From an uncultured Pseudomonadota bacterium (lineage in GTDB: Bacteria > Myxococcota_A > Polyangia > Fen-1088), in assembly GCA_963847705.1 (NCBI GenBank), contig CAWKBC010000030.1, forward strand, positions 320,001 through 384,000: DNA of 64,000 bases, read 5' to 3'. Positions 1 to 64,000 of this stretch are shown one piece after another. Position 1 is the stretch's first letter. Each line of letters begins with the position of its first letter. The translations under genes and the position numbers were made by a program. The notes beneath the pieces are model-generated. The model was not told the DNA's origin. It was given only the letters and a program-made list of their open reading frames with translations, and searched no databases.

Positions 1-2
1 TC

Positions 3-768
3 ATGAAGCTGGTGCCCAGGCTCGAGTTGAAGTTGGCTTCGATTGACGATCTGCTGGCCGGCCGGTGCGGCAAGGTGGCGCCCGGTGACGTGTTCGCGTT
101 CAACGGGATTTCGAACGTCGACGCCTTCATCCAAGAGGCGACCGATTCGGCCATCTCGCACGTCGGGATCGTCATCCGCGAGACGGACCAGGCGCCGCTC
201 TCGCTCCTGGAGGCGACGGGCAAGGGGATTACCGCCACGCCGCTCGCCGAGGTGCTCGAGGGCTACCGGCCCGATCACACCTGCTTCTACCTGCCGCTCG
301 CGCCGCCGAGCCGCGCCCTGGTCGTCCCCGCGGTGCTGACCGACTACTACCTCTCCAACGCGCTCGACAAGTACAACTACGACGGTGTGGTCGAGGCCGG
401 CCTCTACGACCTCGACCACCCCTTCTTCGATCGCCTGCTCACGCACTTTCACGAGAACTCACCCGTCGCCCGGGTCGCCGGGTGGTGGGAAGAGCTGGTG
501 AACGAGGCGCACAAGATCTCGGATCGAGGTCTTCGGAGAGACCCCGGCCTACCGCCGTCTCTTTTGCTCACAGCTGGTCTCGGAGGTGCTCCAGGCGATG
601 AAGGTGGTCGAGGTCCCGCCTCCGGCCCGGCTGGTGGTCCCGGTGGAGGTCTGCTGGTTCGACATCTACGCCGGGGCCTACCAGCTCAACGGCGGGGCGC
701 TCATGCTGGACCCCTTCCGCTGGGGCGACGCGCCAGTCCCGCTTCCTCTCGCCATGCCCGGACCGTAA
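3..768 (+). CDS. Permuted papain-like (YiiX/YebB, NlpC/P60-like) amidase with one apparent frameshift near 520
   Basis: GDVFAF..SHVGIV..LLEAT motifs lie in the 3..800 frame. The Cys motif (YRRLFCSQLVSEVL) lies in the frame of ORF 586..768. Removing one base at about 519 joins them. Confidence 0.7.
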
Positions 769-810
769 CCAATGGCCGCGGCAATCGTAGACTTCGCTAA
801 GGAGGTCGTC

Positions 811-1992
811 ATGAAGTCGCCCGAGCCCGAGCTGAAACCCAGGCTGTTGCCGTCAGTCCCCATCGCCGTCGCGGCGATGGTCGCCATCGCGCTGGTCGGC
901 GCCGCGCGCTGGAGTCGGTCCGCGCCGAGGGCGAGCGACCCCACAGGAGGGCGAGTGATGTCTCAGAAGAAATACACCAAACCGTCGACCGCAGAGCTCA
1001 AGAAGACGCTCACGGGCGTCCAGTACGAGGTGACCCAGAACGCCGGCACCGAGCCGCCGTTCGACAACGCCTACTGGAGCAACCACGAGGCGGGGCTCTA
1101 CGTCGACATTGCCACCGGCGAGCCGCTGTTCAGCTCGACCGACAAGTTCGAATCGGGGACCGGCTGGCCCAGCTTCACCCGCCCGGTCGAGCAGGGGCGG
1201 GTGGTCGACGCCAGCGACAGCTCCCACGGGATGGAGCGAACCGAGGTCCGTTCGGTGGGCGGCGGGTCGCACCTGGGGCACGTCTTCGACGACGGCCCGG
1301 CACCCACGCACCTGCGTTACTGCATCAACTCCGCTTCGCTGCGGTTCATCCCGGTCGCGAAGCTCGAAGCCGAGGGCTACGGCGCCTACGCGCCGCTCTT
1401 CGGGGGCGCAGCCAAGAGCACCACGGCCGCGGCTGCGCCGGCAGCGCCGGAGCCCAACACCTGCACCCGCCCGCCGGCCGGCGGCAAGCCGGGCTGTTCG
1501 CCGACGCTGGAGACGGCGATCCTGGCGGGCGGCTGCTTCTGGGGGATGGAGGACATCCTCCGGCAGATCCCCGGCGTCGTCGAGACGGAGGTCGGCTACA
1601 CGGGCGGCACGACCTCGCATCCCAAGTACGAGGACGTCCACACCGGCCGGACCGGCCACGCCGAATCGGTGCGGATCGTGTTCGACCCGAAGAAGCTGTC
1701 GTACGACGACCTGCTCGAGAAGTGGTTCTTCCGGATGCACGACCCGACCACGCCCGATCGGCAGGGGAACGACGTCGGGTCGCAGTATCGCTCGGCGATC
1801 TTCGTGACCTCGGCCGAGCAGCGCAAGGTGGCCGAGATGGCCCGCGACCACGCCCAGAAGTCAGGGCGCTGGAAGAGCTCGATCGTGACTCAGATCGTGG
1901 AGGCCGGTCCCTTCACCCCGGCCGAGGCCTACCACCAGAAGTACCTGGAGAAGAACCCAGGCGGCTACACCTGCCACTACGTCCGCAACTGA
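811..1992 (+). CDS. msrAB: Bifunctional methionine sulfoxide reductase MsrB-MsrA with N-terminal hydrophobic segment
   Basis: MsrB motifs GTEPPF, GWPSF, HLGHVF and RYCINSASL are followed by MsrA motifs GGCFWG, GHAESV and YHQKY. Start is uncertain (772, 811 or 958). Confidence 0.93.
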
Positions 1993-2157
1993 CAGAGCCT
2001 CACTTTCCCGGCCCTCACCCCCAATTCGGGGGGAGGGCCGGTTTCATTTCTGGTCCGACCAGACGGCCGCGTGCAGCTCGCACGGTCTTTGGCGCGCGCG
2101 ATTTGGCAATTTGCAGGATCGGGGCCGGGAAACGCACAGCATCTCGGCCTGCGGCCC

Positions 2158-2173
2158 TGGCGCGAAATCTGCA
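2158..2173 (+). promoter_or_regulatory. Putative sigma-54 promoter (-24/-12)
   Basis: TGGCGCGAAATCTGCA has the GG-N10-GC spacing and lies just upstream of the ATG at 2196. Confidence 0.5.
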
Positions 2174-2195
2174 CACTCCAGCGGCAGGTCTCCCC

Positions 2196-2591
2196 ATGGA
2201 TCGCGCCGCCGACATCATCCCGATCTCGTCGCGCTCCGCGCGCCGCCCCCCGGTTCTGGCGTCCGAGCCCATCCAGAGCATTGCGGAGCCCAGCAGGAGC
2301 GGCGGGTGGGCTCTGGCGCTGGTCGGCATCGGGCTGGCGCTCGTCGCCGGGGTGGCGGTCTCTCGCGTGCAGCAGGTGAAGAGCGTCCGCACCCTTCCCG
2401 CCGCCGACCGCGTGGCCCTCTACCACCGGACGTTGACGGACGTCGAGACCGCCTGCACGACCCCCGAGGCCCGCGACGGCGCCCTGCGTGACCACTGCCT
2501 CGGGCAAGCGCAGTTCCTGACCCTCTTCCCGGACTGCGACGCCCGCTGCCAGCAGCTGGCCGCGTCCGTTCTCCCCCACGCCCGCCGCTAG
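2196..2591 (+). CDS. Hypothetical membrane-anchored protein with Cys-rich C-terminus
   Basis: One TM segment (WALALVGIGLALVAGVAV) followed by 4 Cys. This is the 3' part of ORF 1722..2591. Confidence 0.65.
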   Translation: MDRAADIIPISSRSARRPPVLASEPIQSIAEPSRSGGWALALVGIGLALVAGVAVSRVQQVKSVRTLPAADRVALYHRTLTDVETACTTPEARDGALRDHCLGQAQFLTLFPDCDARCQQLAASVLPHARR

Positions 2592-2757
2592 GCGGCCCCT
2601 CTCGGCGTCGACCGACGGGTCGCAGGTGACACTTTAGACACGTCGCCGGGACTTCCCAGCGCAGCAAGTGTCATCGCTTGGCGGGGGAAGCGAGTTGCGT
2701 CCAGGCGCGCACCTGGCCGGACAACGGCTCGATAAGGAATCGTGACCGCTCGGGCCG

Positions 2758-3684
2758 TTGCTGCCATTGTCGTTCTCGTTGTCGAAGCCCAGCTCATTCG
2801 CGCGCCGGCTGCTGCTGGTCTCGGCTCTGCTGGGCAGGGTGCTGTGGTGTTCGGCTCCCGCTCTGGCGGCCGGGACGCTGCGGGTCGACTTCATCGACGT
2901 GGGGCAGGGGGACGCGGCGCTGGTGATCTCGCCGACCGGGAAGACGGTGCTCATCGACGGGGGGCCCCACAGCTCGGCGCGGGCGCTCACCGCGTTCTTG
3001 CGCGCGCACGTGCACGCGCCGCTCGACCTCATCCTCCTGACCCACCGGCACGAGGACCATCTGGGCGGGCTGCCGGAGGTCGTCGAGGAGCTCGGCGCCC
3101 GGCAGTTCGTCGACGCACCGGTGCCGCACGCGCAGAAGGGGTACACCGCGTTGATGCGGGCGCTGGAGGCGCGCGGGGCGGTCGTCCGGCAGGCGACGCG
3201 CGGGCGGACCATCGATCTCGGCGGCGGCGCGACGCTGACGCTGCTCGGCCCGCCCGACCCGCTCATCACCGGATCGCACTCGGACGTGAACGCGAACAGC
3301 GTGGTCGCGCGGCTGACCTACCGCGGGTTCTCGGTGCTGTTCGCCGGGGACGCCGAGGCTCCGACGGAATCCTGGCTGCTCACCTCGGGCGTGACGCTGC
3401 GGTCGGTGGTGCTCAAGGTTGCGCACCATGGCAGCCGTTACGCGTCGGGCACCCCGTTCCTGCAGGCGGTGGGGGCGCGGATCGCCGTCGTCAGCGTCGG
3501 TGCGGGGAACAGGTACCGCCACCCGGCCTCCGCCACGCTGGCGCGGCTCGCCCGGGCGGGGGCCACGATCTATCGTACCGACATGGACGGCGACGTGACG
3601 ATCGAAAGCGACGGCGCGAGCGACGGCTCGTCGGTGCGGGTCCGGACCGCCCGCGGTCGCCAGGAGACGGTGTCGGCGCGATGA
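2758..3684 (+). CDS. ComEC/Rec2-family MBL-fold hydrolase
   Basis: Motifs DVGQGDA, LIDGG, LTHRHEDHLGG, NANSVV, LFAGD, LKVAHHGS, YRHP and YRTD. Confidence 0.9.
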   Translation: MLPLSFSLSKPSSFARRLLLVSALLGRVLWCSAPALAAGTLRVDFIDVGQGDAALVISPTGKTVLIDGGPHSSARALTAFLRAHVHAPLDLILLTHRHEDHLGGLPEVVEELGARQFVDAPVPHAQKGYTALMRALEARGAVVRQATRGRTIDLGGGATLTLLGPPDPLITGSHSDVNANSVVARLTYRGFSVLFAGDAEAPTESWLLTSGVTLRSVVLKVAHHGSRYASGTPFLQAVGARIAVVSVGAGNRYRHPASATLARLARAGATIYRTDMDGDVTIESDGASDGSSVRVRTARGRQETVSAR

Positions 3685-3935
3685 GCGAACCGCCCGCTCG
3701 ATCGGCCGACACGGCCGACACGCTGCTGTTCGTCGACCAGATCGAGAACGGCTGGGCGCACCTGCTGCTCGGGGAAACGGCGTTCGACGTCCCGGTCCGT
3801 TTGCTTCCCGCCGGCAGCAAAGAGGGGACCTGGCTGCGCTGGTCCTTCGCCGCGGCCCCGCCGCCGCCCGACGCCGGCGCCATCATCCGCCGCAAGCTGC
3901 AGCAGGGCGACGACGGCGGTGACATCAAGCTGTGA
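3681..3935 (+). CDS. DUF3006-like small protein
   Basis: ATGA overlap with the ComEC-like gene; VDQIENGWAHL..VPVRLLPAGSKEG pattern. Confidence 0.65.
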   Translation: MSEPPARSADTADTLLFVDQIENGWAHLLLGETAFDVPVRLLPAGSKEGTWLRWSFAAAPPPPDAGAIIRRKLQQGDDGGDIKL

Positions 3936-4084
3936 GGGGGTGCGCCCTCCTGGAACTTGATGTTGTCGATCTGCAGCTCCACGGTGCAGGTCTCGGTGCC
4001 GGCCGAGGAGGAGCTCACCTGCCACTGGATGCCGGTCACCTGCCCTCGCCACCGTCCACGCGCCGGATGACCCAGAGACGGCGG

Positions 4085-5067
4085 TTACTGCGTCTGGGTC
4101 TGGGTCGCGGCGGCGACCACCGGCTCTTCCCCTTCCAGCCCCCCCTGCAGCTCGCCGCAGGCGGCGCCGGTTTCGTCGACGATGCGGGTGAGCAGCGCAT
4201 GCTCGGAGGAGGGGACGCCGGCCTTCTCCTGGTTGTCGAGCCAATGGTCGAGCGCATCGAGGCGCTTGCGGGCGTCGGCGATGCCGCGATTGCCCGTCGA
4301 CGGGAGCCGCTTGACCAGGCCCAGCGCCGAGCGCAGGCAGTAGCGCAGCGAGCGGGGGAAGCGGTTCTCGAACAGCAGGAAGCCGATCACGCTCTCGCCG
4401 CTGACCCGCCCCTGCTGCTTGCGCATGTAGGCCTCGAAGCCGGAGCAGGCGCGCAGCAGCGACAGCCAGAGCGCTGACTGCAGCAGCGGCTGTTGCTGCG
4501 CCTCGGCGGCGCCGCGGATGTGGTGGTGCATGTCCAGCGTCCGCGCCGTCTGACCCAGGCGCTCGATCATCACGCCCAGCCAGAGAAAATCCATCGCCTC
4601 GTCGTGCATCATCGTGCTGCGCATGAGGCCGAGCGCCAGCTGCGTCGAGCGGCGGACGTTCCGGTAGACCTCGTCGCGGTCGTTCAGGTACTGCGCGGCG
4701 GCGCCTTCGCTCATGAACCAGAGATAGAGCTCGTTGGTCGCTTCCCAGATGTCGTGGCCGATCACCTCGCGGATCGAGCGTGCCCCTTCGCGCCCGGCGC
4801 GGATCGAGCTGCGGATCGAGACCGGGTTGTCGGGTGACCAGGTCATGTAGCGCTGGACCGCCTCGCCGTCACCGGCGGCCTCGGCGCCCAGGTCCTCGGC
4901 CAGATCGGGGTACTGGCCCGAAACGATCACCAGCGGGCGCCAGCAGTAGAGCGGTGGCAGCTCGGCATCGAACGCCAGGATGCGCGTCACCTGCAGGAGG
5001 CGCGCGGTGCTCTCGGCCCGTTCGATGTAGCGGCCGAGCCAGAAGCAGTGGTCCGCGACCCGGGAGA

Positions 5068-5071
<4 letters not shown>
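4085..5071 (-). CDS. Alpha-E domain protein (DUF403)
   Basis: Begins VISRVADHCFWLGRYIERAE; later IERLGQTARTLD and FPRSLRYC. GTGA overlap with the upstream gene. Confidence 0.9.
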
Positions 5072-6603
<1,532 letters not shown>

Positions 6604-6693
6604 TCTATCTCAGTAACATCGGTTTACGGTATTTGATCCTTCTCGAAACCTGACATTAACCTCGGAAGCCCTAAGTTGCCCCCTATTCACGGA

Positions 6694-9276
6694 ATGCCGC
6701 ACGACGCGCCGGGCTCGGCGCCTGGAGTAGACGAGGCCGGGCCACCGCAGTCGGTGGTCCCCTGGGACGAGATGCGTGCGCCCGACGGGTCGGTGCGCCC
6801 GCACTGGCGGGTGCTCGACGGCGCGCTCAAGTCGTTCGGGCCGGGCGAGATGTGGCGGCGCTGGGAGCAGGCGCGCCAGCTCATCCGCCAGCACGGCGTC
6901 ACGTTCAACGTCTACGGCGATCCGCGCGGCCTCGAGCGCCCCTGGCCGCTCGATCCGGTGCCGGTCCTGCTGTCGGCCGACGAGTTCGCCTTGCTGACCG
7001 AAGGGCTGGCGCAGCGCGCGTCGCTCCTGGACCGGCTGCTGGCGGATCTCTACGGGCCGCGGCGGACGATCGCCGAGGGGGTGATTCCGCCCGAGGTCTT
7101 TCTGGCCCACCCGAACCTCCTGCGCGCCTGCGCCGGGCTGGTGCCACCCGGGGGGCGCTTCCTGCATTTTTATGCCGCCGACCTGGCCCGCACGCCCGAC
7201 GGGTCGCTGCGGGTGCTGGCCGATCGCACGCAGGCCCCGGCCGGGGCAGGGTATGCGCTGGAGAACCGGATCGTGCTCGGGCGCGTGCTGCCGGAGGCGT
7301 TCCGCGATTCGAATGCCCAGCGGCTGGCGCTGTTCTTTCGCACGCTGCGCGAGACGCTGGCGGGCCTGGCGCCGCAGGGGGTCCTCAACCCGCGCATCGT
7401 GCTCTTGACCGCCGGGCCGCACAACGCCACCTACTTCGAGCAGGCTTTCCTGGCGCAGTACCTCGGCTATCCGCTGGTCGAGGGGGGCGATCTGACGGTG
7501 CGCGACGGGCGGGTCTTTCTGAAGACGCTGGGCGGGCTGCATCCGGTCGACGTGATCCTGCGCCGCCTGCGCGACGACTACTGCGATCCGCTCGAGCTGC
7601 GCGCCGATTCGCTCCTGGGGGTGCCGGGGCTCCTGCAGGCGGCCCGCGACGGGACGGTGGCCGTCGCCAACGCCATCGGGACGGGCGTCCTGCAGACGCC
7701 GGCGCTGATCCCCTTCTTGCCCGGGCTCTGCCGCATGCTGCTGGGTGAGGAGCTGAAGCTGACGTCGGTCGAGACCTGGTGGTGCGGTCAGGCGGAGATT
7801 CTGCAGCACGTGCTGGTGAACCTGCGCGAGATGGTGATCAAGCCGACCTATCCGCTCGGCCCCACCGATCCGATCTTCGTGGCGCGCATGGACGACGCGG
7901 CGGTGGAGACGCTGGCGGCGACCATCCGCGCCAACCCCAGCCGCTACGTGGCGCAGCGCCACATTCCGCCCTCGACGGTGCCGGTGATCGAAGGTGACGA
8001 GCTGCGCGCCCGGCCGGTGGTGCTGCGCACCTTCGTCGTCGCCGACGGCACCGAGGGTTACCAGGCGATGCCGGGCGCGCTCGGCCTGGTGGGCGGCGTG
8101 GGCGAGTCGGACATCTCGATCGCGCGCGGCGCGCGCAGCAAGGACACCTGGGTCATCAGCGGCGGCGCGGTCAGCGAGTTCACGCTGCTGCGGCCGACGG
8201 TGGAGCCGGTCGAGCTGACCCGCGGCGGCGGCGATCTGCCGAGCCGCGTGGCCGACAACTTCTTCTGGCTCGGCCGCTACGCCGAGCGGGCGGAGGCGAT
8301 CGCCCGCCTGGGGCGCATCATCTGTCTGCGGCTGGCGGAGCCGCGCGATCCCCAGCTGCTGGCCGGCGATCTGGCCCCGCTGGTCGCCTCGCTGCGCGCG
8401 CTGACCATGGTCGCTTCGGGGACCGAGCTGGCGGCGCTGCCGCCGCTGGCGGAGGTGGCGGAGTCCAACCGGATCATGCGCGAGGCGCTGTTCAACGAAG
8501 CCCTCTCCGGCTCGCTGATGGCCTCGGGGCACGCGATCGACAGGGTGTCGCGGGCCATCCGCGATCGTCTGTCGATGGACACCTGGACGGTGGTGTCGGC
8601 GCTGGCGCACGAGCTCGACGACGCGGAGCGCGGCGGCGCGGACGAGCGTCCCATCGTTTTGGGCGCCCGGCTCGATCGGGTGGTCATGATCCTGGCGGGG
8701 CTGTCCGGCTTCACGTCGGAGAGCATGACCCGCGAGGCGCCCTGGCGGTTCCTCGACATGGGGCGGCGCCTGGAACGCGCCCTCAACACCGCGCTGATGA
8801 TCGAGCGGACGCTCCCCCGCGCCACCACGAACGACGAGCTGCCGCTGCTCGAGGCGCTGCTCGACGCCGCCGACAGCGCGATGACCTACCGGCGCCGTTA
8901 CCGCGCGACGCTGCAGGTGGCACCGGTCGTCGACCTCTTGGTCGCGGACGAGCGGAACCCGCGGGCCATCGTGTTTCAGCTGGCGGCGCTGGCCGATCAC
9001 GTCGCCTCCCTGCCGCGCGACGCCGCCAGCGCCCGGCGCAGCGTCGAGGAACGGATCGCCTTCGAGGCTCTCTCCGAGATTCGCCTGGTCGACGTCGAGG
9101 CGGTCTGCGCGCTGGCGGGGGAGGGCGGGGAAGCAGGACAGGGCCGTCCGGTGCTGGGAGCGCTGCTGGTCGATCTGGTGCACAAGCTGCAGGGCCTGTC
9201 GGACGCGCTGTTCGCGGCCTACCTGACCCCGGCCACCATTTCGCGCGCGCTGGCGTCGGGGGAGATCGGCGCGTGA
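6694..9276 (+). CDS. Circularly permuted ATP-grasp fused to an alpha-E domain
   Basis: ATP-grasp motifs QAPAGAGYALENR, TYFEQAFLA and SKDTWV, then alpha-E motifs LPSRVADNFFWLGRYAERAE and FLDMGRRLERA. Confidence 0.92.
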   Translation: MPHDAPGSAPGVDEAGPPQSVVPWDEMRAPDGSVRPHWRVLDGALKSFGPGEMWRRWEQARQLIRQHGVTFNVYGDPRGLERPWPLDPVPVLLSADEFALLTEGLAQRASLLDRLLADLYGPRRTIAEGVIPPEVFLAHPNLLRACAGLVPPGGRFLHFYAADLARTPDGSLRVLADRTQAPAGAGYALENRIVLGRVLPEAFRDSNAQRLALFFRTLRETLAGLAPQGVLNPRIVLLTAGPHNATYFEQAFLAQYLGYPLVEGGDLTVRDGRVFLKTLGGLHPVDVILRRLRDDYCDPLELRADSLLGVPGLLQAARDGTVAVANAIGTGVLQTPALIPFLPGLCRMLLGEELKLTSVETWWCGQAEILQHVLVNLREMVIKPTYPLGPTDPIFVARMDDAAVETLAATIRANPSRYVAQRHIPPSTVPVIEGDELRARPVVLRTFVVADGTEGYQAMPGALGLVGGVGESDISIARGARSKDTWVISGGAVSEFTLLRPTVEPVELTRGGGDLPSRVADNFFWLGRYAERAEAIARLGRIICLRLAEPRDPQLLAGDLAPLVASLRALTMVASGTELAALPPLAEVAESNRIMREALFNEALSGSLMASGHAIDRVSRAIRDRLSMDTWTVVSALAHELDDAERGGADERPIVLGARLDRVVMILAGLSGFTSESMTREAPWRFLDMGRRLERALNTALMIERTLPRATTNDELPLLEALLDAADSAMTYRRRYRATLQVAPVVDLLVADERNPRAIVFQLAALADHVASLPRDAASARRSVEERIAFEALSEIRLVDVEAVCALAGEGGEAGQGRPVLGALLVDLVHKLQGLSDALFAAYLTPATISRALASGEIGA

Positions 9277-10154
9277 TCTACCGGGTCAAGCACATCACCG
9301 AGTACCACTACAGCGTGCCGGTCTCGACCTCGCACCACGAGCTGCACGTCCTCATGCGCGGGTCGACGCGCCAGCGGATCCGCGCCGAATCGCTGACCGT
9401 CGACCCCTGGCCCGCGGTGCGGCGCGATCGCTTCGACTGGTTCGGCAACCGCGCCACCCACCTGGCGATCCACGAGCGTCACAGCGACCTGGCCGTCACC
9501 TCGGAGACGGAGCTGGAGGTGACCGCGCCGCCCCCCCTGCCGAACGAGGGAGGGCCCTGGGAGGCGACCCGCGATTGGGTTCGCGCCGCGGCCGACCCCG
9601 AGGCGCGCGCGGCCTTCGAATGGATCCTGCGATCGCCCCACGTCGAGCTCTCCGCGGCGGCGCGTGACTTCGCCGAGCCGTCGTTTCCGGCGGGGCGTCC
9701 GCTGGCGGAGGCGGCGCGCGATCTCATGACCCGGATTCACGAGGCGCTGGTCTACGACCAGACCGCCACCGACGTCTCGACCTCGGTCGACGAGGTGTTG
9801 CGCGGCGGACGCGGCGTCTGCCAGGACTTCGCGCACGTCCAGATCGCCGGGATGCGCGCGCTGGGGCTGCCGGCCCGCTACGTGAGCGGCTACCTGGTGA
9901 CCGCGCCGGAGCCGGGCAAGCCCCGCCTGGTCGGCGCCGACGCCTCGCACGCCTGGCTGTCGGTGCGCTCGCCGGCCTTCGGCTGGCTGGATCTCGACCC
10001 GACCAACGACGTCGTCCCCACCGATCGCCACGTCGTCGTCGCCTACGGGCGCGACTTCGACGACGTGACCCCGATGCGCGGGGTGCTGCTCGGTGGGGGG
10101 CGCCACCAGCTTCACGTGTCGGTCGACGTCGAGCCCGTGGATTCGGGCTCCTGA
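9273..10154 (+). CDS. Transglutaminase-family protein (bacterial N-terminal domain plus core)
   Basis: Starts YRVKHITEYHY; catalytic motifs GVCQDFAH, ARYVSGYL, SHAW and DPTN. Confidence 0.93.
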   Translation: MIYRVKHITEYHYSVPVSTSHHELHVLMRGSTRQRIRAESLTVDPWPAVRRDRFDWFGNRATHLAIHERHSDLAVTSETELEVTAPPPLPNEGGPWEATRDWVRAAADPEARAAFEWILRSPHVELSAAARDFAEPSFPAGRPLAEAARDLMTRIHEALVYDQTATDVSTSVDEVLRGGRGVCQDFAHVQIAGMRALGLPARYVSGYLVTAPEPGKPRLVGADASHAWLSVRSPAFGWLDLDPTNDVVPTDRHVVVAYGRDFDDVTPMRGVLLGGGRHQLHVSVDVEPVDSGS

Positions 10155-10167
10155 GCGCGTCGACGGC

Positions 10168-11131
10168 TCAGCGCCGCCGGCGCGAAGGCCTCGAGCTCTG
10201 CAGCTGTCTGCGCACCTCGCCCACGACGTCGATCAACGGTCGCAGCAGGGGGGACCGCGCGGCGTCGGCCCGCCAGACCGCGATGTCGCACACCTCGACG
10301 CCGAGATCCGTCAGCGGCCGCCACACCGCGGACCCCGGATCGAGAGCGCCCGGGCGATCGATCGCTGCGCCGGCATCGAGAAACCGAGCCCCGTTCTCGG
10401 CCGCGAACGTCATGCCGAGTCCACTCGAGACCAGCGCCCACACGGCTTCGCCGTCGCCGACCTCCGGCGCCAGGGTCAACACCACGCCGTGGGCGCGGAC
10501 AGCCGCGATGATGTCGTCGTACAACCGCGGTCGCAGCCGCCGCGGCCCCATCAGAGATCGATTCATTCGCCAGATCCCGGACCTTGAGCTTGGCCTTCCT
10601 GGCGAGGCGATGCGCTTTCGGCAGCCGGATCCCCATTCGCGTTCGCGACAGCACCACGCTGCGCAACGACGCATCGTCTGGGAGCTCGTTGGTGTAGGCG
10701 AGCGCGATGTCACCGCGCCGCAGCGCCTCCCACTGTTCGGTGCTGATCATCGGCAGGAGCTTCACGCTCACGCGCGGTTGCCGCCTTCGAAGCTCGGTGA
10801 CGATCGTCGAAAGACATCCGAGGTATCCCGCTCCCGGCTCGAAGCCGATCCCGATCGTGCCGATCCTTCCGTCCGTCGCCTCGCGCGCCTCCCCCATGGC
10901 CGCCTCCACGGCCGCCAGAATCCCCTTGGCCCTGTGCAGGAACATGCGTCCGGCCAGCGTCAGTTTCACGCCCCGCCCCGAGGGTACAAAGAGGTCGACG
11001 CCGATCTCTTCTCTCAGCTGCTGCATCTGGCGGCTGAGGGGCGACTGGGAGACGTGCACCTTCTCGGACGCGCGGTGGAAGTTCTCTTCCTCGGCGACCG
11101 CCACGAAGTAGCGCAGGTGACGAAGCTCCAC
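10168..11131 (-). CDS. LysR-family regulator with apparent frameshift near 10555
   Basis: N-terminal HTH MELRHLRYFVAVAEEENFHRA. The substrate-binding C-terminus continues in ORF 10168..10713. Confidence 0.85.
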
Positions 11132-11165
11132 GCGACTCGACCTCCAGGCTGGGGAAAAAGAGACT

Positions 11166-11182
11166 AAGACCTAGCAGGTCTT
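11166..11182. promoter_or_regulatory. Inverted repeat in the lysR/efflux divergent region (candidate operator)
   Basis: AAGACCT-AGC-AGGTCTT, perfect 7-bp arms. Confidence 0.45.
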
Positions 11183-11241
11183 GAAAGGCCCTTCAACAAT
11201 GTCTTGGACCCCCGAGGACCCGAAGACGCAGGATCGGGCGC

Positions 11242-11400
11242 ATGAAGGCAGTTCGATACAGCGAATACGGAGGGCCGGAGGTTCTGCGCGTCGTCGAGAT
11301 CGCCGCGCCGCACCCCGGCCCCGGCCAGGTGCCGATCGCAGTCCGGGCCGCCGGCCCCGCAGGGGGGGACGCGGCCCTCGATCTCGCCGGCCCGGGGATC
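11242..11400 (+). pseudogene. 5' fragment of an NADPH:quinone oxidoreductase (MDR family)
   Basis: MKAVRYSEYGGPEVLRVVEIAAPHPGPGQVPIAVRAAG, after which similarity is lost. Confidence 0.7.
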
Positions 11401-11425
11401 ATTCGCGTCGCCGGGGAGCTTGACG

Positions 11426-12613
11426 ATGCGCAGACCTCTGGTGGTCATCTTCGCCACCATCGCCCTCGACGCCGTGGGCATCGGGCTGGTGTTCCCGATT
11501 CTTCCGCGGCTCCTCGAGGAGGTGACGCACACCCGGAACATCGCCCCCTTGATCGGGGTGGTGACCGCGCTCTATGCCGTCGTGCAGTTCGTCTTCGCGC
11601 CCGTGCTCGGCGCGCTGAGCGACAAGCTCGGCAGGCGTCCCGTGCTCCTGGTGTCGCTGGCGGGGGCGACGATCAACTACGTCATCATGGCGTTCGCGCC
11701 GCAGCTCTGGATGCTGATGGTCGGCCGCGCCGTCGCTGGCTTGACCAGCGCCAATGTCTCGGTGGCAACCGCCTACATCACCGACATCTCTCCCCAGGAC
11801 CAGCGAGCCCGTCGCTTCGGCCTCTCCAACGCCATGTTCGGCATCGGCTTCATCATCGGGCCGGTTCTGGGCGGACTGCTCGGGGACGCCTGGCTGCGGC
11901 TCCCCTTCATCGCCGCCGCCGCGCTGAACGCCTGCAATCTCCTGCTGGCGTTGTTCATTCTGCCGGAGTCCCGCCCGCCGAACCGCCAGAAGCTCGATCT
12001 GGCCGCGCTCAATCCGCTTCGGCCGCTGCGCTGGGTCTTCTCGATGAAGGCCCTCTTGCCCATCATCCTGGTGTTCTTCCTCTTGAGCGGGAGCGGAGAG
12101 GCCTACGGCACCTGCTGGGCCTTGTGGGGCTTCGACGCGTTCCACTGGAATGGTCGTTGGATCGGCCTCTCGCTCGGGACGTTCGGGGTCTGCCAGACGC
12201 TGGTGCAGGCGCTCTTGCCCGGTCCGGCAACCAAGCGGCTCGGCGAACCTGGCGCCGTCGTCGTCGGACTCGCCTGCGCCTGCGTCGCCCTTTGCGCCAT
12301 GGCCTTTGCCAGGCAAGGCTGGGTCGTCTTTGCCGTCATGCCCCTCTTCGCGCTCGGGGGCATCGGCACACCGGCGCTTCAGTCGCGAGCGACCCGGCTG
12401 GTCGACCCCGCCCGCCAGGGCCAGTTCCAGGGGGTGCTGGCCTCGGCCGTGAGCCTGGCGTCCATCGTGGCGCCGCTCGCTTTCTCGACCTTCTACTTCG
12501 TCGTGCGGAAGGCGTGGCCTGGAGCCATCTGGCTCTCGGTGGTCGTCGTCAATGCCCTGGCCGTCCCGCTGATCGTTCTCGGCACCCGGACCGCCCGCCC
12601 TGCCGGGAGCTAA
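11426..12613 (+). CDS. TetA-like (TCR/Tet, DHA1) MFS efflux pump
   Basis: LDAVGIGLVFPILP, motif A GALSDKLGRRPVLL, AYITDI and GPVLGGLLG; about 12 TM segments. Confidence 0.88.
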   Translation: MRRPLVVIFATIALDAVGIGLVFPILPRLLEEVTHTRNIAPLIGVVTALYAVVQFVFAPVLGALSDKLGRRPVLLVSLAGATINYVIMAFAPQLWMLMVGRAVAGLTSANVSVATAYITDISPQDQRARRFGLSNAMFGIGFIIGPVLGGLLGDAWLRLPFIAAAALNACNLLLALFILPESRPPNRQKLDLAALNPLRPLRWVFSMKALLPIILVFFLLSGSGEAYGTCWALWGFDAFHWNGRWIGLSLGTFGVCQTLVQALLPGPATKRLGEPGAVVVGLACACVALCAMAFARQGWVVFAVMPLFALGGIGTPALQSRATRLVDPARQGQFQGVLASAVSLASIVAPLAFSTFYFVVRKAWPGAIWLSVVVVNALAVPLIVLGTRTARPAGS

Positions 12614-15318
12614 CCGGCGTTTCTCAGCCCGGCGGCGATGCCGATGATGGACATCATGAGCGCCCGTTCGAGCCGCGGGCGTTCGGGCGCGTCGGCGGGC
12701 GCGGCGCGGTAGCGGGCGAGCAGCTCGATCTGCAGCTGGCTGATCGGATCGATGTAGGGGTCGCGCAGCTCGATCTGACGCGCCAGCACCGGGTGCCGCG
12801 CCAGGAGCGGCGACTCGAAGGTCTCCTCCAGCGCGGCGCGCGCGCGCGCGTAGGCGTCGGCCAGCAGCGGAAAGAAGCGCTCGCCGAGCTCGGGGTTGCA
12901 GAGCCGCAGGTAGCCGCGTGTCACCTCCGGGTCCCCCTTGGCGACCGCCGTGGCGGCGCTGTCCAGGGTGGAGGCGAAGAAGGGCCAGCTGCGGAAGAGC
13001 TGTCGCCGCAGCGGCAGGGGGATGGTCGCCAGTCCTTCGGCGACTCCGTAGAAGGCCGGGAGCGGCAGCCGGACCTGCGACCAGGACATCACCCAGGGGA
13101 TGGCGCGCAGGTCGGTGATCTCGCGGACGCGCCCCGAACGGTAGACCGGGCGGCTGGCGATCTGCAGGACGCCGATCTCCCGGATCGGGGTGAGCTGCTC
13201 GTAAAATTCGAAGAAGCCCGGCTGCGCGAACAGCGAACGGTAGGCGCTGGCCGAGGCCCGCGAGGCCTGCTCCAGCGCCTCGCGCCAGGTGGGATCGAGC
13301 GCCGTGCCGTCGTCGCGCGCGTCGCGCGCTGCCGCCTGCCCCAGGTGAAACAGGAGCTGCTCCAGGTTCCGGTGCGCCAGATCGGACTGGCTGTAGCGAT
13401 CGGCCAGCGCCTCTCCCTGCTCGGTCAGGCGCAGCCGCGCGCCGACGGTGCCGGGCGGCAAGCTGGCGATGGCGCGCCCGGCGCTGCCGCCGCCGCGCGC
13501 GGTGGAGGTGCCGCGCCCGTGAAAGAACCAGACCTTCACGTCGAAGGGGCGCGCCGCCGCGGTGATCGACTCCTGGGCCTTGAAGAGCGCCCAGTTGGCG
13601 GCCAGGAATCCGGCGTCCTTGTTGGAGTCGGAGTAGCCGATCATCACCTCGAGGCCGCGGCGCCCGCGCACGTGCGCCAGAAAGAGCGGGTTGTCGAGGA
13701 GGCGGGTGACCGTGGCGGCCCCGCTCTCCAGATCGGCCAGGGTCTCGAACAGCGGCACGATGTCGAAGGGGAGCGCCGCCTGCGGGCGGTAGAGCCCCAC
13801 CTCGCGCGCCAGCACCATCACCTCCAGCAGATCCGACGGGGCGTGGGTCATGCTGACGACGTAGGCGCCGCGCGCGCGCCAGACCCGCAGCGCGCCCAGC
13901 GCCACCTCCAGCGCGCGGGTGGTCGGCACGTGGCCGATCGGCGCCAGCGGCCGGGCGGAGGCGAGCTCGCGGGTGAGCAGCGCCTCGCGCGCGTCGCGAT
14001 CGAGCGCCTCGTAGTCCTCGCAGACCCCGCCCACCCGCATGAGCTCGGCGACGGCCGCGCCGTGCGCCCGCGACTCCTCGCGCAGATCGAGCGTGACCAG
14101 ATCCAGCCCGAAGACCTGCGCCCGCAGCGAGATCGGCCGGACCTCGGTGGTCGCCGCGCCCGCCAGGCCGATCCGGCCGAGCCCGCCGGTGATCGTCTTC
14201 AGATCGCCGAGCAGGTCCCGCGCCTCCTGGTACTTCGGCCGATCGTCGTTGGCCAGCAGCGCGCGCAGCTTCTGGACCATGCCGAGGCAGAGGCAGCGAA
14301 ACGGCTCGTTCTGGAGCGTGGGCGGAATCTCCAGCCCCGACAGCGCGTCGGCGATCTCGAGCTGCAGCGTCTCGGGCAGCTTCACGCGCTGATCGGAGAG
14401 GGAGAGGACGCGCGCCAGGCGCTCGAGCTCGCTCACGTAGAGCGGCAAGACCTCCGCCCGGGCGAACTGCTGCGCCCAGGCGGTCACGGGGGGCAGCACC
14501 TTGGGGTTGCCGTCGCGATCGCCGCCGATCCAGCTGCGGAACACCACGGGCGGCGGCAGCGTCGGCCGCTCGCCGTAGTGCGTCTCGACCGCCCGCTCGA
14601 TCTCGTCGACCAGCCGCGGGACCACCGACCAGAGGACCGTCGGCAAATAGACCAGGCCTCCCCGCGCTTCATCCTCGACGCTGGGGCGCGCGTTGTGCAG
14701 CTCGGAGGTCCCCCAGAGGAGCGCCACGCGCGCCTGGAGGTTCGCGCGCGCGCCGCGGGCGCCGTCGCGAAGGTTGTCGAGCGCCGAGGCGATGTCGGCC
14801 AGATGGCCGCGCACGGTCCAGCGCCGCGTCTCGGTCGGGTGGGCGGTGAAGGTCAGATGCAGCCGCAGCGACCCGAGGAGGCTGACCGCTTCCTCGTAGC
14901 TCCAGCCCTGCTCCTTCAGCGAGCCGACCAGCGCCAGCAGCGACTCCCGGCGCGGCGCCCCGGCGACGCTGGCGGCGTCGCGCGCCGCATTCACCCGCAT
15001 GCGGTGGCGCTCTTCGGCGGTGTTCGCCAGGTGCAGGTAGACGGAGAAGGCGCGCACCAGCCCCTCGGCGTCCTCGAGAGACAGCGCGCCGACGAGCTCG
15101 CGCCAGCGGGCACCCGAGGCCACGTGCGAGGCCGGGCCGGCGGCCGCGCCGCCGCGCCGCGCCTCCTTGGTCAGGGCCCGCACCGCCTCCTCGTGGGCGA
15201 AGAGCGCGTCGCCCGAGAGCGTGCGGATCGCCTCGCCGAGCGCGTTCCCGAGCTCGTTCACCTCTCCCCGCAGGATCGCGAACCACTCCTCCGGGGTCCG
15301 CGCGACGGGCTCGCTCAT
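12610..15318 (-). CDS. ppc: Phosphoenolpyruvate carboxylase
   Basis: Motifs FTAHPTE, SWIGGDRDGNP, EVMIGYSDSNKDAG, FHGRGTSTARGGG, LRAIPW and GLRNAG. Confidence 0.96.
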   Translation of the reverse strand: MSEPVARTPEEWFAILRGEVNELGNALGEAIRTLSGDALFAHEEAVRALTKEARRGGAAAGPASHVASGARWRELVGALSLEDAEGLVRAFSVYLHLANTAEERHRMRVNAARDAASVAGAPRRESLLALVGSLKEQGWSYEEAVSLLGSLRLHLTFTAHPTETRRWTVRGHLADIASALDNLRDGARGARANLQARVALLWGTSELHNARPSVEDEARGGLVYLPTVLWSVVPRLVDEIERAVETHYGERPTLPPPVVFRSWIGGDRDGNPKVLPPVTAWAQQFARAEVLPLYVSELERLARVLSLSDQRVKLPETLQLEIADALSGLEIPPTLQNEPFRCLCLGMVQKLRALLANDDRPKYQEARDLLGDLKTITGGLGRIGLAGAATTEVRPISLRAQVFGLDLVTLDLREESRAHGAAVAELMRVGGVCEDYEALDRDAREALLTRELASARPLAPIGHVPTTRALEVALGALRVWRARGAYVVSMTHAPSDLLEVMVLAREVGLYRPQAALPFDIVPLFETLADLESGAATVTRLLDNPLFLAHVRGRRGLEVMIGYSDSNKDAGFLAANWALFKAQESITAAARPFDVKVWFFHGRGTSTARGGGSAGRAIASLPPGTVGARLRLTEQGEALADRYSQSDLAHRNLEQLLFHLGQAAARDARDDGTALDPTWREALEQASRASASAYRSLFAQPGFFEFYEQLTPIREIGVLQIASRPVYRSGRVREITDLRAIPWVMSWSQVRLPLPAFYGVAEGLATIPLPLRRQLFRSWPFFASTLDSAATAVAKGDPEVTRGYLRLCNPELGERFFPLLADAYARARAALEETFESPLLARHPVLARQIELRDPYIDPISQLQIELLARYRAAPADAPERPRLERALMMSIIGIAAGLRNAG

Positions 15319-15376
15319 GGCTCTGACATTGCAACGAACCGGCCGCCGAAACCAGCAGCAGATTGTTAATTCAGTG

Positions 15377-16327
15377 TCAGCCTGGCGTGGGGAGCCGGGA
15401 CCAGATCGTCCCCTCGTGCCGGGGGGGGAACTGGTCGGGGTGCAGCATCTCCGCCAGGATCTCGGGCGTATCGAACAGCATCGGCCCCGAACGGTTGAAG
15501 TAGAAATTGCCGTCGGCCGCGAAGGCCCGCCCGGCCCGGACCGCGGTCAGCTCGCGCCATCCCGGCCGGTCCGTCAGGGCGGGGAGCTCGGCCAGCGTGC
15601 GCGTCAGGTCGAAGCCGCAGGGCGCGACGACGATCACCTCCGGGTCGGCCATGGCGAGGGCCTCGAACGGCAACGTCGTCGAGTGCGCGCCCGGCGCGCT
15701 CAGCAGGCTCTGACCGCCGGCGATTTCGACGATTTCCGGCCCCCAGTTCCCCATCTCGAAGAGGGGCTCGATCCACTCGAGGCAGGCGACGCGTGCGCGC
15801 CGCAGCGACCTGGTGAGGGCGGCGACCGCGGCCAGCCGGGCGCGAATGTCCGCCGCCAGGGCGCGCCCCGCCTCCGCCGCGTCGAGCACCTCGGCGACGC
15901 GGACGAACCCCTCGAGGATCCCGTCGACGGTGCCGGTGGCGAGCGCGACGACCTGATGTCGCTCCAACTTCGCGGTGACGCCGTGCGCCAGGTCGGCGGG
16001 GCTGACCGCGCAAACCTCACAATGGGTCTGGGTGATGATGATGTCGGGCGCGAGCGCGGCCAGCTGGATCTCGTCCACCTCGTAAAGAGGCAGGCCGGCG
16101 TGCAACCGCTCGCGCACGCGCGCGTCGATCTCGGCGCTGGTGCCGTGGAAATCGAACGCCGGCCGAGACAGCGCCGGCAGCCGCTTCACCCAGGCCGGGT
16201 GGTCGCACTCGTGCGACCGCCCGACCAGACGGTCGCCCAGCCCGAGCGCCGCCACCAGCTCGGTGCCGCTCGCCAGCAGCGAGACGATCCGGCGAGCCGG
16301 CGTGGCCGCGGGGCTCGCGGCGGTCAC
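15377..16327 (-). CDS. BtuF/TroA-like substrate-binding protein lacking a signal peptide
   Basis: Motifs RIVSLLASGTE, LVGRSHECDHP, QTHCEVCAV, APCGF and YFNRSGP. Confidence 0.8.
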   Translation of the reverse strand: MTAASPAATPARRIVSLLASGTELVAALGLGDRLVGRSHECDHPAWVKRLPALSRPAFDFHGTSAEIDARVRERLHAGLPLYEVDEIQLAALAPDIIITQTHCEVCAVSPADLAHGVTAKLERHQVVALATGTVDGILEGFVRVAEVLDAAEAGRALAADIRARLAAVAALTRSLRRARVACLEWIEPLFEMGNWGPEIVEIAGGQSLLSAPGAHSTTLPFEALAMADPEVIVVAPCGFDLTRTLAELPALTDRPGWRELTAVRAGRAFAADGNFYFNRSGPMLFDTPEILAEMLHPDQFPPRHEGTIWSRLPTPG

Positions 16328-17007
16328 CCCACGGCCTCCGAGGGCAGCAGATCCGCGAACACGAAGCCGTCGCGGGTGACCACCTCACCAGCACGAATCG
16401 GCACGGGGCGGCGGAACATCGGGCCGTCGTAGGTGAAGGTGTGAAACTCGCCGCGCTCGCCGCAGGGATCGACCGACGCCGGCAGCTCGGCGAGCAGCGC
16501 GGCGTCGAACTCACGCCCGGCGAAGCGGGCGTCGAGGCTCTTTGGATCGACGCAGGTCAGGCGGGCGCGTAGGCCGCCCGCGACCATCCGTTGCGCCAGC
16601 GCGTCGGTCGGCGTCCCCCAGATCGGGAAGAGAGGCGCGATGCCGGTCGGCGCCAGGCGCTCCTCGCGGTAGCGTCGGACGTCCTCGAGAAAGAGATCGC
16701 CGAAGGCAACGTGCCTGATTCCGTCGGCCTGGGCGCGCGCCATCGCCGCGTTCATCGCCGCCTCGTACTCCGCGTTGCTGCAGGGCCAGGGGATCAGCAC
16801 CGGCCACAGCGGCAAATCGGCGGCGTCGGCCTGGGCGCGCAGGAGCTCGGTCCGGACCGCGTGCATCGCCACCCGGTCGAACGCTTCGTTGATCGTCGTC
16901 AGCAGCCCGACGACCTCCACCTCGGCCTGCACGCGCAGGACGTGCAGCGACCAGGCGCTGTCCTTGCCGCTGCTCCAGGCCAGGAGGGCCTTCGGTTTCA
17001 CGCTCAC
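16324..17007 (-). CDS. Dph6/MJ0570-like PP-loop ATP pyrophosphatase
   Basis: Motifs WSSGKDSA, FGDLFL and DPCGERGEFHTF. Confidence 0.88.
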   Translation of the reverse strand: MSVKPKALLAWSSGKDSAWSLHVLRVQAEVEVVGLLTTINEAFDRVAMHAVRTELLRAQADAADLPLWPVLIPWPCSNAEYEAAMNAAMARAQADGIRHVAFGDLFLEDVRRYREERLAPTGIAPLFPIWGTPTDALAQRMVAGGLRARLTCVDPKSLDARFAGREFDAALLAELPASVDPCGERGEFHTFTYDGPMFRRPVPIRAGEVVTRDGFVFADLLPSEAVG

Positions 17008-17070
17008 GCGGGCATCCTAGACCAACCGCCGCCGTCTGGCCGTTCCCGGTCGCGGCGCTATATTCCCGCG

Positions 17071-17460
17071 ATGTCCGCCGCCGCGCCGGGCTGCAAGGCC
17101 AACATCTCTCCGTCGGGTCGCCGCAGGCGGTTGCGCTTCGGCAACCAGTGGCTGCTCGTCTCGGTGGCGCTGCTGGTGGTGCTGGTGGTCCTGCGCGTCC
17201 CCTGGTACGGCGGGCTGGCGCTGTTCATTCCGGCGGCGCTGTCGGCGATCGGGTTCCTGCAGGCGCGTCGCAACACCTGCGTCATGCGCGCGAAGGAAGG
17301 GACCTTCGAGCACGACGACTTCTCGGCGACCAGGGCGCCGGACGCAGACGTCGCCGCCAGCCGCGCGGTCGCCGCCAGGATCAACCGCGACGTGATCCTG
17401 ATCGGCGTCGCCGGCGCCGCGATCGGCGCTGTGGTGGCCAAGGTTTTTCACCCCCTCTGA
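17071..17460 (+). CDS. Hypothetical membrane protein
   Basis: Three hydrophobic segments; NISPSGRRRR and FLQARRNTCV motifs. Confidence 0.65.
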   Translation: MSAAAPGCKANISPSGRRRRLRFGNQWLLVSVALLVVLVVLRVPWYGGLALFIPAALSAIGFLQARRNTCVMRAKEGTFEHDDFSATRAPDADVAASRAVAARINRDVILIGVAGAAIGAVVAKVFHPL

Positions 17461-17481
17461 GCCTCGCGCGCCCTCGGAGGG

Positions 17482-18969
17482 CTAAAACTCGAGGTGGCCG
17501 CGCAGGGAGAGGACCCAGACGGGCCCGCGCGCGCTGTTGTAGCCGGGGTTGGCCACGAACTGCACGTCCTCTGCCGCGAAGGCCCCGCCCCAGATGTGGA
17601 AGTTGTAGTACTGCTCGACGATCGTCTCGCGCGCGTAGCTGAGGTAGCTGCCGCCGGGCACTACGGGGCAGGTCGGCGGGGGTGCCATGTCGTTGCACCC
17701 CGGACCATCGCCGAGGATGAAGCCGAAACCGCCCAGTCGCAGGTACTCGGCGTGCAAGCTGGAGATCCCGTTGCTGACGAACGCCAGCCCGATGCGATCG
17801 TCGGGACGGCGCCAGCGCGTCCCGCGGACGTCGCCGCCGATCTCGAAGGTGTTGTCGACCTCGGTGTAGGCGAAGCTCTCGTTCTTGCCGTCGTTCCAGC
17901 CGATGCGACCGAACGCGCGAAACAGCGGCCCCAGCTCTTGATACTCGTTGATGCCGAAGCCGTACTTGGTCCGACCGTTCTGGCGTGAGGCCGTGATGTC
18001 CGGGGTCGACCCGGTCGCCTCCGACGTGGCGATGGCGTCGGCGTAGCTCCCCATCGCGGCCTGGTTCAGATAGCCGAGGAGGCGCGTCGTCCCCGCCCAG
18101 TCCGGCCGGCGGCTGTACTTGATCTCCAATTCCAGGTTCTGCGCCCGATTCTGGCCGATGTCCCAGTCGAGATTTTCGCCATTCGCCACCGTCGGCATCA
18201 GCATGAGGCCGTAGCGTGCCTCGACGAACGGCCCCTGGTACTCGAGCACGACTCCGTAGGTGTAGCCGCGCGTGTCGGCGGCGTAGTCCCAGGCGCCGTT
18301 GTTGTCGACGGTCCAGTTCATGAACTGCATGTGGCTGTCGGAGCCGGCGGGGTTGATGTCGAACAGATCGGCGGTCGACATCTTGCCCACCCGGATCTCC
18401 AGCCGGTGGCGCGGGACGTAGGCGAACGAGGAGATCGGCCCACGGTCGGTGTTCACCTCCCAGACGTCGCTGAGCGGGATGAGTTGGTGGATCTCGAGGC
18501 GCGCCACGTAGGGATCGTGCGGCAGCGACGGGTTGCGCACGACGTCGAGGTTGGTGAACCCGGCGATGCCGAGGGCCTTCGAGAGCCCGCCGCCGACCGC
18601 GACCTCGCCGTCGAGGATGATCTCCGTCGTCCTGGTGGCCCGATGTCCGGTGAAGACCGTGAACAGTCCCGAGATGGCGGCGCCGCTGTCGCCCTTGGGC
18701 GCAAAGCTGTTCACCCCGGAATACGGAGAGGTGAGCGGCAGGTTGAACTGGGCGATGCTGTTGGCCTCCATGCCGAACCAGTAGTCGAGATCGGGGTCGT
18801 GGTTCAGGAAGGTGATGTCACTGCCGGCCTTGGGGGCGGTCTCCGGCTCCTCCGGGTTCTTGGCCATCGCCGCCCGCGACGCCAAGGCGATCGCGGCCGC
18901 GGCGATCGCGGCCAGAAGAATGGGTGCCGCCTTGGACGAGCGGTGATGCCTGTTTTGCATGGCGTTCAA
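17482..18969 (-). CDS. OprB-family (carbohydrate/Mn-type) outer-membrane porin
   Basis: Signal peptide; QFMNWTVDNNGAWDYAADTRGYT and NPGYNSARGPV motifs; C-terminal Phe. Confidence 0.85.
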   Translation of the reverse strand: MNAMQNRHHRSSKAAPILLAAIAAAAIALASRAAMAKNPEEPETAPKAGSDITFLNHDPDLDYWFGMEANSIAQFNLPLTSPYSGVNSFAPKGDSGAAISGLFTVFTGHRATRTTEIILDGEVAVGGGLSKALGIAGFTNLDVVRNPSLPHDPYVARLEIHQLIPLSDVWEVNTDRGPISSFAYVPRHRLEIRVGKMSTADLFDINPAGSDSHMQFMNWTVDNNGAWDYAADTRGYTYGVVLEYQGPFVEARYGLMLMPTVANGENLDWDIGQNRAQNLELEIKYSRRPDWAGTTRLLGYLNQAAMGSYADAIATSEATGSTPDITASRQNGRTKYGFGINEYQELGPLFRAFGRIGWNDGKNESFAYTEVDNTFEIGGDVRGTRWRRPDDRIGLAFVSNGISSLHAEYLRLGGFGFILGDGPGCNDMAPPPTCPVVPGGSYLSYARETIVEQYYNFHIWGGAFAAEDVQFVANPGYNSARGPVWVLSLRGHLEF

Positions 18970-19481
18970 CCGACGACCTTGCGCGCGATCGCCCGGTAGA
19001 GGCGGGCCAGGCGGCGGGTCAACGCGCCGTCGCGGAGCCGCAGCGACTCCGTCATCCGGTGGCCGACCGCGTAGAGCGCCGCCGCGCGCCGCCGGCGTTG
19101 AAAGCGGGCCAGCGCCCGCGCGTCCAGCCGGTCCAGCGTCGGCAGCGGCCGCGACGGCGTGTGGGGGAACGAGATGGCGCGGCCGACCACCGCTGCGCGC
19201 AGGCAGGTGGCGAAGGTCGACTTCGGCGCGTCCCCCTGGTGAATGACATAGCGGTTTTCGCCCTTGGAGAAGAGGTGCATGACCCGGTGGAGCAGCAGAT
19301 CCTGTCCGTCGTCGGTCAGCACCAGCACGATGTCGCCCGGGTGGATCTCCTCGGGGGCGGGCTCGATCTTCACCTTCGCGCCGCGCTCGATGGCGGGGCT
19401 CATGCTGTCGGCCACGACCTCGGTCACCACGGGCAGGCCGTGGGCAAGCACCATCCGGACCGCCTGGGGACGGAGGTTCAC
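18966..19481 (-). CDS. S24/S26-family peptidase-like protein
   Basis: DSMSPAI, GDIVLV, LLHRV and QGD motifs. Confidence 0.6.
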   Translation of the reverse strand: MNLRPQAVRMVLAHGLPVVTEVVADSMSPAIERGAKVKIEPAPEEIHPGDIVLVLTDDGQDLLLHRVMHLFSKGENRYVIHQGDAPKSTFATCLRAAVVGRAISFPHTPSRPLPTLDRLDARALARFQRRRRAAALYAVGHRMTESLRLRDGALTRRLARLYRAIARKVVG

Positions 19482-19589
19482 TGGTTCACCGCGCGCAGTA
19501 TATCGACGTTCGCCGGCCCGTCGACGGAGATGCGGCCGCGCCGGGTCTCTGGAAATCGGTCAGGCGGGCATGGGCGCCGACCGTCCGGT

Positions 19590-20771
19590 ATGCTGAACCG
19601 CATGGCTGTGACGGTCGCGGACTTCGACGCGCCGGGCGCGCGTGCCGAGACGGGCGAGCGTGCCGCCGTCTGGCCTCTGTGGTGCGCGCTCGGGTCCTCG
19701 CTGGCGGCGGCCTTCGGCGTGCACTGGGACATCGCCTGGCACCGGTCTATCGGACGGGACGCCTTTCTGACGCCGCCGCACGTGGCGATCTACACGGCCG
19801 CGGTGCTGGCGGCGGTGGCGGCTCTGGCCCAGATCATCCCGGCGACGTTCGGACGCCGTGAGGCGCACCCGGCGGCCGTGCGCGTGCTCGGGTTCCGCGG
19901 GCCGCTCGGGGCCTTCATCTCGGCCTGGGGCGGCGTCACCATGCTCGCCTCGGCGCCGTTCGACGACTGGTGGCACCGCAGCTACGGGCTGGACGTGAAG
20001 ATCCTGAGCCCGCCGCACATCGTGCTGGCGCTCGGCCTCCTGGCCTTGCACCTCGGCGCGCTGGTGATGCTGGCGGGTGCGATGAACCGCAGCGAAGGCG
20101 CGCGCCGCCCGGTGCTGGAGGTGCTGGTGCTGATCGTGGGCGGGAACATGATCGTCGCGCTGACCACGCTGTTCATGGAGAAGACGGTCCGTCCCTTCAT
20201 GCACCTGGGGTCGTTTTATTTGATCATCGGGCTCTGCGTGCCGGTGGTGCTTTCGGCGGTGCAGGGGGCGACCCGCCGACGTTGGGGCGGAGCGCTGTCG
20301 ATCGGCGTTTACTCGATCTTCTTGCTGGCGCTGCTCTGGACCTTCCCGCTGGTTCCGGCGCAGCCGAAGCTGGGACCGGTGCTGGTGCCGGTCACCAACC
20401 TGATCCCGCCCGAGTTCCCCTTGCTCCTGCTGCCGGCCGCGCTGGCGCTCGACGCCTGGTTCTGGCGGCGGCGCGCGCGCCCCGGGATCGCCACGGTGGG
20501 CGGCGGCGCGCTGCTGTTCACCGCGGTCTTCCTGGTCTGCCAGTGGCCGTTCGCGATGTTCCTGATGTCGCCGCCCGCGCGCAACTTCTTCTGGGGGGCG
20601 CGCTACTTCGACTTCTGGATGCCGGCGTTCACCCACTACCGCCGTTATCAGTTCCTCTCCGAGCCCGGGTCGGCGACGGTCGGCTGGCTGCTGGCGGCGG
20701 TGGTCGGTACGGGGCTGTCGATCGCGGCCGGCCGCGCCGCGGGCCGCTGGCTGGGCCGCCTGCGGCGATGA
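19590..20771 (+). CDS. Polytopic membrane protein with two D-x3-H-x12/13-H motifs
   Basis: About 9-10 TM segments; motifs WDIAWHRSIGRDAFLTPPH and FDDWWHRSYGLDVKILSPPH. Confidence 0.8.
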   Translation: MLNRMAVTVADFDAPGARAETGERAAVWPLWCALGSSLAAAFGVHWDIAWHRSIGRDAFLTPPHVAIYTAAVLAAVAALAQIIPATFGRREAHPAAVRVLGFRGPLGAFISAWGGVTMLASAPFDDWWHRSYGLDVKILSPPHIVLALGLLALHLGALVMLAGAMNRSEGARRPVLEVLVLIVGGNMIVALTTLFMEKTVRPFMHLGSFYLIIGLCVPVVLSAVQGATRRRWGGALSIGVYSIFLLALLWTFPLVPAQPKLGPVLVPVTNLIPPEFPLLLLPAALALDAWFWRRRARPGIATVGGGALLFTAVFLVCQWPFAMFLMSPPARNFFWGARYFDFWMPAFTHYRRYQFLSEPGSATVGWLLAAVVGTGLSIAAGRAAGRWLGRLRR

Positions 20772-22222
20772 GACGCGCGGTCGCGATCGCCGCCGCGGCG
20801 GCGTTGCTCGCGCTCGGTCCCGCGGCGGAGGCCCACGTGGGAAGCCCGGACGCCGTGCAAGACGGCCACGCTGGTCCCTACCACCTGCTGGTGACCATCC
20901 GTCCGCCCGAGGTGATCCCGGGGATCGCCCAGATCGAGATCCGCGCGCTGGACGACGACGTGGCGCGGGTCTCGGTCGTGCCGCTGCCGCTGCGTGGACC
21001 GGGGGCCAGCTCGCCGCCGGTGGCCGACGTGGCCCGGGCGAGGCCCGACGATCCGCACGTCTTCGACAGCGCGCTCTGGCTGATGCAGACCGGTGCCTGG
21101 CAGATCCGCGTGACCGCGGAGGGAGCCCGCGGCGCCGGGGTGATGGGCGTGCCGATCCCGGCGCTGGCGCGCACGGTGCGTCCGATGCCCGGCTTCCTGG
21201 CTCTCCTGCTGTTCGCGCTGATGGCGCTCTTGGTGGCGGGGGCGATCGCCATCATGGGGGCCGGCCTGCGCGAGTCGGACCTGGCGCCCGGCGCAGCTCC
21301 CGACGACCGCCGCATCGCGCGCGGCCGGACGGCGATGGCGGTAACCGCGGGGATCCTGGCTCTGGCGCTCGTGGGCGGGCGACGCTGGTGGAACGGCGAG
21401 GCCGGATCGTACCGGCGCCTCGTTTACAAGCCGATGGGGGTCTCGGTCGCGCAGCCGGCCCCTGGTCGTCTCGACCTGACGCTGTCCGATCCTGGCTGGT
21501 TGCGCTGGCGACACACCGACGATCTGATCCCCGATCATGGGCATCTGATGCACCTGTTCCTGGTGCGGGCGCCGGGGCTCGACGCCATCGCCCACCTGCA
21601 TCCACGGCGCACGGGGGAGGCCACCTTCGCGCAGGCGACGCCCGCCTTGCCGGCAGGATCTTACCGGCTGTTCGGGGACATCGTTCATCAGACCGGCCTC
21701 GACGAGACGGTGACCGCCACGCTGGAGCTGGCCGGCGCGGCCGGTCCCCCTGCGGGCGCGCCCTTCGATCCCGACGACGCCAGCGCGCTCATCCCGCGCG
21801 CGGCCACCGTCGACGCTCCGTCGTTCGTCTTCGCCGACGGCAGCGGTCGCCTGCGCTGGGTCGACGCGCGCGCCCCCCGTGCCGGTCAGACGGTCGCGCT
21901 CGCCTTCGAGGTGGAGGATCCCGACGGCCGCCCGGCGGCCGGCATCGAGCCCTACATGGGGATGGCGGGACACGCGATGATCGTGGCGCGCGACTTCAGC
22001 GTGTTCGCGCATGTCCACCCCACCGGCTCGGTGCCGATGGCGGCGATGGCGCTGATCGAAGGGGCGGGCGTGGTCGACCACGCCCACCACCTCGGGATGA
22101 CGTTCGCGCCGCGCGTTCAGTTTCCGGTCGTCTTCCCGCGCGCCGGCGACTACCGGCTGTTCGTTCAGATCAAACGGAACGAACGTGTCGAGACGGCGGC
22201 TTTCGATTTGACGGTGCGCTGA
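20768..22222 (+). CDS. His-rich exported membrane protein, probable metal (Cu) binding
   Basis: Signal peptide ending AEA|HVGS, two central TM segments, and motifs DHGHLMHLF, HLHP, MGMAGH, HVHP and DHAHH. ATGA overlap with the upstream gene. Confidence 0.8.
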   Translation: MRRAVAIAAAAALLALGPAAEAHVGSPDAVQDGHAGPYHLLVTIRPPEVIPGIAQIEIRALDDDVARVSVVPLPLRGPGASSPPVADVARARPDDPHVFDSALWLMQTGAWQIRVTAEGARGAGVMGVPIPALARTVRPMPGFLALLLFALMALLVAGAIAIMGAGLRESDLAPGAAPDDRRIARGRTAMAVTAGILALALVGGRRWWNGEAGSYRRLVYKPMGVSVAQPAPGRLDLTLSDPGWLRWRHTDDLIPDHGHLMHLFLVRAPGLDAIAHLHPRRTGEATFAQATPALPAGSYRLFGDIVHQTGLDETVTATLELAGAAGPPAGAPFDPDDASALIPRAATVDAPSFVFADGSGRLRWVDARAPRAGQTVALAFEVEDPDGRPAAGIEPYMGMAGHAMIVARDFSVFAHVHPTGSVPMAAMALIEGAGVVDHAHHLGMTFAPRVQFPVVFPRAGDYRLFVQIKRNERVETAAFDLTVR

Positions 22223-22266
22223 AGCGCGCTGTCGGTGCGCTGAAGCGGGCTCACGGTGCGCTGACC
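22212..22266 (+). repeat. 21-bp tandem repeat (x3) over the stop codon between convergent genes
   Basis: CGGTGCGCTGA occurs at 22212, 22233 and 22254. Confidence 0.75.
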
Positions 22267-22276
22267 GCGCCGGCGC

Positions 22277-23035
22277 TCAGCTGGCCACCTGTTTGAGGTC
22301 GGATTTGAGCGCGGCCAGGTTGAACCCCGACGGAGCCGGCTTCGTGCCGGCCCACAGCTCGGAGAGGCAGGCGTAGGCCTCGTCGCAGTAGGCGTCCCAG
22401 AACGACCAGGTCATCTTCTTTTTCTGACCCCAGGTGATGATGGTGAGGCCATGCGCGTCGTAGGCCTCGACGACGACGGCGTGGCCGCCCCACGAGCCCG
22501 GCGCGCCGGTGCCGGTCGGACCGCCCGGCGGAACCGACCAGACCTTCTGCTGCTGCGCCGACACCGGCAGCGCGAGACCGATGTACGAACCGCCGAACAG
22601 ATCGACCGCCGCCTGAACGTGAAGGTGGTTCTTTGGCTCCAGCGCCACGAAGGCGTCGATCTTGTAGCCGCCCACGCCGGTCTTGCGCCAGTAGCGGAGC
22701 ACGTCGAGCTCGACGGCGCCGCGATCGGTGCTGGGATCCTTGGGGTTGTAGCCGGTCACCGCCTCGTAGGTCTTCAGGATCGTTTGGTCGGGAAGGACGA
22801 TCTCCTTCGGGCCTGCATTCGCCGTCCAGGCCTGGATGAAGTGCCCCACGGCCGCGCAGGTGCAATCGCCCAGCTTGTCGTTCAACATCATCCCCCAGTT
22901 GGACGCTGCCTTCGTCGTCCAGTCCTGGGCCGGCGGGATCGTCGGCAGCTCGAGGTAGTTCGCCATCTGCAGCGTGCGCGGGTCGTGGTGCGCCGGTTTC
23001 TTTCCGAGCTTGTAGATCGAATGGTCGACGGTCAT
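22277..23035 (-). CDS. Papain-like (C1-type) cysteine peptidase homologue
   Basis: Motifs NDKLGDCTCAA, WGGHAV and TWG; GGGAGGA-like RBS upstream. Confidence 0.65.
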   Translation of the reverse strand: MTVDHSIYKLGKKPAHHDPRTLQMANYLELPTIPPAQDWTTKAASNWGMMLNDKLGDCTCAAVGHFIQAWTANAGPKEIVLPDQTILKTYEAVTGYNPKDPSTDRGAVELDVLRYWRKTGVGGYKIDAFVALEPKNHLHVQAAVDLFGGSYIGLALPVSAQQQKVWSVPPGGPTGTGAPGSWGGHAVVVEAYDAHGLTIITWGQKKKMTWSFWDAYCDEAYACLSELWAGTKPAPSGFNLAALKSDLKQVAS

Positions 23036-23184
23036 CGGTCTCCTCCCTGTGGTTGATCTCCCGGTGGCACCCCCCCTAACGCACGACCGGACGAAGAATT
23101 CTGCGCCGATCCCATCGGCGCTGGCGAGCGAATCTTGATTGCCCGTGCCGGATGTCACCCGACGGGGAAAAATCGTTACCGAGG

Positions 23185-24834
23185 TTACGAATAACCTGCG
23201 GACTTGAGCTTTGCCTTCGCCATCGCGGCGACCTTGCTGCGGCCCGAGCCGGCGAGATCCGACAGGATCTCCTCGCCGGCAGCATTCCGGCGCTCGATGA
23301 GCGCGAAGCCGATCTGGTAGCGCTGGTCCGGTTCGAGCGCGCGATCTTTGCGCACGGCAGCGGCCAGATCGAAGCCGCGCTCCAGCAGCTGGGCGAAGAT
23401 GACCAGCGCCTCGTCGCGCCGGCCCGCGCCGAGCTCGGCGGAGGCGAGCGCGTAGCCGTCGTCGGCGGTCGCGTCGGCCGACTGCCCGAGGAGGCGCAGG
23501 ATCGCCAGCGCGCCGTCGGTGTTCTTGCGCTTGCGCTGCTTCCCCGCCTCCGCGCGCAGGCCTGCCGCGGTCGATGCGCGATCGAGCTCGCGGGCCAGCG
23601 GCACCAGCGCGTCTGCATGGGCGCCGCCCCGTCCGACGCGCGCCACGGCCAGGCTCACCAGCACGCCCGCCAGCTTCTTCCCGGCGGCCTCGGTTCCTTT
23701 TTCGAGCAGCGCGCGCGCCTGCGGCCGCAACAGGCGCGCCAGCAGCGCGACGCGCCCATCGTCGCCGCGATTGGATTCGGTGGCCGCCAGCGCCCGCCCG
23801 AGCGCCAGCGCCCCGTCGGCCCGCGCGCCGAGGGCCGCGGCGGCGGCCTCGGCCCGCCCGCGATCGGTGGTCGACGACAGCACGGCGCCGAGGCTGCTGC
23901 CGCCCGCGGCGCCGGTGATCTGCGCCAGCCGCTCGATCGCCAGCAGGGCCCGCTCCGGCTCGCCGCCGAGCGCGATCTTCTGCAGCCTCGGCGCGATCGC
24001 CGGCGGCAGCTCCAGACTGGCCAGCGAGTAGAGCGCGGCGCGCGCCAGCTCCGGCGTCGCGCGCTCGGCCAGCTCCGCGAGCGCCGTGGCCACCGCCGTC
24101 GCCTTGCCGCGGGCCGTGAAGCGCAGCGCGACGATCGCCTCCTCGCGCAGGGCGGGCGGCTGCTTTCCGTCGCGGGCGAACGCCAGCAGCGTCGGCACGG
24201 CCGCCGGGTCTTCGAGATACCCCAGAATCTTCAGGCCGCCGCTCACCAGCCCCAGCGATCCGCCCTTGCGCGAGGCGGCCGCGCGCGCCTTCAGCAGCTT
24301 GGTCACCTCGGCCAGGTAGGCGGCCTTCTCGCGGGCGCTCGCCTCCTTCACCCGCTGCCGCACCGCCAGCGCCGCGGCGCGCGCCGCCTCGAGGTCGGGC
24401 GTGTCCAGCGAGGCCAGCAGCGCCTTGAAGGCGTCCTTGCCGCCCACGCGTCCGAGCACCTCCTCGAGCGCACGCCGCTCCAGCGGGTCGGTCGCCGCCC
24501 CCAGCCGCGTGCGCACCGGGCCGATGGCCTCTTCGCCGATGGCGATCGCCGCGTCGACGGCGGCGCGCCGCACGGCCTCATCGCGGGCGGCGAGGGCGCC
24601 GAGCACGGCCGGCATCGCGCGCCGCCCGCCCGTCCCGGAGGCCACCCGCCCGAGCGCATCCAGCGCGTGCCGCTGCACCGGCGGGAGCCCGCGCGCCACT
24701 GCCGCCCCGAGCGCGTCGATCACCGCCGCGTCGCGCGCGCCGAGCTCGCCCAGCACGATCGCGGCGGCGATCTGCCGCTCGTGCGCGGCGCTCTCGAGCA
24801 GCGCCAGAATCCTGCGGAGCTGCGGATCGGCCAC
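23185..24834 (-). CDS. HEAT-repeat protein
   Basis: Ala/Leu-rich helical repeats such as VRRAAVDAAIAIG and REEAIVALR. This is the 3' part of ORF 23185..26376. Confidence 0.75.
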   Translation of the reverse strand: MADPQLRRILALLESAAHERQIAAAIVLGELGARDAAVIDALGAAVARGLPPVQRHALDALGRVASGTGGRRAMPAVLGALAARDEAVRRAAVDAAIAIGEEAIGPVRTRLGAATDPLERRALEEVLGRVGGKDAFKALLASLDTPDLEAARAAALAVRQRVKEASAREKAAYLAEVTKLLKARAAASRKGGSLGLVSGGLKILGYLEDPAAVPTLLAFARDGKQPPALREEAIVALRFTARGKATAVATALAELAERATPELARAALYSLASLELPPAIAPRLQKIALGGEPERALLAIERLAQITGAAGGSSLGAVLSSTTDRGRAEAAAAALGARADGALALGRALAATESNRGDDGRVALLARLLRPQARALLEKGTEAAGKKLAGVLVSLAVARVGRGGAHADALVPLARELDRASTAAGLRAEAGKQRKRKNTDGALAILRLLGQSADATADDGYALASAELGAGRRDEALVIFAQLLERGFDLAAAVRKDRALEPDQRYQIGFALIERRNAAGEEILSDLAGSGRSKVAAMAKAKLKSAGYS

Positions 24835-24935
24835 GATGCCCGATGGTAGCCGTCGCCCCCGCCCTTTGGCAAAAGGCGGGGCCGCCGCGCCTTTGCGCCA
24901 CCCCGATTCGGGCTGAGCGGTGGTTAAGCGGTGGC

Positions 24936-26618
24936 TCAGCGGCGCGCGCGACGGCGCCGTCCGGTCGCGCCGAGGGCGAGGGCCAACAGCGCCAGCCCCG
25001 CGCTCAATCCGCCGCGGCCTGGCCCCGCCGAATCGCAGGAGCAGCTGACGACGCCGCCCTCTTCGTGCGAGCCGGTGCCGCCGCTTCCCGACGCTGTCGT
25101 GCTGCCGCCCGCGCCCATCGGGGTGCCGCCGGCGCCGCTGCCGCCGGTGCCCCTGCCGCCCGTGCCGCTGGTCCCGACGAGCCCACCCGCACCGGTCGTT
25201 CCGACGACTCCGCCGGTCCCCGTCGTGCCGCCGCTTCCCGTCGAGCCGGGCGGCGGCGGGTCGCACTGGCCGCTGTGGCAGGCGGCGCCGCCGGGGCACT
25301 TCGCACCCGCGCAGGCGTCGCCGCAGCTCCCGTTGCTGCAGACCTCGCCCGCGCCGCAGGTCATCGTGTCGCAGCCGGTGTCGACACAGGCGCCCGTCGC
25401 GGAGCAGATCTGGCCGCTCGGGCAGGCCTGGCAAGAGCAGTTCTGGACGCAGACGCCGAGCACGCAGACCGAACCGTTGCAGGTGACGCCCTTGCAGGGG
25501 TCGACACAGACGCCGAGCTCGCAGATCTGGCTGGCCGGGCAGACGACGCCGTCGCAGCCGCCGACGCAGGTGCCGGACTGGCAGAGCTGCCCGGTCTTGC
25601 AGGTGACGCCGACGCACGAGGGATCGACGCAGAGGCCGTTCATGCAGACGAGCGGCGGGCCGCAGGGGAACTCGCTGTCGCTGCAGGGTCCGGTGCACTT
25701 TCCCTGCACACACACCTGACCGGTGGGGCAGAGATCGTCGCCGTCGTCGACCATCCCGTTGCAGTCGTTGTCGAGGTTGTCGCACTTCTCGGCGCTCGGC
25801 TTGATCGTCGGCACGCAGGTCGGGGAGCCGCCCACCACGCACTGGGTGATGCCGTTGGCGCAGACGCCCTGCATGGTGGTCTGGCAGGGGACGCCGCCGC
25901 CGTCGCAGGTGACGCCGCTGATGGCGAAGACCTTGTCGTTGAAGTCGCCGTCGTCGGGCCAGGAGGTCGCGTTCGCCCCCTCCCAGTCCTCCCAGGCCAT
26001 GTAGTACTCGTTCGAGGTCAAAGTTGATGCGTACGAGAGCATCAGCTTCCAGTAGCCGGGCATCTCGCCCGCTCCTGTGCAGCCCGAACAGTAGGCGTTG
26101 CGGGTGTCCTCCGAGTAGTAGACCGGAATGACTGCGCCGTTCGTTCCGACGGCCTTCATGAGAGCGAAGCCGACCAGACCGCCCCCGTAGTTTGGGTCGC
26201 TGCGGATGTCGGAGCTCGCGACGACGGCTCCGAGCTGCATTGGAAAGATCCCGATCGGGTAGACGGTGGGGGTCTGGGTGTGATTTGGATCGGCCGTCGC
26301 GTCGGGCACGTTGTACCAGCCGAGGCCACCGTTTGCCTGCGACTGGCTCAGCACCAGGGTCGCCTGGAAATTGCACAGCGGCATGAAGGTCGCCGGTGTG
26401 ATCGAAGCGTCTGCCACCGCGTTGATGTTCTCCATCGCGGTCTTGGTGAAGTAAGTCTGGAGAGTGGTTTCGGTGCTTCCTGGCACGGTCGCGGGGACCG
26501 CCATTCCGTTCGGCTCGACCACCTGCGCTACGGCCGAACGGCAGACGAACGCCAGCGCCAGAGCGGCGAGTGCAAAGCTAGATTCAGGACTTCCGGAGCG
26601 ACGGGCGGGGTGTTTCAT
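24936..26618 (-). CDS. Secreted Cys-rich protein with DUF4114-like domain and MYXO-CTERM-type sorting signal
   Basis: Signal peptide, DGDFNDKVF, EKCDNLDNDCNG, Cys repeats and a Gly linker. The C-terminus is SCSC, a TM segment, then RRRRARR. Confidence 0.8.
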   Translation of the reverse strand: MKHPARRSGSPESSFALAALALAFVCRSAVAQVVEPNGMAVPATVPGSTETTLQTYFTKTAMENINAVADASITPATFMPLCNFQATLVLSQSQANGGLGWYNVPDATADPNHTQTPTVYPIGIFPMQLGAVVASSDIRSDPNYGGGLVGFALMKAVGTNGAVIPVYYSEDTRNAYCSGCTGAGEMPGYWKLMLSYASTLTSNEYYMAWEDWEGANATSWPDDGDFNDKVFAISGVTCDGGGVPCQTTMQGVCANGITQCVVGGSPTCVPTIKPSAEKCDNLDNDCNGMVDDGDDLCPTGQVCVQGKCTGPCSDSEFPCGPPLVCMNGLCVDPSCVGVTCKTGQLCQSGTCVGGCDGVVCPASQICELGVCVDPCKGVTCNGSVCVLGVCVQNCSCQACPSGQICSATGACVDTGCDTMTCGAGEVCSNGSCGDACAGAKCPGGAACHSGQCDPPPPGSTGSGGTTGTGGVVGTTGAGGLVGTSGTGGRGTGGSGAGGTPMGAGGSTTASGSGGTGSHEEGGVVSCSCDSAGPGRGGLSAGLALLALALGATGRRRRARR

Positions 26619-26653
26619 GGGGCGGCCCTGTCCCTTTTCCGGAACCTACGCTC

Positions 26654-27211
26654 TCATTCACTGCCCGCTGCGTCAAGTGACCCACACCGCCCCCAGACGC
26701 CAGCCAGCGTGGCCACGTCCGCGGCGGTGGGGAGCACGGTGAGGTTGGCCGGGTTCATCAGCGAGGCCCGCACATCGGTGGGGATGTGGACGAGGCCGAA
26801 TGAATGGCCGATCTCGTGGGCGATGGTGATGGCCAGCTCGTCACCGACCAGATCGTCATTGATGTAGATCTGCCCGGAGGGGGCGTCGTACAGGCCGTGG
26901 AAGGGCGCGCCCGCCACCTGAAAGTGAACCGGCAACGTGGGGCCGGCGCCTCCATCTGCGGAGTTGCCTGACAGCAGGTCGCTCGCGGCGCTGGCGTTCC
27001 AGAGCGCGGCGCCGGCCGCCACGCCTTGAAGCTGGGCCGCGGTCGCGGTGGCGTCCGGGACCAGGGTCACCGGCGTGCAGGGATCGAACTTCACCGCCGG
27101 TCCGCTGGCCGCGGGATCTTGCCCACAACCGATCGCCGATGCGATTGCCACGACGACGGCGACGACGCGTGCGAGCGAAACGAGGGGGGCGGGGCTCAAA
27201 CTTCGGGCCAC
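26654..27211 (-). CDS. Lipoprotein with zincin (matrixin-like) motif
   Basis: Lipobox AIGC, HEIGHSFGLVH and Met-turn SLMNP. Confidence 0.75.
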   Translation of the reverse strand: MARSLSPAPLVSLARVVAVVVAIASAIGCGQDPAASGPAVKFDPCTPVTLVPDATATAAQLQGVAAGAALWNASAASDLLSGNSADGGAGPTLPVHFQVAGAPFHGLYDAPSGQIYINDDLVGDELAITIAHEIGHSFGLVHIPTDVRASLMNPANLTVLPTAADVATLAGVWGRCGSLDAAGSE

Positions 27212-27411
27212 GGGGAAGGCCGCAATCCTAACGGGATCGAAGGCGGGCGCACCGAAAAATCAAAGCTCAACCAACGAAAAGAACGATTCGTTCAACGATT
27301 CGTTGCGGTTGAGCCGTAATCCGCTCACCGATGCCCGTCCTTGTCGACGGCGCGACGATGGACATAACTAGGACAGAGAACGGGTAGGAACAAGTAGGGG
27401 AGGAGGGGACG

Positions 27412-28443
27412 ATGAAGGTGCTTTCTTTGTTCGTTGTGCCAGCTGTTCTGGCTCTCGGGATCTCGGCGGCCAAGGCCGATCCGAGTCCGAATCCCGAAAT
27501 GGGTGGGGCGCAGACGATGCCGAGCGGCGCCGAGGCGCAGACGCCACCGCCGGCGACGTATGATCCAGGGACCCCGGGCGTCGCGCCTGCGACGACACCG
27601 CCCGCGGTTCCGAGCGCCACCGACACACCGGTTCCGCCGGCGACGCCGAGCGCCACCGACACGACGGCCGCGCCGGCGACGCCGAGCGCCACCGACACGA
27701 CGGTCACACCGGCCGCCACGGCCCCTCCGGCGACGACGCCCGCGGAGACCAATCCTGCGTCGCCGCCGCCCGGAACGCCGGTCGCGCCGACGCCGCCGGG
27801 GGGGACCAGCATGGCGATCCCGCCGCCGCCGAACGGCCAGGTCACCGAGTCGGTCCCGGTGGCACCGCTGCCGCCCGTGCCGGGCGCACCGGAAGGTGTC
27901 TACCCAGGCGCGAGTGTCTACTCGCACGTCGGCGTCGGCCTGCTGGTCGGCGGCGGCTTCAACGACTACACCAACGGTCGTCTCCAGAACGTCACCGGCG
28001 ACGGCGGCTACTGGACGGCCCGTGTCGTGGCCGGCACGCGCGAGTACGTGGGGATGGAGGCCGCCTATATCGGTGACGCCCGCAGCATCACGGGGCTGGG
28101 GTTCAACAACGACTCGCGGCTGATCTCCAACGGCCTGTCGGGGAATCTGCGCGTCAACATCCCGATCGCGCGCGGGGCGTCGTTGATCGAGCCGTTCGGC
28201 TTCGTCGGCGTCGGTTGGTCGCACTACACCGTCACCAACAACAACGTCCAGCTGTCGGACGTGATCTCGTCGGACAACGTGCTCACGCTGCCGTACGGCG
28301 GGGGGCTGGAGTTCGCCTACAAGGGCTTCATGGCCGACGCGCGGTTCACGTACACGCAGACCTACTACAACAACCTCACCGAGACGATCGGCGGAAACCT
28401 CAACAACTGGGGGGTCGGCGGCCAGATCGGCTTCGAGTACTGA
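27412..28443 (+). CDS. Outer-membrane beta-barrel protein with Pro/Thr-rich N-terminus
   Basis: GGAGG RBS, signal peptide, ATPSATDT repeats and amphipathic strands ending GQIGFEY. Confidence 0.8.
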   Translation: MKVLSLFVVPAVLALGISAAKADPSPNPEMGGAQTMPSGAEAQTPPPATYDPGTPGVAPATTPPAVPSATDTPVPPATPSATDTTAAPATPSATDTTVTPAATAPPATTPAETNPASPPPGTPVAPTPPGGTSMAIPPPPNGQVTESVPVAPLPPVPGAPEGVYPGASVYSHVGVGLLVGGGFNDYTNGRLQNVTGDGGYWTARVVAGTREYVGMEAAYIGDARSITGLGFNNDSRLISNGLSGNLRVNIPIARGASLIEPFGFVGVGWSHYTVTNNNVQLSDVISSDNVLTLPYGGGLEFAYKGFMADARFTYTQTYYNNLTETIGGNLNNWGVGGQIGFEY

Positions 28444-28585
28444 CGGCCCGGCCCGCGGCGCCACACGTCGGCGCCGCGGCGCCAGACGTCAACAGGTCTG
28501 GCGACACGCCCTTTCCGCCGTCGGCGGGAGGGGCGTTGCTTCGTGAGGGCGTGCTATCTATCGTTCTTCGAGAAGAGCAGACCCC

Positions 28586-30940
28586 TTGCAGCCTGGCGCA
28601 CCCGGATCCACTGGCCCCGCACACCGTCGACTGTCGGTGGTCGCGGCGGAGACCGAACGGGACCCCGTCTGCGGCATGATGGTCTCGGCGGCGGCGCCGG
28701 AGCGCGCCAGCTTCGAGGGGCGGACCTACTTCTTCTGTTGCGCCGGCTGCCGCACGAAGTTCGAGGCGACGCCCCGCGCCTATCTCGACGTCGATCGGAG
28801 CGGCGGCGCGCCGCCGCCGGCGCACGTCACCCCGCCGGTGAGCGCGGAGAGGGAGTCCGGGTGGACCTGCCCGATGCACCCGGAGATACGCCGCGCCAGT
28901 CCAGGCGACTGCCCCCTCTGTGGCATGGCGCTCGAGCCGCTCGCGCCGGCGGGAGCGTCGGACGCCAATCCGGAGCTCGCCGACATGACGCGGCGTTTTT
29001 GGGTGAGCGCCGCGCTCACCCTGCCGGTGGTGGCGCTGGCGATGGCGTCGCTGGAGGGGCCCTGGGTGCCGTGGGTGGAGGCGATCCTGGCGGGGATCGT
29101 GGTGATGTGGGGCGGCCAGATCTTCTTCGCGCGCGCGCTGGCGTCGCTGGGAAACCGCCGCTGGAACATGTTCACGCTGATCGGGCTCGGGGTGGCGGTC
29201 TCCTACGGCTACAGCCTGATCGTCCTGGCGTTCCCCGACCTGATGCAGCCGCTGCTTCGGGGCAGCAAGGCGGCAGCGCCCGTCTACTTCGAGGCCGCGG
29301 CGACGATCGTCACCCTGGTGTTGCTGGGGCAGGTGCTGGAGCTCCGCGCGCGCCACCAGACGGGGGCGGCCATCCGGGCGCTGCTCGACCTTTCGCCCAA
29401 GCGCGCGCTCCGGATCCGGCCCGACGGCGGCGACGAGGAGGTTCTGCTCGGCGAGGTGGCCGTCGGCGACCGCCTGCGGGTGCGCGCCGGCGAGAAGATC
29501 CCGGTCGACGGTCGCGTGCTCGAAGGGGAGAGCGCCGTGGACGAGTCGATGCTCACCGGCGAGCCGATCCCGGCCGCCAAAGCGCCGGGCGACCGCCTGG
29601 TGGGCGCCACCTTGAACGGCACCGGCGCGCTGGTGATGCGCGCCGAGCGGGTGGGGCGCGAGACGCTGCTGGCCCAGATCGTCCGCTTGGTCGGCGAGGC
29701 GCAGCGGAGCCGGGCGCCGATCCAGCGGATGGCCGACGTCGTCTCGGGGGTGTTCGTGCCGGTCGTCGTCGGCGTGGCCGTCGTCGCCTTCCTGGCCTGG
29801 GCGCTGGTCGGCCCGGCGCCGCGGCTTCCGCACGCGCTCCTGGCCGCGGTCTCGGTGCTGATCATCGCCTGCCCCTGCGCGCTCGGCCTGGCGACGCCGA
29901 TGTCGATCCTGGTGGCGACCGGCAAGGCGGCGGCGGCCGGGGTTCTCTTCAAGAACGCCGAGGCGCTGGAGATCCTGCACCAGGTCGACACCCTGGTGCT
30001 CGACAAGACCGGGACCTTGACCGAGGGCAAGCCGCAGCTGATCTCCGTCGTCGTGACCGGCGCCGACAGCGAGGCGACTCTGTTGCGGCTGGCGGCCTCG
30101 CTGGAGCGCGCCAGCGAGCACCCGCTGGCGGCGGCGATCGTTCGCGGCGCGGCGGATCGTGGCGTTGCGCTGGGCGAGGCCACCGGCGTCGAGGCGCTGG
30201 CCGGCCGCGGTGTCCGCGGGCGCGTCGACGGCCGCACGGTCGCGCTGGGGAACGCGCGCCTCCTCGCCGAGCTGGGTGTCGACGGTGGGGCCGCGACGGC
30301 GCGCGCCGACGAGCTGCGCGCCGCCGGCGAGACGGTCGCGCTCGTCGTCGTCGATGGGCGACTGGCGGGCGTGCTGGGGCTCTCCGATCCGATCAAGGCG
30401 GGGGCGGCAGAGGTGATCGCCGCGCTCCGGGCCGATGGGCTGCGGACGGTGATGCTCACCGGCGACAATCGGGTGACCGCGGAGGCGGTCGGGCGCCAGC
30501 TGGGCATCGACGAGCTGGTGGCGGAGGTCCTGCCGGCCGAGAAGGCTGCCGTCATCGAGAAGCTCCAGTCCGAAGGGCGGGTGGTGGCGATGGCCGGCGA
30601 CGGCATCAACGACGCGCCGGCGCTGGCCCGCGCCCAGGTCGGCATCGCGATGGGGACCGGCAGCGACATCGCGCTGGAGAGCGCCGGCGTCACGCTGCTG
30701 AAAGGCGACCTGGGCGGCATCCTGCGGGCGCGCCGCCTGTCGCGGCTGACGATCGCCAACATCAAACAGAACCTGGCCTTCGCCTTTCTCTACAACGCGC
30801 TCGGCGTCCCGATCGCGGCCGGCCTGCTCTATCCGCTCTTTCGTCTGCAGCTCACCCCGGAGATCGCTGCGGCCGCGATGGCGCTCTCCTCGGTCTCCGT
30901 GGTGGGCAACGCGCTCCGGCTGCGGGGCAAGCAAATCTGA
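28586..30940 (+). CDS. copA: Cu(I)-type P1B ATPase with YHS domain
   Basis: DPVCGM and YFFCC (YHS), [31 protein letters not shown] and MALSS. Confidence 0.92.
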
Positions 30941-30980
30941 GTCGCGCCTCCGACCGCGCGCGCCATCCGTCGGTGGCAGC

Positions 30981-32498
30981 TCAGGGAAGCGGCGCCAGGT
31001 AGAGCCCCGCCTGGGGGCTGCCGTCGTTGAACGAGAATGCGACCCGGTCCTTCGCCCGGGTCAGATAAAAATAGGCGCCCGCGTGCGTCGCCACCACGGC
31101 TGGCGCCCCGTCCGTCGAGAAGTCCAGGGTTCGCAAGACCGCGCGCCCGGGGCGCTTGGCAACGGGCGCGTACTGGTCCGTGAACACGACCCGCGACCCG
31201 GCGTAGGCCAGAACGGTCCACCCGCCCTGCCCGTAGACGGTCGGAGGGCCTCCAGCCACCGGCGCCGCGGTGAACGTCCCGACCCCGTGCTGGTCGGCGG
31301 AGCTGAAGTAGAGCACCTCGCTGGCGTCCGCGGTGAACGCGCTGTCGAAGATGGTGGTGTTGACGTCCTTCGACAGCTGGGTGATCGGGCCGGCGGCCAT
31401 CGCAGAGGTGATCCAGAGATCTCCGTACCCGGGGCGCCTCCCTTCCACGGTCTGGAAGAGGAGCTGCTGGCCGTCGGGCGAGACGCCGGACATGGCCACG
31501 ACGCCGGTCGGGGCCAGCGGGACGGCGGGCCCGCCGGCGACCGGGACGCGCAGCACGGTTCCCGCGCTCCGCAAGAAGACGGCCGAGCCGTCGGGAGCCG
31601 TGATCAATCCATCGACGTCGCTGCCGATCGGGGTGGGCGCGCCTCCCGCGACGGGGACCAGGGAGGCGTTGCCGCTGGTGTCGATGAGGGCGACGAGGCC
31701 GCTCGCGCCCGGCACGACGCGAATCAAATTCTCGGCGGGGGTCAAGAGATCGACGACCGTGCCGCTGGCGGGATCGATCGACGAGATGGTCACCTCGGTC
31801 GATCCCGGCGCGCAGTGCGACGCCACGAACATCCCGCCCGTGAAAACGAAGACCGGCTGGCAGCCGCTGAGGAGTGAAATCGGGAGCAGCGTGGTGACCG
31901 GCGCCTTTCCGTCGATCCCCCCCAACACCAGGTTGCTGGTGGTGGCGTCGCTGCTGGTGAGGCCGGTGGCGAGGATCCGGGACCCGTCGTCGCTGACCGC
32001 CGCCGCGTAGGTCGCGCCGTCGACGAAGGAGACGGCACCGTTCGCGGAGGTCCAGACGGTGAGGTCGCCGAAGCCGTCCACGGTGTCGAGGTTGTGAAAG
32101 GAGAAGATCACGCCGCCGAGCGCCCCCAGGCGGTCGGAGGCCGGATCGATCGGTTGCGCGGGGGCGCCCGAGAGGGGGACCGCCAGCGCGCCGCGGGTCT
32201 GGTCGAGCACGGCGGCGACGTCGTCGGAGGTGATCCCGGCGATGTCCAGATCGCCGGCCAGCAGCTGCGTGCCGGCGACCACCGACCCCAGGTCGGGTGC
32301 GTCCCCGGCGCCCCCGTCGGTGGGTGAGGCGCCGTCGGTGGGTGAGGCGCCGTCGAGGTGTGGGACGCCGCTGGCCGGCGCGGAGCCGCCTCCGCAGGCG
32401 CCCGCCCAGGTCAACGCGCCCAGGAGCAGCGCCCTTCGCGTCCGGATCGCCGGCAGGTGGTGCGGCAGGATTCGCACCAATGTCTTTTCACGTTCCAC
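30981..32498 (-). CDS. Hypothetical lipoprotein, beta-propeller-like
   Basis: AGAC lipobox; repeated SxDG turns. Confidence 0.65.
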   Translation of the reverse strand: MEREKTLVRILPHHLPAIRTRRALLLGALTWAGACGGGSAPASGVPHLDGASPTDGASPTDGGAGDAPDLGSVVAGTQLLAGDLDIAGITSDDVAAVLDQTRGALAVPLSGAPAQPIDPASDRLGALGGVIFSFHNLDTVDGFGDLTVWTSANGAVSFVDGATYAAAVSDDGSRILATGLTSSDATTSNLVLGGIDGKAPVTTLLPISLLSGCQPVFVFTGGMFVASHCAPGSTEVTISSIDPASGTVVDLLTPAENLIRVVPGASGLVALIDTSGNASLVPVAGGAPTPIGSDVDGLITAPDGSAVFLRSAGTVLRVPVAGGPAVPLAPTGVVAMSGVSPDGQQLLFQTVEGRRPGYGDLWITSAMAAGPITQLSKDVNTTIFDSAFTADASEVLYFSSADQHGVGTFTAAPVAGGPPTVYGQGGWTVLAYAGSRVVFTDQYAPVAKRPGRAVLRTLDFSTDGAPAVVATHAGAYFYLTRAKDRVAFSFNDGSPQAGLYLAPLP

Positions 32499-32543
32499 AG
32501 CCGTATTGTCAATCGCGCTTCGTTCGTGAGAAGAATCGATGCC

Positions 32544-33716
32544 GTGCGCACCTGGCTCAAAGTGATGGTCGTCAGCGGCGCCATCGCCTGGTCTGCCTGT
32601 GGCCCGTCGCAGGGAGGGACCGGCGCGCCGAGCGAGCCGGGCGTGTCGGGCGCGTCAGGCGGACCGCACCTCTCATTTCCGATCGTGAACAGCTACGACG
32701 GGGCGCTGCTGGCGCCGCTGACTCTCATCACCATCGTCTCCCAGACCCAGTCGGCCGACGCCGAATTCCTCTTCGGGTTCTCCAGCGGAATCGGCGCCAG
32801 TGCCTGGTGGAAGCGGCTGGCGGACGAGTACGACCTCGGTCCAGCGTCGGCGGCCGCGAACCTGATGGGGCCGCCCATCATCGGCGACATGACCGACCAC
32901 GACGTCTACGACTACATCAGCAACGTGATCTCCGCGAACGGCGGTCCGGAACGAAACGGCAATTCGCTCTATCTGCTCTACCTGCCGGCGGGCATCACCG
33001 TCATCCGGCAGGGGGTCCCCAACACCAACTGCAACAAGTTCGAGGCCTATCACGCGGAGTACGGCACCCGCGGCGACAACCTGGCCGTGGTGCAACAGTG
33101 CGGAGGAGCCGATCCGCGCGACAACATGACGGTGGCAGCCAGCCACGAGATCATCGAGGCGGCGACCGATCCCGACTATCAGAGCTATGCGCTGCCGCCG
33201 ATCCGGCCGCACGCTCCCTGGACGGAGCCCATCTGGAACGCCTACAACCTGACCGGCGGCGCCGAGTTGGCCGACCTCTGCGCCGGCACCTACGACCTCG
33301 AGGCCGGCTACTACTACCAGCGGATCTGGTCGAACCTCGGCGTGGCCAAGGGGGGCGATCCCTGCGCGCCGGAGCTGGCCGAGCCCTACTACGACGCTCT
33401 CTTCGCGCAGGACTGGTATCCGATCAATGCCGGCCAGACGCTCTCGATCCCGATTCTCGGTTGGGCGTCGAGCGGGATGGGATTGTCCTGGCCGCTCGAC
33501 GCCTTCGCCGACAGCGCCGCGACGGGATTCACGGCCACCATCGGGGGTAACGGCACCTTGCGCGTCGGCCAGACGAGCAGCGTGCTGGTCACGGCGCCGG
33601 CCGCCGCTCCCTCGGGGACGTTCGCCCTCATCTCGGTCGAGAGCGATCGCCCGATGACCACGCCGCCGCTGACGGACGGCGCTCACATCAATTACGTCGG
33701 CGTCTACGTTCCTTGA
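32544..33716 (+). CDS. Hypothetical lipoprotein with SHExxEAATDP motif
   Basis: WSAC lipobox; motifs AYH, SHEIIEAATDP, ELADLC and QRIWSN. Start is approximate. Confidence 0.7.
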   Translation: MRTWLKVMVVSGAIAWSACGPSQGGTGAPSEPGVSGASGGPHLSFPIVNSYDGALLAPLTLITIVSQTQSADAEFLFGFSSGIGASAWWKRLADEYDLGPASAAANLMGPPIIGDMTDHDVYDYISNVISANGGPERNGNSLYLLYLPAGITVIRQGVPNTNCNKFEAYHAEYGTRGDNLAVVQQCGGADPRDNMTVAASHEIIEAATDPDYQSYALPPIRPHAPWTEPIWNAYNLTGGAELADLCAGTYDLEAGYYYQRIWSNLGVAKGGDPCAPELAEPYYDALFAQDWYPINAGQTLSIPILGWASSGMGLSWPLDAFADSAATGFTATIGGNGTLRVGQTSSVLVTAPAAAPSGTFALISVESDRPMTTPPLTDGAHINYVGVYVP

Positions 33717-33734
33717 GCCGCCGCTGGGCCCGGG

Positions 33735-34478
33735 CTACGGAACTTCGTAGGTGATGGTGAACGTCCAGTTGGTGGCGGTCACCTTCCCGTTGACTTCGGC
33801 CGGCTTGAAGCGGAAGTGGCGCAGCGCGCTCTTCACCGCGGCCGCGCCCAGCCCGTAGCCGGGATCGTTGACGAACTTCGCGCTGCGCACGCGGCCGTTG
33901 GCGTCGATGACGATCTTCAGCGTGACGCTCCCTTCGAACCCCGCGTCGAGCGCCTCCTTCGGGTATTCGCTCTTGGGGATCTCGACGTCGATCGGCTCGG
34001 GCTGCACGGTCAGGGCCGCCGCGTGCGCGACCGGGCCGATGTCGTCGGCGGCCGGCGCGGCCGCGCGCGCCCCCGGCTTGCCCGCCAGGCTGTTGCCCAC
34101 GGGCGCGGAGAACCCGCCGCTCGTGCTGGTCGACGACATCGAGATGCCTAGGTGCACCGGTCCCGGCGTCGCCGCGGGCGCGGTCGTCGGCGGCGGCGTC
34201 TCGGGAGGTGGCGTCTCCGGCGGCGGCGTGTTCGTGGGCGGCGGCGGTCTGTTGAGCGCGACCCGGCGCGCCGGGCGCAACTTGAGTGGCTCGGCCGCCT
34301 TGGGCGGCTCGGGGGGCGGCGGCGCCTTGGGCGCTACCGGCTTCACGGTCTCGACGATCTGGACGTCGACCTTCTCGCTGCGGTGCGGGTGCGCCGGCAG
34401 CTGCCAGGCCCAGCCGAAGACGCCCAGGTGCGCGGCTGCCGAGAGCGCGTAGGCCGCCGTCGGAGTGAGCCGCCTCAT
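33735..34478 (-). CDS. tonB: Energy transducer TonB
   Basis: N-terminal SxxxH TM segment, Pro-rich spacer, then YPKEA..EGSV..FKPA. Confidence 0.88.
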   Translation of the reverse strand: MRRLTPTAAYALSAAAHLGVFGWAWQLPAHPHRSEKVDVQIVETVKPVAPKAPPPPEPPKAAEPLKLRPARRVALNRPPPPTNTPPPETPPPETPPPTTAPAATPGPVHLGISMSSTSTSGGFSAPVGNSLAGKPGARAAAPAADDIGPVAHAAALTVQPEPIDVEIPKSEYPKEALDAGFEGSVTLKIVIDANGRVRSAKFVNDPGYGLGAAAVKSALRHFRFKPAEVNGKVTATNWTFTITYEVP

Positions 34479-34897
34479 TGCTCCTTTTCGATGTTGATCG
34501 CGAACTTCGAGACCCCCTCGCCCTTGATGAGGTCGAGGAGGTGGACCACCGAGCCGTGCAGCGCCATCTTGTCGGCGCTGATGATCACGCGCGTGTCCTG
34601 ATCCTTGGCCACGGCGGCGCGGGCCGCGTCGCGCAGCCCCGTCTCGTCGCGCTTCTTGCCGTCGAGGTAGATGTCGCCCTCCTTGGTCAGGATCACCGCC
34701 AGCGTGGTGCCGGTCGACTCGCCGGCGTTCGCGGCGCGCGGCAGATCGATGTGGATCGACTGCCGCACGATGTAGGTCGCCGTCACCATGAAGATGATCA
34801 GCAGCACCAGCGTGATGTCGACCAGCGGCGTGACGTTGATGCCGGAGATCATCCCGCCTTCGTCACCGTCCTGATCGCCGTCGGAGATCGAGGCCAT
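34475..34897 (-). CDS. exbD: ExbD/TolR
   Basis: INVTPLVDITLVLLIIFMVT motif. Confidence 0.92.
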   Translation of the reverse strand: MASISDGDQDGDEGGMISGINVTPLVDITLVLLIIFMVTATYIVRQSIHIDLPRAANAGESTGTTLAVILTKEGDIYLDGKKRDETGLRDAARAAVAKDQDTRVIISADKMALHGSVVHLLDLIKGEGVSKFAINIEKEQ

Positions 34898-35533
34898 CTA
34901 GGCGGCCTCGCTCTTGACGTCCGTTCCCCGCAGGCGCGCCTCCAGCAGGTCGCCAAGGTAGGCGGCGCGCTGGGAGGCCCGGCGCAGCGCGCGCTGGAAG
35001 ATGTTGTAGGCGACCACCGCCGGCAGCGCGACCAGCAGGCCCACCGCCGTGGCGATGAGCGCCTCGGAGATCCCGGACATGACCGAGCTGGCGCCACCCG
35101 CGCTGGGGTTCCGGGCCAGATCGGCGAAGGCGCGGATGATTCCCAGCACCGTCCCGAAGAGGCCGATGAACGGGGCGTTGTTCCCCAGCGTGGCCAGAAA
35201 GGCCAGCCGCGACTCGTACTCGAGGCGCGACTTCTTGATCGCGGCGTCGACCACCTTGGCGACGCTGTCGGCGCCGCGCTCGGCCTGCCCCAGCGCCGCG
35301 CCGACCACCTCGGCCTCGATGCCGTCGCGATCGGCGACGGCCGCCCGCGCCTTGGCGAGATCCCCGCTCAGCAACCAGCCGGCCAGCGCCTCGCGGTTGG
35401 GGAGCCGCCGCGTCAGATAGAACGTGGCGCGCTCGATCATGATGCCGACCGAGACGACCGACAGGCCGATGAGCAGCCAGAGCACCCAGGCCGCACCCAG
35501 GTTCACGATGGCGAGGAGCTTCTGGACGATCAT
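34898..35533 (-). CDS. exbB: ExbB/TolQ
   Basis: APFIGLFGTVLGII and GISEALIATAVGL motifs. Confidence 0.92.
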   Translation of the reverse strand: MIVQKLLAIVNLGAAWVLWLLIGLSVVSVGIMIERATFYLTRRLPNREALAGWLLSGDLAKARAAVADRDGIEAEVVGAALGQAERGADSVAKVVDAAIKKSRLEYESRLAFLATLGNNAPFIGLFGTVLGIIRAFADLARNPSAGGASSVMSGISEALIATAVGLLVALPAVVAYNIFQRALRRASQRAAYLGDLLEARLRGTDVKSEAA

Positions 35534-35601
35534 TTCGGTGAGTCCTTTCTCATGTTCCTGTCGGTCTCATTTTCTTCCGGCTCATGTACCTACCGGGCGG
35601 G

Positions 35602-36640
35602 TCACTGGAAAGCTTGCGCGATCCAGTTCTCCCCGTCCCGTCCGTCGCGCACGACGCCGTAGAGCGTGAACGGCCCCGGCGGGCGGGTGTAGAGCTCGAA
35701 GGTGCGGCTGGCCAGATCGGGGGTGCCGGCGGTGTTGGAGTTGGAGATGGTGGCCTGGGATCCGCCGGTGGCGTACCAGGTGATGCTCGGATATTCCATC
35801 TCGCTGCCGTCGACCCCGTCGAGGCCGCAATAGTAATAGGTCTGGATGTCGGCGTCGGGGATCTGGCCGCAGATGGTCTGGGTGCCCGGGGGAAACGCCG
35901 CCGGCGGACACCAGTGGTCGGTCGAGCAGGTGGCCCCGCCGCAGTCGGCGTCGGTCTGGCAGCTCGCCACCAGCGTCTGCCCGGTGCAGGCGCTCTTGTC
36001 CACGGGGATGTTGAGCGCCTCGATGCTGGGGTTGGCATTGCGGACGTAGCCCTGCAGCGCCGGGTTGGACGTGTCGGTGGGGCCGATTCTGGCTCCAGGG
36101 CGACAGGCGCAGGTTCTTGACGGCGGTGACGACGGAGCCGTCGCTCCCCTGGGCGATGATGATGACCGGCGCCTCGATGAAGAGCGAGCACTGGGCGACG
36201 AGCATCGTGGGGTCTTCGGCGCGGGTGATCAGCTGCTGGAGGAGGTCCCCGACCTCTTGCGGGACGGTGTACTGGATCGTCTCGCCGACGCCGAGCTCGA
36301 TGACGCCGTCCATGCCGATGAGCTGGACGGGATCCCGCAGCACGAGCTCGTTGGTGCAGGGGGTGATCGTCTGGTTGAGCGACGGCAGGCAGGTCACCCA
36401 GGTGACCGTCACCGTCGGGATGTTGGTGGGGTTGGCCACCAGCGCGCTGAAGGTCACCGTGTCGCCCACCTCGGCGTCGGCCCAGTCGACGCCGTCGCCG
36501 TTGTCGATGTGAGAGGCCGCGCCCAGGATCCGCAGGCCGGTCACCAGCTGGTCGTTGCGATCGAACCCGGAGACGCACGACGCCAGGCCGAGCGCGACGA
36601 GGGGGGCGAACCGCCAGGCGGGGGATGGCAGGCGACTCAA
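35602..36640 (-). CDS. TBDR-associated lipoprotein with apparent frameshift near 36088
   Basis: TTG start overlaps the TBDR stop; LASC lipobox and LRILG motif. Continues in ORF 35602..36003 (VVRDGRDG..W). Confidence 0.65.
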
Positions 36641-39255
36641 AACTCCGCCCTCAGTCCGAGCGTGGGAAAGATCGGCAGTCCCGTCAAGGTCGAATACCCC
36701 TGGCAATTGTAGTTCGGGAACAGCGCCTCGGGGTTGGCGCGGTTGGTGACGTTCTGGATGTCGAGGTACGGCGTGAAGCTCCAGTTGTTGTAGACGAAGC
36801 GGCGGTCGATCCGGATATCGGCCTGGAAGAACCCGGGTGCCCGCGCCGTGTCGGGATTCCCGGCGATGCACTCGTAGCTGGCGTTGTTGGCGTTGAAGAT
36901 CCCGTTGACGAAAGGTGTGTAGGGATCGCCGCTCGTGTAGCGCAGCCGCGTTCCGAAGGTCCAGTTGTGCTCGGTCTGGTACGACGCGATGACGGTCAGG
37001 ATGTGGGTCTGGTCGAAGTCGTAGAGGTGATAGCCGGACGTGTCCACCGACGGATCGTCGAGGCGGGTGCTGCGCGACAGGGTGTAAGCGACCCACCCGT
37101 AAAGACCGCGCATGAGCTGCCGGCGGAGCAGAACCTCCATGCCGTAGGAACGTCCTTTGCCCAGGTTGGAGAGGTTCAACGCCGCGCCCATCGGGTCGGT
37201 CAGGTTCGTCTCCGTCACCAGCTGGTACATGTACTTGTCGTAGAGGGTCAGCCCGAGGTTGACGTCGAAGGGGAGCTTCTGGTCGACGCCGATGCTGTAC
37301 TGGAGCGACCGCTGGTAGGTGAGATCCGGGTTGCCGAACTTCGCCGTGAAGTCCTGCGGCTGCGGCGCTTCCGAGTAGAGGCCGATCGCGGCCTTGAGGA
37401 CGGTCTTGGGCCCCGCGGTGAAGAACGCCGACAGGCGGGGATCGAACCACCAGGAGTTGCCGCTGGTGATGCGGGAGTTGCCGTCGAAGCGGAGGCCGGG
37501 CTGCACGTGCAGGCGCGAGCCGAGGGCGATGTCGGCGAAGGCGAACAGCCCGGGCTGCGCCCAGGCGCCGCTGGCCTGGGCGTTCTGCGGCGGGTTGGCC
37601 GAGAGGCCACCCATGCCGAAGGCGGCGCCCGGCTGGCCAAACAGCGGAAGGGTGACGTTGTACGAGTAGTAGCGCAGCGACGAGTCGACCCCCATCTGCA
37701 AGTTGAAGCGCTCCGACGGTCGGTAGCTCATCGTGTCGCGCAGGTTGACCGACCAGGTGGTGGCGTCGATCTTGATCGCGTTCACCGCCTCGGTGATCTG
37801 ATCGTCGTAGCCGAATGACAGCACGGCGTCGTTGCGCCAGTTGTGCGCGAACCCGAGCTGCCAGCGGGCGGCCAGGCGCTGGAACTGGATCGTGCTGTCG
37901 AAGGAGATCGGGCGTGCGGTGTTGCTGTCCAGGACATCGAGCGCGTCGCTCGAGCCGAAGGCGAAGATCGACCCCTGACCTCCCCCCAGCGCGTGCACGT
38001 ACTTGACCTGATAGTCGTAGAAGACGGGCGCCACGGAGAGGCCGTGTGGCACGACCGCCTTCAGCACCTCGTCGACCCAGCTGCGGCGCACCGAGGCGAA
38101 GAAGCTGCCGTCGCCCACCGGGCCCTCGACCATCGCCGCGCCGTCGTAGAGATCGACGTGGCCGGCGCCGTGCCACTCGTGTTTGGGGTCGCGGGTGTGA
38201 ATCTCCACCGCGCCGCCCATGGCGTTGCCGTAGTAGGGGGAGAAGTTGCCGGGGAAAAAATCGAGGCCCGAGATGACGTCCGAGTTGATGACCGCGGTGA
38301 GCGCCAGGAAGTGAAAGAGGAGGGGGATCTGGACCCCGTCCATGTAGACGACGGTGTCCTGCGGCGCCGAGCCCCGCACGATGAGCAGGCCCAGGCCGAA
38401 CGGCGCGCGCGCCACGCCGGGGAAGTCCTGAATCACCTTGAGCACGTCCCCCTGCGTCCCGGGGACGGTGGTCAGCTCCTGCACCGCGACCTCGTGGACG
38501 GAGACCTCCTTCCGTTCGCGCGCTCCGCGCACCACCGACTCGAACGCGCCGTAGCGCTTTCGATTCATCCGGTACTCCACCTCCTTCACCTTGCCCGCCT
38601 CGATGATCTCGTCGATGGCCAGGTTGTGGTGGGCGGACGAGACGATGCGCACCTTGATCGGTCCGACCGGCAGGCCGCGCAGCGTGAACCGGCCGTCGGC
38701 GTCGGTCTCCGCCGTCGCGTCGCCCGCCTCCACGCTGGCGGCGACCACCGGCGACCGCGTGCCGCGCTCGATGACGCGGCCGATGAGCGAGACCGGCTTC
38801 TCGGTGGGCGGTGGTGGCGGCGGCGCGCGTTTGAGCACGAAGTCGTAGCGGTATTCAATCTCCACCGCCGTCGGTTTTCCGCCGATCACGGCGGGGGAGA
38901 ACTGGAACTGTTTGACGGCGGCCTCGGCGGCCGGAGCGAACCCCGGATGCGGCCCTGGGTCGATGACTCGGACCGCGCCGACCGCCCCTTTCTCGTCGAT
39001 CACGATCGAGAAGGTGACGGACCCGGCGATCCCGGCCGCGTCGGCGTCGGGGGGGTAGACCGCCGGGACGAAGTGCGTCAGGACGGGCGGTTTGACCGCC
39101 GGTTCGCCGCCGTCCGCCGGCGCGGCCGCGGGGGGCTCCGCCTGGGCGGCCGGGGGCGCTGCGTCGATCCCGCCGTCGACCGACGATGCGCCCAACGGCG
39201 CGGCCACCTGTGCGGATGACAGGGCCAAGACCAGGGCGGCGAGGTGGGAACCCAT
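36637..39255 (-). CDS. TonB-dependent receptor with N-terminal TonB-C-like domain
   Basis: YPPDA..GSV..FSPA domain, plug motif PGVAR..IVRGS, and C-terminal GLRAEF. Confidence 0.9.
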   Translation of the reverse strand: MGSHLAALVLALSSAQVAAPLGASSVDGGIDAAPPAAQAEPPAAAPADGGEPAVKPPVLTHFVPAVYPPDADAAGIAGSVTFSIVIDEKGAVGAVRVIDPGPHPGFAPAAEAAVKQFQFSPAVIGGKPTAVEIEYRYDFVLKRAPPPPPPTEKPVSLIGRVIERGTRSPVVAASVEAGDATAETDADGRFTLRGLPVGPIKVRIVSSAHHNLAIDEIIEAGKVKEVEYRMNRKRYGAFESVVRGARERKEVSVHEVAVQELTTVPGTQGDVLKVIQDFPGVARAPFGLGLLIVRGSAPQDTVVYMDGVQIPLLFHFLALTAVINSDVISGLDFFPGNFSPYYGNAMGGAVEIHTRDPKHEWHGAGHVDLYDGAAMVEGPVGDGSFFASVRRSWVDEVLKAVVPHGLSVAPVFYDYQVKYVHALGGGQGSIFAFGSSDALDVLDSNTARPISFDSTIQFQRLAARWQLGFAHNWRNDAVLSFGYDDQITEAVNAIKIDATTWSVNLRDTMSYRPSERFNLQMGVDSSLRYYSYNVTLPLFGQPGAAFGMGGLSANPPQNAQASGAWAQPGLFAFADIALGSRLHVQPGLRFDGNSRITSGNSWWFDPRLSAFFTAGPKTVLKAAIGLYSEAPQPQDFTAKFGNPDLTYQRSLQYSIGVDQKLPFDVNLGLTLYDKYMYQLVTETNLTDPMGAALNLSNLGKGRSYGMEVLLRRQLMRGLYGWVAYTLSRSTRLDDPSVDTSGYHLYDFDQTHILTVIASYQTEHNWTFGTRLRYTSGDPYTPFVNGIFNANNASYECIAGNPDTARAPGFFQADIRIDRRFVYNNWSFTPYLDIQNVTNRANPEALFPNYNCQGYSTLTGLPIFPTLGLRAEF

Positions 39256-39461
39256 CGTCGACAGGACAATGGACTACCCCGCGGGGCGTCGCGATGCCAA
39301 GGACCTTCAGCACGACGGGGGGGGGACGCCGTGGCGACTTTCCTTTTCCGGAACGAGGCCCTGCGGTATAAAGCGCCCTTGCCGCCGCCCCGGCGGAAGC
39401 GCTTGCCGGCCGGAAGGCTTTGTCGCCCGGCAGCTCCCGATCCCCCATAAGGAGTCCAAAA

Positions 39462-41387
39462 ATGGTTTCACGCACTATTTCTTTCTTGGCCTGCGTCGCC
39501 GTGCTCGGCTCCGCTCTCTTCGTGGGCGGCTGCGCCCAGCCCGCCAGTGGTAACGGCACGGGAACCGGCGGCAGCGGCACGGGGACCGGCGGCAGCGGCA
39601 ACGGGACCGGCGGCAACGGCACCGGGACTGGCGGCAACGGCAGCGGCACCGGCGGTTCCAACCAGGGGACGGGCGGCAGGGTCACGGGAACGGGGGGCAG
39701 CGCCACCGGCACGGGGGGCACTGGCACCGGCACGGGCGGCAGCGCCACCGGCACGGGGGGCACTGGCACCGGGACGGGCGGCACCGGCACGAGCACGGGC
39801 GGTACTGGAACGGGGACCGGCGGCACCGGCACGGCCACCGGCGGGTCGACCGGCACCGGCGGCACCTCCTCGGCGGGCGATCCTCCCGGCTACTACAAGA
39901 CCGCGGACTGGAAGGTCACCAGCGTCGATTGGCACGGCTGCGTCTGGACCGGCGTCGACAGCACCGTCGCCGGCAGCACCACCAGCATCATGCCGCAGGA
40001 CTTCACGGGCCAATCCACCGAGGGTGGCCCGTACGAGGTCAAGGGGACCGTCTTCAACGACTACAACGCGGTCGCGCTCTTGGGCTTCAATTTGAATGAG
40101 GCCGTGACGGGAAGCAGCACGCAGTGCAAGTACAACAAGGCTGCGGCGACCAGCAGTGGGCCGCCCGTTGCGACGATCCCCAGCTCGGCGACCGGCATCG
40201 CCGTGAACTGGAGCGAAACGAAGGCGCCCCCGACCTCCTTTCGCATTCAGATTCAGGACGTGGACGGCGCGACCAACGCTGCTCACCGGTGGTGCGCGAC
40301 CATCACCGACGCGGCGGGGCCGAGCTTCATCAAGTTCACGGACTTCTATCCGCAGTGCTGGAACGTCGGGAATGCGACGATGAGTCCCGGTACCGCGTTC
40401 GATCCCAAGAGCAACACGATCGACGCCGTGGTCTTCTTGGTTCCCGGCTCGGTCACTCCCACGACGGGGGCACCGTTCGACTTCACGATCGTCGGCTTCG
40501 CGCCCGGGACCAGCAAGTCGGACGCTCCCGCGGGCGGGACATCCTCTTGCGGGACCCTCACCGGTACGCTGGGCTCGTCGAGCGCATCGCAGGCCGCGTC
40601 GTTCCAACGGGCGGCCGTGACCGGGACGGACTGCAAGACATATATCGTCCAGAACAACAACTGGGGCAATCCGACGGGCAGCACCCAGCTCGTCAATTAT
40701 ACCGGGGCCAGCTTCACCGTCGCGAGCAGCAGCGGTTCGGGCAGCAGCGCTCCGGCGTCCTTCCCGTCCGTCTACGTCGGCGCCAACGGCAACATCGCGA
40801 ACGGAAGCTACAACACCTGGGCGGACACTGGCCTGCCGAAGCAGATCAGCGCGATCAACAGCGCCATGACCACCTTCGGTTGGTCCGGCGGTGCGAACAA
40901 CGGCCAGTTCAACGCCACCTACGACGTGTGGTTCTCCAAGACGGATCCGACCAGCCAGGCGGGTATGTACAACGACGGGATCTCCGGCTTCATCATGGTC
41001 TGGCTCTACAAGCCAAGTAATTTCCATCCCATCGGCAACAGCAGTATTCGCCAAGCGACGATCGGTGGGCACACCTGGGACGTCTGGGCCGGGCCTCGCG
41101 GCAGCGGTCAGGGAAATACCGGGGGGACCAATGATGGCTCGGGCCGTCCGGTCATTTCGTACGTCATCAACGGTGCTGCGCTGTCGAGTCTGACGTTCGA
41201 CCTGAAGGCCTTCATGACCGACGCCGTCACCAACGGAGCCTCGGATATGAGCAAGGGCCAAAGCGGCATCACCCAGGCGTTTGCCAGCAGCTGGTACCTG
41301 ACCGACGTCTTCACCGGCTTCGAGATCTGGAACGGTGGCGACGCAACCAACCTGAAAAACACCGGGTTCTCCATCGCGGTCAAGTAG
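39462..41387 (+). CDS. Lipoprotein with Gly/Thr linker and C-terminal GH12-like domain
   Basis: AAGGAG RBS, VGGC lipobox and (GTGG)n linker; motifs QNNNWG, NATYDVWF, MVWL and GFEIW. Confidence 0.75.
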   Translation: MVSRTISFLACVAVLGSALFVGGCAQPASGNGTGTGGSGTGTGGSGNGTGGNGTGTGGNGSGTGGSNQGTGGRVTGTGGSATGTGGTGTGTGGSATGTGGTGTGTGGTGTSTGGTGTGTGGTGTATGGSTGTGGTSSAGDPPGYYKTADWKVTSVDWHGCVWTGVDSTVAGSTTSIMPQDFTGQSTEGGPYEVKGTVFNDYNAVALLGFNLNEAVTGSSTQCKYNKAAATSSGPPVATIPSSATGIAVNWSETKAPPTSFRIQIQDVDGATNAAHRWCATITDAAGPSFIKFTDFYPQCWNVGNATMSPGTAFDPKSNTIDAVVFLVPGSVTPTTGAPFDFTIVGFAPGTSKSDAPAGGTSSCGTLTGTLGSSSASQAASFQRAAVTGTDCKTYIVQNNNWGNPTGSTQLVNYTGASFTVASSSGSGSSAPASFPSVYVGANGNIANGSYNTWADTGLPKQISAINSAMTTFGWSGGANNGQFNATYDVWFSKTDPTSQAGMYNDGISGFIMVWLYKPSNFHPIGNSSIRQATIGGHTWDVWAGPRGSGQGNTGGTNDGSGRPVISYVINGAALSSLTFDLKAFMTDAVTNGASDMSKGQSGITQAFASSWYLTDVFTGFEIWNGGDATNLKNTGFSIAVK

Positions 41388-41408
41388 TCCGGCGCCTGCA
41401 GCGTGAAG

Positions 41409-41441
41409 AAGAGCTCGGTCGGAAGGCCGGGCTCTTTTTTT
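41409..41441 (+). terminator. Rho-independent terminator
   Basis: Hairpin AAGAGCTCGGTC-GGAA-GGCCGGGCTCTT followed by a T run. Confidence 0.85.
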
Positions 41442-41488
41442 GCTCGCCGCTCGATTTCGACGGCGCGCACGCCGTTGGCCGCTGGCGG

Positions 41489-41600
41489 TCAGCCCCAGTT
41501 GAACCCGTAGCGCAGGTACAGTTCGTCGCCGACGCGCTCGAGTGACGCGAGCGTTGGGTTGGGGATCTCGTCGGGGGTGAAGCCTGGGTCGGCGGTGAGC
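41489..41600 (-). repeat. Diverged duplicate of the 3' end of the ribD-like gene (partner copy at 42755-42860)
   Basis: About 105 bp with about 11 mismatches; encodes ..FTPDEIPNPTLASLERVGDELYLRYGFNWG*. Confidence 0.85.
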
Positions 41601-41629
41601 CTGTCCGACGCGGACTATCCCCGTCGACA

Positions 41630-42653
41630 GCGGCGCTGGCGGGATCTCAGGAACGGATGGAGGCGCGGGAACGACCGGAGCCGCGGGCGCGCCCCGCGGG
41701 CTCGGCGGCGCATCAGGCGATCTTGGCGCTGCAGGTGGAAATTCGGCCCCAGGCGGTGGTTCGGGAGCGCGCGGAGCGGTCGGCGGATCCTCGGCGACTG
41801 GAACCGGCGGGTGTCAGGGACCGGTGGGACAAGCTCCCAAGCGGGAGCTGGCGGAACCGGCGCGGGAGGGGCCGGCGGCAGCTCGGGTGGATCGGGCGGC
41901 AATAGATCCGGCCTCGGCGTTGCCTGCTCCGCGCGCACAGACTGCCAATCTGGATTTTGCGTCGACGGCGTTTGTTGCGACTCGGCCTGCGACGGCGTGT
42001 GCGAGCAGTGCAGCTCAGCCGGCGTCTGCACGATGCCCGCGACCGACTCCGCGTGCGCACCCGTGAGTTGCCCGCAAAGCACCGCCTGCAAGACTTACAC
42101 GAGCAGCACTTTGTCGACAAACCTGTGCAAATCGCAGGGCGAGTGCAAGACGCCAAGCGACTGTCCATCTCAGTACACGGCGGTTCGCACTCCGTGCGGG
42201 GGGACAGCGCCGGATCAGATGCTTTGTGATGGCGCAGGCTCGTGTAAGCAGCCGACCGTCCTCTGCGGCGCTGCCGCGTCTTGTCCAACAATGCCTGGGA
42301 GCTGTGAGATCGTCGGTCAAGGCGGTACCCAAGCTTTGCCCGCGGTCAGCATCAGCTGTACGACAAGTGACAGTGGGTGCGGCTCGGCGAACGCCTACTG
42401 CGTCAACATCACGTGCGATGGCTCGAGCGATTGTCCAACAGGTACGGTGTGCTGCTGGGTCTCAGGAGGCGGCCAAAGTTCGACCTGCACGGCTGCTACG
42501 AATTGCACGAGCGGCCCTTACACCACGGCAAGCATCATGTGCGAACCGACGCTCGGCAACGCGGATTGTCCGTCCGGTCTAACTTGCTCGGGTGACTTCG
42601 GCGGTACGGCCATCTTCGGCGGCAGTGGCTCGAGCTATCACTACTGTAGGTAA
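41630..42653 (+). pseudogene. 5'-truncated Gly-linker plus Cys-rich protein
   Basis: No signal peptide or start codon. A Gly-rich linker in one frame (41630-41810) shifts into the Cys-rich frame (CQSGFCVDGVCCDSAC). Confidence 0.65.
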
Positions 42654-42725
42654 CCGGTTGGGAGCGGGCGGGCCGGGCTCCGAGTGTCGATCCTCGCGGC
42701 CATCTCGTCAGCCCATGATGTGCGG

Positions 42726-43460
42726 TTACTCGGTTGCGCCTGTGCCGATCTCCTCCCAGCTGAACTCGTAGCGCAGGTACAGCTCGTCGCCGACGCGCTC
42801 GAGTGACGCGAGCTTCGGGTCGGGGATCTGGTCGGGGGTGAAGCCGGGGCCGGTGGCGAGGGTGGGGGCGCGGGCGCCGCCGAGGATGCGGGGGACCAGC
42901 GTCAGGTGGAGGGCGTCGACGGCGCGGGCGGCGAAGAGCTGGGCGACCAGGGCGCCGCCGCCTTCGCAGAGCAAGGTCCGGATTCCGCGGCCGGTGAGCC
43001 AGGTCAGCACGTCCGGCATGGCCACGCGATCGCTCGAGAACTGGACCAGCTCGGCGACCGTGCCCAGGCGCGAGCGGGTCTCGGCGGGCATGGCCGGCGC
43101 GTGGAGGACGATCGACGGACCGCCCAGGGCCGGGTCGAACATGCGCTGCTCGGGTTTGATGCCGTCTCCGCTCGTGGTGACGACGATTCGTGCCGGCTCG
43201 GGCGCACCGCGGGCGCGGCGGGCGGCGCGTTCATCGGCGGGGACGGCCAGATCGGGGTTGTCGGCGCGCAGGTTCGTCGCGCCGATCAGGATCGCGTCGG
43301 CTTCCGCGCGCAGCGCCAGCATCCGCCGGAAGTCCTCGCGGTGGCGCGACATCATGAACTTCCCTTGGCGCAGCCCGGGCGCCGGGTTGATCTTGCCGTC
43401 GACCGACGAGGCGAAGTTCACCAGGACGCGCGGACGGTTTTGCGGTTGCGGCGTGGTCAT
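42726..43460 (-). CDS. RibD C-terminal-domain (DHFR-like) reductase
   Basis: Motifs ASSVDGKI, DAILIGATNLRADNP, LCEGG and PRILGG. Confidence 0.88.
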   Translation of the reverse strand: MTTPQPQNRPRVLVNFASSVDGKINPAPGLRQGKFMMSRHREDFRRMLALRAEADAILIGATNLRADNPDLAVPADERAARRARGAPEPARIVVTTSGDGIKPEQRMFDPALGGPSIVLHAPAMPAETRSRLGTVAELVQFSSDRVAMPDVLTWLTGRGIRTLLCEGGGALVAQLFAARAVDALHLTLVPRILGGARAPTLATGPGFTPDQIPDPKLASLERVGDELYLRYEFSWEEIGTGATE

Positions 43461-43798
43461 CGGAACGCCACCACCACCGCCGCGAGGATGAGCCCGAAGG
43501 AGACCAGATAGCGGGGCTGCACCCCTTCGCCCAGCCAGAGCGCCGCGAAGATCATGAACACCACCAGCGTGATCGCCTCTTGCATCACCTTGAGCTGGTA
43601 CGCCGACAGCGCCCGATAGCCGATCCTGTTCGCTGGCACTTGCAAGGTGTACTCGAAGAAGGCGATTCCCCAGCTCGCCAAGATGGCCACGATGAGTGGC
43701 GCCTTCCGGAAGCGGAGGTGCCCGTACCAGGCGATGGTCATGAAGGTGTTCGACAGCAGAAGGAGGCCAGCGGCCTTGGCGCGATCGTCGATCGTCAT
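43457..43798 (-). CDS. DMT-family small membrane protein (DUF486-like)
   Basis: Motifs SNTFMTIAWYGHL, EYTLQVPANRIG and QLKVMQE. Confidence 0.88.
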   Translation of the reverse strand: MTIDDRAKAAGLLLLSNTFMTIAWYGHLRFRKAPLIVAILASWGIAFFEYTLQVPANRIGYRALSAYQLKVMQEAITLVVFMIFAALWLGEGVQPRYLVSFGLILAAVVVAFR

Positions 43799-43965
43799 CC
43801 CGACATCTTAGCCAGACATCCTGGCCAGCTCATCCGACGATGAGATGCGCGGCCCCAAATCGGTGATCAGGAGCGCGAAGGATGAGACGACCTCGTCCCC
43901 TGACAGGCGATCCTCGTGCTTCCTGGTCCCCGGCGCGGTAGACACCCCGCACGGAGATCCACACC

Positions 43966-44169
43966 ATGAAGTTCAGACAGATCGTTTTGCTGGCCGGAAC
44001 ACAGGGGAATGCCACTCAGGGCATCGGGCTGACCGAGGACGGGGAGGCGGTTTGGTTGTCGGTGCGCGAGGAGAACCAGCTGCCCGCCGGGGTGCTGCGG
44101 AACCTGGAGGTGCGTGCCTTGAAGATCGTCGACAAGCGGGAGCCGGCGCCGACGACCGAGGTAGCGTAG
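43966..44169 (+). CDS. Small hypothetical protein
   Basis: GGAGA RBS and plausible composition. Confidence 0.5.
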   Translation: MKFRQIVLLAGTQGNATQGIGLTEDGEAVWLSVREENQLPAGVLRNLEVRALKIVDKREPAPTTEVA

Positions 44170-44181
44170 AGTCTCGGGACC

Positions 44182-44421
44182 ATGAACCATCCGGGCTGTA
44201 AGGCGAAGGCGACCGCGCACTGGGAAGAGGCACTCGACGCGTTGAAGGATGGTCCGGAGGAGATCCGGAAGGCGGTCAGCAATGCCTTCAGGTTCATCAC
44301 GGACACCGTCGAGATGCACCCGAACCTCACCTGCCCTTACTGCTCCGACCCGCTCGCCGTCGCTGCCGCCGCGGTCTCGGCCGGGGTGGCCGCCGCCACC
44401 GATCGCTCCGACCGCAAGTGA
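44182..44421 (+). CDS. Small hypothetical protein with CxxC
   Basis: Follows the previous ORF closely; contains CPYC. Confidence 0.45.
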   Translation: MNHPGCKAKATAHWEEALDALKDGPEEIRKAVSNAFRFITDTVEMHPNLTCPYCSDPLAVAAAAVSAGVAAATDRSDRK

Positions 44422-44538
44422 CCGAGCGGCGCGACGCGCTCCTTCCCTGATCCGAGGAGCGGCCCGGCCGCCAGATTGGGGTCCCTGAGGAGCTGCGGCG
44501 ATCGCCCACGGAGGGATCCATCGCGCGCCAGCCTCTCG

Positions 44539-44616
44539 GCGGAGGCGCTGGGGATGCCGCGGAGAACCTTCTGTAAGCGGCTCAGGGATTACGCGATCCC
44601 TCGACCGCGCCCCTAG
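44539..44616 (+). pseudogene. Orphan Fis-type HTH remnant
   Basis: AEALGMPRRTFCKRLRDYAIPRPRP* resembles the C-termini of myxobacterial sigma-54 activators. Confidence 0.5.
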
Positions 44617-44640
44617 ACCAGCGGACGGACGAATCGAAAC

Positions 44641-44730
44641 GAGGCGCGGCACTCGGCGGAGGCGCGGCACTCGGCGGAGGCGCGGCACTCGGCCGAGGCG
44701 CGGTACCCGGCGGAGGCGCAGCTCTCGCTG
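44641..44730 (+). repeat. 18-bp tandem repeat x5
   Basis: GAGGCGCGGCACTCGGCG units that degenerate toward the 3' end. Confidence 0.85.
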
Positions 44731-44875
44731 ATCGAGAAGCGGGACGACGCGACTGAATGCGCACGATTTACGTTTCGACGATCTCGCCGCCCTCGACGCG
44801 GACGTCGTTGGTCAGGATCAGGTCGCCGGTCGGCAGAATCGGGCGGATGGTCGGGCAGGGGTAGCGGCGAGGAGC

Positions 44876-45499
44876 TTAGACGCTCCTGACGATCGAGAAA
44901 GCTCGGTCCAGGCAGGCGCGGACGTCGGCCTTCCCCTGAGAGTCGGTCCATTCGTCGATGCCGCAGGTAAACGCCGCCAGCGCAGCGGCGACGATCACCC
45001 GGGCTGTGAGGTCCCTGGTCGGGGAATCGCGCAAGCGCTTGGCGAGCACCTTCGCGAGCTCTCGTTCCCAGATGGAACGCTTCTCGAAGCTCTTCCCCAC
45101 GAGGGCGGGCGTCGCCTTCGCGAGCCGGGTCATCGCCAGCGCCCACTTGGGGTTCTTGTCGTAGTAATGCAGGAGCGATCGCAGCGTGTCGCAGACGCTC
45201 TCGAATGGCGCCTCGCCCTTGGGCCGCGCCTCCAGCGCGGCGACCAGCTCGTCCGTGAGCTCCTCATACCAGGCGAACACCAGGTCTTCCTTGGTCGCGA
45301 AGTAGCGGAAGAGCGTGCGTTTGGACACCGCGAGCGGATCGACGATCTCGTCGATGGTGGTCTCCGCAAAGCCCTTGGCAGTGAAGAGCTGAATGGCCTG
45401 CCGCGACAGCTCGCTCTTCAGCTGGCGCTTGCGCCTCCCGCGCAGTCCTTCCTTGACCTCGGCCTGCGCCAGGTCGACCGACTGTTCGCTTCTCTTCAT
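44876..45499 (-). CDS. TetR-family regulator
   Basis: HTH: LFTAKGFAETTIDEI..VSKRTLFRYFATKEDL. Confidence 0.92.
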   Translation of the reverse strand: MKRSEQSVDLAQAEVKEGLRGRRKRQLKSELSRQAIQLFTAKGFAETTIDEIVDPLAVSKRTLFRYFATKEDLVFAWYEELTDELVAALEARPKGEAPFESVCDTLRSLLHYYDKNPKWALAMTRLAKATPALVGKSFEKRSIWERELAKVLAKRLRDSPTRDLTARVIVAAALAAFTCGIDEWTDSQGKADVRACLDRAFSIVRSV

Positions 45500-45528
45500 T
45501 CTCCCGAGGATAGGGCTGTGGCAAAAAC

Positions 45529-45574
45529 TGTCAACTTGTCACTTATTGACAAATGGCACTTGGTGACACAATAT
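45529..45574. promoter_or_regulatory. TetR operator palindromes overlapping a sigma-70-like promoter
   Basis: TTGTCA-CTTAT-TGACAA at 45536-45552 and TGGCAC-TTG-GTGACA. Promoter TTGACA (45546)-17 bp-CAATAT. Confidence 0.7.
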
Positions 45575-45592
45575 GGTCTTCAGGAGGTCGTC

Positions 45593-46504
45593 ATGGAAAG
45601 AAACGTTCTGATCACGGGTAGCGCATCGGGGCTGGGTCACCAGGCCGTCCGTCTCTTCGCGGAGCGCGGGTATCACGTTTTCGCCGGAGTCCGGCGGGCG
45701 GAGGACGCCGAGAAGGTCGCGCGGCTTCACCCCGCCGTCACGCCGATCCTGCTGGACGTCGCGGATCCGGCGCAGGTGGCGGGGGCGGCGGAGCAGGTCG
45801 ACCGCGCCTGCGGGCCGGCCGGCCTGGCCGTCCTGATCAACGCCGCGGGGAGCATCCTCTATGGGCCCATCGAGCACACCACCCGGGCGGAGGCGGCAGC
45901 GCTCTTCGAGGTGCTCACCTTCGGACCGTTCGAGCTGTCGAACCGCCTGTTGCCGGCGCTCAAGCGCTTCTCCGGCCGCGGCGCGGGACGGGCCAAGGTG
46001 CTCAACGTGATCTCCTGGGCATCCCTGGACGCCAACCCCTTCGTTGGCTTCTACGCCGCCGCCAAGGCGGCCCTGCTGCGCCTCACCCAGGCCCAGAACC
46101 TCGAGCTGGCCAAATTCGACGTCGACGCCATCGCCGTGGTGCCGGGGATGATGAAAACGCCCTTCGTCACGAGGGCGGAGGGCCAGATCGGCCAGGTCAT
46201 GGCGCACCTCCCTCCGCAGGGGCGCGACGACTACGGCGCAGGACTGGCGCAGATGGCGTCCATGAGCCGAGGCGCCGGTCAGAATCCGCTGGCGGCTTCT
46301 CCCGAGAGGGTTGCGCGCCAGTTGCTCGCCATCGCCGAGAAGCGCCGCCCCAGGCACCAGTACAACCTCGGGCTCGACACCGCGCTGGTTCGCTTCCTGA
46401 ACTTCGTGCTTCCGTCCTGGCTGCTGAAGGCCGCGAAGACGGCGCTCTTCGGGTTGAATCGCCGCCAGGACCGCCGCCTGGCCGCGGCTGTCGCAACCCG
46501 GTAA
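45593..46504 (+). CDS. SDR-family oxidoreductase
   Basis: AGGAGG RBS; motifs TGSASGLG, NAAG and YAAAK. Confidence 0.92.
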   Translation: MERNVLITGSASGLGHQAVRLFAERGYHVFAGVRRAEDAEKVARLHPAVTPILLDVADPAQVAGAAEQVDRACGPAGLAVLINAAGSILYGPIEHTTRAEAAALFEVLTFGPFELSNRLLPALKRFSGRGAGRAKVLNVISWASLDANPFVGFYAAAKAALLRLTQAQNLELAKFDVDAIAVVPGMMKTPFVTRAEGQIGQVMAHLPPQGRDDYGAGLAQMASMSRGAGQNPLAASPERVARQLLAIAEKRRPRHQYNLGLDTALVRFLNFVLPSWLLKAAKTALFGLNRRQDRRLAAAVATR

Positions 46505-46629
46505 CCCCAAGGGCATTGGCGCCGCCCGCCGTTCGGTCCACGCAGACCTCACGGCGGGCGGGGCCCCGCGTCGGCGGAAAACCGAATAGGATGCTTCGGG
46601 GGACCGCTCAGCCCCGAGAGAAATGCCGC

Positions 46630-48481
46630 GTGGCTCCCTCCTCCAGCCTCAAGCTCAAGCCGGCCGACCCGTTCGACCTGATCCGGTGGCTCGCTCGGAG
46701 TCAAAGCGATCCGCGCAAGGCGGTGGCGGAGTTGGTGCAGAACTCGCTGGATGCCAGGGCCCGGCGTGTGACGATTGAGCGGCGGCGCGTGCGGCGGGCG
46801 CCAGCGCTGGTCATCCGCGATGACGGCGAGGGGATCGTCCCGGAGCTGACGCGCGAAGGGGCGCTGCGGGCGATCGCCACCAACATCGGGCATTCACGCA
46901 AGCGGGGCCTGTCGCCGCGCGAGCGGCACGACGAGATGGTCGCCGGCAAGTACGGCATCGGCCTGCTCGGCTTCTGGTCGATCGGGCATCGCATGGAGAT
47001 CCGCTCGCGGGTGGGGGGTGGCGAGGTATGGGCGCTGCGGATGGTCGAGGATCAGGAGCGCGCGGAGCTGGTGCGTGAACGCATGGCCTTCGAGACCGCC
47101 GACACGTTCACGGAGGTCGTCATCGGCGAGCTGCACGATGCCGCCCAGCGGATCCTCACCGGGCGGCGGCTGAACGATTACCTGGCGTCGGAGCTGCGTG
47201 GGATGCTGCTGGCGACGGGGGCGGCGCTCGAAATCCAGGACCGGCTGGCGCGCGGCCTCGCCGAGAGGACGTTCGTCGTCGTGCCGCGGCGGTTCGTGGG
47301 CGAGCGCCTCGCGGTGCCGGAAATGGTTCCGGTCGAGGGCCATGCACCGGCCAAGATCGAGCTCTATCTCGCGCGCGGCGGCGATCGTGCGGCCATCGAG
47401 GTGAGCTGCGGCGGGACGTTGATCGCCGACGACGCGACGGAGCTGCGGCAGCTGGGGATGGAAGGTTTGGATCGGTCGCCTTGGACCGGCCGCGGCCTGG
47501 CGGGGCTCATCGAGTTCTCCGCTTTCCAGAATCCCACCGGGGACCCGGCGTGGGGTCATCCCCGACGCGGCGTCCGAGGCATTCGCGCGGGCGATGGTCG
47601 GGTACGCGACGCTGGTCGAAGCCGAGCTGGGCCGGCTCGATCGCGAGCGCCAGGCGACGACCAGCCGGCAACTCCTGACCGAGCTGCGCCGGGCGTTGCG
47701 CGGGCTGCGCGCGCGCCTGCCGCAATACGAGCTGCCGAAGGTCGAGGAGCCGGCGTCGTCGTCTGCAGGGACCACTCCAGTGGCTGGCGCCGGAGGTGCG
47801 GCGCCCGAGGGGCTTCCTCTCGGACAGGCCGACGGCGACATCGAGGATGCCGAACCGGACCCGGGGCCAACCGAGGAGGAACCGTCGCTGTTTCCGCCCG
47901 GGCCGCTGGCGACGGTCCGCATCGTCCCAGCGGAGGTCACGGTGCAGGCGGGACGCGAACGGAGGGTGCAAGCCATCGCGCTCGCTCGCGACGGCCGGCG
48001 GGTGCGCGGCGCAGTGTCGTTCGCCTGGTCCAGCGACAACGCGGCCGTCGAAATCGTCGGCGACGGCCCGAAGCCCCTCGTTCGCGTGCAGCCGGACGCG
48101 CGGGCGGACCTGCGCTGTGCGATCGCGGTCGTCGCGCGGCAGGACGCGGAGCAGGCCTCGGCCTCGGCCTCGGTGCGGATCGCCGATCGCCCGGAGCCGC
48201 CGACCGATCTCGCCGCCGGCGTTCCCGAGCCCGAGCTGGTCGACGATCCGGGCGGGCGCTGGCGCAGCCGCTTCGACGGGCGGCGATGGCAGGTCAACGC
48301 CAGCCATGACGACTACATCGCGCTCCGCGGCGAGCCCCAAACGCGGCTGCGCTATCTGCTCTCGCTGTTCGCCAAGGAGGTGGCGCTCCGCGCCCACGGC
48401 GTGCCAGGGAGCGAGGCGGCGCTGGAGAGCCTGGTCGAGATCCTGGCGCACGCGGAGCGGAACCTCGGGTCCGGAAGTTAG
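46630..48481 (+). CDS. GHKL (HATPase_c_3/MORC-like) ATPase with Ig-like C-terminal region; apparent frameshift near 47528
   Basis: ELVQNSLDA, IRDDGEGI, IGHSRK and GKYGIG motifs. Continues in ORF 47594..48481. Confidence 0.8.
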
Positions 48482-48637
48482 AGACCGCGCGTCGCGCAAC
48501 AACGCGTCCTCCGGCGGGGGCAAGGCGAGGCGCCTCCCGGCCGCGGGACGGGCGGCGGCATGCGTCTCACGGAGGGCCATCCGTGCAGCGAGTGAGACCA
48601 TGTTGATGTCGGCCCTGCGCTGTGCCACACCAAGAAA

Positions 48638-49348
48638 ATGACCCCTGAAGAGTCCCTCGATACGCTTTGGGACCACGCAATCGGCGGATGGGTCTGGGAC
48701 CTGTGCCGCGACGGCTTGGAGTCGGCGATCCTGAAGCCCCTTGCGCAGTGCCGCAGTGCCTCCCTGCATCTCGTGGACCGGATGCGGGGATTGGACAACT
48801 TCGCGGAGCGCAAGGTAGCAGCCACAATTGTCGGGTTCCTCGGTGCCCATGCGCCAGCGGACCTGCTCGACCAACTCTTCGAGGCGGAGGGCGCACGCGA
48901 CCGCGCGACGAAGAACGATGTCGAGCGGCTCGAGACCCAATCAGTCGTGGAGGACATCGTCTTCGCCGCTACTCGCTGGTGCCGAGATAGCGAACGTAAG
49001 GACGCCGGGCTCGGAGTGCTACGAAAGGTCGTAGAGCACACGCTCGCGGGCGAGTACTGGAATACGAGCAGCTACGCGATGATGGGGCTGGCGCGGCACG
49101 CGCCGGGAGACGCGCGGGACCTGCTGACGCGCTTCACCGTATATGCGAAGGGTTCTCCGCCGGCGCACCCGTCCAAGCCGACGATGGCTCAGGAGCGGGA
49201 ATTCGCCGACTCGATCGGAAACGGGAAGTGCGACGGTATTGAGAAGCACCTGTCACGTTGCGAAGCTGAAGCGGCTGCAGTGAAGTGGGACTCGCGCGGC
49301 CAGGGCGCATACGCAGCCTTCATGGCCGTGGCGCAGCAGGTGCCATAG
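48638..49348 (+). CDS. Hypothetical helical protein
   Basis: 236-aa ORF with protein-like composition; no family recognised. Confidence 0.65.
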   Translation: MTPEESLDTLWDHAIGGWVWDLCRDGLESAILKPLAQCRSASLHLVDRMRGLDNFAERKVAATIVGFLGAHAPADLLDQLFEAEGARDRATKNDVERLETQSVVEDIVFAATRWCRDSERKDAGLGVLRKVVEHTLAGEYWNTSSYAMMGLARHAPGDARDLLTRFTVYAKGSPPAHPSKPTMAQEREFADSIGNGKCDGIEKHLSRCEAEAAAVKWDSRGQGAYAAFMAVAQQVP

Positions 49349-49453
49349 AACGCAACCGAAGAGGCGGACCGCCACATATCGCTCTGAAAGCCTCAGCTGG
49401 GCGCGACGATCCATAACTCTTGACCGTATCTCGGCACCCGTCCGGGCGGAGAG

Positions 49454-49609
49454 GAGGTCATCGCGACGGACGAGCGGCTCGCCTGGTACGACGATCTGGA
49501 CGAGCAGGCAGACGACGCGATGACTGCGGCTGTGGGTACGTTGAGGGTCATGGGGGTAGGCCTGCGCGCCTCACTGAGCTCGGCCATCAACGGCAGCAGG
49601 TAGGCGCTG
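49454..49609 (+). pseudogene. RelE/HigB (Gp49-like) toxin remnant
   Basis: EVIATDERLAWYDDLDEQADDAMTAAVGTLRVMG..SSAINGSR*AL; no start codon and an internal stop. Confidence 0.55.
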
Positions 49610-49734
49610 GCGAAGCCATCTGAGGGTCCAAGTTACTCGGGCGTAGAGATGGTGGAGTCCAACGACCCGCGGAGACTCGGGGAGGCGGCCCGAATCTGGC
49701 GTCTCCCAAATTCCCGCGGCCTTTGTCGCGGCCC

Positions 49735-49863
49735 TTATCCGATTATCCGGCGAGGCCCAGCACGCCAAGGTAGCTAAATCGCGAGGGAATGGTCCTGCCA
49801 GGCCGCCGCGAGATTGCGGTGGTCAAGGATTATCCGACTGTGGAGAATACGAGTTATCCAGAC
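49735..49863 (+). other. Candidate attI-like site (first cassette junction)
   Basis: GTTATCCAGAC at 49853 is the exact partner of the cassette-1 R'' (GGATAAC, 51752). No attC hairpin lies upstream. TTATCC recurs at 49735, 49743 and 49830. Confidence 0.6.
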
Positions 49864-50054
49864 GGCAGTCCGACCCATGCTGTTAGCATCGCATCCGATG
49901 AAGGTCGTCTTAACGGTGGCGCTGGCCCTTCTGGAGTTAGGCGGATGTGGGAGCAACTCCGGGGTATGCCATGCCGGTTGTCTCTGCTATCGAACACCTC
50001 AGGACTGTCCAGCCGGTTGCTATCCATCGCTCACCCAATCGGTAGCGGAATCTG

Positions 50055-51125
50055 TCAACGCGTTTGAGACAGCGAGGGTGAGGAATCTAAGAGGCAAGCC
50101 TCGCTGAGCGAAGTCGGAATGCTGTCCTCGATGGTCACGGCGCTGGAGGTGAGGGGGTTGATGCTGACCTCGCTGGGAGGCAGCAGGACACGAGGAGCGC
50201 CGTGGGGGAAGCGCTCGGGATGGGCGGCGTGCGCAGCGTCCAGCGCCGCCTGGCGGACAATGCGTACCTGCTCGACGCGGCCGAAGAAAACGTCGGCCGG
50301 CGTGAACAGGGCGAGGTTGGAATGGTGGTGCTCGTCGTTGTGCCAGCCGAAGAACGGCGCGAGCCAGCCGCGGGCATGTAACTCGCCGGCGAAACGCCCC
50401 GGGTAGTCGGGTTGGTACTTCAACGTCTTGAACTGCGCCTCGCTGAAGGCGTTGTCGTCGGACACGTGCGGGCGGCTGAAGCTCCGCTGGACTCCGAGCG
50501 TCGCCAACAATTGCGCCAGTGTGTCGCTCTTCATCGCGGAGCCGCGATCCGCGTGGACGGTCAGGCCGGGCTCGACGCCGTGGCGGGCGATGGTCTCGGC
50601 GAATAGCTGCGCGGCCAGGTGCTTGCTCTCCTTCGGGGCCACCATCCAGCCGACGACGTATCGGCTGAACAGGTCGATGATGACGTACGCGTGCAGGAAC
50701 ACGCCCACGGCGGTCGAGGCCAGCTTCGTTATGTCCCAGGTCCACACCTGGTTCGGTGCCGTGGCCGTCAGCGAGGGCTTCGTGTACACGTGGGGCCGTC
50801 GCTGATTGCGACGCTCCTTCGTCTCGCCGCGCGCGGCGAGAACTCGGTAAATCGTGCGAATCGAGGCCAGGTAGATGCCGCGGCTGAGCAGCGTTGCATA
50901 GAGCTCCATCACCGACTGGTCGGCGAACTCCGCGCTGTGGACCGCAGCGAGAATCGCGGCGCGTTCGACGTCGCTCACGCGGCGTGGGCTCGGCGCCCGG
51001 GGTGACGGCCAATGCGGCGGTGCTGGCCGCGTGCCCCGGTACAGCATCGCGCGACTGACGCCCAACGCCTGGCACGCCGTTGTGATCGGGACGATCGGGT
51101 CGGCTAGATCTTCCACGAGGTCCAT
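50055..51125 (-). CDS. IS3-family transposase OrfB (DDE)
   Basis: Motifs PNQVWTWDIT, IDLFSR, HADRGS and DNAFSEAQFKTLK. Confidence 0.95.
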   Translation of the reverse strand: MDLVEDLADPIVPITTACQALGVSRAMLYRGTRPAPPHWPSPRAPSPRRVSDVERAAILAAVHSAEFADQSVMELYATLLSRGIYLASIRTIYRVLAARGETKERRNQRRPHVYTKPSLTATAPNQVWTWDITKLASTAVGVFLHAYVIIDLFSRYVVGWMVAPKESKHLAAQLFAETIARHGVEPGLTVHADRGSAMKSDTLAQLLATLGVQRSFSRPHVSDDNAFSEAQFKTLKYQPDYPGRFAGELHARGWLAPFFGWHNDEHHHSNLALFTPADVFFGRVEQVRIVRQAALDAAHAAHPERFPHGAPRVLLPPSEVSINPLTSSAVTIEDSIPTSLSEACLLDSSPSLSQTR

Positions 51126-51589
51126 CAGGTCTCGTCGTCGAGCACTGGCAGTGCGATGCCCAGAATCTCGTGCGCTTTTTTTTGGAGTGCGATGACGGCT
51201 TCAGCGATGTGCAGCTTGCGCTCGAGGACGGCGGTGCGCTTGAGCAACTGGGCGTTGAGGCGGTCCTTCGCGTCCAGCTTGGGCTTGCGACCCACCTTGC
51301 GCGGCGCGAGTCCTGCCGCGCCCTGCGCGCTGAGCTGCCCGCGCCATGACGACAGAGCGGAGCTGTAGAGGCCCTCCTCGCGCAGCATGGCCTCAAGCGC
51401 GCCGCGCTCCCCGCTGGCGATGCAGGCGTCCGCCTTCTTCACGATTCGTAATTTCTCGGCGGCGCTGAACGACCGCCTCGTGCGCTTCGGCGTCGTCTCT
51501 ACCGCAGCGCCACTGACCCCGAGCGCCTGCTGGCGTCGCTCGGCCTCGGGCATGGTTTCACGAACTGGGACTGGGGATGTCTTGAGCAA
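51125..51589 (-). CDS. IS3-family OrfA
   Basis: RRSFSAAEKLRI..REEGLYSS. An A8 slippery tract lies at 51176-51183 and there is a TGATG overlap with orfB. Confidence 0.9.
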   Translation of the reverse strand: MLKTSPVPVRETMPEAERRQQALGVSGAAVETTPKRTRRSFSAAEKLRIVKKADACIASGERGALEAMLREEGLYSSALSSWRGQLSAQGAAGLAPRKVGRKPKLDAKDRLNAQLLKRTAVLERKLHIAEAVIALQKKAHEILGIALPVLDDET

Positions 51590-51751
51590 GATCGCGGGTC
51601 CATTCTCCGCCCATCGGCACTGAAGTTTCCAGAGAAGGCTGTCTCACGCGACGTTGGCACAGGGGGTAGACGGTTCCGTGCCACAGTTCTTCTGCTCGAA
51701 CGGACCGGGGTTGGATGCCAGTTCCCGGTAGTAGAGGACATCGTGGGCGCT

Positions 51752-51905
51752 GGATAACCAGCCGTTGCAGCAGCCGAACGCCACACGCGCACGATCGAGC
51801 GCGGGCTCATGCCGCGACGCCGCAGGCTATGCCCGCGGCTCCTCGCGGCCGTGATACGCTTGAAGGCGACCCTGGCGTTCGCTGCTGAACGGCAGGTCGT
51901 TAGAC
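51752..51905 (+). repeat. attC1 (154 bp)
   Basis: GGATAAC..GTTAGAC; long class. Confidence 0.9.
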
Positions 51906-51918
51906 GGACAAGCGACGC

Positions 51919-52209
51919 ATGTGCCCTTCATGCCAAGAGCTTCAGGTCGAGGTCGCGATACGAACTCCCGGAGAACTGGCCAAGGCGATTCGTGTCGCTC
52001 AAGCGAACATCGTCGACGGAACGCTTCAGCCGATCGAGCCGGCAGGAGCGCAGCCGATCGCGAGCATCCAGCCTGATGGTCCTTGGGAGGACGTAATCTC
52101 CTACCTCTTTCGCTGCGCCAAGTGTGGAACGCAGTTCGAACTCTCGGCCGAGACCTACCATGGGAGCGGCGGCTCTTGGCGACGCCGGGACTCGGCGGGT
52201 GCCGTCTAA
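51919..52209 (+). CDS. Cassette 2: small Zn-ribbon-like protein
   Basis: CPSC..CAKC and YHGSGGSW; the stop codon lies inside R''. Confidence 0.8.
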   Translation: MCPSCQELQVEVAIRTPGELAKAIRVAQANIVDGTLQPIEPAGAQPIASIQPDGPWEDVISYLFRCAKCGTQFELSAETYHGSGGSWRRRDSAGAV

Positions 52210-52288
52210 CCCGCCGTTGCAGACGGACCGGCGCGTCGGTCGCTTCGCTCCCTCTCGCGCCGGCCGCTGAACGGCTATATCGTTAGCC
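52204..52288 (+). repeat. attC2 (85 bp)
   Basis: GTCTAAC..GTTAGCC. Confidence 0.9.
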
Positions 52289-52299
52289 GGACGAAGAAT

Positions 52300-52806
52300 A
52301 TGGGATATCGCTGTCGCTGTTGCGGTGTCTGGCACGAGGAGCGGCCAACGTGCTTCGGAGCAGACCTTCCAGCGGCTCTCTCTGAGCTCTCAGATCTCGA
52401 GTTCCGGAAGCGGGTCGAGAGCGGATCCGATCAGTGCATCCTCGATGGAAAGCATTTCTTCATCCTCGGGAACCTGGACCTCCCGATCCGAGGCTCTTCG
52501 GAGTTCATGAGATGGACCGTGTGGTCCACGCTGAGCGAAACCAACTTCGAACGATCGTCGGAGTTGTGGGACTCGCCCGGAAGAGAATCCGAGCCTCCCT
52601 ACTTTGGCTGGCTGAGCAACCAGATCCCGGGTTATCCCTCGTCGATCAACATCAAGGTCATGGTGCACACAGAGCCCGTCGGCATCCGGCCACGGCTTCG
52701 GGTCATCGAGGATGGACACCCGCTCTTCACCGATCAAGAAGGCGGCATTACGGAAGACCGTGCCGAAGAGTTGATTCATGCCTCCCTACACGGAGACGCC
52801 GGCTAA
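52300..52806 (+). CDS. Cassette 3: DUF2199-like protein
   Basis: CRCCGVWH, DQCILDGKHFFILG and YFGWLSN motifs. Confidence 0.8.
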   Translation: MGYRCRCCGVWHEERPTCFGADLPAALSELSDLEFRKRVESGSDQCILDGKHFFILGNLDLPIRGSSEFMRWTVWSTLSETNFERSSELWDSPGRESEPPYFGWLSNQIPGYPSSINIKVMVHTEPVGIRPRLRVIEDGHPLFTDQEGGITEDRAEELIHASLHGDAG

Positions 52807-52884
52807 CATGGTGTTGCAGCGGCCGATCATCCTTCCTCGCTTCGCTCGGGCGGATGCTCGCCGCTGAACACCAGGACGTTGGAC
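52801..52884 (+). repeat. attC3 (84 bp)
   Basis: GGCTAAC..GTTGGAC. Confidence 0.9.
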
Positions 52885-52893
52885 AGACGAGTG

Positions 52894-53229
52894 ATGAGCC
52901 CACCGGGTGACGCCCATTTTCGAGTGAGCGGGTTGCTCAAGCTTCAGAGCCGCCCCGGCGCATTTGTGTGCGGTGAGATCCTGGATGGTGAAGTGAAGCG
53001 GGGGATGGAGATCCTATGGCCGATTCACGGCAACGCGCTGACGATGCCCGTCGCAGTTCGCGACGTCGAGGTCATCGACTACGCACCGGGTGCGTCGGGA
53101 ATCGCACTGGGCGTTGGCTTCGACCAGAATGAGATTGAGAACGAGCAGCTTCTTCGAGACATTCTTGAAGTCGGGATGATCGTCACGATTCGGACGCCAT
53201 CGGTGTCGGGCTCTGCGGCCGCCGGGTAG
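52894..53229 (+). CDS. Cassette 4: hypothetical beta-rich protein
   Basis: The ORF fills the cassette. Confidence 0.75.
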   Translation: MSPPGDAHFRVSGLLKLQSRPGAFVCGEILDGEVKRGMEILWPIHGNALTMPVAVRDVEVIDYAPGASGIALGVGFDQNEIENEQLLRDILEVGMIVTIRTPSVSGSAAAG

Positions 53230-53231
53230 CT

Positions 53232-53384
53232 GTCCAACAAGCCGTTGCAGCGGATGAACGCCTGCGCGGCTCGCTCGAGCGCGGGCCGTGCCGCGACGCC
53301 GCGGGCTGCGCCCGCGGCTCCTCGCGGCCGTGGTACGCTCGGACGCGACCTTGGCGTTCACCGCTGAACGGCAGGTCGTTATCC
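53232..53384 (+). repeat. attC4 (153 bp)
   Basis: GTCCAAC..GTTATCC; long class. Confidence 0.9.
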
Positions 53385-53393
53385 CGACGAGCG

Positions 53394-53693
53394 ATGCCTA
53401 GGTTCCGCGTGATGGTAAAGGGTGCGCCAGTGTTCCTGCTCGACGTGGATTCGCAGGAAACGCACCGCTTCGGTTTCTACACGACGCGGCTCGTGAAGGC
53501 GGCTACCGTCGACGACGCTGGACGCGCGGTGACTCGACTGGTATTGGACGAGTTCGCGACCCGAGGGACGAAGAATCCTCCGGACCAACCCATCAGCGTG
53601 AGGGTCGAGGAGGTCACCAAGGTGTCCTGGTGGGAAGCGGTGCGAGGGGGCCCCGGACGAGGGTTCACCTTCTATCCTGACGACGTATCCTGA
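53394..53693 (+). CDS. Cassette 5: hypothetical protein
   Basis: The ORF fills the cassette and ends GFTFYPDD. Confidence 0.75.
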   Translation: MPRFRVMVKGAPVFLLDVDSQETHRFGFYTTRLVKAATVDDAGRAVTRLVLDEFATRGTKNPPDQPISVRVEEVTKVSWWEAVRGGPGRGFTFYPDDVS

Positions 53694-53697
53694 AGCG

Positions 53698-53781
53698 GGA
53701 TAACATGCCGTTGCAGCGGACGATCACCCTTCCTCGCTTCGCTCGGGCGGGTGTTCGCCGCTGAACGGCAAATCGTTAGCC
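53698..53781 (+). repeat. attC5 (84 bp)
   Basis: GGATAAC..GTTAGCC. Confidence 0.9.
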
Positions 53782-53797
53782 GGACGAGACGCGACTG

Positions 53798-54277
53798 ATG
53801 CCCCTCAAGTGGTTCGGAGTGAAGGTCTTGGTCCGCACGGACGCCGTGGGTAAGGCCCGCTCGCGCGATGCCCATCTCGACGTCGATGGCGCACTCGTCG
53901 AGGAACGCATCGTCGTAATCCGGTCCGCCACGGCCGAGCGCGCGGGGGAGAAGGCCAAGCGTATCGTCGCGAAGGAGACCCGACTTCGGTACACCAACGT
54001 CTACGGCCAGAAGATTCAGCTGCGTGTGCTGAAGGCGTGGCAATCGTATGAGCTTTTCGACCCGCCGAGTGAGGGTGCTGAGGTATTCTCCGACACTCAC
54101 CGAGTGCCCAAGACCATGTCAGAAAGTACGATCGCGGCGCGCTTCCTGTCGGCAAACATCACTCCGGCCGTGCGGCGCAGACGGGCCACGTTCATAGCCG
54201 CTAAGTTGACCGAGGCATTCAGGCCGCCGGCTAACAAGCCGTTGCAGCGGACGGGCCGGCGGCCGGCCCGCCGCTGA
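53798..54277 (+). CDS. Cassette 6: DUF4288-like protein
   Basis: KWFGVK, EERIVVIRS, YTNVYG and GAEVFS motifs; the ORF reads into attC6. Confidence 0.75.
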   Translation: MPLKWFGVKVLVRTDAVGKARSRDAHLDVDGALVEERIVVIRSATAERAGEKAKRIVAKETRLRYTNVYGQKIQLRVLKAWQSYELFDPPSEGAEVFSDTHRVPKTMSESTIAARFLSANITPAVRRRRATFIAAKLTEAFRPPANKPLQRTGRRPARR

Positions 54278-54294
54278 ACGGCAGATCGTTGGAC
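54229..54294 (+). repeat. attC6 (66 bp)
   Basis: GGCTAAC..GTTGGAC. Confidence 0.9.
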
Positions 54295-54309
54295 AGACGC
54301 GGGTTGGAT

Positions 54310-55272
54310 GTGACATCGGGCGCGGAAAAGAAATGGAAGCGCTTCGAGGACCTGGCAGCCCAGATCCAGCGGAGCCTCGCTCCAGAATCGCGCGTCGAAC
54401 AGAACGTGCGCATGAAGGGCCGGGCAAGCGGGGTGGACCGCCAGATCGATGTCGCTGTGTGGACACAGGCCGGGCAGTTCGAACTCTTGGTTGTGATCGA
54501 CTGCAAGGACTACCAAGCCAAGGTCGATGTGAAGGATGTGGAGGCCTTCATCGGGTTAGTCAAGGATGTGGGGGCGAACAAGGGCGCCCTCGTCTCGGCG
54601 CTCGGCTACACGCAAGCCGCGAAGAATGTCGCCGACCAAGCCGGACTCAACCTCTACACCTTGGTCGATGCGGAATCAGAGGACTGGCCATCGTTCGTCA
54701 CGATGCCGGTCTTGGTAGACGATCGAACGATAGAAGCGGTCAGCTACACGGTTTCGTCGACCCAGTGGGGACGGTCTGGTCTCGATATCCGTGACATACA
54801 GAACCTTTCAGTGTTCAGGCGCGACGGAACACGAATCGGTCCCGTCAGAGACTTGGTCTCGAGGATGTGGAACGAGGACAGGCTTCCAAGGGAAGCAGGT
54901 GAGCATCACGACATTACCTTGGGTGACGAACCAACCTTCTTCCGGAGTGGCACCGACGTCTGGCCTGTCGAGCTGAAGGCCAGCATCCGAGTCTCGAGGA
55001 CGCTGTACTTCGGTCATCTGTCGCTCGTCAAAGTTCGGGGCTTCCAGGACGACATCAACGGAGGCATCCACACCAGATCGATCACCACCGACTGGCTAGT
55101 TTGGGAGAAAGTGAAAGAGACGTGGCAGGTTGTTCCCTCTGAGGACTCCCTTGCCGTGAAGCCCGCCATGATTCAATTCCTTGCAACCTACTATCCGCTG
55201 GAGGGAGAGCCTGAAGACGAGGGCGCTGTCCAACAAGCCGTTGCAGCGGACGGGGCTTCGCCCTGCCGCTGA
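54310..55272 (+). CDS. Cassette 7: Mrr-like PD-(D/E)xK restriction endonuclease with extra C-terminal domain
   Basis: WKRFEDL, RQIDV, IDCKDY and GYTQAA motifs; the ORF reads into attC7. Confidence 0.85.
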   Translation: MTSGAEKKWKRFEDLAAQIQRSLAPESRVEQNVRMKGRASGVDRQIDVAVWTQAGQFELLVVIDCKDYQAKVDVKDVEAFIGLVKDVGANKGALVSALGYTQAAKNVADQAGLNLYTLVDAESEDWPSFVTMPVLVDDRTIEAVSYTVSSTQWGRSGLDIRDIQNLSVFRRDGTRIGPVRDLVSRMWNEDRLPREAGEHHDITLGDEPTFFRSGTDVWPVELKASIRVSRTLYFGHLSLVKVRGFQDDINGGIHTRSITTDWLVWEKVKETWQVVPSEDSLAVKPAMIQFLATYYPLEGEPEDEGAVQQAVAADGASPCR

Positions 55273-55289
55273 ACGGCAGGTCGTTATGC
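55228..55289 (+). repeat. attC7 (62 bp)
   Basis: GTCCAAC..GTTATGC. Confidence 0.9.
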
Positions 55290-55310
55290 AGATCGCGATG
55301 GTCATCGGGG

Positions 55311-55811
55311 ATGCGGGCTGAAGACATCACGAATGCGGCGCGACAGGCGATCGAGGCCGCGTTTCCAGCCTCGCCGCTGCCGACGGCGGAACAGATCCGC
55401 AATGACCACTGTCCGGAGTGCCGTGAGCTCGCTGCACGCTTCTCCGGTAGGCCGTGGCCGGAGCTCACCCTCGCCGATCTCTCAGGCAATCCGAGCCCTT
55501 CGCTGCTGACCACTGCAGCGTTCCGGTACTATCTGCCAGCGATGATGCTGCGGTCGATGGAGGGCCGCCGGGAGCTGGACTGCCTCCCGAGGTCTCTCGT
55601 CAGCGAGTTGTCTCCTGCCGGAGGCGAGCCGAGCGAGAATAGCCGCGACCGGCTGACGGGCTTCACCGGTAGCCAGGTGCTCGCGATCCTCGCGTTCCTG
55701 CGACACTTTGAGGCGAGCGAATCCGAGGAGGTGCTCGGCGACAAGAGCGGTCGGCGGGTCACCGCCCGCGCCATCAAATATTGGAGTGGCCTCGCGGGGG
55801 AGTCTGCATAA
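55311..55811 (+). CDS. Cassette 8: DUF6714-like hypothetical protein
   Basis: IEAAFP and AFRYYLPAMM motifs. Confidence 0.7.
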   Translation: MRAEDITNAARQAIEAAFPASPLPTAEQIRNDHCPECRELAARFSGRPWPELTLADLSGNPSPSLLTTAAFRYYLPAMMLRSMEGRRELDCLPRSLVSELSPAGGEPSENSRDRLTGFTGSQVLAILAFLRHFEASESEEVLGDKSGRRVTARAIKYWSGLAGESA

Positions 55812-55868
55812 CCGCGCGTTGCAGCGGACGGCGCTTGCGCGCCGCCGCTGAACGCGTGATCGTTAGAC
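55806..55868 (+). repeat. attC8 (63 bp)
   Basis: GCATAAC..GTTAGAC. Confidence 0.9.
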
Positions 55869-55882
55869 GCACGGAGCACGAC

Positions 55883-56380
55883 GTGGGCGAGAAGATGTAC
55901 ACCGCGAAGGAAGGGTTCAGGACGATCGACCTCCTTCACTTCGGCCTCGACCACATCAAGGCGGCGCGCCTGCTGTTTGAGGCAAGCTACGAAACCTTCG
56001 ACTCAGCGGGCCACCTTGCGCACTTGGGGATCGAGCTCTTGCTGAAGGCGATCCTGCTGGATTCGAACGGCGAGTTCCCCAACCAGCACAGTCTTCTTAA
56101 GCTGGTCGAGGCTATCCGTGCTCACAGGCCAGGATTCCTGACGGGCGGGGATCTGGAGAGGATTCTCAAGCACCTTGATCCATTCGTCGTGCTTCGGTAT
56201 CCGGATGCAAAAGGATCGAAGAGCGTCGGCGATGAGGATTGGGACCAGATCGAGCGCTTACGTGATGCGACCATCGCGGAGATGCCGCAAGGTCTTAGGG
56301 ACGAGATTCGAAGGATCGATCCCACCAAGAAGGGCGGGCGGACGCTCATGGAGTTGCCGAAGGTGGGGTCGTCTACTTGA
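55883..56380 (+). CDS. Cassette 9: HEPN-domain protein
   Basis: HLGIELLLKA, HSLLKL and LRYPD motifs. Confidence 0.8.
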   Translation: MGEKMYTAKEGFRTIDLLHFGLDHIKAARLLFEASYETFDSAGHLAHLGIELLLKAILLDSNGEFPNQHSLLKLVEAIRAHRPGFLTGGDLERILKHLDPFVVLRYPDAKGSKSVGDEDWDQIERLRDATIAEMPQGLRDEIRRIDPTKKGGRTLMELPKVGSST

Positions 56381-56390
56381 AGTCGGCGGC

Positions 56391-56474
56391 ATCTAACCAC
56401 GCGTTGCAGGCGGACGATCGCCTTCCTCGCTTCGCTCGGGCGGCTGCTCGCCGCTGAACGCGAGATCGTTAGCC
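56391..56474 (+). repeat. attC9 (84 bp)
   Basis: ATCTAAC..GTTAGCC. Confidence 0.9.
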
Positions 56475-56480
56475 AGACCA

Positions 56481-56936
56481 ATGCGAACGCCACATGAACT
56501 CGCAGATGCGGTCGCCTCGTTCGTGGACGCCAAGCGCAACGCACCATGCAGTCCTGACGAGTTAGCGTCGACCGAGCGGAGACTATGCATCACCTTGCCC
56601 GCGGATGCGCGCGCGTTCTACGAACAGATGAATGGAACGGCAGACATGACCGACGTCGATCATGGCCTCATCACGCTGTGGTCCCTCGACAAGTGGCAAC
56701 GGGTTGAAGATGAAGCGCCTCAGTACGCCCAGGGACATCTTGCGAACACCGTGGTCTTCGCCGATCATTCGTACTGGTGTTGGGCCTATGGAGCGCGATT
56801 CTCCGCCGAGACGCCCGATCGGATGGAAGTTGTCCTGGTGGCGAACGGTGCTCCTGTTCCGATCGCCGAAACATTCACCGACTTTGTCCAGATGGTGCTC
56901 TCTGGTGACCAGGCTCTATACGGGAAGGCTGGCTAA
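56481..56936 (+). CDS. Cassette 10: SMI1/KNR4 (SUKH) family protein
   Basis: ERRLCITLPADARAFYEQMNG, VFAD and IAETFTDF motifs. Confidence 0.85.
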   Translation: MRTPHELADAVASFVDAKRNAPCSPDELASTERRLCITLPADARAFYEQMNGTADMTDVDHGLITLWSLDKWQRVEDEAPQYAQGHLANTVVFADHSYWCWAYGARFSAETPDRMEVVLVANGAPVPIAETFTDFVQMVLSGDQALYGKAG

Positions 56937-56992
56937 CCCGGCGTTGAACCCGACGGGCCTTCGGCCCGCGGGTTAACGCCACGACGTTAGCC
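56931..56992 (+). repeat. attC10 (62 bp)
   Basis: GGCTAAC..GTTAGCC. Confidence 0.9.
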
Positions 56993-57012
56993 AGACAGAA
57001 GGAACTGTTCCG

Positions 57013-57456
57013 ATGCGTGCGTTCTGGACCGTTCTCGTTCTTGCCATAGGCCTTTCAGGTTCGTCGAGGGCTGACGAGAAGCCCTACGCGCAGTTCGGGA
57101 CCGATATCGCGCGGGTGGAGTCAGGGGGCGTGTGGAAGACTGGCACGCAGTGGGGGCGATACCGAGCCGTTGTACGGCGCGGCTGCTCACCAGAACACTG
57201 CTATGACGATCTCTTCGTCGAGTGGATCGAGGTGATAGAAGGTGGTGGCTCGAAGGTTGTGGCCACGACACACGTCTCGGAGATCCCGGGATTGACTCAC
57301 GTCTCGGACGTGCGATTCCTGTTTCCGAAGAAGGGCACGGAACTGGAGGTTCAGCATGAAGGCGGCGATGGCGCTGACAAGTGGACGTTGTGCTTCGATC
57401 TCGGTCTCCCGGGGAAGTACACGACCAAGAAGGGGAAGTGCGAACGTGCTGGCTAA
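57013..57456 (+). CDS. Cassette 11: secreted hypothetical protein
   Basis: Signal peptide; GCSPEHC motif. Confidence 0.75.
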   Translation: MRAFWTVLVLAIGLSGSSRADEKPYAQFGTDIARVESGGVWKTGTQWGRYRAVVRRGCSPEHCYDDLFVEWIEVIEGGGSKVVATTHVSEIPGLTHVSDVRFLFPKKGTELEVQHEGGDGADKWTLCFDLGLPGKYTTKKGKCERAG

Positions 57457-57534
57457 CAAGGCGTTGCAGCGGATGATCGCCCTTCCTCGCTGCGCTCGGG
57501 CGGGCGCTCACCGCTGAACGCCAGGTCGTTATCC
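57451..57534 (+). repeat. attC11 (84 bp)
   Basis: GGCTAAC..GTTATCC. Confidence 0.9.
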
Positions 57535-57544
57535 GGACGGACGC

Positions 57545-58090
57545 ATGCTCTTCGTCAGCACGAGACAATGTTTTCGGTATGGCGACCCTGGCTGGGACAG
57601 CTACGTCGCCTCGGTTGAGCTGCCGCATCTGCGCGAGGTCCGAACTATCGATGCGGGACTCAATAGATACGTCGATCAGTGCGGCTGCGTCTTCTGCGAT
57701 TCATCGGAAGTAGAGTCTGTGCTTGCGATGCTTCCGAACCCGACTGACGGTCGGGGGTATTATCTACTCGGCCAGTCGCTCGAGTCCGAAGGCGGTGGCG
57801 CTCCCGACGGTTTCGAGTTCCTGGGTTGCGATCTGAGCGACGAGACGATGACGTCATCGCTTCTGAACTGCGGTCCCTGGAAGGGTCGTCTCCGGCCACT
57901 CGTCAGCCGACTCAACTCGTACGGACTTCTCTCGATCGCCGATGCCCGCGAAGCCCAGAGACTCTTGCCACTCGAATGGGGAGCCGAGGAACCTCATGCA
58001 GCGGCAGATATCTGGGTACTCTACGGGCGAGGGGCGGGGACGCCGGATAACCCGGCGTTGAACCCGACGGGCCTTCGGCCCGCGGGTTAA
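57545..58090 (+). CDS. Cassette 12: hypothetical protein
   Basis: FLGCDL..SLLNCG..LNSYGLL; the ORF reads into attC12. Confidence 0.75.
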   Translation: MLFVSTRQCFRYGDPGWDSYVASVELPHLREVRTIDAGLNRYVDQCGCVFCDSSEVESVLAMLPNPTDGRGYYLLGQSLESEGGGAPDGFEFLGCDLSDETMTSSLLNCGPWKGRLRPLVSRLNSYGLLSIADAREAQRLLPLEWGAEEPHAAADIWVLYGRGAGTPDNPALNPTGLRPAG

Positions 58091-58106
58091 CGCCATAGCG
58101 TTAGCC
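58045..58106 (+). repeat. attC12 (62 bp)
   Basis: GGATAAC..GTTAGCC; near-identical to attC10. Confidence 0.9.
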
Positions 58107-58116
58107 AGACAAGGGA

Positions 58117-58371
58117 ATGCGGATGCGAGTGGACGAGGCGGAGCAAGTATTCGCGATCGTGCGCGTCGACAAGTTCCAGGTTGCCGACGCGGCGGCGATC
58201 GATGACGAGACGTGGCCGGTTGTGATCACGGTGAAGGGCATCCTTCCTTCCAAGGAAGCTGCCATCGCCGAGACTGCTCGCCTGAACGCATTGAACGCGG
58301 AGAAGGGCTGCCTCTACTTCTGGCAAATGACGAGGTCACTGGCCGATCGGGCCGATGTAGACGCTGGCTAA
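58117..58371 (+). CDS. Cassette 13: small hypothetical protein
   Basis: RLNALNAEKGCLYFWQ motif; the ORF fills the cassette. Confidence 0.75.
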   Translation: MRMRVDEAEQVFAIVRVDKFQVADAAAIDDETWPVVITVKGILPSKEAAIAETARLNALNAEKGCLYFWQMTRSLADRADVDAG

Positions 58372-58519
58372 CAAGCCGTTGCAGCAGACGAACGCCACAC
58401 CTTTTCGCGCGAAGGCGGGCTGATGCCGCGACGCCGCGGGCTACGCCCGCGGCTCCTCGCAGCCGTGGTACGCTCCAAGACGACCCTGGCGTTCGCTACT
58501 GAACGGCAGGTCGTTAGCC
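58366..58519 (+). repeat. attC13 (154 bp)
   Basis: GGCTAAC..GTTAGCC; long class. Confidence 0.9.
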
Positions 58520-58528
58520 GTACTTCCT

Positions 58529-58753
58529 TCAGCGACGCGCGACGAAGTCGCGGACGTCCATTCCGATGTCTCGCGCGATCACCCGTAACAGTGTCGGCGA
58601 GATGTCCCTGCCGGGATGGAATGGAACCGTGGTCGCACGGCCGTCCGCATGACGGTACTGCCGGTGGGAGCCGCGTTGTCGAACTTCGAGGAACCCGAGG
58701 CGTTCCAGAATCCCGGCGACCTCACGGGGTTTGAGGACCGGAACGTCGCCCAT
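58529..58753 (-). CDS. hicA: Cassette 14: HicA toxin
   Basis: LERLGFLEVRQRGSH..TTVPFH. Confidence 0.92.
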   Translation of the reverse strand: MGDVPVLKPREVAGILERLGFLEVRQRGSHRQYRHADGRATTVPFHPGRDISPTLLRVIARDIGMDVRDFVARR

Positions 58754-58754
58754 T

Positions 58755-58964
58755 CTATGCGACCTTGACGGTCTGCGTCCCGATAAACTCCCCTTCTAGC
58801 TTGGGCTCGCCGTCCTCGAGAAGCATCGCGACGACCTCTTCGAGGTTCTTCCGTAACTCGTCGATGCTAGCGCCTTGCGAGTGCGCACCCGGCCATCCCG
58901 GGACATAGCCCACGAATAGACCCGTGCCGGGATCCCGCTCGATGACGGCCGTGAAGTTCCGCAT
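58755..58964 (-). CDS. hicB: Cassette 14: short HicB antitoxin
   Basis: FTAVIERD..VPGWPGAHSQG..EL; no DNA-binding domain. Confidence 0.9.
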   Translation of the reverse strand: MRNFTAVIERDPGTGLFVGYVPGWPGAHSQGASIDELRKNLEEVVAMLLEDGEPKLEGEFIGTQTVKVA

Positions 58965-58972
58965 GAGGATCA

Positions 58973-59001
58973 AGGGTAGCGCGCGTGCAGACGGCTAACA
59001 A
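58973..59001 (-). promoter_or_regulatory. Putative hicBA promoter overlapping the attC14 R'' box
   Basis: Minus strand reads TTGTTA-17 bp-TACCCT, 8 nt before the hicB ATG. Confidence 0.5.
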
Positions 59002-59146
59002 GCCGTTGCAGCGGATGAACGCCTGCGCGGCTCGCTCGAGCGCGGGCCGTGCCGCGACGCCGCGGGCTGGCGCCCGAGGCTCCTCGCGGCCGTGGTACGC
59101 TCGAACGCGAACCTGGCGTTCACCGCTGAACGGCAGGTCGTTAGCC
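58993..59146 (+). repeat. attC14 (154 bp)
   Basis: GGCTAAC..GTTAGCC; long class. Confidence 0.9.
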
Positions 59147-59264
59147 GGACGTGAGGCTCTGAAGTGATGATGAAACGCTGCTGTCATGTCGGAAGTGGAT
59201 TGGCCCTGCTTCCCTGATTGGTGCGACAGATGGCCGCTTATCGTGTTCCTCATGTTGGGCGATC

Positions 59265-59477
59265 ATGAAGACTGACGGTGCTCGAGCATTTCGGGCGGGT
59301 ATTGCCACAGGCGTCGCGATTCTTGCAGTCGTCTACTTCGCGCTGGGAAAGAAGGGCTGGCAGGTGTTCCGCATAGCGATGCTGCCACCTGCTCTCGGGA
59401 TGTTCTTCGCGAAGTTCTTCCCTTCGCTGACGCTCGAATCTGATTCCGGCGAAGCCAGTAGCGAGACTGCCGGCTAA
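59265..59477 (+). CDS. Cassette 15: small two-TM protein
   Basis: Two hydrophobic segments; the stop codon lies inside R''. Confidence 0.65.
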   Translation: MKTDGARAFRAGIATGVAILAVVYFALGKKGWQVFRIAMLPPALGMFFAKFFPSLTLESDSGEASSETAG

Positions 59478-59625
59478 CAAGCCGTTGCAGCGGATGAACG
59501 CCTCTCGCTCTGCTCGAACGCATGCTCGTGCCGCGACGCCACGGGCTGCGCCCGCGGCTCCTCGCGGCCGTGGTACGCTTGGGCGCGACCGTCGGCGTTC
59601 ACCGCTGAACGGCAGATCGTTAGCC
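59472..59625 (+). repeat. attC15 (154 bp)
   Basis: GGCTAAC..GTTAGCC; long class. Confidence 0.9.
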
Positions 59626-59629
59626 ACAC

Positions 59630-60025
59630 GTGTCGATGCTCAGTCTCAAGTCATCGAACTCGGACGCGGCGGTCACCTTTTCCGAGGTGGATGGAGACCA
59701 CTTTCGGGTGTCGGTGGTCGCACCCGATCATTCCGTTTCCCGAGTCGTATACGCATACACCGACGCGTTCGGCGTCGCTGATCTGTTCACGCAGGCCGCT
59801 CAGGAGTGGAAGGGCTGGGACGGCGCCAAGGTCTGGCAGTCCATCGAGGGCGAGTTGCAACTGGGGCTCAGCCACGATCGTCGTGGTCACGTGACGCTTC
59901 GCGTTCGGATCTGCTCCGACCGGGGCGGCGCGGACTCATGGCAGCACGAGGCTGACATTGGGTTGGACGCCGGCCAATTGGAAACCCTCGCACTCGGAGC
60001 CAAGACCCTGTGGGCCGGTGGCTAA
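59630..60025 (+). CDS. Cassette 16: DUF6228-like protein
   Basis: WKGWDGAKVWQSIEGEL..DRRGHV. Confidence 0.78.
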   Translation: MSMLSLKSSNSDAAVTFSEVDGDHFRVSVVAPDHSVSRVVYAYTDAFGVADLFTQAAQEWKGWDGAKVWQSIEGELQLGLSHDRRGHVTLRVRICSDRGGADSWQHEADIGLDAGQLETLALGAKTLWAGG

Positions 60026-60103
60026 CAAGCCGTTGCAGCGGACGGGCGCGTCGGTCGCTTCGCTCCCTCGTGCGCCCGCCGCTGAACGGCAGTATCGTTC
60101 GGC
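60020..60103 (+). repeat. attC16 (84 bp)
   Basis: GGCTAAC..GTTCGGC. Confidence 0.9.
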
Positions 60104-60112
60104 AGACAGTGG

Positions 60113-60367
60113 ATGAACGGACCGGAGCCACAGTCCGATGACGAGATGTGGGTCGCTCTCCGGGCGACGAACCCCGTCCGTTCTCTGATCGCGCTGGTCG
60201 AGGAATGGAAGGCGAACGGCTGCACGAAGGAATTCGCCGAGCGCCGCCTGACTGGGTTCCTCGACGAAGTGATGGCCCATGGCGACGCCGATCAAGATGA
60301 TCCTGTGCGCGACGTCCTGGACCTCGTGGCCGGGTATTGCAGTCCTCACGCGAAGCTCTTTCCGTAA
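60113..60367 (+). CDS. Cassette 17: small helical hypothetical protein
   Basis: C-terminus DVLDLVAGYCSP. Confidence 0.75.
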   Translation: MNGPEPQSDDEMWVALRATNPVRSLIALVEEWKANGCTKEFAERRLTGFLDEVMAHGDADQDDPVRDVLDLVAGYCSPHAKLFP

Positions 60368-60372
60368 TCGCT

Positions 60373-60526
60373 GCCGAACCCGCCGTTGCAGCGGATGAAC
60401 GCCTGCGCGGCTCGCTCGATCGTAGGCCGAGCCGCGACGCCGCGGGCTGGCGCCCGCGGCTCCTCGCGGCCGTGGTACGATCGCAGGTCCGTTCGGCGCT
60501 CACCGCTGAACGGCAAAACGTTGGGC
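60373..60526 (+). repeat. attC17 (154 bp)
   Basis: GCCGAAC..GTTGGGC; long class. Confidence 0.9.
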
Positions 60527-60542
60527 AGACGGGCCAGGCTCC

Positions 60543-60977
60543 TTGAGTTCCGATGACTACGACGATCCCGCGCTAGAAGCCCGTTGGCTCGCTCAGCAGC
60601 GCGGCAACGTGGAGCGGTACCTTGAGACCGAAAGCGTTCGCCACGGCGGCGTGGACGCCGATTGCAGCTGGTACGTTGCTCCATACGTCTCGGTCTGGAT
60701 CGTGCGGTCGCTGGCGAGGTTGGGCTCAGTCGGGTGGTGGGCCATTAGCGGAGATCTTCCGACCGACTACCTAAGCGGCGGTGATGCAACCGACGCTCGG
60801 AGTGCGCTGCGCGCGTTTGCTCGACGCTGGCGAGAGGTCGCAGAGTACATGCGCCGCGGTGAGGACCACCCCGACATGAGCGTGGGGAATCCCGAGAACA
60901 AGACAGAACTGGGCGAACTTCTCCGGCGACGGGCCGAGATCATTCAGGAGTTCGTGAGTGACGACAGTCTGTGGTAG
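60543..60977 (+). CDS. Cassette 18: DUF4826-like protein
   Basis: APYVSVW and WWAISGDLPTDY motifs. Confidence 0.82.
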   Translation: MSSDDYDDPALEARWLAQQRGNVERYLETESVRHGGVDADCSWYVAPYVSVWIVRSLARLGSVGWWAISGDLPTDYLSGGDATDARSALRAFARRWREVAEYMRRGEDHPDMSVGNPENKTELGELLRRRAEIIQEFVSDDSLW

Positions 60978-60983
60978 CGCGCT

Positions 60984-61044
60984 GCCCAACCCGGAATTGC
61001 AGCGGGCGGGCTGCGCCCGCCGCTGAATTCCAGTATCGTTAGAC
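60984..61044 (+). repeat. attC18 (61 bp)
   Basis: GCCCAAC..GTTAGAC. Confidence 0.9.
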
Positions 61045-61053
61045 GGATTCCAG

Positions 61054-61311
61054 GTGACGAAGCTGCGAAAGGTGTCATTGGCCGTCGGAGCGGTGGGTTC
61101 AATCCCCGTCGTCTTCTTGGTGGCGTGGGGTTACTTCGACGCAATGGTCCGGTCGGAGTACGCGTCGGGGGCTCGCACGTCTACAGACGGCGACTCAATC
61201 ATCATCCCCGTTGTCGGCGTGACCGCGGCCTGGATCGTTCTCGTGGTCGTCGCGCTCGGGATCTTCGGAATCGTCGTTCTCCTTCGGAAGCGTCCGCGAA
61301 GCACCGTCTAA
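61054..61311 (+). CDS. Cassette 19: small two-TM protein
   Basis: Two TM segments flanking RTSTDGDSI. Confidence 0.72.
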   Translation: MTKLRKVSLAVGAVGSIPVVFLVAWGYFDAMVRSEYASGARTSTDGDSIIIPVVGVTAAWIVLVVVALGIFGIVVLLRKRPRSTV

Positions 61312-61459
61312 CAAGCCGTTGCAGCAGCCGAACGCCACGTCCGTCCGCTCGCGGGTGGGCTCACGCCGCGACGCCGCGGGCTGCGCCCGCGGCTCCTCGC
61401 GGTCGTGGTACGCTCCGAGGGGACCCTGGCGTTCGCTGCTGAACGGCAGGTCGTTGGAC
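61306..61459 (+). repeat. attC19 (154 bp)
   Basis: GTCTAAC..GTTGGAC; long class. Confidence 0.9.
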
Positions 61460-61467
61460 GGACGAGC

Positions 61468-61701
61468 ATGCACGATCGTGATCAGCCGCGTCAGGACATG
61501 GCAGGATTGAAATCGGAGCTTGACCGCCTCGCAGCCGAAGAACAGCGAATCCGTGGTGAGATCGCCGAAGCCCGCCGAATCCTGACGATCGAGCGTGCGG
61601 CGACCCGTCGGCAGCCGTTGAAGTTTGGCGCACTCGGTTGGGCCGCCGTCTCGTTTCTCGTCTCTTTGTTCGCAGGCGCTTTCATTAGATGCGGAGGCTA
61701 G
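61468..61701 (+). CDS. Cassette 20 ORF a: coiled-coil plus C-terminal TM
   Basis: LKSELDRLAAEEQRI heptads followed by a hydrophobic tail. Confidence 0.65.
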   Translation: MHDRDQPRQDMAGLKSELDRLAAEEQRIRGEIAEARRILTIERAATRRQPLKFGALGWAAVSFLVSLFAGAFIRCGG

Positions 61702-61705
61702 GGCT

Positions 61706-61930
61706 GTGTCACCGTTTCGAGACACGGCGGCGAACGCTCTCGAGGTCGCGAAGCGACTCGAAACTCGAATCGTCGAACGCAACGCACTCATCCAGGATTT
61801 GGCTCGCGACCTCGAACATCTGCATCGGCAGATCGCGAGCCATCGCCAGGCTTATCCCATCTGGCCGCGCGCGATCGGGCTGCTAGCCGGTGTTGCGATC
61901 GGCACTGCGGTCCACGTGCTGGTACGATGA
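61706..61930 (+). CDS. Cassette 20 ORF b: coiled-coil plus C-terminal TM
   Basis: GGAGG RBS and GTG start; heptads followed by AIGLLAGVAIGTAV. Confidence 0.6.
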   Translation: MSPFRDTAANALEVAKRLETRIVERNALIQDLARDLEHLHRQIASHRQAYPIWPRAIGLLAGVAIGTAVHVLVR

Positions 61931-61938
61931 CCGACGCC

Positions 61939-61985
61939 GTCCAACCCGGCGTTGAACCCGCCGGGTTAACGCCACGACGTTCGAC
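61939..61985 (+). repeat. attC20 (47 bp, minimal)
   Basis: GTCCAAC..GTTCGAC; resembles attC10 without the terminal hairpin. Confidence 0.85.
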
Positions 61986-61993
61986 GGACGACA

Positions 61994-62500
61994 ATGTGCC
62001 TACGTAGCGCCACTCTCGCTTTTGCTCTTCTCCTTTCTCCCATGGCGTGGACAGCGGACAAAATCGCCGAGTTCGGTCTCGTTCTCGAAGCCCCGGGCAA
62101 GTGGTCGAAGGTGCCGAAGGATGACCCGGACTTCACGGTCTATCGCGCGCAGCAAGCACGCGAACAGATCACGATCCGTGTGATGCAATCGAGAAAACGA
62201 ATGGATCCCAAGGCCCGGCAGGAGACAGTCGGTGCCTTGGTTGAACACCGACAGGAGGCTGAACGGCGCGGAGCCGACGGCACTGTGTCCTTCAAGCCAG
62301 TCAAGAGTCTTGAGCGTGGTGGCCTGACGATCGTGACCTACTGCGGAAACGATGGGGGCCGTCCGTTCGCAACTATGGTTCTCGCTTCGGAAGATCGAGC
62401 CTGGACCCTCTTCTACGAAACGCTCGAAAGCCCTGCCGAATCGTTTTGCCCCCGCGCAGAGAAGATGTTCACGACGGTGCGGCAGGCCACGAAGCACTAG
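61994..62500 (+). CDS. Cassette 21: secreted hypothetical protein
   Basis: Signal peptide; the ORF fills the cassette. Confidence 0.75.
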   Translation: MCLRSATLAFALLLSPMAWTADKIAEFGLVLEAPGKWSKVPKDDPDFTVYRAQQAREQITIRVMQSRKRMDPKARQETVGALVEHRQEAERRGADGTVSFKPVKSLERGGLTIVTYCGNDGGRPFATMVLASEDRAWTLFYETLESPAESFCPRAEKMFTTVRQATKH

Positions 62501-62512
62501 TCTCCGTTGGCC

Positions 62513-62597
62513 GTCGAACCCGCCGTTGCAGTCGGACGGGCGCGTCGGTCGCTGCGCTCCCTCTCGCGCCCGCCGCTGAACGGCAGTATCGTTCGGC
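62513..62597 (+). repeat. attC21 (85 bp)
   Basis: GTCGAAC..GTTCGGC. Confidence 0.9.
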
Positions 62598-62621
62598 AGA
62601 CAGGGTGACGCCCTTCGAACT

Positions 62622-62861
62622 GTGGGAGCGACGTTGAAATATCTGTCCGGCGAGGCGGTCGTGGCCGGCGACATCGTCCGGGTCACGTTTCGATCGAGTC
62701 CCGTTGAAGCCTACGTGGTTGCCGTTCTGGTCCCAGGAAGCCCCGAGGCGCTGGAGTGGAACGCGCCTGAAGGTGGCATCATGGTCAACTCAGAAGCGAC
62801 TGGGCGGGTCCTCTGGAGCAGAGCTGACGAAGACATGGCGTTCATTTGCCGCAACCCGTGA
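62622..62861 (+). CDS. Cassette 22: small beta-rich hypothetical protein
   Basis: YLSGEAVVAGDIV..GGIMV. Confidence 0.7.
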   Translation: MGATLKYLSGEAVVAGDIVRVTFRSSPVEAYVVAVLVPGSPEALEWNAPEGGIMVNSEATGRVLWSRADEDMAFICRNP

Positions 62862-62866
62862 TCGCT

Positions 62867-63021
62867 GCCGAACCAGCCGTTGCAGCGAACGAACGCCTGC
62901 GCTGGCCGCTCGACGGTGGGCTGATGCCGCGACGGCGCGGGCTGCGCCCGCACCTCCTCGCGGCCGTGTTACGCTCGTGGTGTCCCTTCGGCGTTCGCCG
63001 CTGAACGGCAAAACGTTGGGC
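62867..63021 (+). repeat. attC22 (155 bp)
   Basis: GCCGAAC..GTTGGGC; long class. Confidence 0.9.
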
Positions 63022-63031
63022 AGACGAGCGG

Positions 63032-63424
63032 ATGTGGTCCTTCTTCGAGCGCATGTTTGGCAGGCGACCTACAGGCGAAGGATGGGATCTCCGCGTCGAC
63101 CGCACGGGGCGGGGTAGCCCGATTGTCTACCTTGAGGGGACGAACCAGATAGAATTCGACTTCGAGCTGGGCGACGCATGTACGATTTACTGCCCGTCTT
63201 CGGCCGACTGGGATCAGAGGTTCCCATGGGCCGCCGGTCGTCGTCACGAAATCATGGAACGCGTCGGCGCTGAGTTCGTCCGGCGTGAGTTTCGTGGCTA
63301 CACATTCGAGATCGGCGGGGGCGTGCTTCGCCCGCGACTGAACCCGGAAAGGGAACTCTTGGGGTTCGACACGGCCCAGTCGGAGGACATCATCGTCATC
63401 CGCAAGAGGGCCAAGAGGGACTAG
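63032..63424 (+). CDS. Cassette 23: hypothetical protein (its own attC is missing)
   Basis: WDQRFPWAAGRRHEIMERV. The expected GCCCAAC R'' was not found downstream. Confidence 0.75.
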   Translation: MWSFFERMFGRRPTGEGWDLRVDRTGRGSPIVYLEGTNQIEFDFELGDACTIYCPSSADWDQRFPWAAGRRHEIMERVGAEFVRREFRGYTFEIGGGVLRPRLNPERELLGFDTAQSEDIIVIRKRAKRD

Positions 63425-63555
63425 ATCGCAGGTTCGCGCGGCGACGAACTTTCGCGAGCTTGATCATGTTGGGAAGGTGGATGCGCGCGAGTATCACGAT
63501 GAATTCGAAGTCATCGACTCCGATCTTCGCGTCGGCTGAATGCGCCTCCAGCCAC

Positions 63556-63963
63556 AAGGACTGGAGGGGGCATCTGGGGAGCCCGAAGAGCGGGCGGGCG
63601 TGGGAGGTGCCGCTGACGACGCGGACGCTCGATGCAGTGAAGGCGGTCAGGCATTTACGGAGCCAGCTGGTGTTCTGTCAGGATGACGGTGCTCCATGGA
63701 CGGTGACGATGATGCCAATGGGGCTCCCGCGACAGGAGAAGAGGGCAGGGCTGACGGGGCGGGGGAAGTGGCACCGACAGAGACACACGTTCTGTAGCCA
63801 CCCGGCGATGCGTGGAGCGACGGCGATCGAGATCAAAGACCTGGCCGGACATCGATCGATCGCGACCTCGAACCGCAACATACATCTGGCGCCCGAGCGA
63901 CGCCGGACGGCCATGGCCCTGCTGGAGATGGGGCGTGGCGAGAGCGTGGCGAGAAGCAGCTAG
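63556..63963 (+). pseudogene. C-terminal remnant of a phage-type tyrosine integrase
   Basis: SPKSGR, HRQRHTF and LAGH motifs. The catalytic Tyr position reads N (TSNRNIHL) and the N-terminal half is absent. Confidence 0.8.
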
Positions 63964-63987
63964 GGAGAACCTAACTGCTTGAAATTC

Positions 63988-64000
63988 TGGGGTGAGTGAC
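63988..64000 (-). tRNA. Probable 3' end of tRNA-His (or an att duplicate of it), cut by the window edge
   Basis: Minus strand reads GTCACTCACC-CCA, with a C discriminator typical of bacterial tRNA-His. Only 13 nt are visible. Confidence 0.5.

Follow-up and report, generated by a model that had tools for sequence, protein, structure and literature searches.

The ends of the integron cassettes in the window (the whole 64,000-nt stretch of DNA analyzed) are complementary to each other beyond the 7-nt R box in a register that skips the base at +10. The pairing pattern, its covariation within cassettes, its lineage bias, and its match in register and context to the extrahelical T of the attC L arm are observed directly in the sequences. 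The explanation we prefer, which we rate at slightly under an even chance, is that the skipped base acts in the circular cassette as an R-side extrahelical T, which the integrase would hold and which would aid integration. Between the two origins named in the original prediction, a recombinase determinant and a scar of cassette genesis, the evidence leans toward the determinant.

We located 23 cassette starts and 22 R'' boxes, in an array that sits behind an attI site (Table 1). The cassette set was fixed by hand because the first and revised detectors recovered 15 and 20 of the 22 cassettes, respectively, the latter with one fused. All 22 show the R'' ...AAC/R' GTT... arrangement with cassette-specific complementarity from +4 onward, and there is one mismatch among the 88 variable R-box pairs (cassette 9). 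L'' and L' form an inverted repeat whose first unpaired base falls at L'' position 4 in 22/22 sites (G on the top and hence C on the bottom strand, versus the usual G); a second L-arm bulge, six pairs on from the first, is present in 21/22. Between the R and L boxes lies a central spacer with unpaired arms of 5 nt and 8–9 nt. A complete integron would have intI adjoining attI; here attI is present and intI is missing, with no TIGR02249 match over the cut-off in this genome's assembly (84.7% complete). In relatives, intI lies upstream of the cassettes on the same strand and the arrays lie downstream of it, with no array upstream of intI in 19 of the 20 stretches searched. An ORF upstream of attI (48638–49348) has no Pfam family and gave weak atlas matches only.

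Table 1. The cassette array and its flanking features. Cassette ends are given 5' to 3', with the looped-out +10 base in brackets; R'' and +10 columns give window positions.
Feature	Positions	Strand	Cassette ends	R''	+10	Remarks
attI region	49700..49853	+				aligns with the intI-to-first-cassette stretch of three relatives, 86% mean column identity
Cassette 1	49853..51899	+	GTTATCC AG[A]CG ... CGCT GGATAAC	51752	49862	interrupted by IS
Two insertion-sequence ORFs	50055..51589	-				within cassette 1; rve integrase core domain
Cassette 2	51899..52282	+	GTTAGAC GG[A]CA ... TGCC GTCTAAC	52204	51908	
Cassette 3	52282..52878	+	GTTAGCC GG[A]CG ... CGCC GGCTAAC	52801	52291	DUF2199
Cassette 4	52878..53378	+	GTTGGAC AG[A]CG ... 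AGCT GTCCAAC	53232	52887	
Cassette 5	53378..53775	+	GTTATCC CG[A]CG ... AGCG GGATAAC	53698	53387	C/G change at +8
Cassette 6	53775..54288	+	GTTAGCC GG[A]CG ... CGCC GGCTAAC	54229	53784	DUF4288
Cassette 7	54288..55283	+	GTTGGAC AG[A]CG ... CGCT GTCCAAC	55228	54297	Mrr_cat
Cassette 8	55283..55862	+	GTTATGC AGAT ... TCT GCATAAC	55806		DUF6714; exception, +10 A pairs directly
Cassette 9	55862..56468	+	GTTAGAC GC[A]CG ... CGGC ATCTAAC	56391	55871	HEPN; one R-box mismatch
Cassette 10	56468..56986	+	GTTAGCC AG[A]CC ... GGCT GGCTAAC	56931	56477	SMI1/KNR4
Cassette 11	56986..57528	+	GTTAGCC AG[A]CA ... TGCT GGCTAAC	57451	56995	
Cassette 12	57528..58100	+	GTTATCC GG[A]CG ... CGCC GGATAAC	58045	57537	
Cassette 13	58100..58513	+	GTTAGCC AG[A]CA ... 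CGCT GGCTAAC	58366	58109	
Cassette 14	58513..59140	+	GTTAGCC GT[A]CT ... AGAC GGCTAAC	58993	58522	HicAB genes on minus strand
Cassette 15	59140..59619	+	GTTAGCC GG[A]CG ... TGCC GGCTAAC	59472	59149	
Cassette 16	59619..60097	+	GTTAGCC AC[A]CG ... CGGT GGCTAAC	60020	59628	DUF6228
Cassette 17	60097..60520	+	GTTCGGC AG[A]CA ... CGCT GCCGAAC	60373	60106	
Cassette 18	60520..61038	+	GTTGGGC AG[A]CG ... CGCT GCCCAAC	60984	60529	DUF4826
Cassette 19	61038..61453	+	GTTAGAC GG[A]TT ... CACC GTCTAAC	61306	61047	T/A change at +11/-3
Cassette 20	61453..61979	+	GTTGGAC GG[A]CG ... CGCC GTCCAAC	61939	61462	short attC without second L-arm bulge
Cassette 21	61979..62591	+	GTTCGAC GG[A]CG ... GGCC GTCGAAC	62513	61988	
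Cassette 22	62591..63015	+	GTTCGGC AG[A]CA ... CGCT GCCGAAC	62867	62600	
Cassette 23 start and ORF	63015..63424	+	GTTGGGC AG[A]CG		63024	no attC found downstream

Bases +8 and +9, predicted to be complementary to a cassette's own 3′ end throughout, paired with -1 and -2 in 22/22 cassettes each, compared with 10.1 and 16.6 for shuffled ends (p ≤ 0.0002 and p ≤ 0.0004, respectively). The base at +10 was A in 23/23 cassette starts, and with this A looped out +11 paired with -3 in 21/22 (shuffled ends, 18.3; p = 0.004), while direct +10/-3 pairing was found in 1/22. These counts bear out the original prediction, as do the compensatory changes that it named in cassettes 5, 9, 14, 16, and 19 and its single exception, cassette 8, which stands apart because its +10 A pairs directly (AGA/TCT). 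Pairing was also raised at +12/-4 (14/22 versus 9.0 for shuffled ends, p = 0.01; four pair types) and at +13/-5 was no more frequent than chance (4/22 window cassettes). Since +11/-3 in the window is almost always C/G (20/21), genuine covariation at this pair comes from relatives.

In a family sample of 141 cassettes from 12 genomes, +8, +9, and +11 were paired in 89–98%. Mutual information reached 0.376 for +11/-3 and 0.308 for +12/-4, compared with 0.047 for +10/-3 and 0.046 for +11/-4, which equal the shuffle level; covariation is present in the skipped register only. With one cassette kept per cluster, +11/-3 was paired in 135/151 and +12/-4 in 82/151 (shuffle maxima, 122 and 65, respectively). 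Bases other than C occupied +11 in 25 cassettes, 13 of which were unpaired with -3, and a direct +10/-3 pair occurred in 7/141. The claimed invariance of the +10 A stands for the window and gives way in the family, where A is found in 122/141 and C, G, and T also occur, kept in register. Specifically, the looped base is G, T, or C in 12 of the 119 bulged cassettes with the register unchanged; homologous cassettes at 84% identity differ in the looped base (C versus T), and one homologous pair at 66% identity shows double changes at +11/-3 and +12/-4.

The pairing pattern agrees with the further claim that the circular form carries a longer R stem with one unpaired base, a T on the bottom strand. 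In predicted folds, the probability of +9/-2 was 0.95 in circles versus 0.21 in arrays, and +11/-3 exceeded 0.5 in 11/22 circle folds versus 2/22 array folds. We infer that the +10 base is truly extrahelical; because the pair beyond the bulge holds in 11/22 protein-free circle folds (mean, 0.50), it may instead be a frayed stem end.

Counted from GTT, the R-side bulge follows nine pairs, and the strand that enters the spacer 5′ to 3′ reads T-N6-AAC; register and G[A]C context are both those of the extrahelical T of the L arm (T24/T12''), a parallel absent from the original prediction. An unpaired L-arm base can be placed after nine pairs in 21/22 window attC sites (A in 17) and in 97/112 canonical L arms of the family, and the family R' logo at +7, +9, +10, and +11 (C100, G92, A87, C82) matches the L'' logo without the first bulge (C97, G100, A75, C84). 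Variable L and R positions showed no link within cassettes (8 positions, p ≥ 0.098), which led us to reject an origin of the R arm by cassette-by-cassette copying of the L arm. Like known extrahelical bases, the +10 base is unpartnered on the opposite arm and keeps the T-N6 distance to the box core; unlike them, it sits on the R' arm, beyond the R box, and not close to the L box on the R''-L'' arm. In VchIntIA, the L-arm extrahelical T is described as bound in cis by P232/H240/H241 (PMC3053210, PMC5027507, PMC2727003), and cis binding of T24 as disorganizing the catalytic site (PMC2727003). Mapped onto 2A3V, the HH pair of this pocket is invariant in 6/6 aligned integrases from relatives. No integrase residue was found to track the bulge: bulged arrays have V, P, A, or R at the P232 position, which is variable among unbroken arrays too.

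Bulged cassettes make up 119/141 of the family, versus 1/23 in other classes of the same phylum (20/23 there have unbroken stems), 5/77 in Gammaproteobacteria (an AT-rich order, sampled in place of the Vibrio, Xanthomonas, Pseudomonas, and Treponema chromosomal arrays), 6 of 31 in Gemmatirosa (23 unbroken), and 0/16 among class 1 cassettes. The bulge is thus lineage-biased across these groups, as had been supposed, and not equally common everywhere; the extension occurs in every large group sampled and is uninterrupted in Gammaproteobacteria, Gemmatirosa, and class 1 cassettes. The extension had been put forward as novel, but the Introduction of Bouvier 2009 (PMC2727003) already gives self-pairing of 9–11 nt for most cassettes, and the paper cites Rowe-Magnus 2003 and Sundstrom 1991 on extended R-box self-pairing. 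Among the papers listed by the literature searches, no title or abstract opening described an R-side bulge; alignments in supplements such as Bouvier Fig. S1 could matter here. A single integrase can serve both stem kinds, given that Gemmatirosa mixes them and that 22/141 family cassettes fall outside the bulged type. The bulge label changes 6 times on the integrase tree, with at least 2 changes forced by starred branches, a count that neither shows nor excludes few origins.

The mechanism that we propose starts from cassette ends that are complementary over nine pairs, skip +10, and usually add one or two further pairs. Once the cassette is excised as a circle, this base would become a flipped-out bottom-strand T, which the R half-site integrase subunit would likely hold, presumably in the equivalent pocket. 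Such holding would probably help the circle insert at attI, and the first L-arm bulge (a bottom-strand C here) would be the main remaining mark that distinguishes L from R. A positive effect on insertion is suggested because own-end pairing is selectable only in the circle and an uninserted circle is lost. Against this mechanism, cis binding of T24 disorganizes the catalytic site of VchIntIA, and an R-side T bound in the same way on the attacking subunit would be expected to hinder cutting. The weak stem beyond the bulge, the arrays with both stem kinds, the 13/25 cassettes in which a +11 other than C is unpaired with -3, the failure of any integrase residue to track the bulge, the 6 changes on the integrase tree, and the missing IntI also count against it.

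A rather unlikely alternative is that the bulge is a scar of cassette genesis, both ends deriving from one template or hairpin plus one extra base that recombination does not read. Genesis could also yield covariation limited to a cassette's own ends, and a scar would accommodate bulged and unbroken cassettes in one array (Gemmatirosa) as well as the 3′ end consensus G-C-N-G, which is common to bulged and unbroken lineages, with A gained at the 5′ end only. However, a scar would make the exact register match to the L-arm T a coincidence, and it fits poorly with a looped base that varies while the register stays, with variable L and R positions that are unlinked within cassettes, and with pairing at +8, +9, and +11 kept so widely across the family.

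We give little credence to a sequence motif in place of a bulge, with RGAC read double-stranded when the cassette is first behind attI, or GGA/AGA forming part of a ribosome-binding site, and GCY pairing as it can. The base at +10 is A in 134/151 cassettes, 64/151 have their first ATG no more than 12 nt away, and a GTTAGAC-RGAC copy was found upstream of attI in four relatives. However, A at +10 is about equally common with a distant ATG (58/64, 36/38, 40/49), which led us to reject a ribosome-binding site as the sole cause, and it is also present in the reversed HicAB cassette; moreover, a motif leaves the skipped-register covariation and the missing partner T (direct pair, 7/141) unexplained. 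It is just as improbable, despite the register shared with the disarming T24, that the bulge is a brake, with the T entering the pocket and switching off the attacking subunit in the way that T24 acts on the L side, so that cassettes in a storage array turn over less. Circle folds show the structure far more often (11/22) than array folds do (2/22), so a brake would hinder insertion, not loss, and unbulged cassettes should then fill the arrays; instead, 119/141 are bulged. A protein-coding constraint or base composition is hardly credible: the supposedly many Ala-Gly protein ends occur but number 5/22 in the window (stops at 52806, 56936, 57456, 58371, and 59477, with TAA within R''), the coding version is rejected because 76/90 family cassettes with a longest ORF that ends upstream of -3 are bulged (ORF calls being rough in GC-rich DNA), and equally GC-rich genomes from other classes of the phylum have 20/23 unbroken stems.

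Returning to an R-side T held by the integrase, we regard it as possible, more tentatively, that attC is two-fold symmetric for the T pocket, with both subunits gripping a flipped T and the R-side one doing so only in the excised circle. If so, attC would carry a fourth unpaired feature, a circle-specific signal favoring insertion of the lineage's own cassettes, and pocket binding alone would not be the off switch that was proposed on the basis of the Vibrio structure. To our knowledge, descriptions of attC recognition name three unpaired features and place none of them outside the R box. A fourth, formed mainly in the circle, would allow insertion to be tuned apart from excision and could serve to filter cassette exchange by lineage. 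The R-side T also offers a direct test of the model in which extrahelical T binding switches a subunit off. Even if neutral, the bulge marks cassette origin and constrains how cassettes can be made.

With attC as described in Bouvier 2009 (PMC2727003), these sites share R'' AAC/R' GTT, the crossover between G and TT, own-end pairing past 7 nt, two or three unpaired bases in the L box, and an unpaired central spacer. The 9–11 complementary nt described there are consecutive, whereas here a base of the R' arm interrupts the R stem at a fixed point, and, unlike +10, every extrahelical base in that description belongs to the L stem, on its R''-L'' arm. With its 22 tandem attC sites and no IntI found in the assembly, the array resembles a CALIN (an attC cluster without an integrase; PMC4889954) but differs in that the attI region is kept and relatives carry intI upstream on the same strand. 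Common to the +10 base and T24/T23 (T12'' in VchIntIA-VCR, PDB 2A3V; PMC3053210, PMC5027507, PMC2727003) are a bottom-strand T placed six pairs plus AAC from the spacer and a G[A]C top-strand context; the +10 T, in contrast, lies on the R half-site, that of the attacking subunit, without a G16-type partner, and its bulge forms mainly in the circle, with one or two pairs beyond it, and in some lineages only.

Counting +n from a cassette's GTT and −n back from its own R'', we set the cassette ends of the window beforehand and scored pairing at each position against shuffled ends (n = 22). The pairing beyond the R box that the original prediction claimed is real: +8/−1 and +9/−2 paired in all 22 cassettes (shuffled ends: 10.1 and 16.6, respectively) and +11/−3 in 21 (18.3). 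The R stem is also one pair longer than first described, with +12/−4 paired in 14/22 (9.0), while +13/−5 (4/22; 4.7) and the direct pair +10/−3 (1/22; 1.0) stayed near the shuffled counts. As predicted, an A occupied +10 in 23/23 cassette starts, and the ends of cassette 8, the named exception, pair without interruption through +10. Cassette 1, though interrupted by an insertion sequence, keeps fully complementary ends.

Positions of features in and around the cassette array
Feature	Location	Remarks
attI region	window 49700-49853	kept though intI gone
TTATCC repeats	window 49737-49752	upstream of attI
Cassette array	window 49853-63424	23 cassette starts, 22 attC sites
Insertion sequence	window 50055-51589	rve domain; inside cassette 1
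Mrr-type nuclease cassette	window 54289-55272	
HEPN cassette	window 55781-56380	
HicAB toxin-antitoxin cassette	window 58529-58973	reversed
Phage-integrase-family ORF	window 63460-63963	short; directly past last cassette; not an IntI
Second attI-like site	G000:C32:213510-214800	window's genome, outside the window; one intact cassette

The window array is of the ordinary integron type with its integrase missing. Its first cassette begins at attI: the preceding 150 bases align with the segment that separates intI from the first cassette in three genomes of the same genus (mean column identity, 86%). The ORF farther upstream (236 aa) is unrelated and matches no Pfam family. No integron integrase exceeded the TIGR02249 cut-off in the window's genome (84.7% complete), and among the relatives searched, 21/61 genomes had one over it. 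In relatives, the array lies 3′ of intI on the same strand. The 69% GC and 19 MYXO-CTERM matches of the window's genome agree with the Myxococcota origin supposed in the original prediction. The HicAB, Mrr-type, and HEPN cassettes are typical storage-array cargo and possibly defence cargo. In four relatives (L153, L018, L021, and L024), an identical non-cassette end directly follows the attI GTT; in L153, genes for a tyrosine recombinase and a transposase of the IS91 family (Y2_Tnp, Zn_Tnp_IS91) lie beyond this end. attI seems to be repeatedly occupied by an IS91-type element. In L148, L020, L021, and L023, a cassette-start-like GTTAGAC-RGACC lies just past the intI stop, ~150 nt upstream of attI, and TTATCC repeats occupy a similar place in other relatives and the window; both are possible accessory integrase sites.

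Covariation across relatives upheld the skipped register. In 12 genomes of the same family (22 stretches), we detected 187 candidate cassettes, of which 141 remained after removal of 17 that failed a filter on R-box positions 4–7 (independent of the tested positions), 16 duplicates, and 13 that exceeded 1500 nt or were near-duplicates. These comprised 119 cassettes of the bulged type (+10 skipped) and 6 unbroken ones (no base skipped); the +10 base was A in 122, C in 8, G in 7, and T in 4. Mutual information was high at +8/−1, +9/−2, +11/−3, and +12/−4 and at shuffle level at +10/−3 and +11/−4. When each homology cluster was represented by a single cassette (151 of 163, counting those of the window), +11/−3 paired in 135 (shuffle maximum, 122) and +12/−4 in 82 (65); of 25 cassettes lacking C at +11, 12 paired with −3 and 13 did not. 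Because kin cassettes are not independent, the p values overstate significance. At the second attI-like site, the ends of the intact cassette (GG[A]G / CCC) show a change to G:C at +11/−3 and retain the bulge; in the next cassette, the attC has decayed. One relative's array (L148-L149) carries a 364-nt cassette at least 7 times.

Bottom-strand folding with DNA parameters and no protein gave, for the circle junction, a pairing probability of 0.95 at +9/−2 and an unpaired probability of 0.80 at +10, with +11/−3 above 0.5 in only 11/22; for the array form, +9/−2 fell to 0.21, and +11/−3 exceeded 0.5 in 2/22. The extended bulged structure is therefore predicted to be circle-specific and marginal without protein.

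The original prediction regarded the feature as novel and perhaps lineage-specific. This does not hold for the extension, which is general and already published, and holds for the bulge only as a bias: lineage counts place it mainly in the window's class, with scattered cases elsewhere. It is not equally common everywhere, occurring in none of 16 class 1 cassettes (7 unbroken; 20 rows, with 3 duplicates merged and 1 doubtful call dropped) and in one of 23 from other classes of the phylum.

Bulged and unbroken cassettes by lineage (family-set filters; sample without named Vibrio, Xanthomonas, or Pseudomonas chromosomal arrays; class 1 counted separately)
Set	Bulged	Unbroken	n	Remarks
Same class, other families	5	0	7	
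Same phylum, other classes	1	20	23	
Gemmatirosa kalamazoonensis	6	23	31	
Class of Nitrococcus + named beta and gamma loci	3	13	44	includes locus L179
AT-rich gammaproteobacterial order	2	18	33	includes locus L179
Other named phyla	6	10	28	2/2 in a Vicinamibacteria locus
Metagenome loci	12	8	38	

On plasmid 1 of G. kalamazoonensis, −3 is G in 31/31 distinct cassettes, pairing directly with +10 in 25 and with +11 past a looped A in 6. Mapped onto a 35-integrase tree, the bulge label required 6 changes (shuffled mean, 10.0; 1/500 as low), and one branch (100/99) held seven bulged arrays and one mixed.

The bulge, on an already-known extended R stem, mirrors the L-arm extrahelical T. The sequence of L'' is GTT[G]-six pairs-[A]C, and that of the cassette start is GTT-six pairs-[A]C. 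On the bottom strand, each yields T-N6-AAC on the strand that enters the spacer in the 5′-to-3′ direction; the two-fold axis of the folded site thus relates one T position to the other. An L-arm unpaired base could be placed at the same register in 21/22 window attC sites (A in 17). Family R' and L'' logos match at +7, +9, +10, and +11 and differ at +4 to +6, and G-C-N-G is common to the left arms; other classes of the phylum have the same left arm with the R-side A absent. Since no within-cassette link was found between variable L and R positions, the likeness points to a shared constraint, e.g., one protein on both half-sites, more than to L-arm copying.

Pairing confined to a cassette's own ends would arise at genesis or by selection in the circle, the stage of insertion, by which a cassette is kept. 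There, integrase would contact the looped base. This is the most economical reading, as the register is fixed, the base itself can vary, its position matches that of T24, and the pocket histidines are conserved in relatives' integrases; we put it at slightly under an even chance. Against it stand the predicted weakness of the outer pairs, the mixing of bulged and unbroken cassettes in arrays, the absence of a residue tracking the bulge among the integrases compared, and, by analogy, a disarming role of the same pocket in Vibrio: T24 bound in cis disorganises the catalytic site and is nonetheless not essential, according to passages of PMC2727003. A scar of the cassette-making process, the other origin of own-ends pairing, is rather unlikely. 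Two further readings are quite improbable, to a similar degree: that the R-side T acts as a brake lowering recombination, or that the +10 region is read as a double-stranded motif or ribosome site. A coding constraint on cassette ends is disfavoured, as 76/90 family cassettes with an upstream stop still show the pattern.

Integrase contact would have precedent on the L arm, where P232, H240, and H241 of the non-attacking subunit hold T12'' and T-N6-C sites are recognised (passages of PMC3053210). An R-side bulge is not mentioned in the passages seen of PMC2727003, PMC3053210, PMC5027507 (which lists three unpaired attC features), PMC4792948, PMC8352920, PMC2811028, PMC7439510, PMC11641012, or PMC9892861, nor did literature searches, which covered sources other than subscription papers and supplements, return a description. 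The first L-arm unpaired base, L'' position 4, is a top-strand G (bottom C) in 22/22 window and 111/112 family sites, in contrast to gammaproteobacterial sites, where it is mostly a top-strand C (17/20). In passages of PMC2727003, self-pairing reaches 9–11 consecutive nt in most cassettes, and extrahelical bases lie by definition on the R''-L'' arm, whereas the looped base of the window lies on the R' side, outside the R box.
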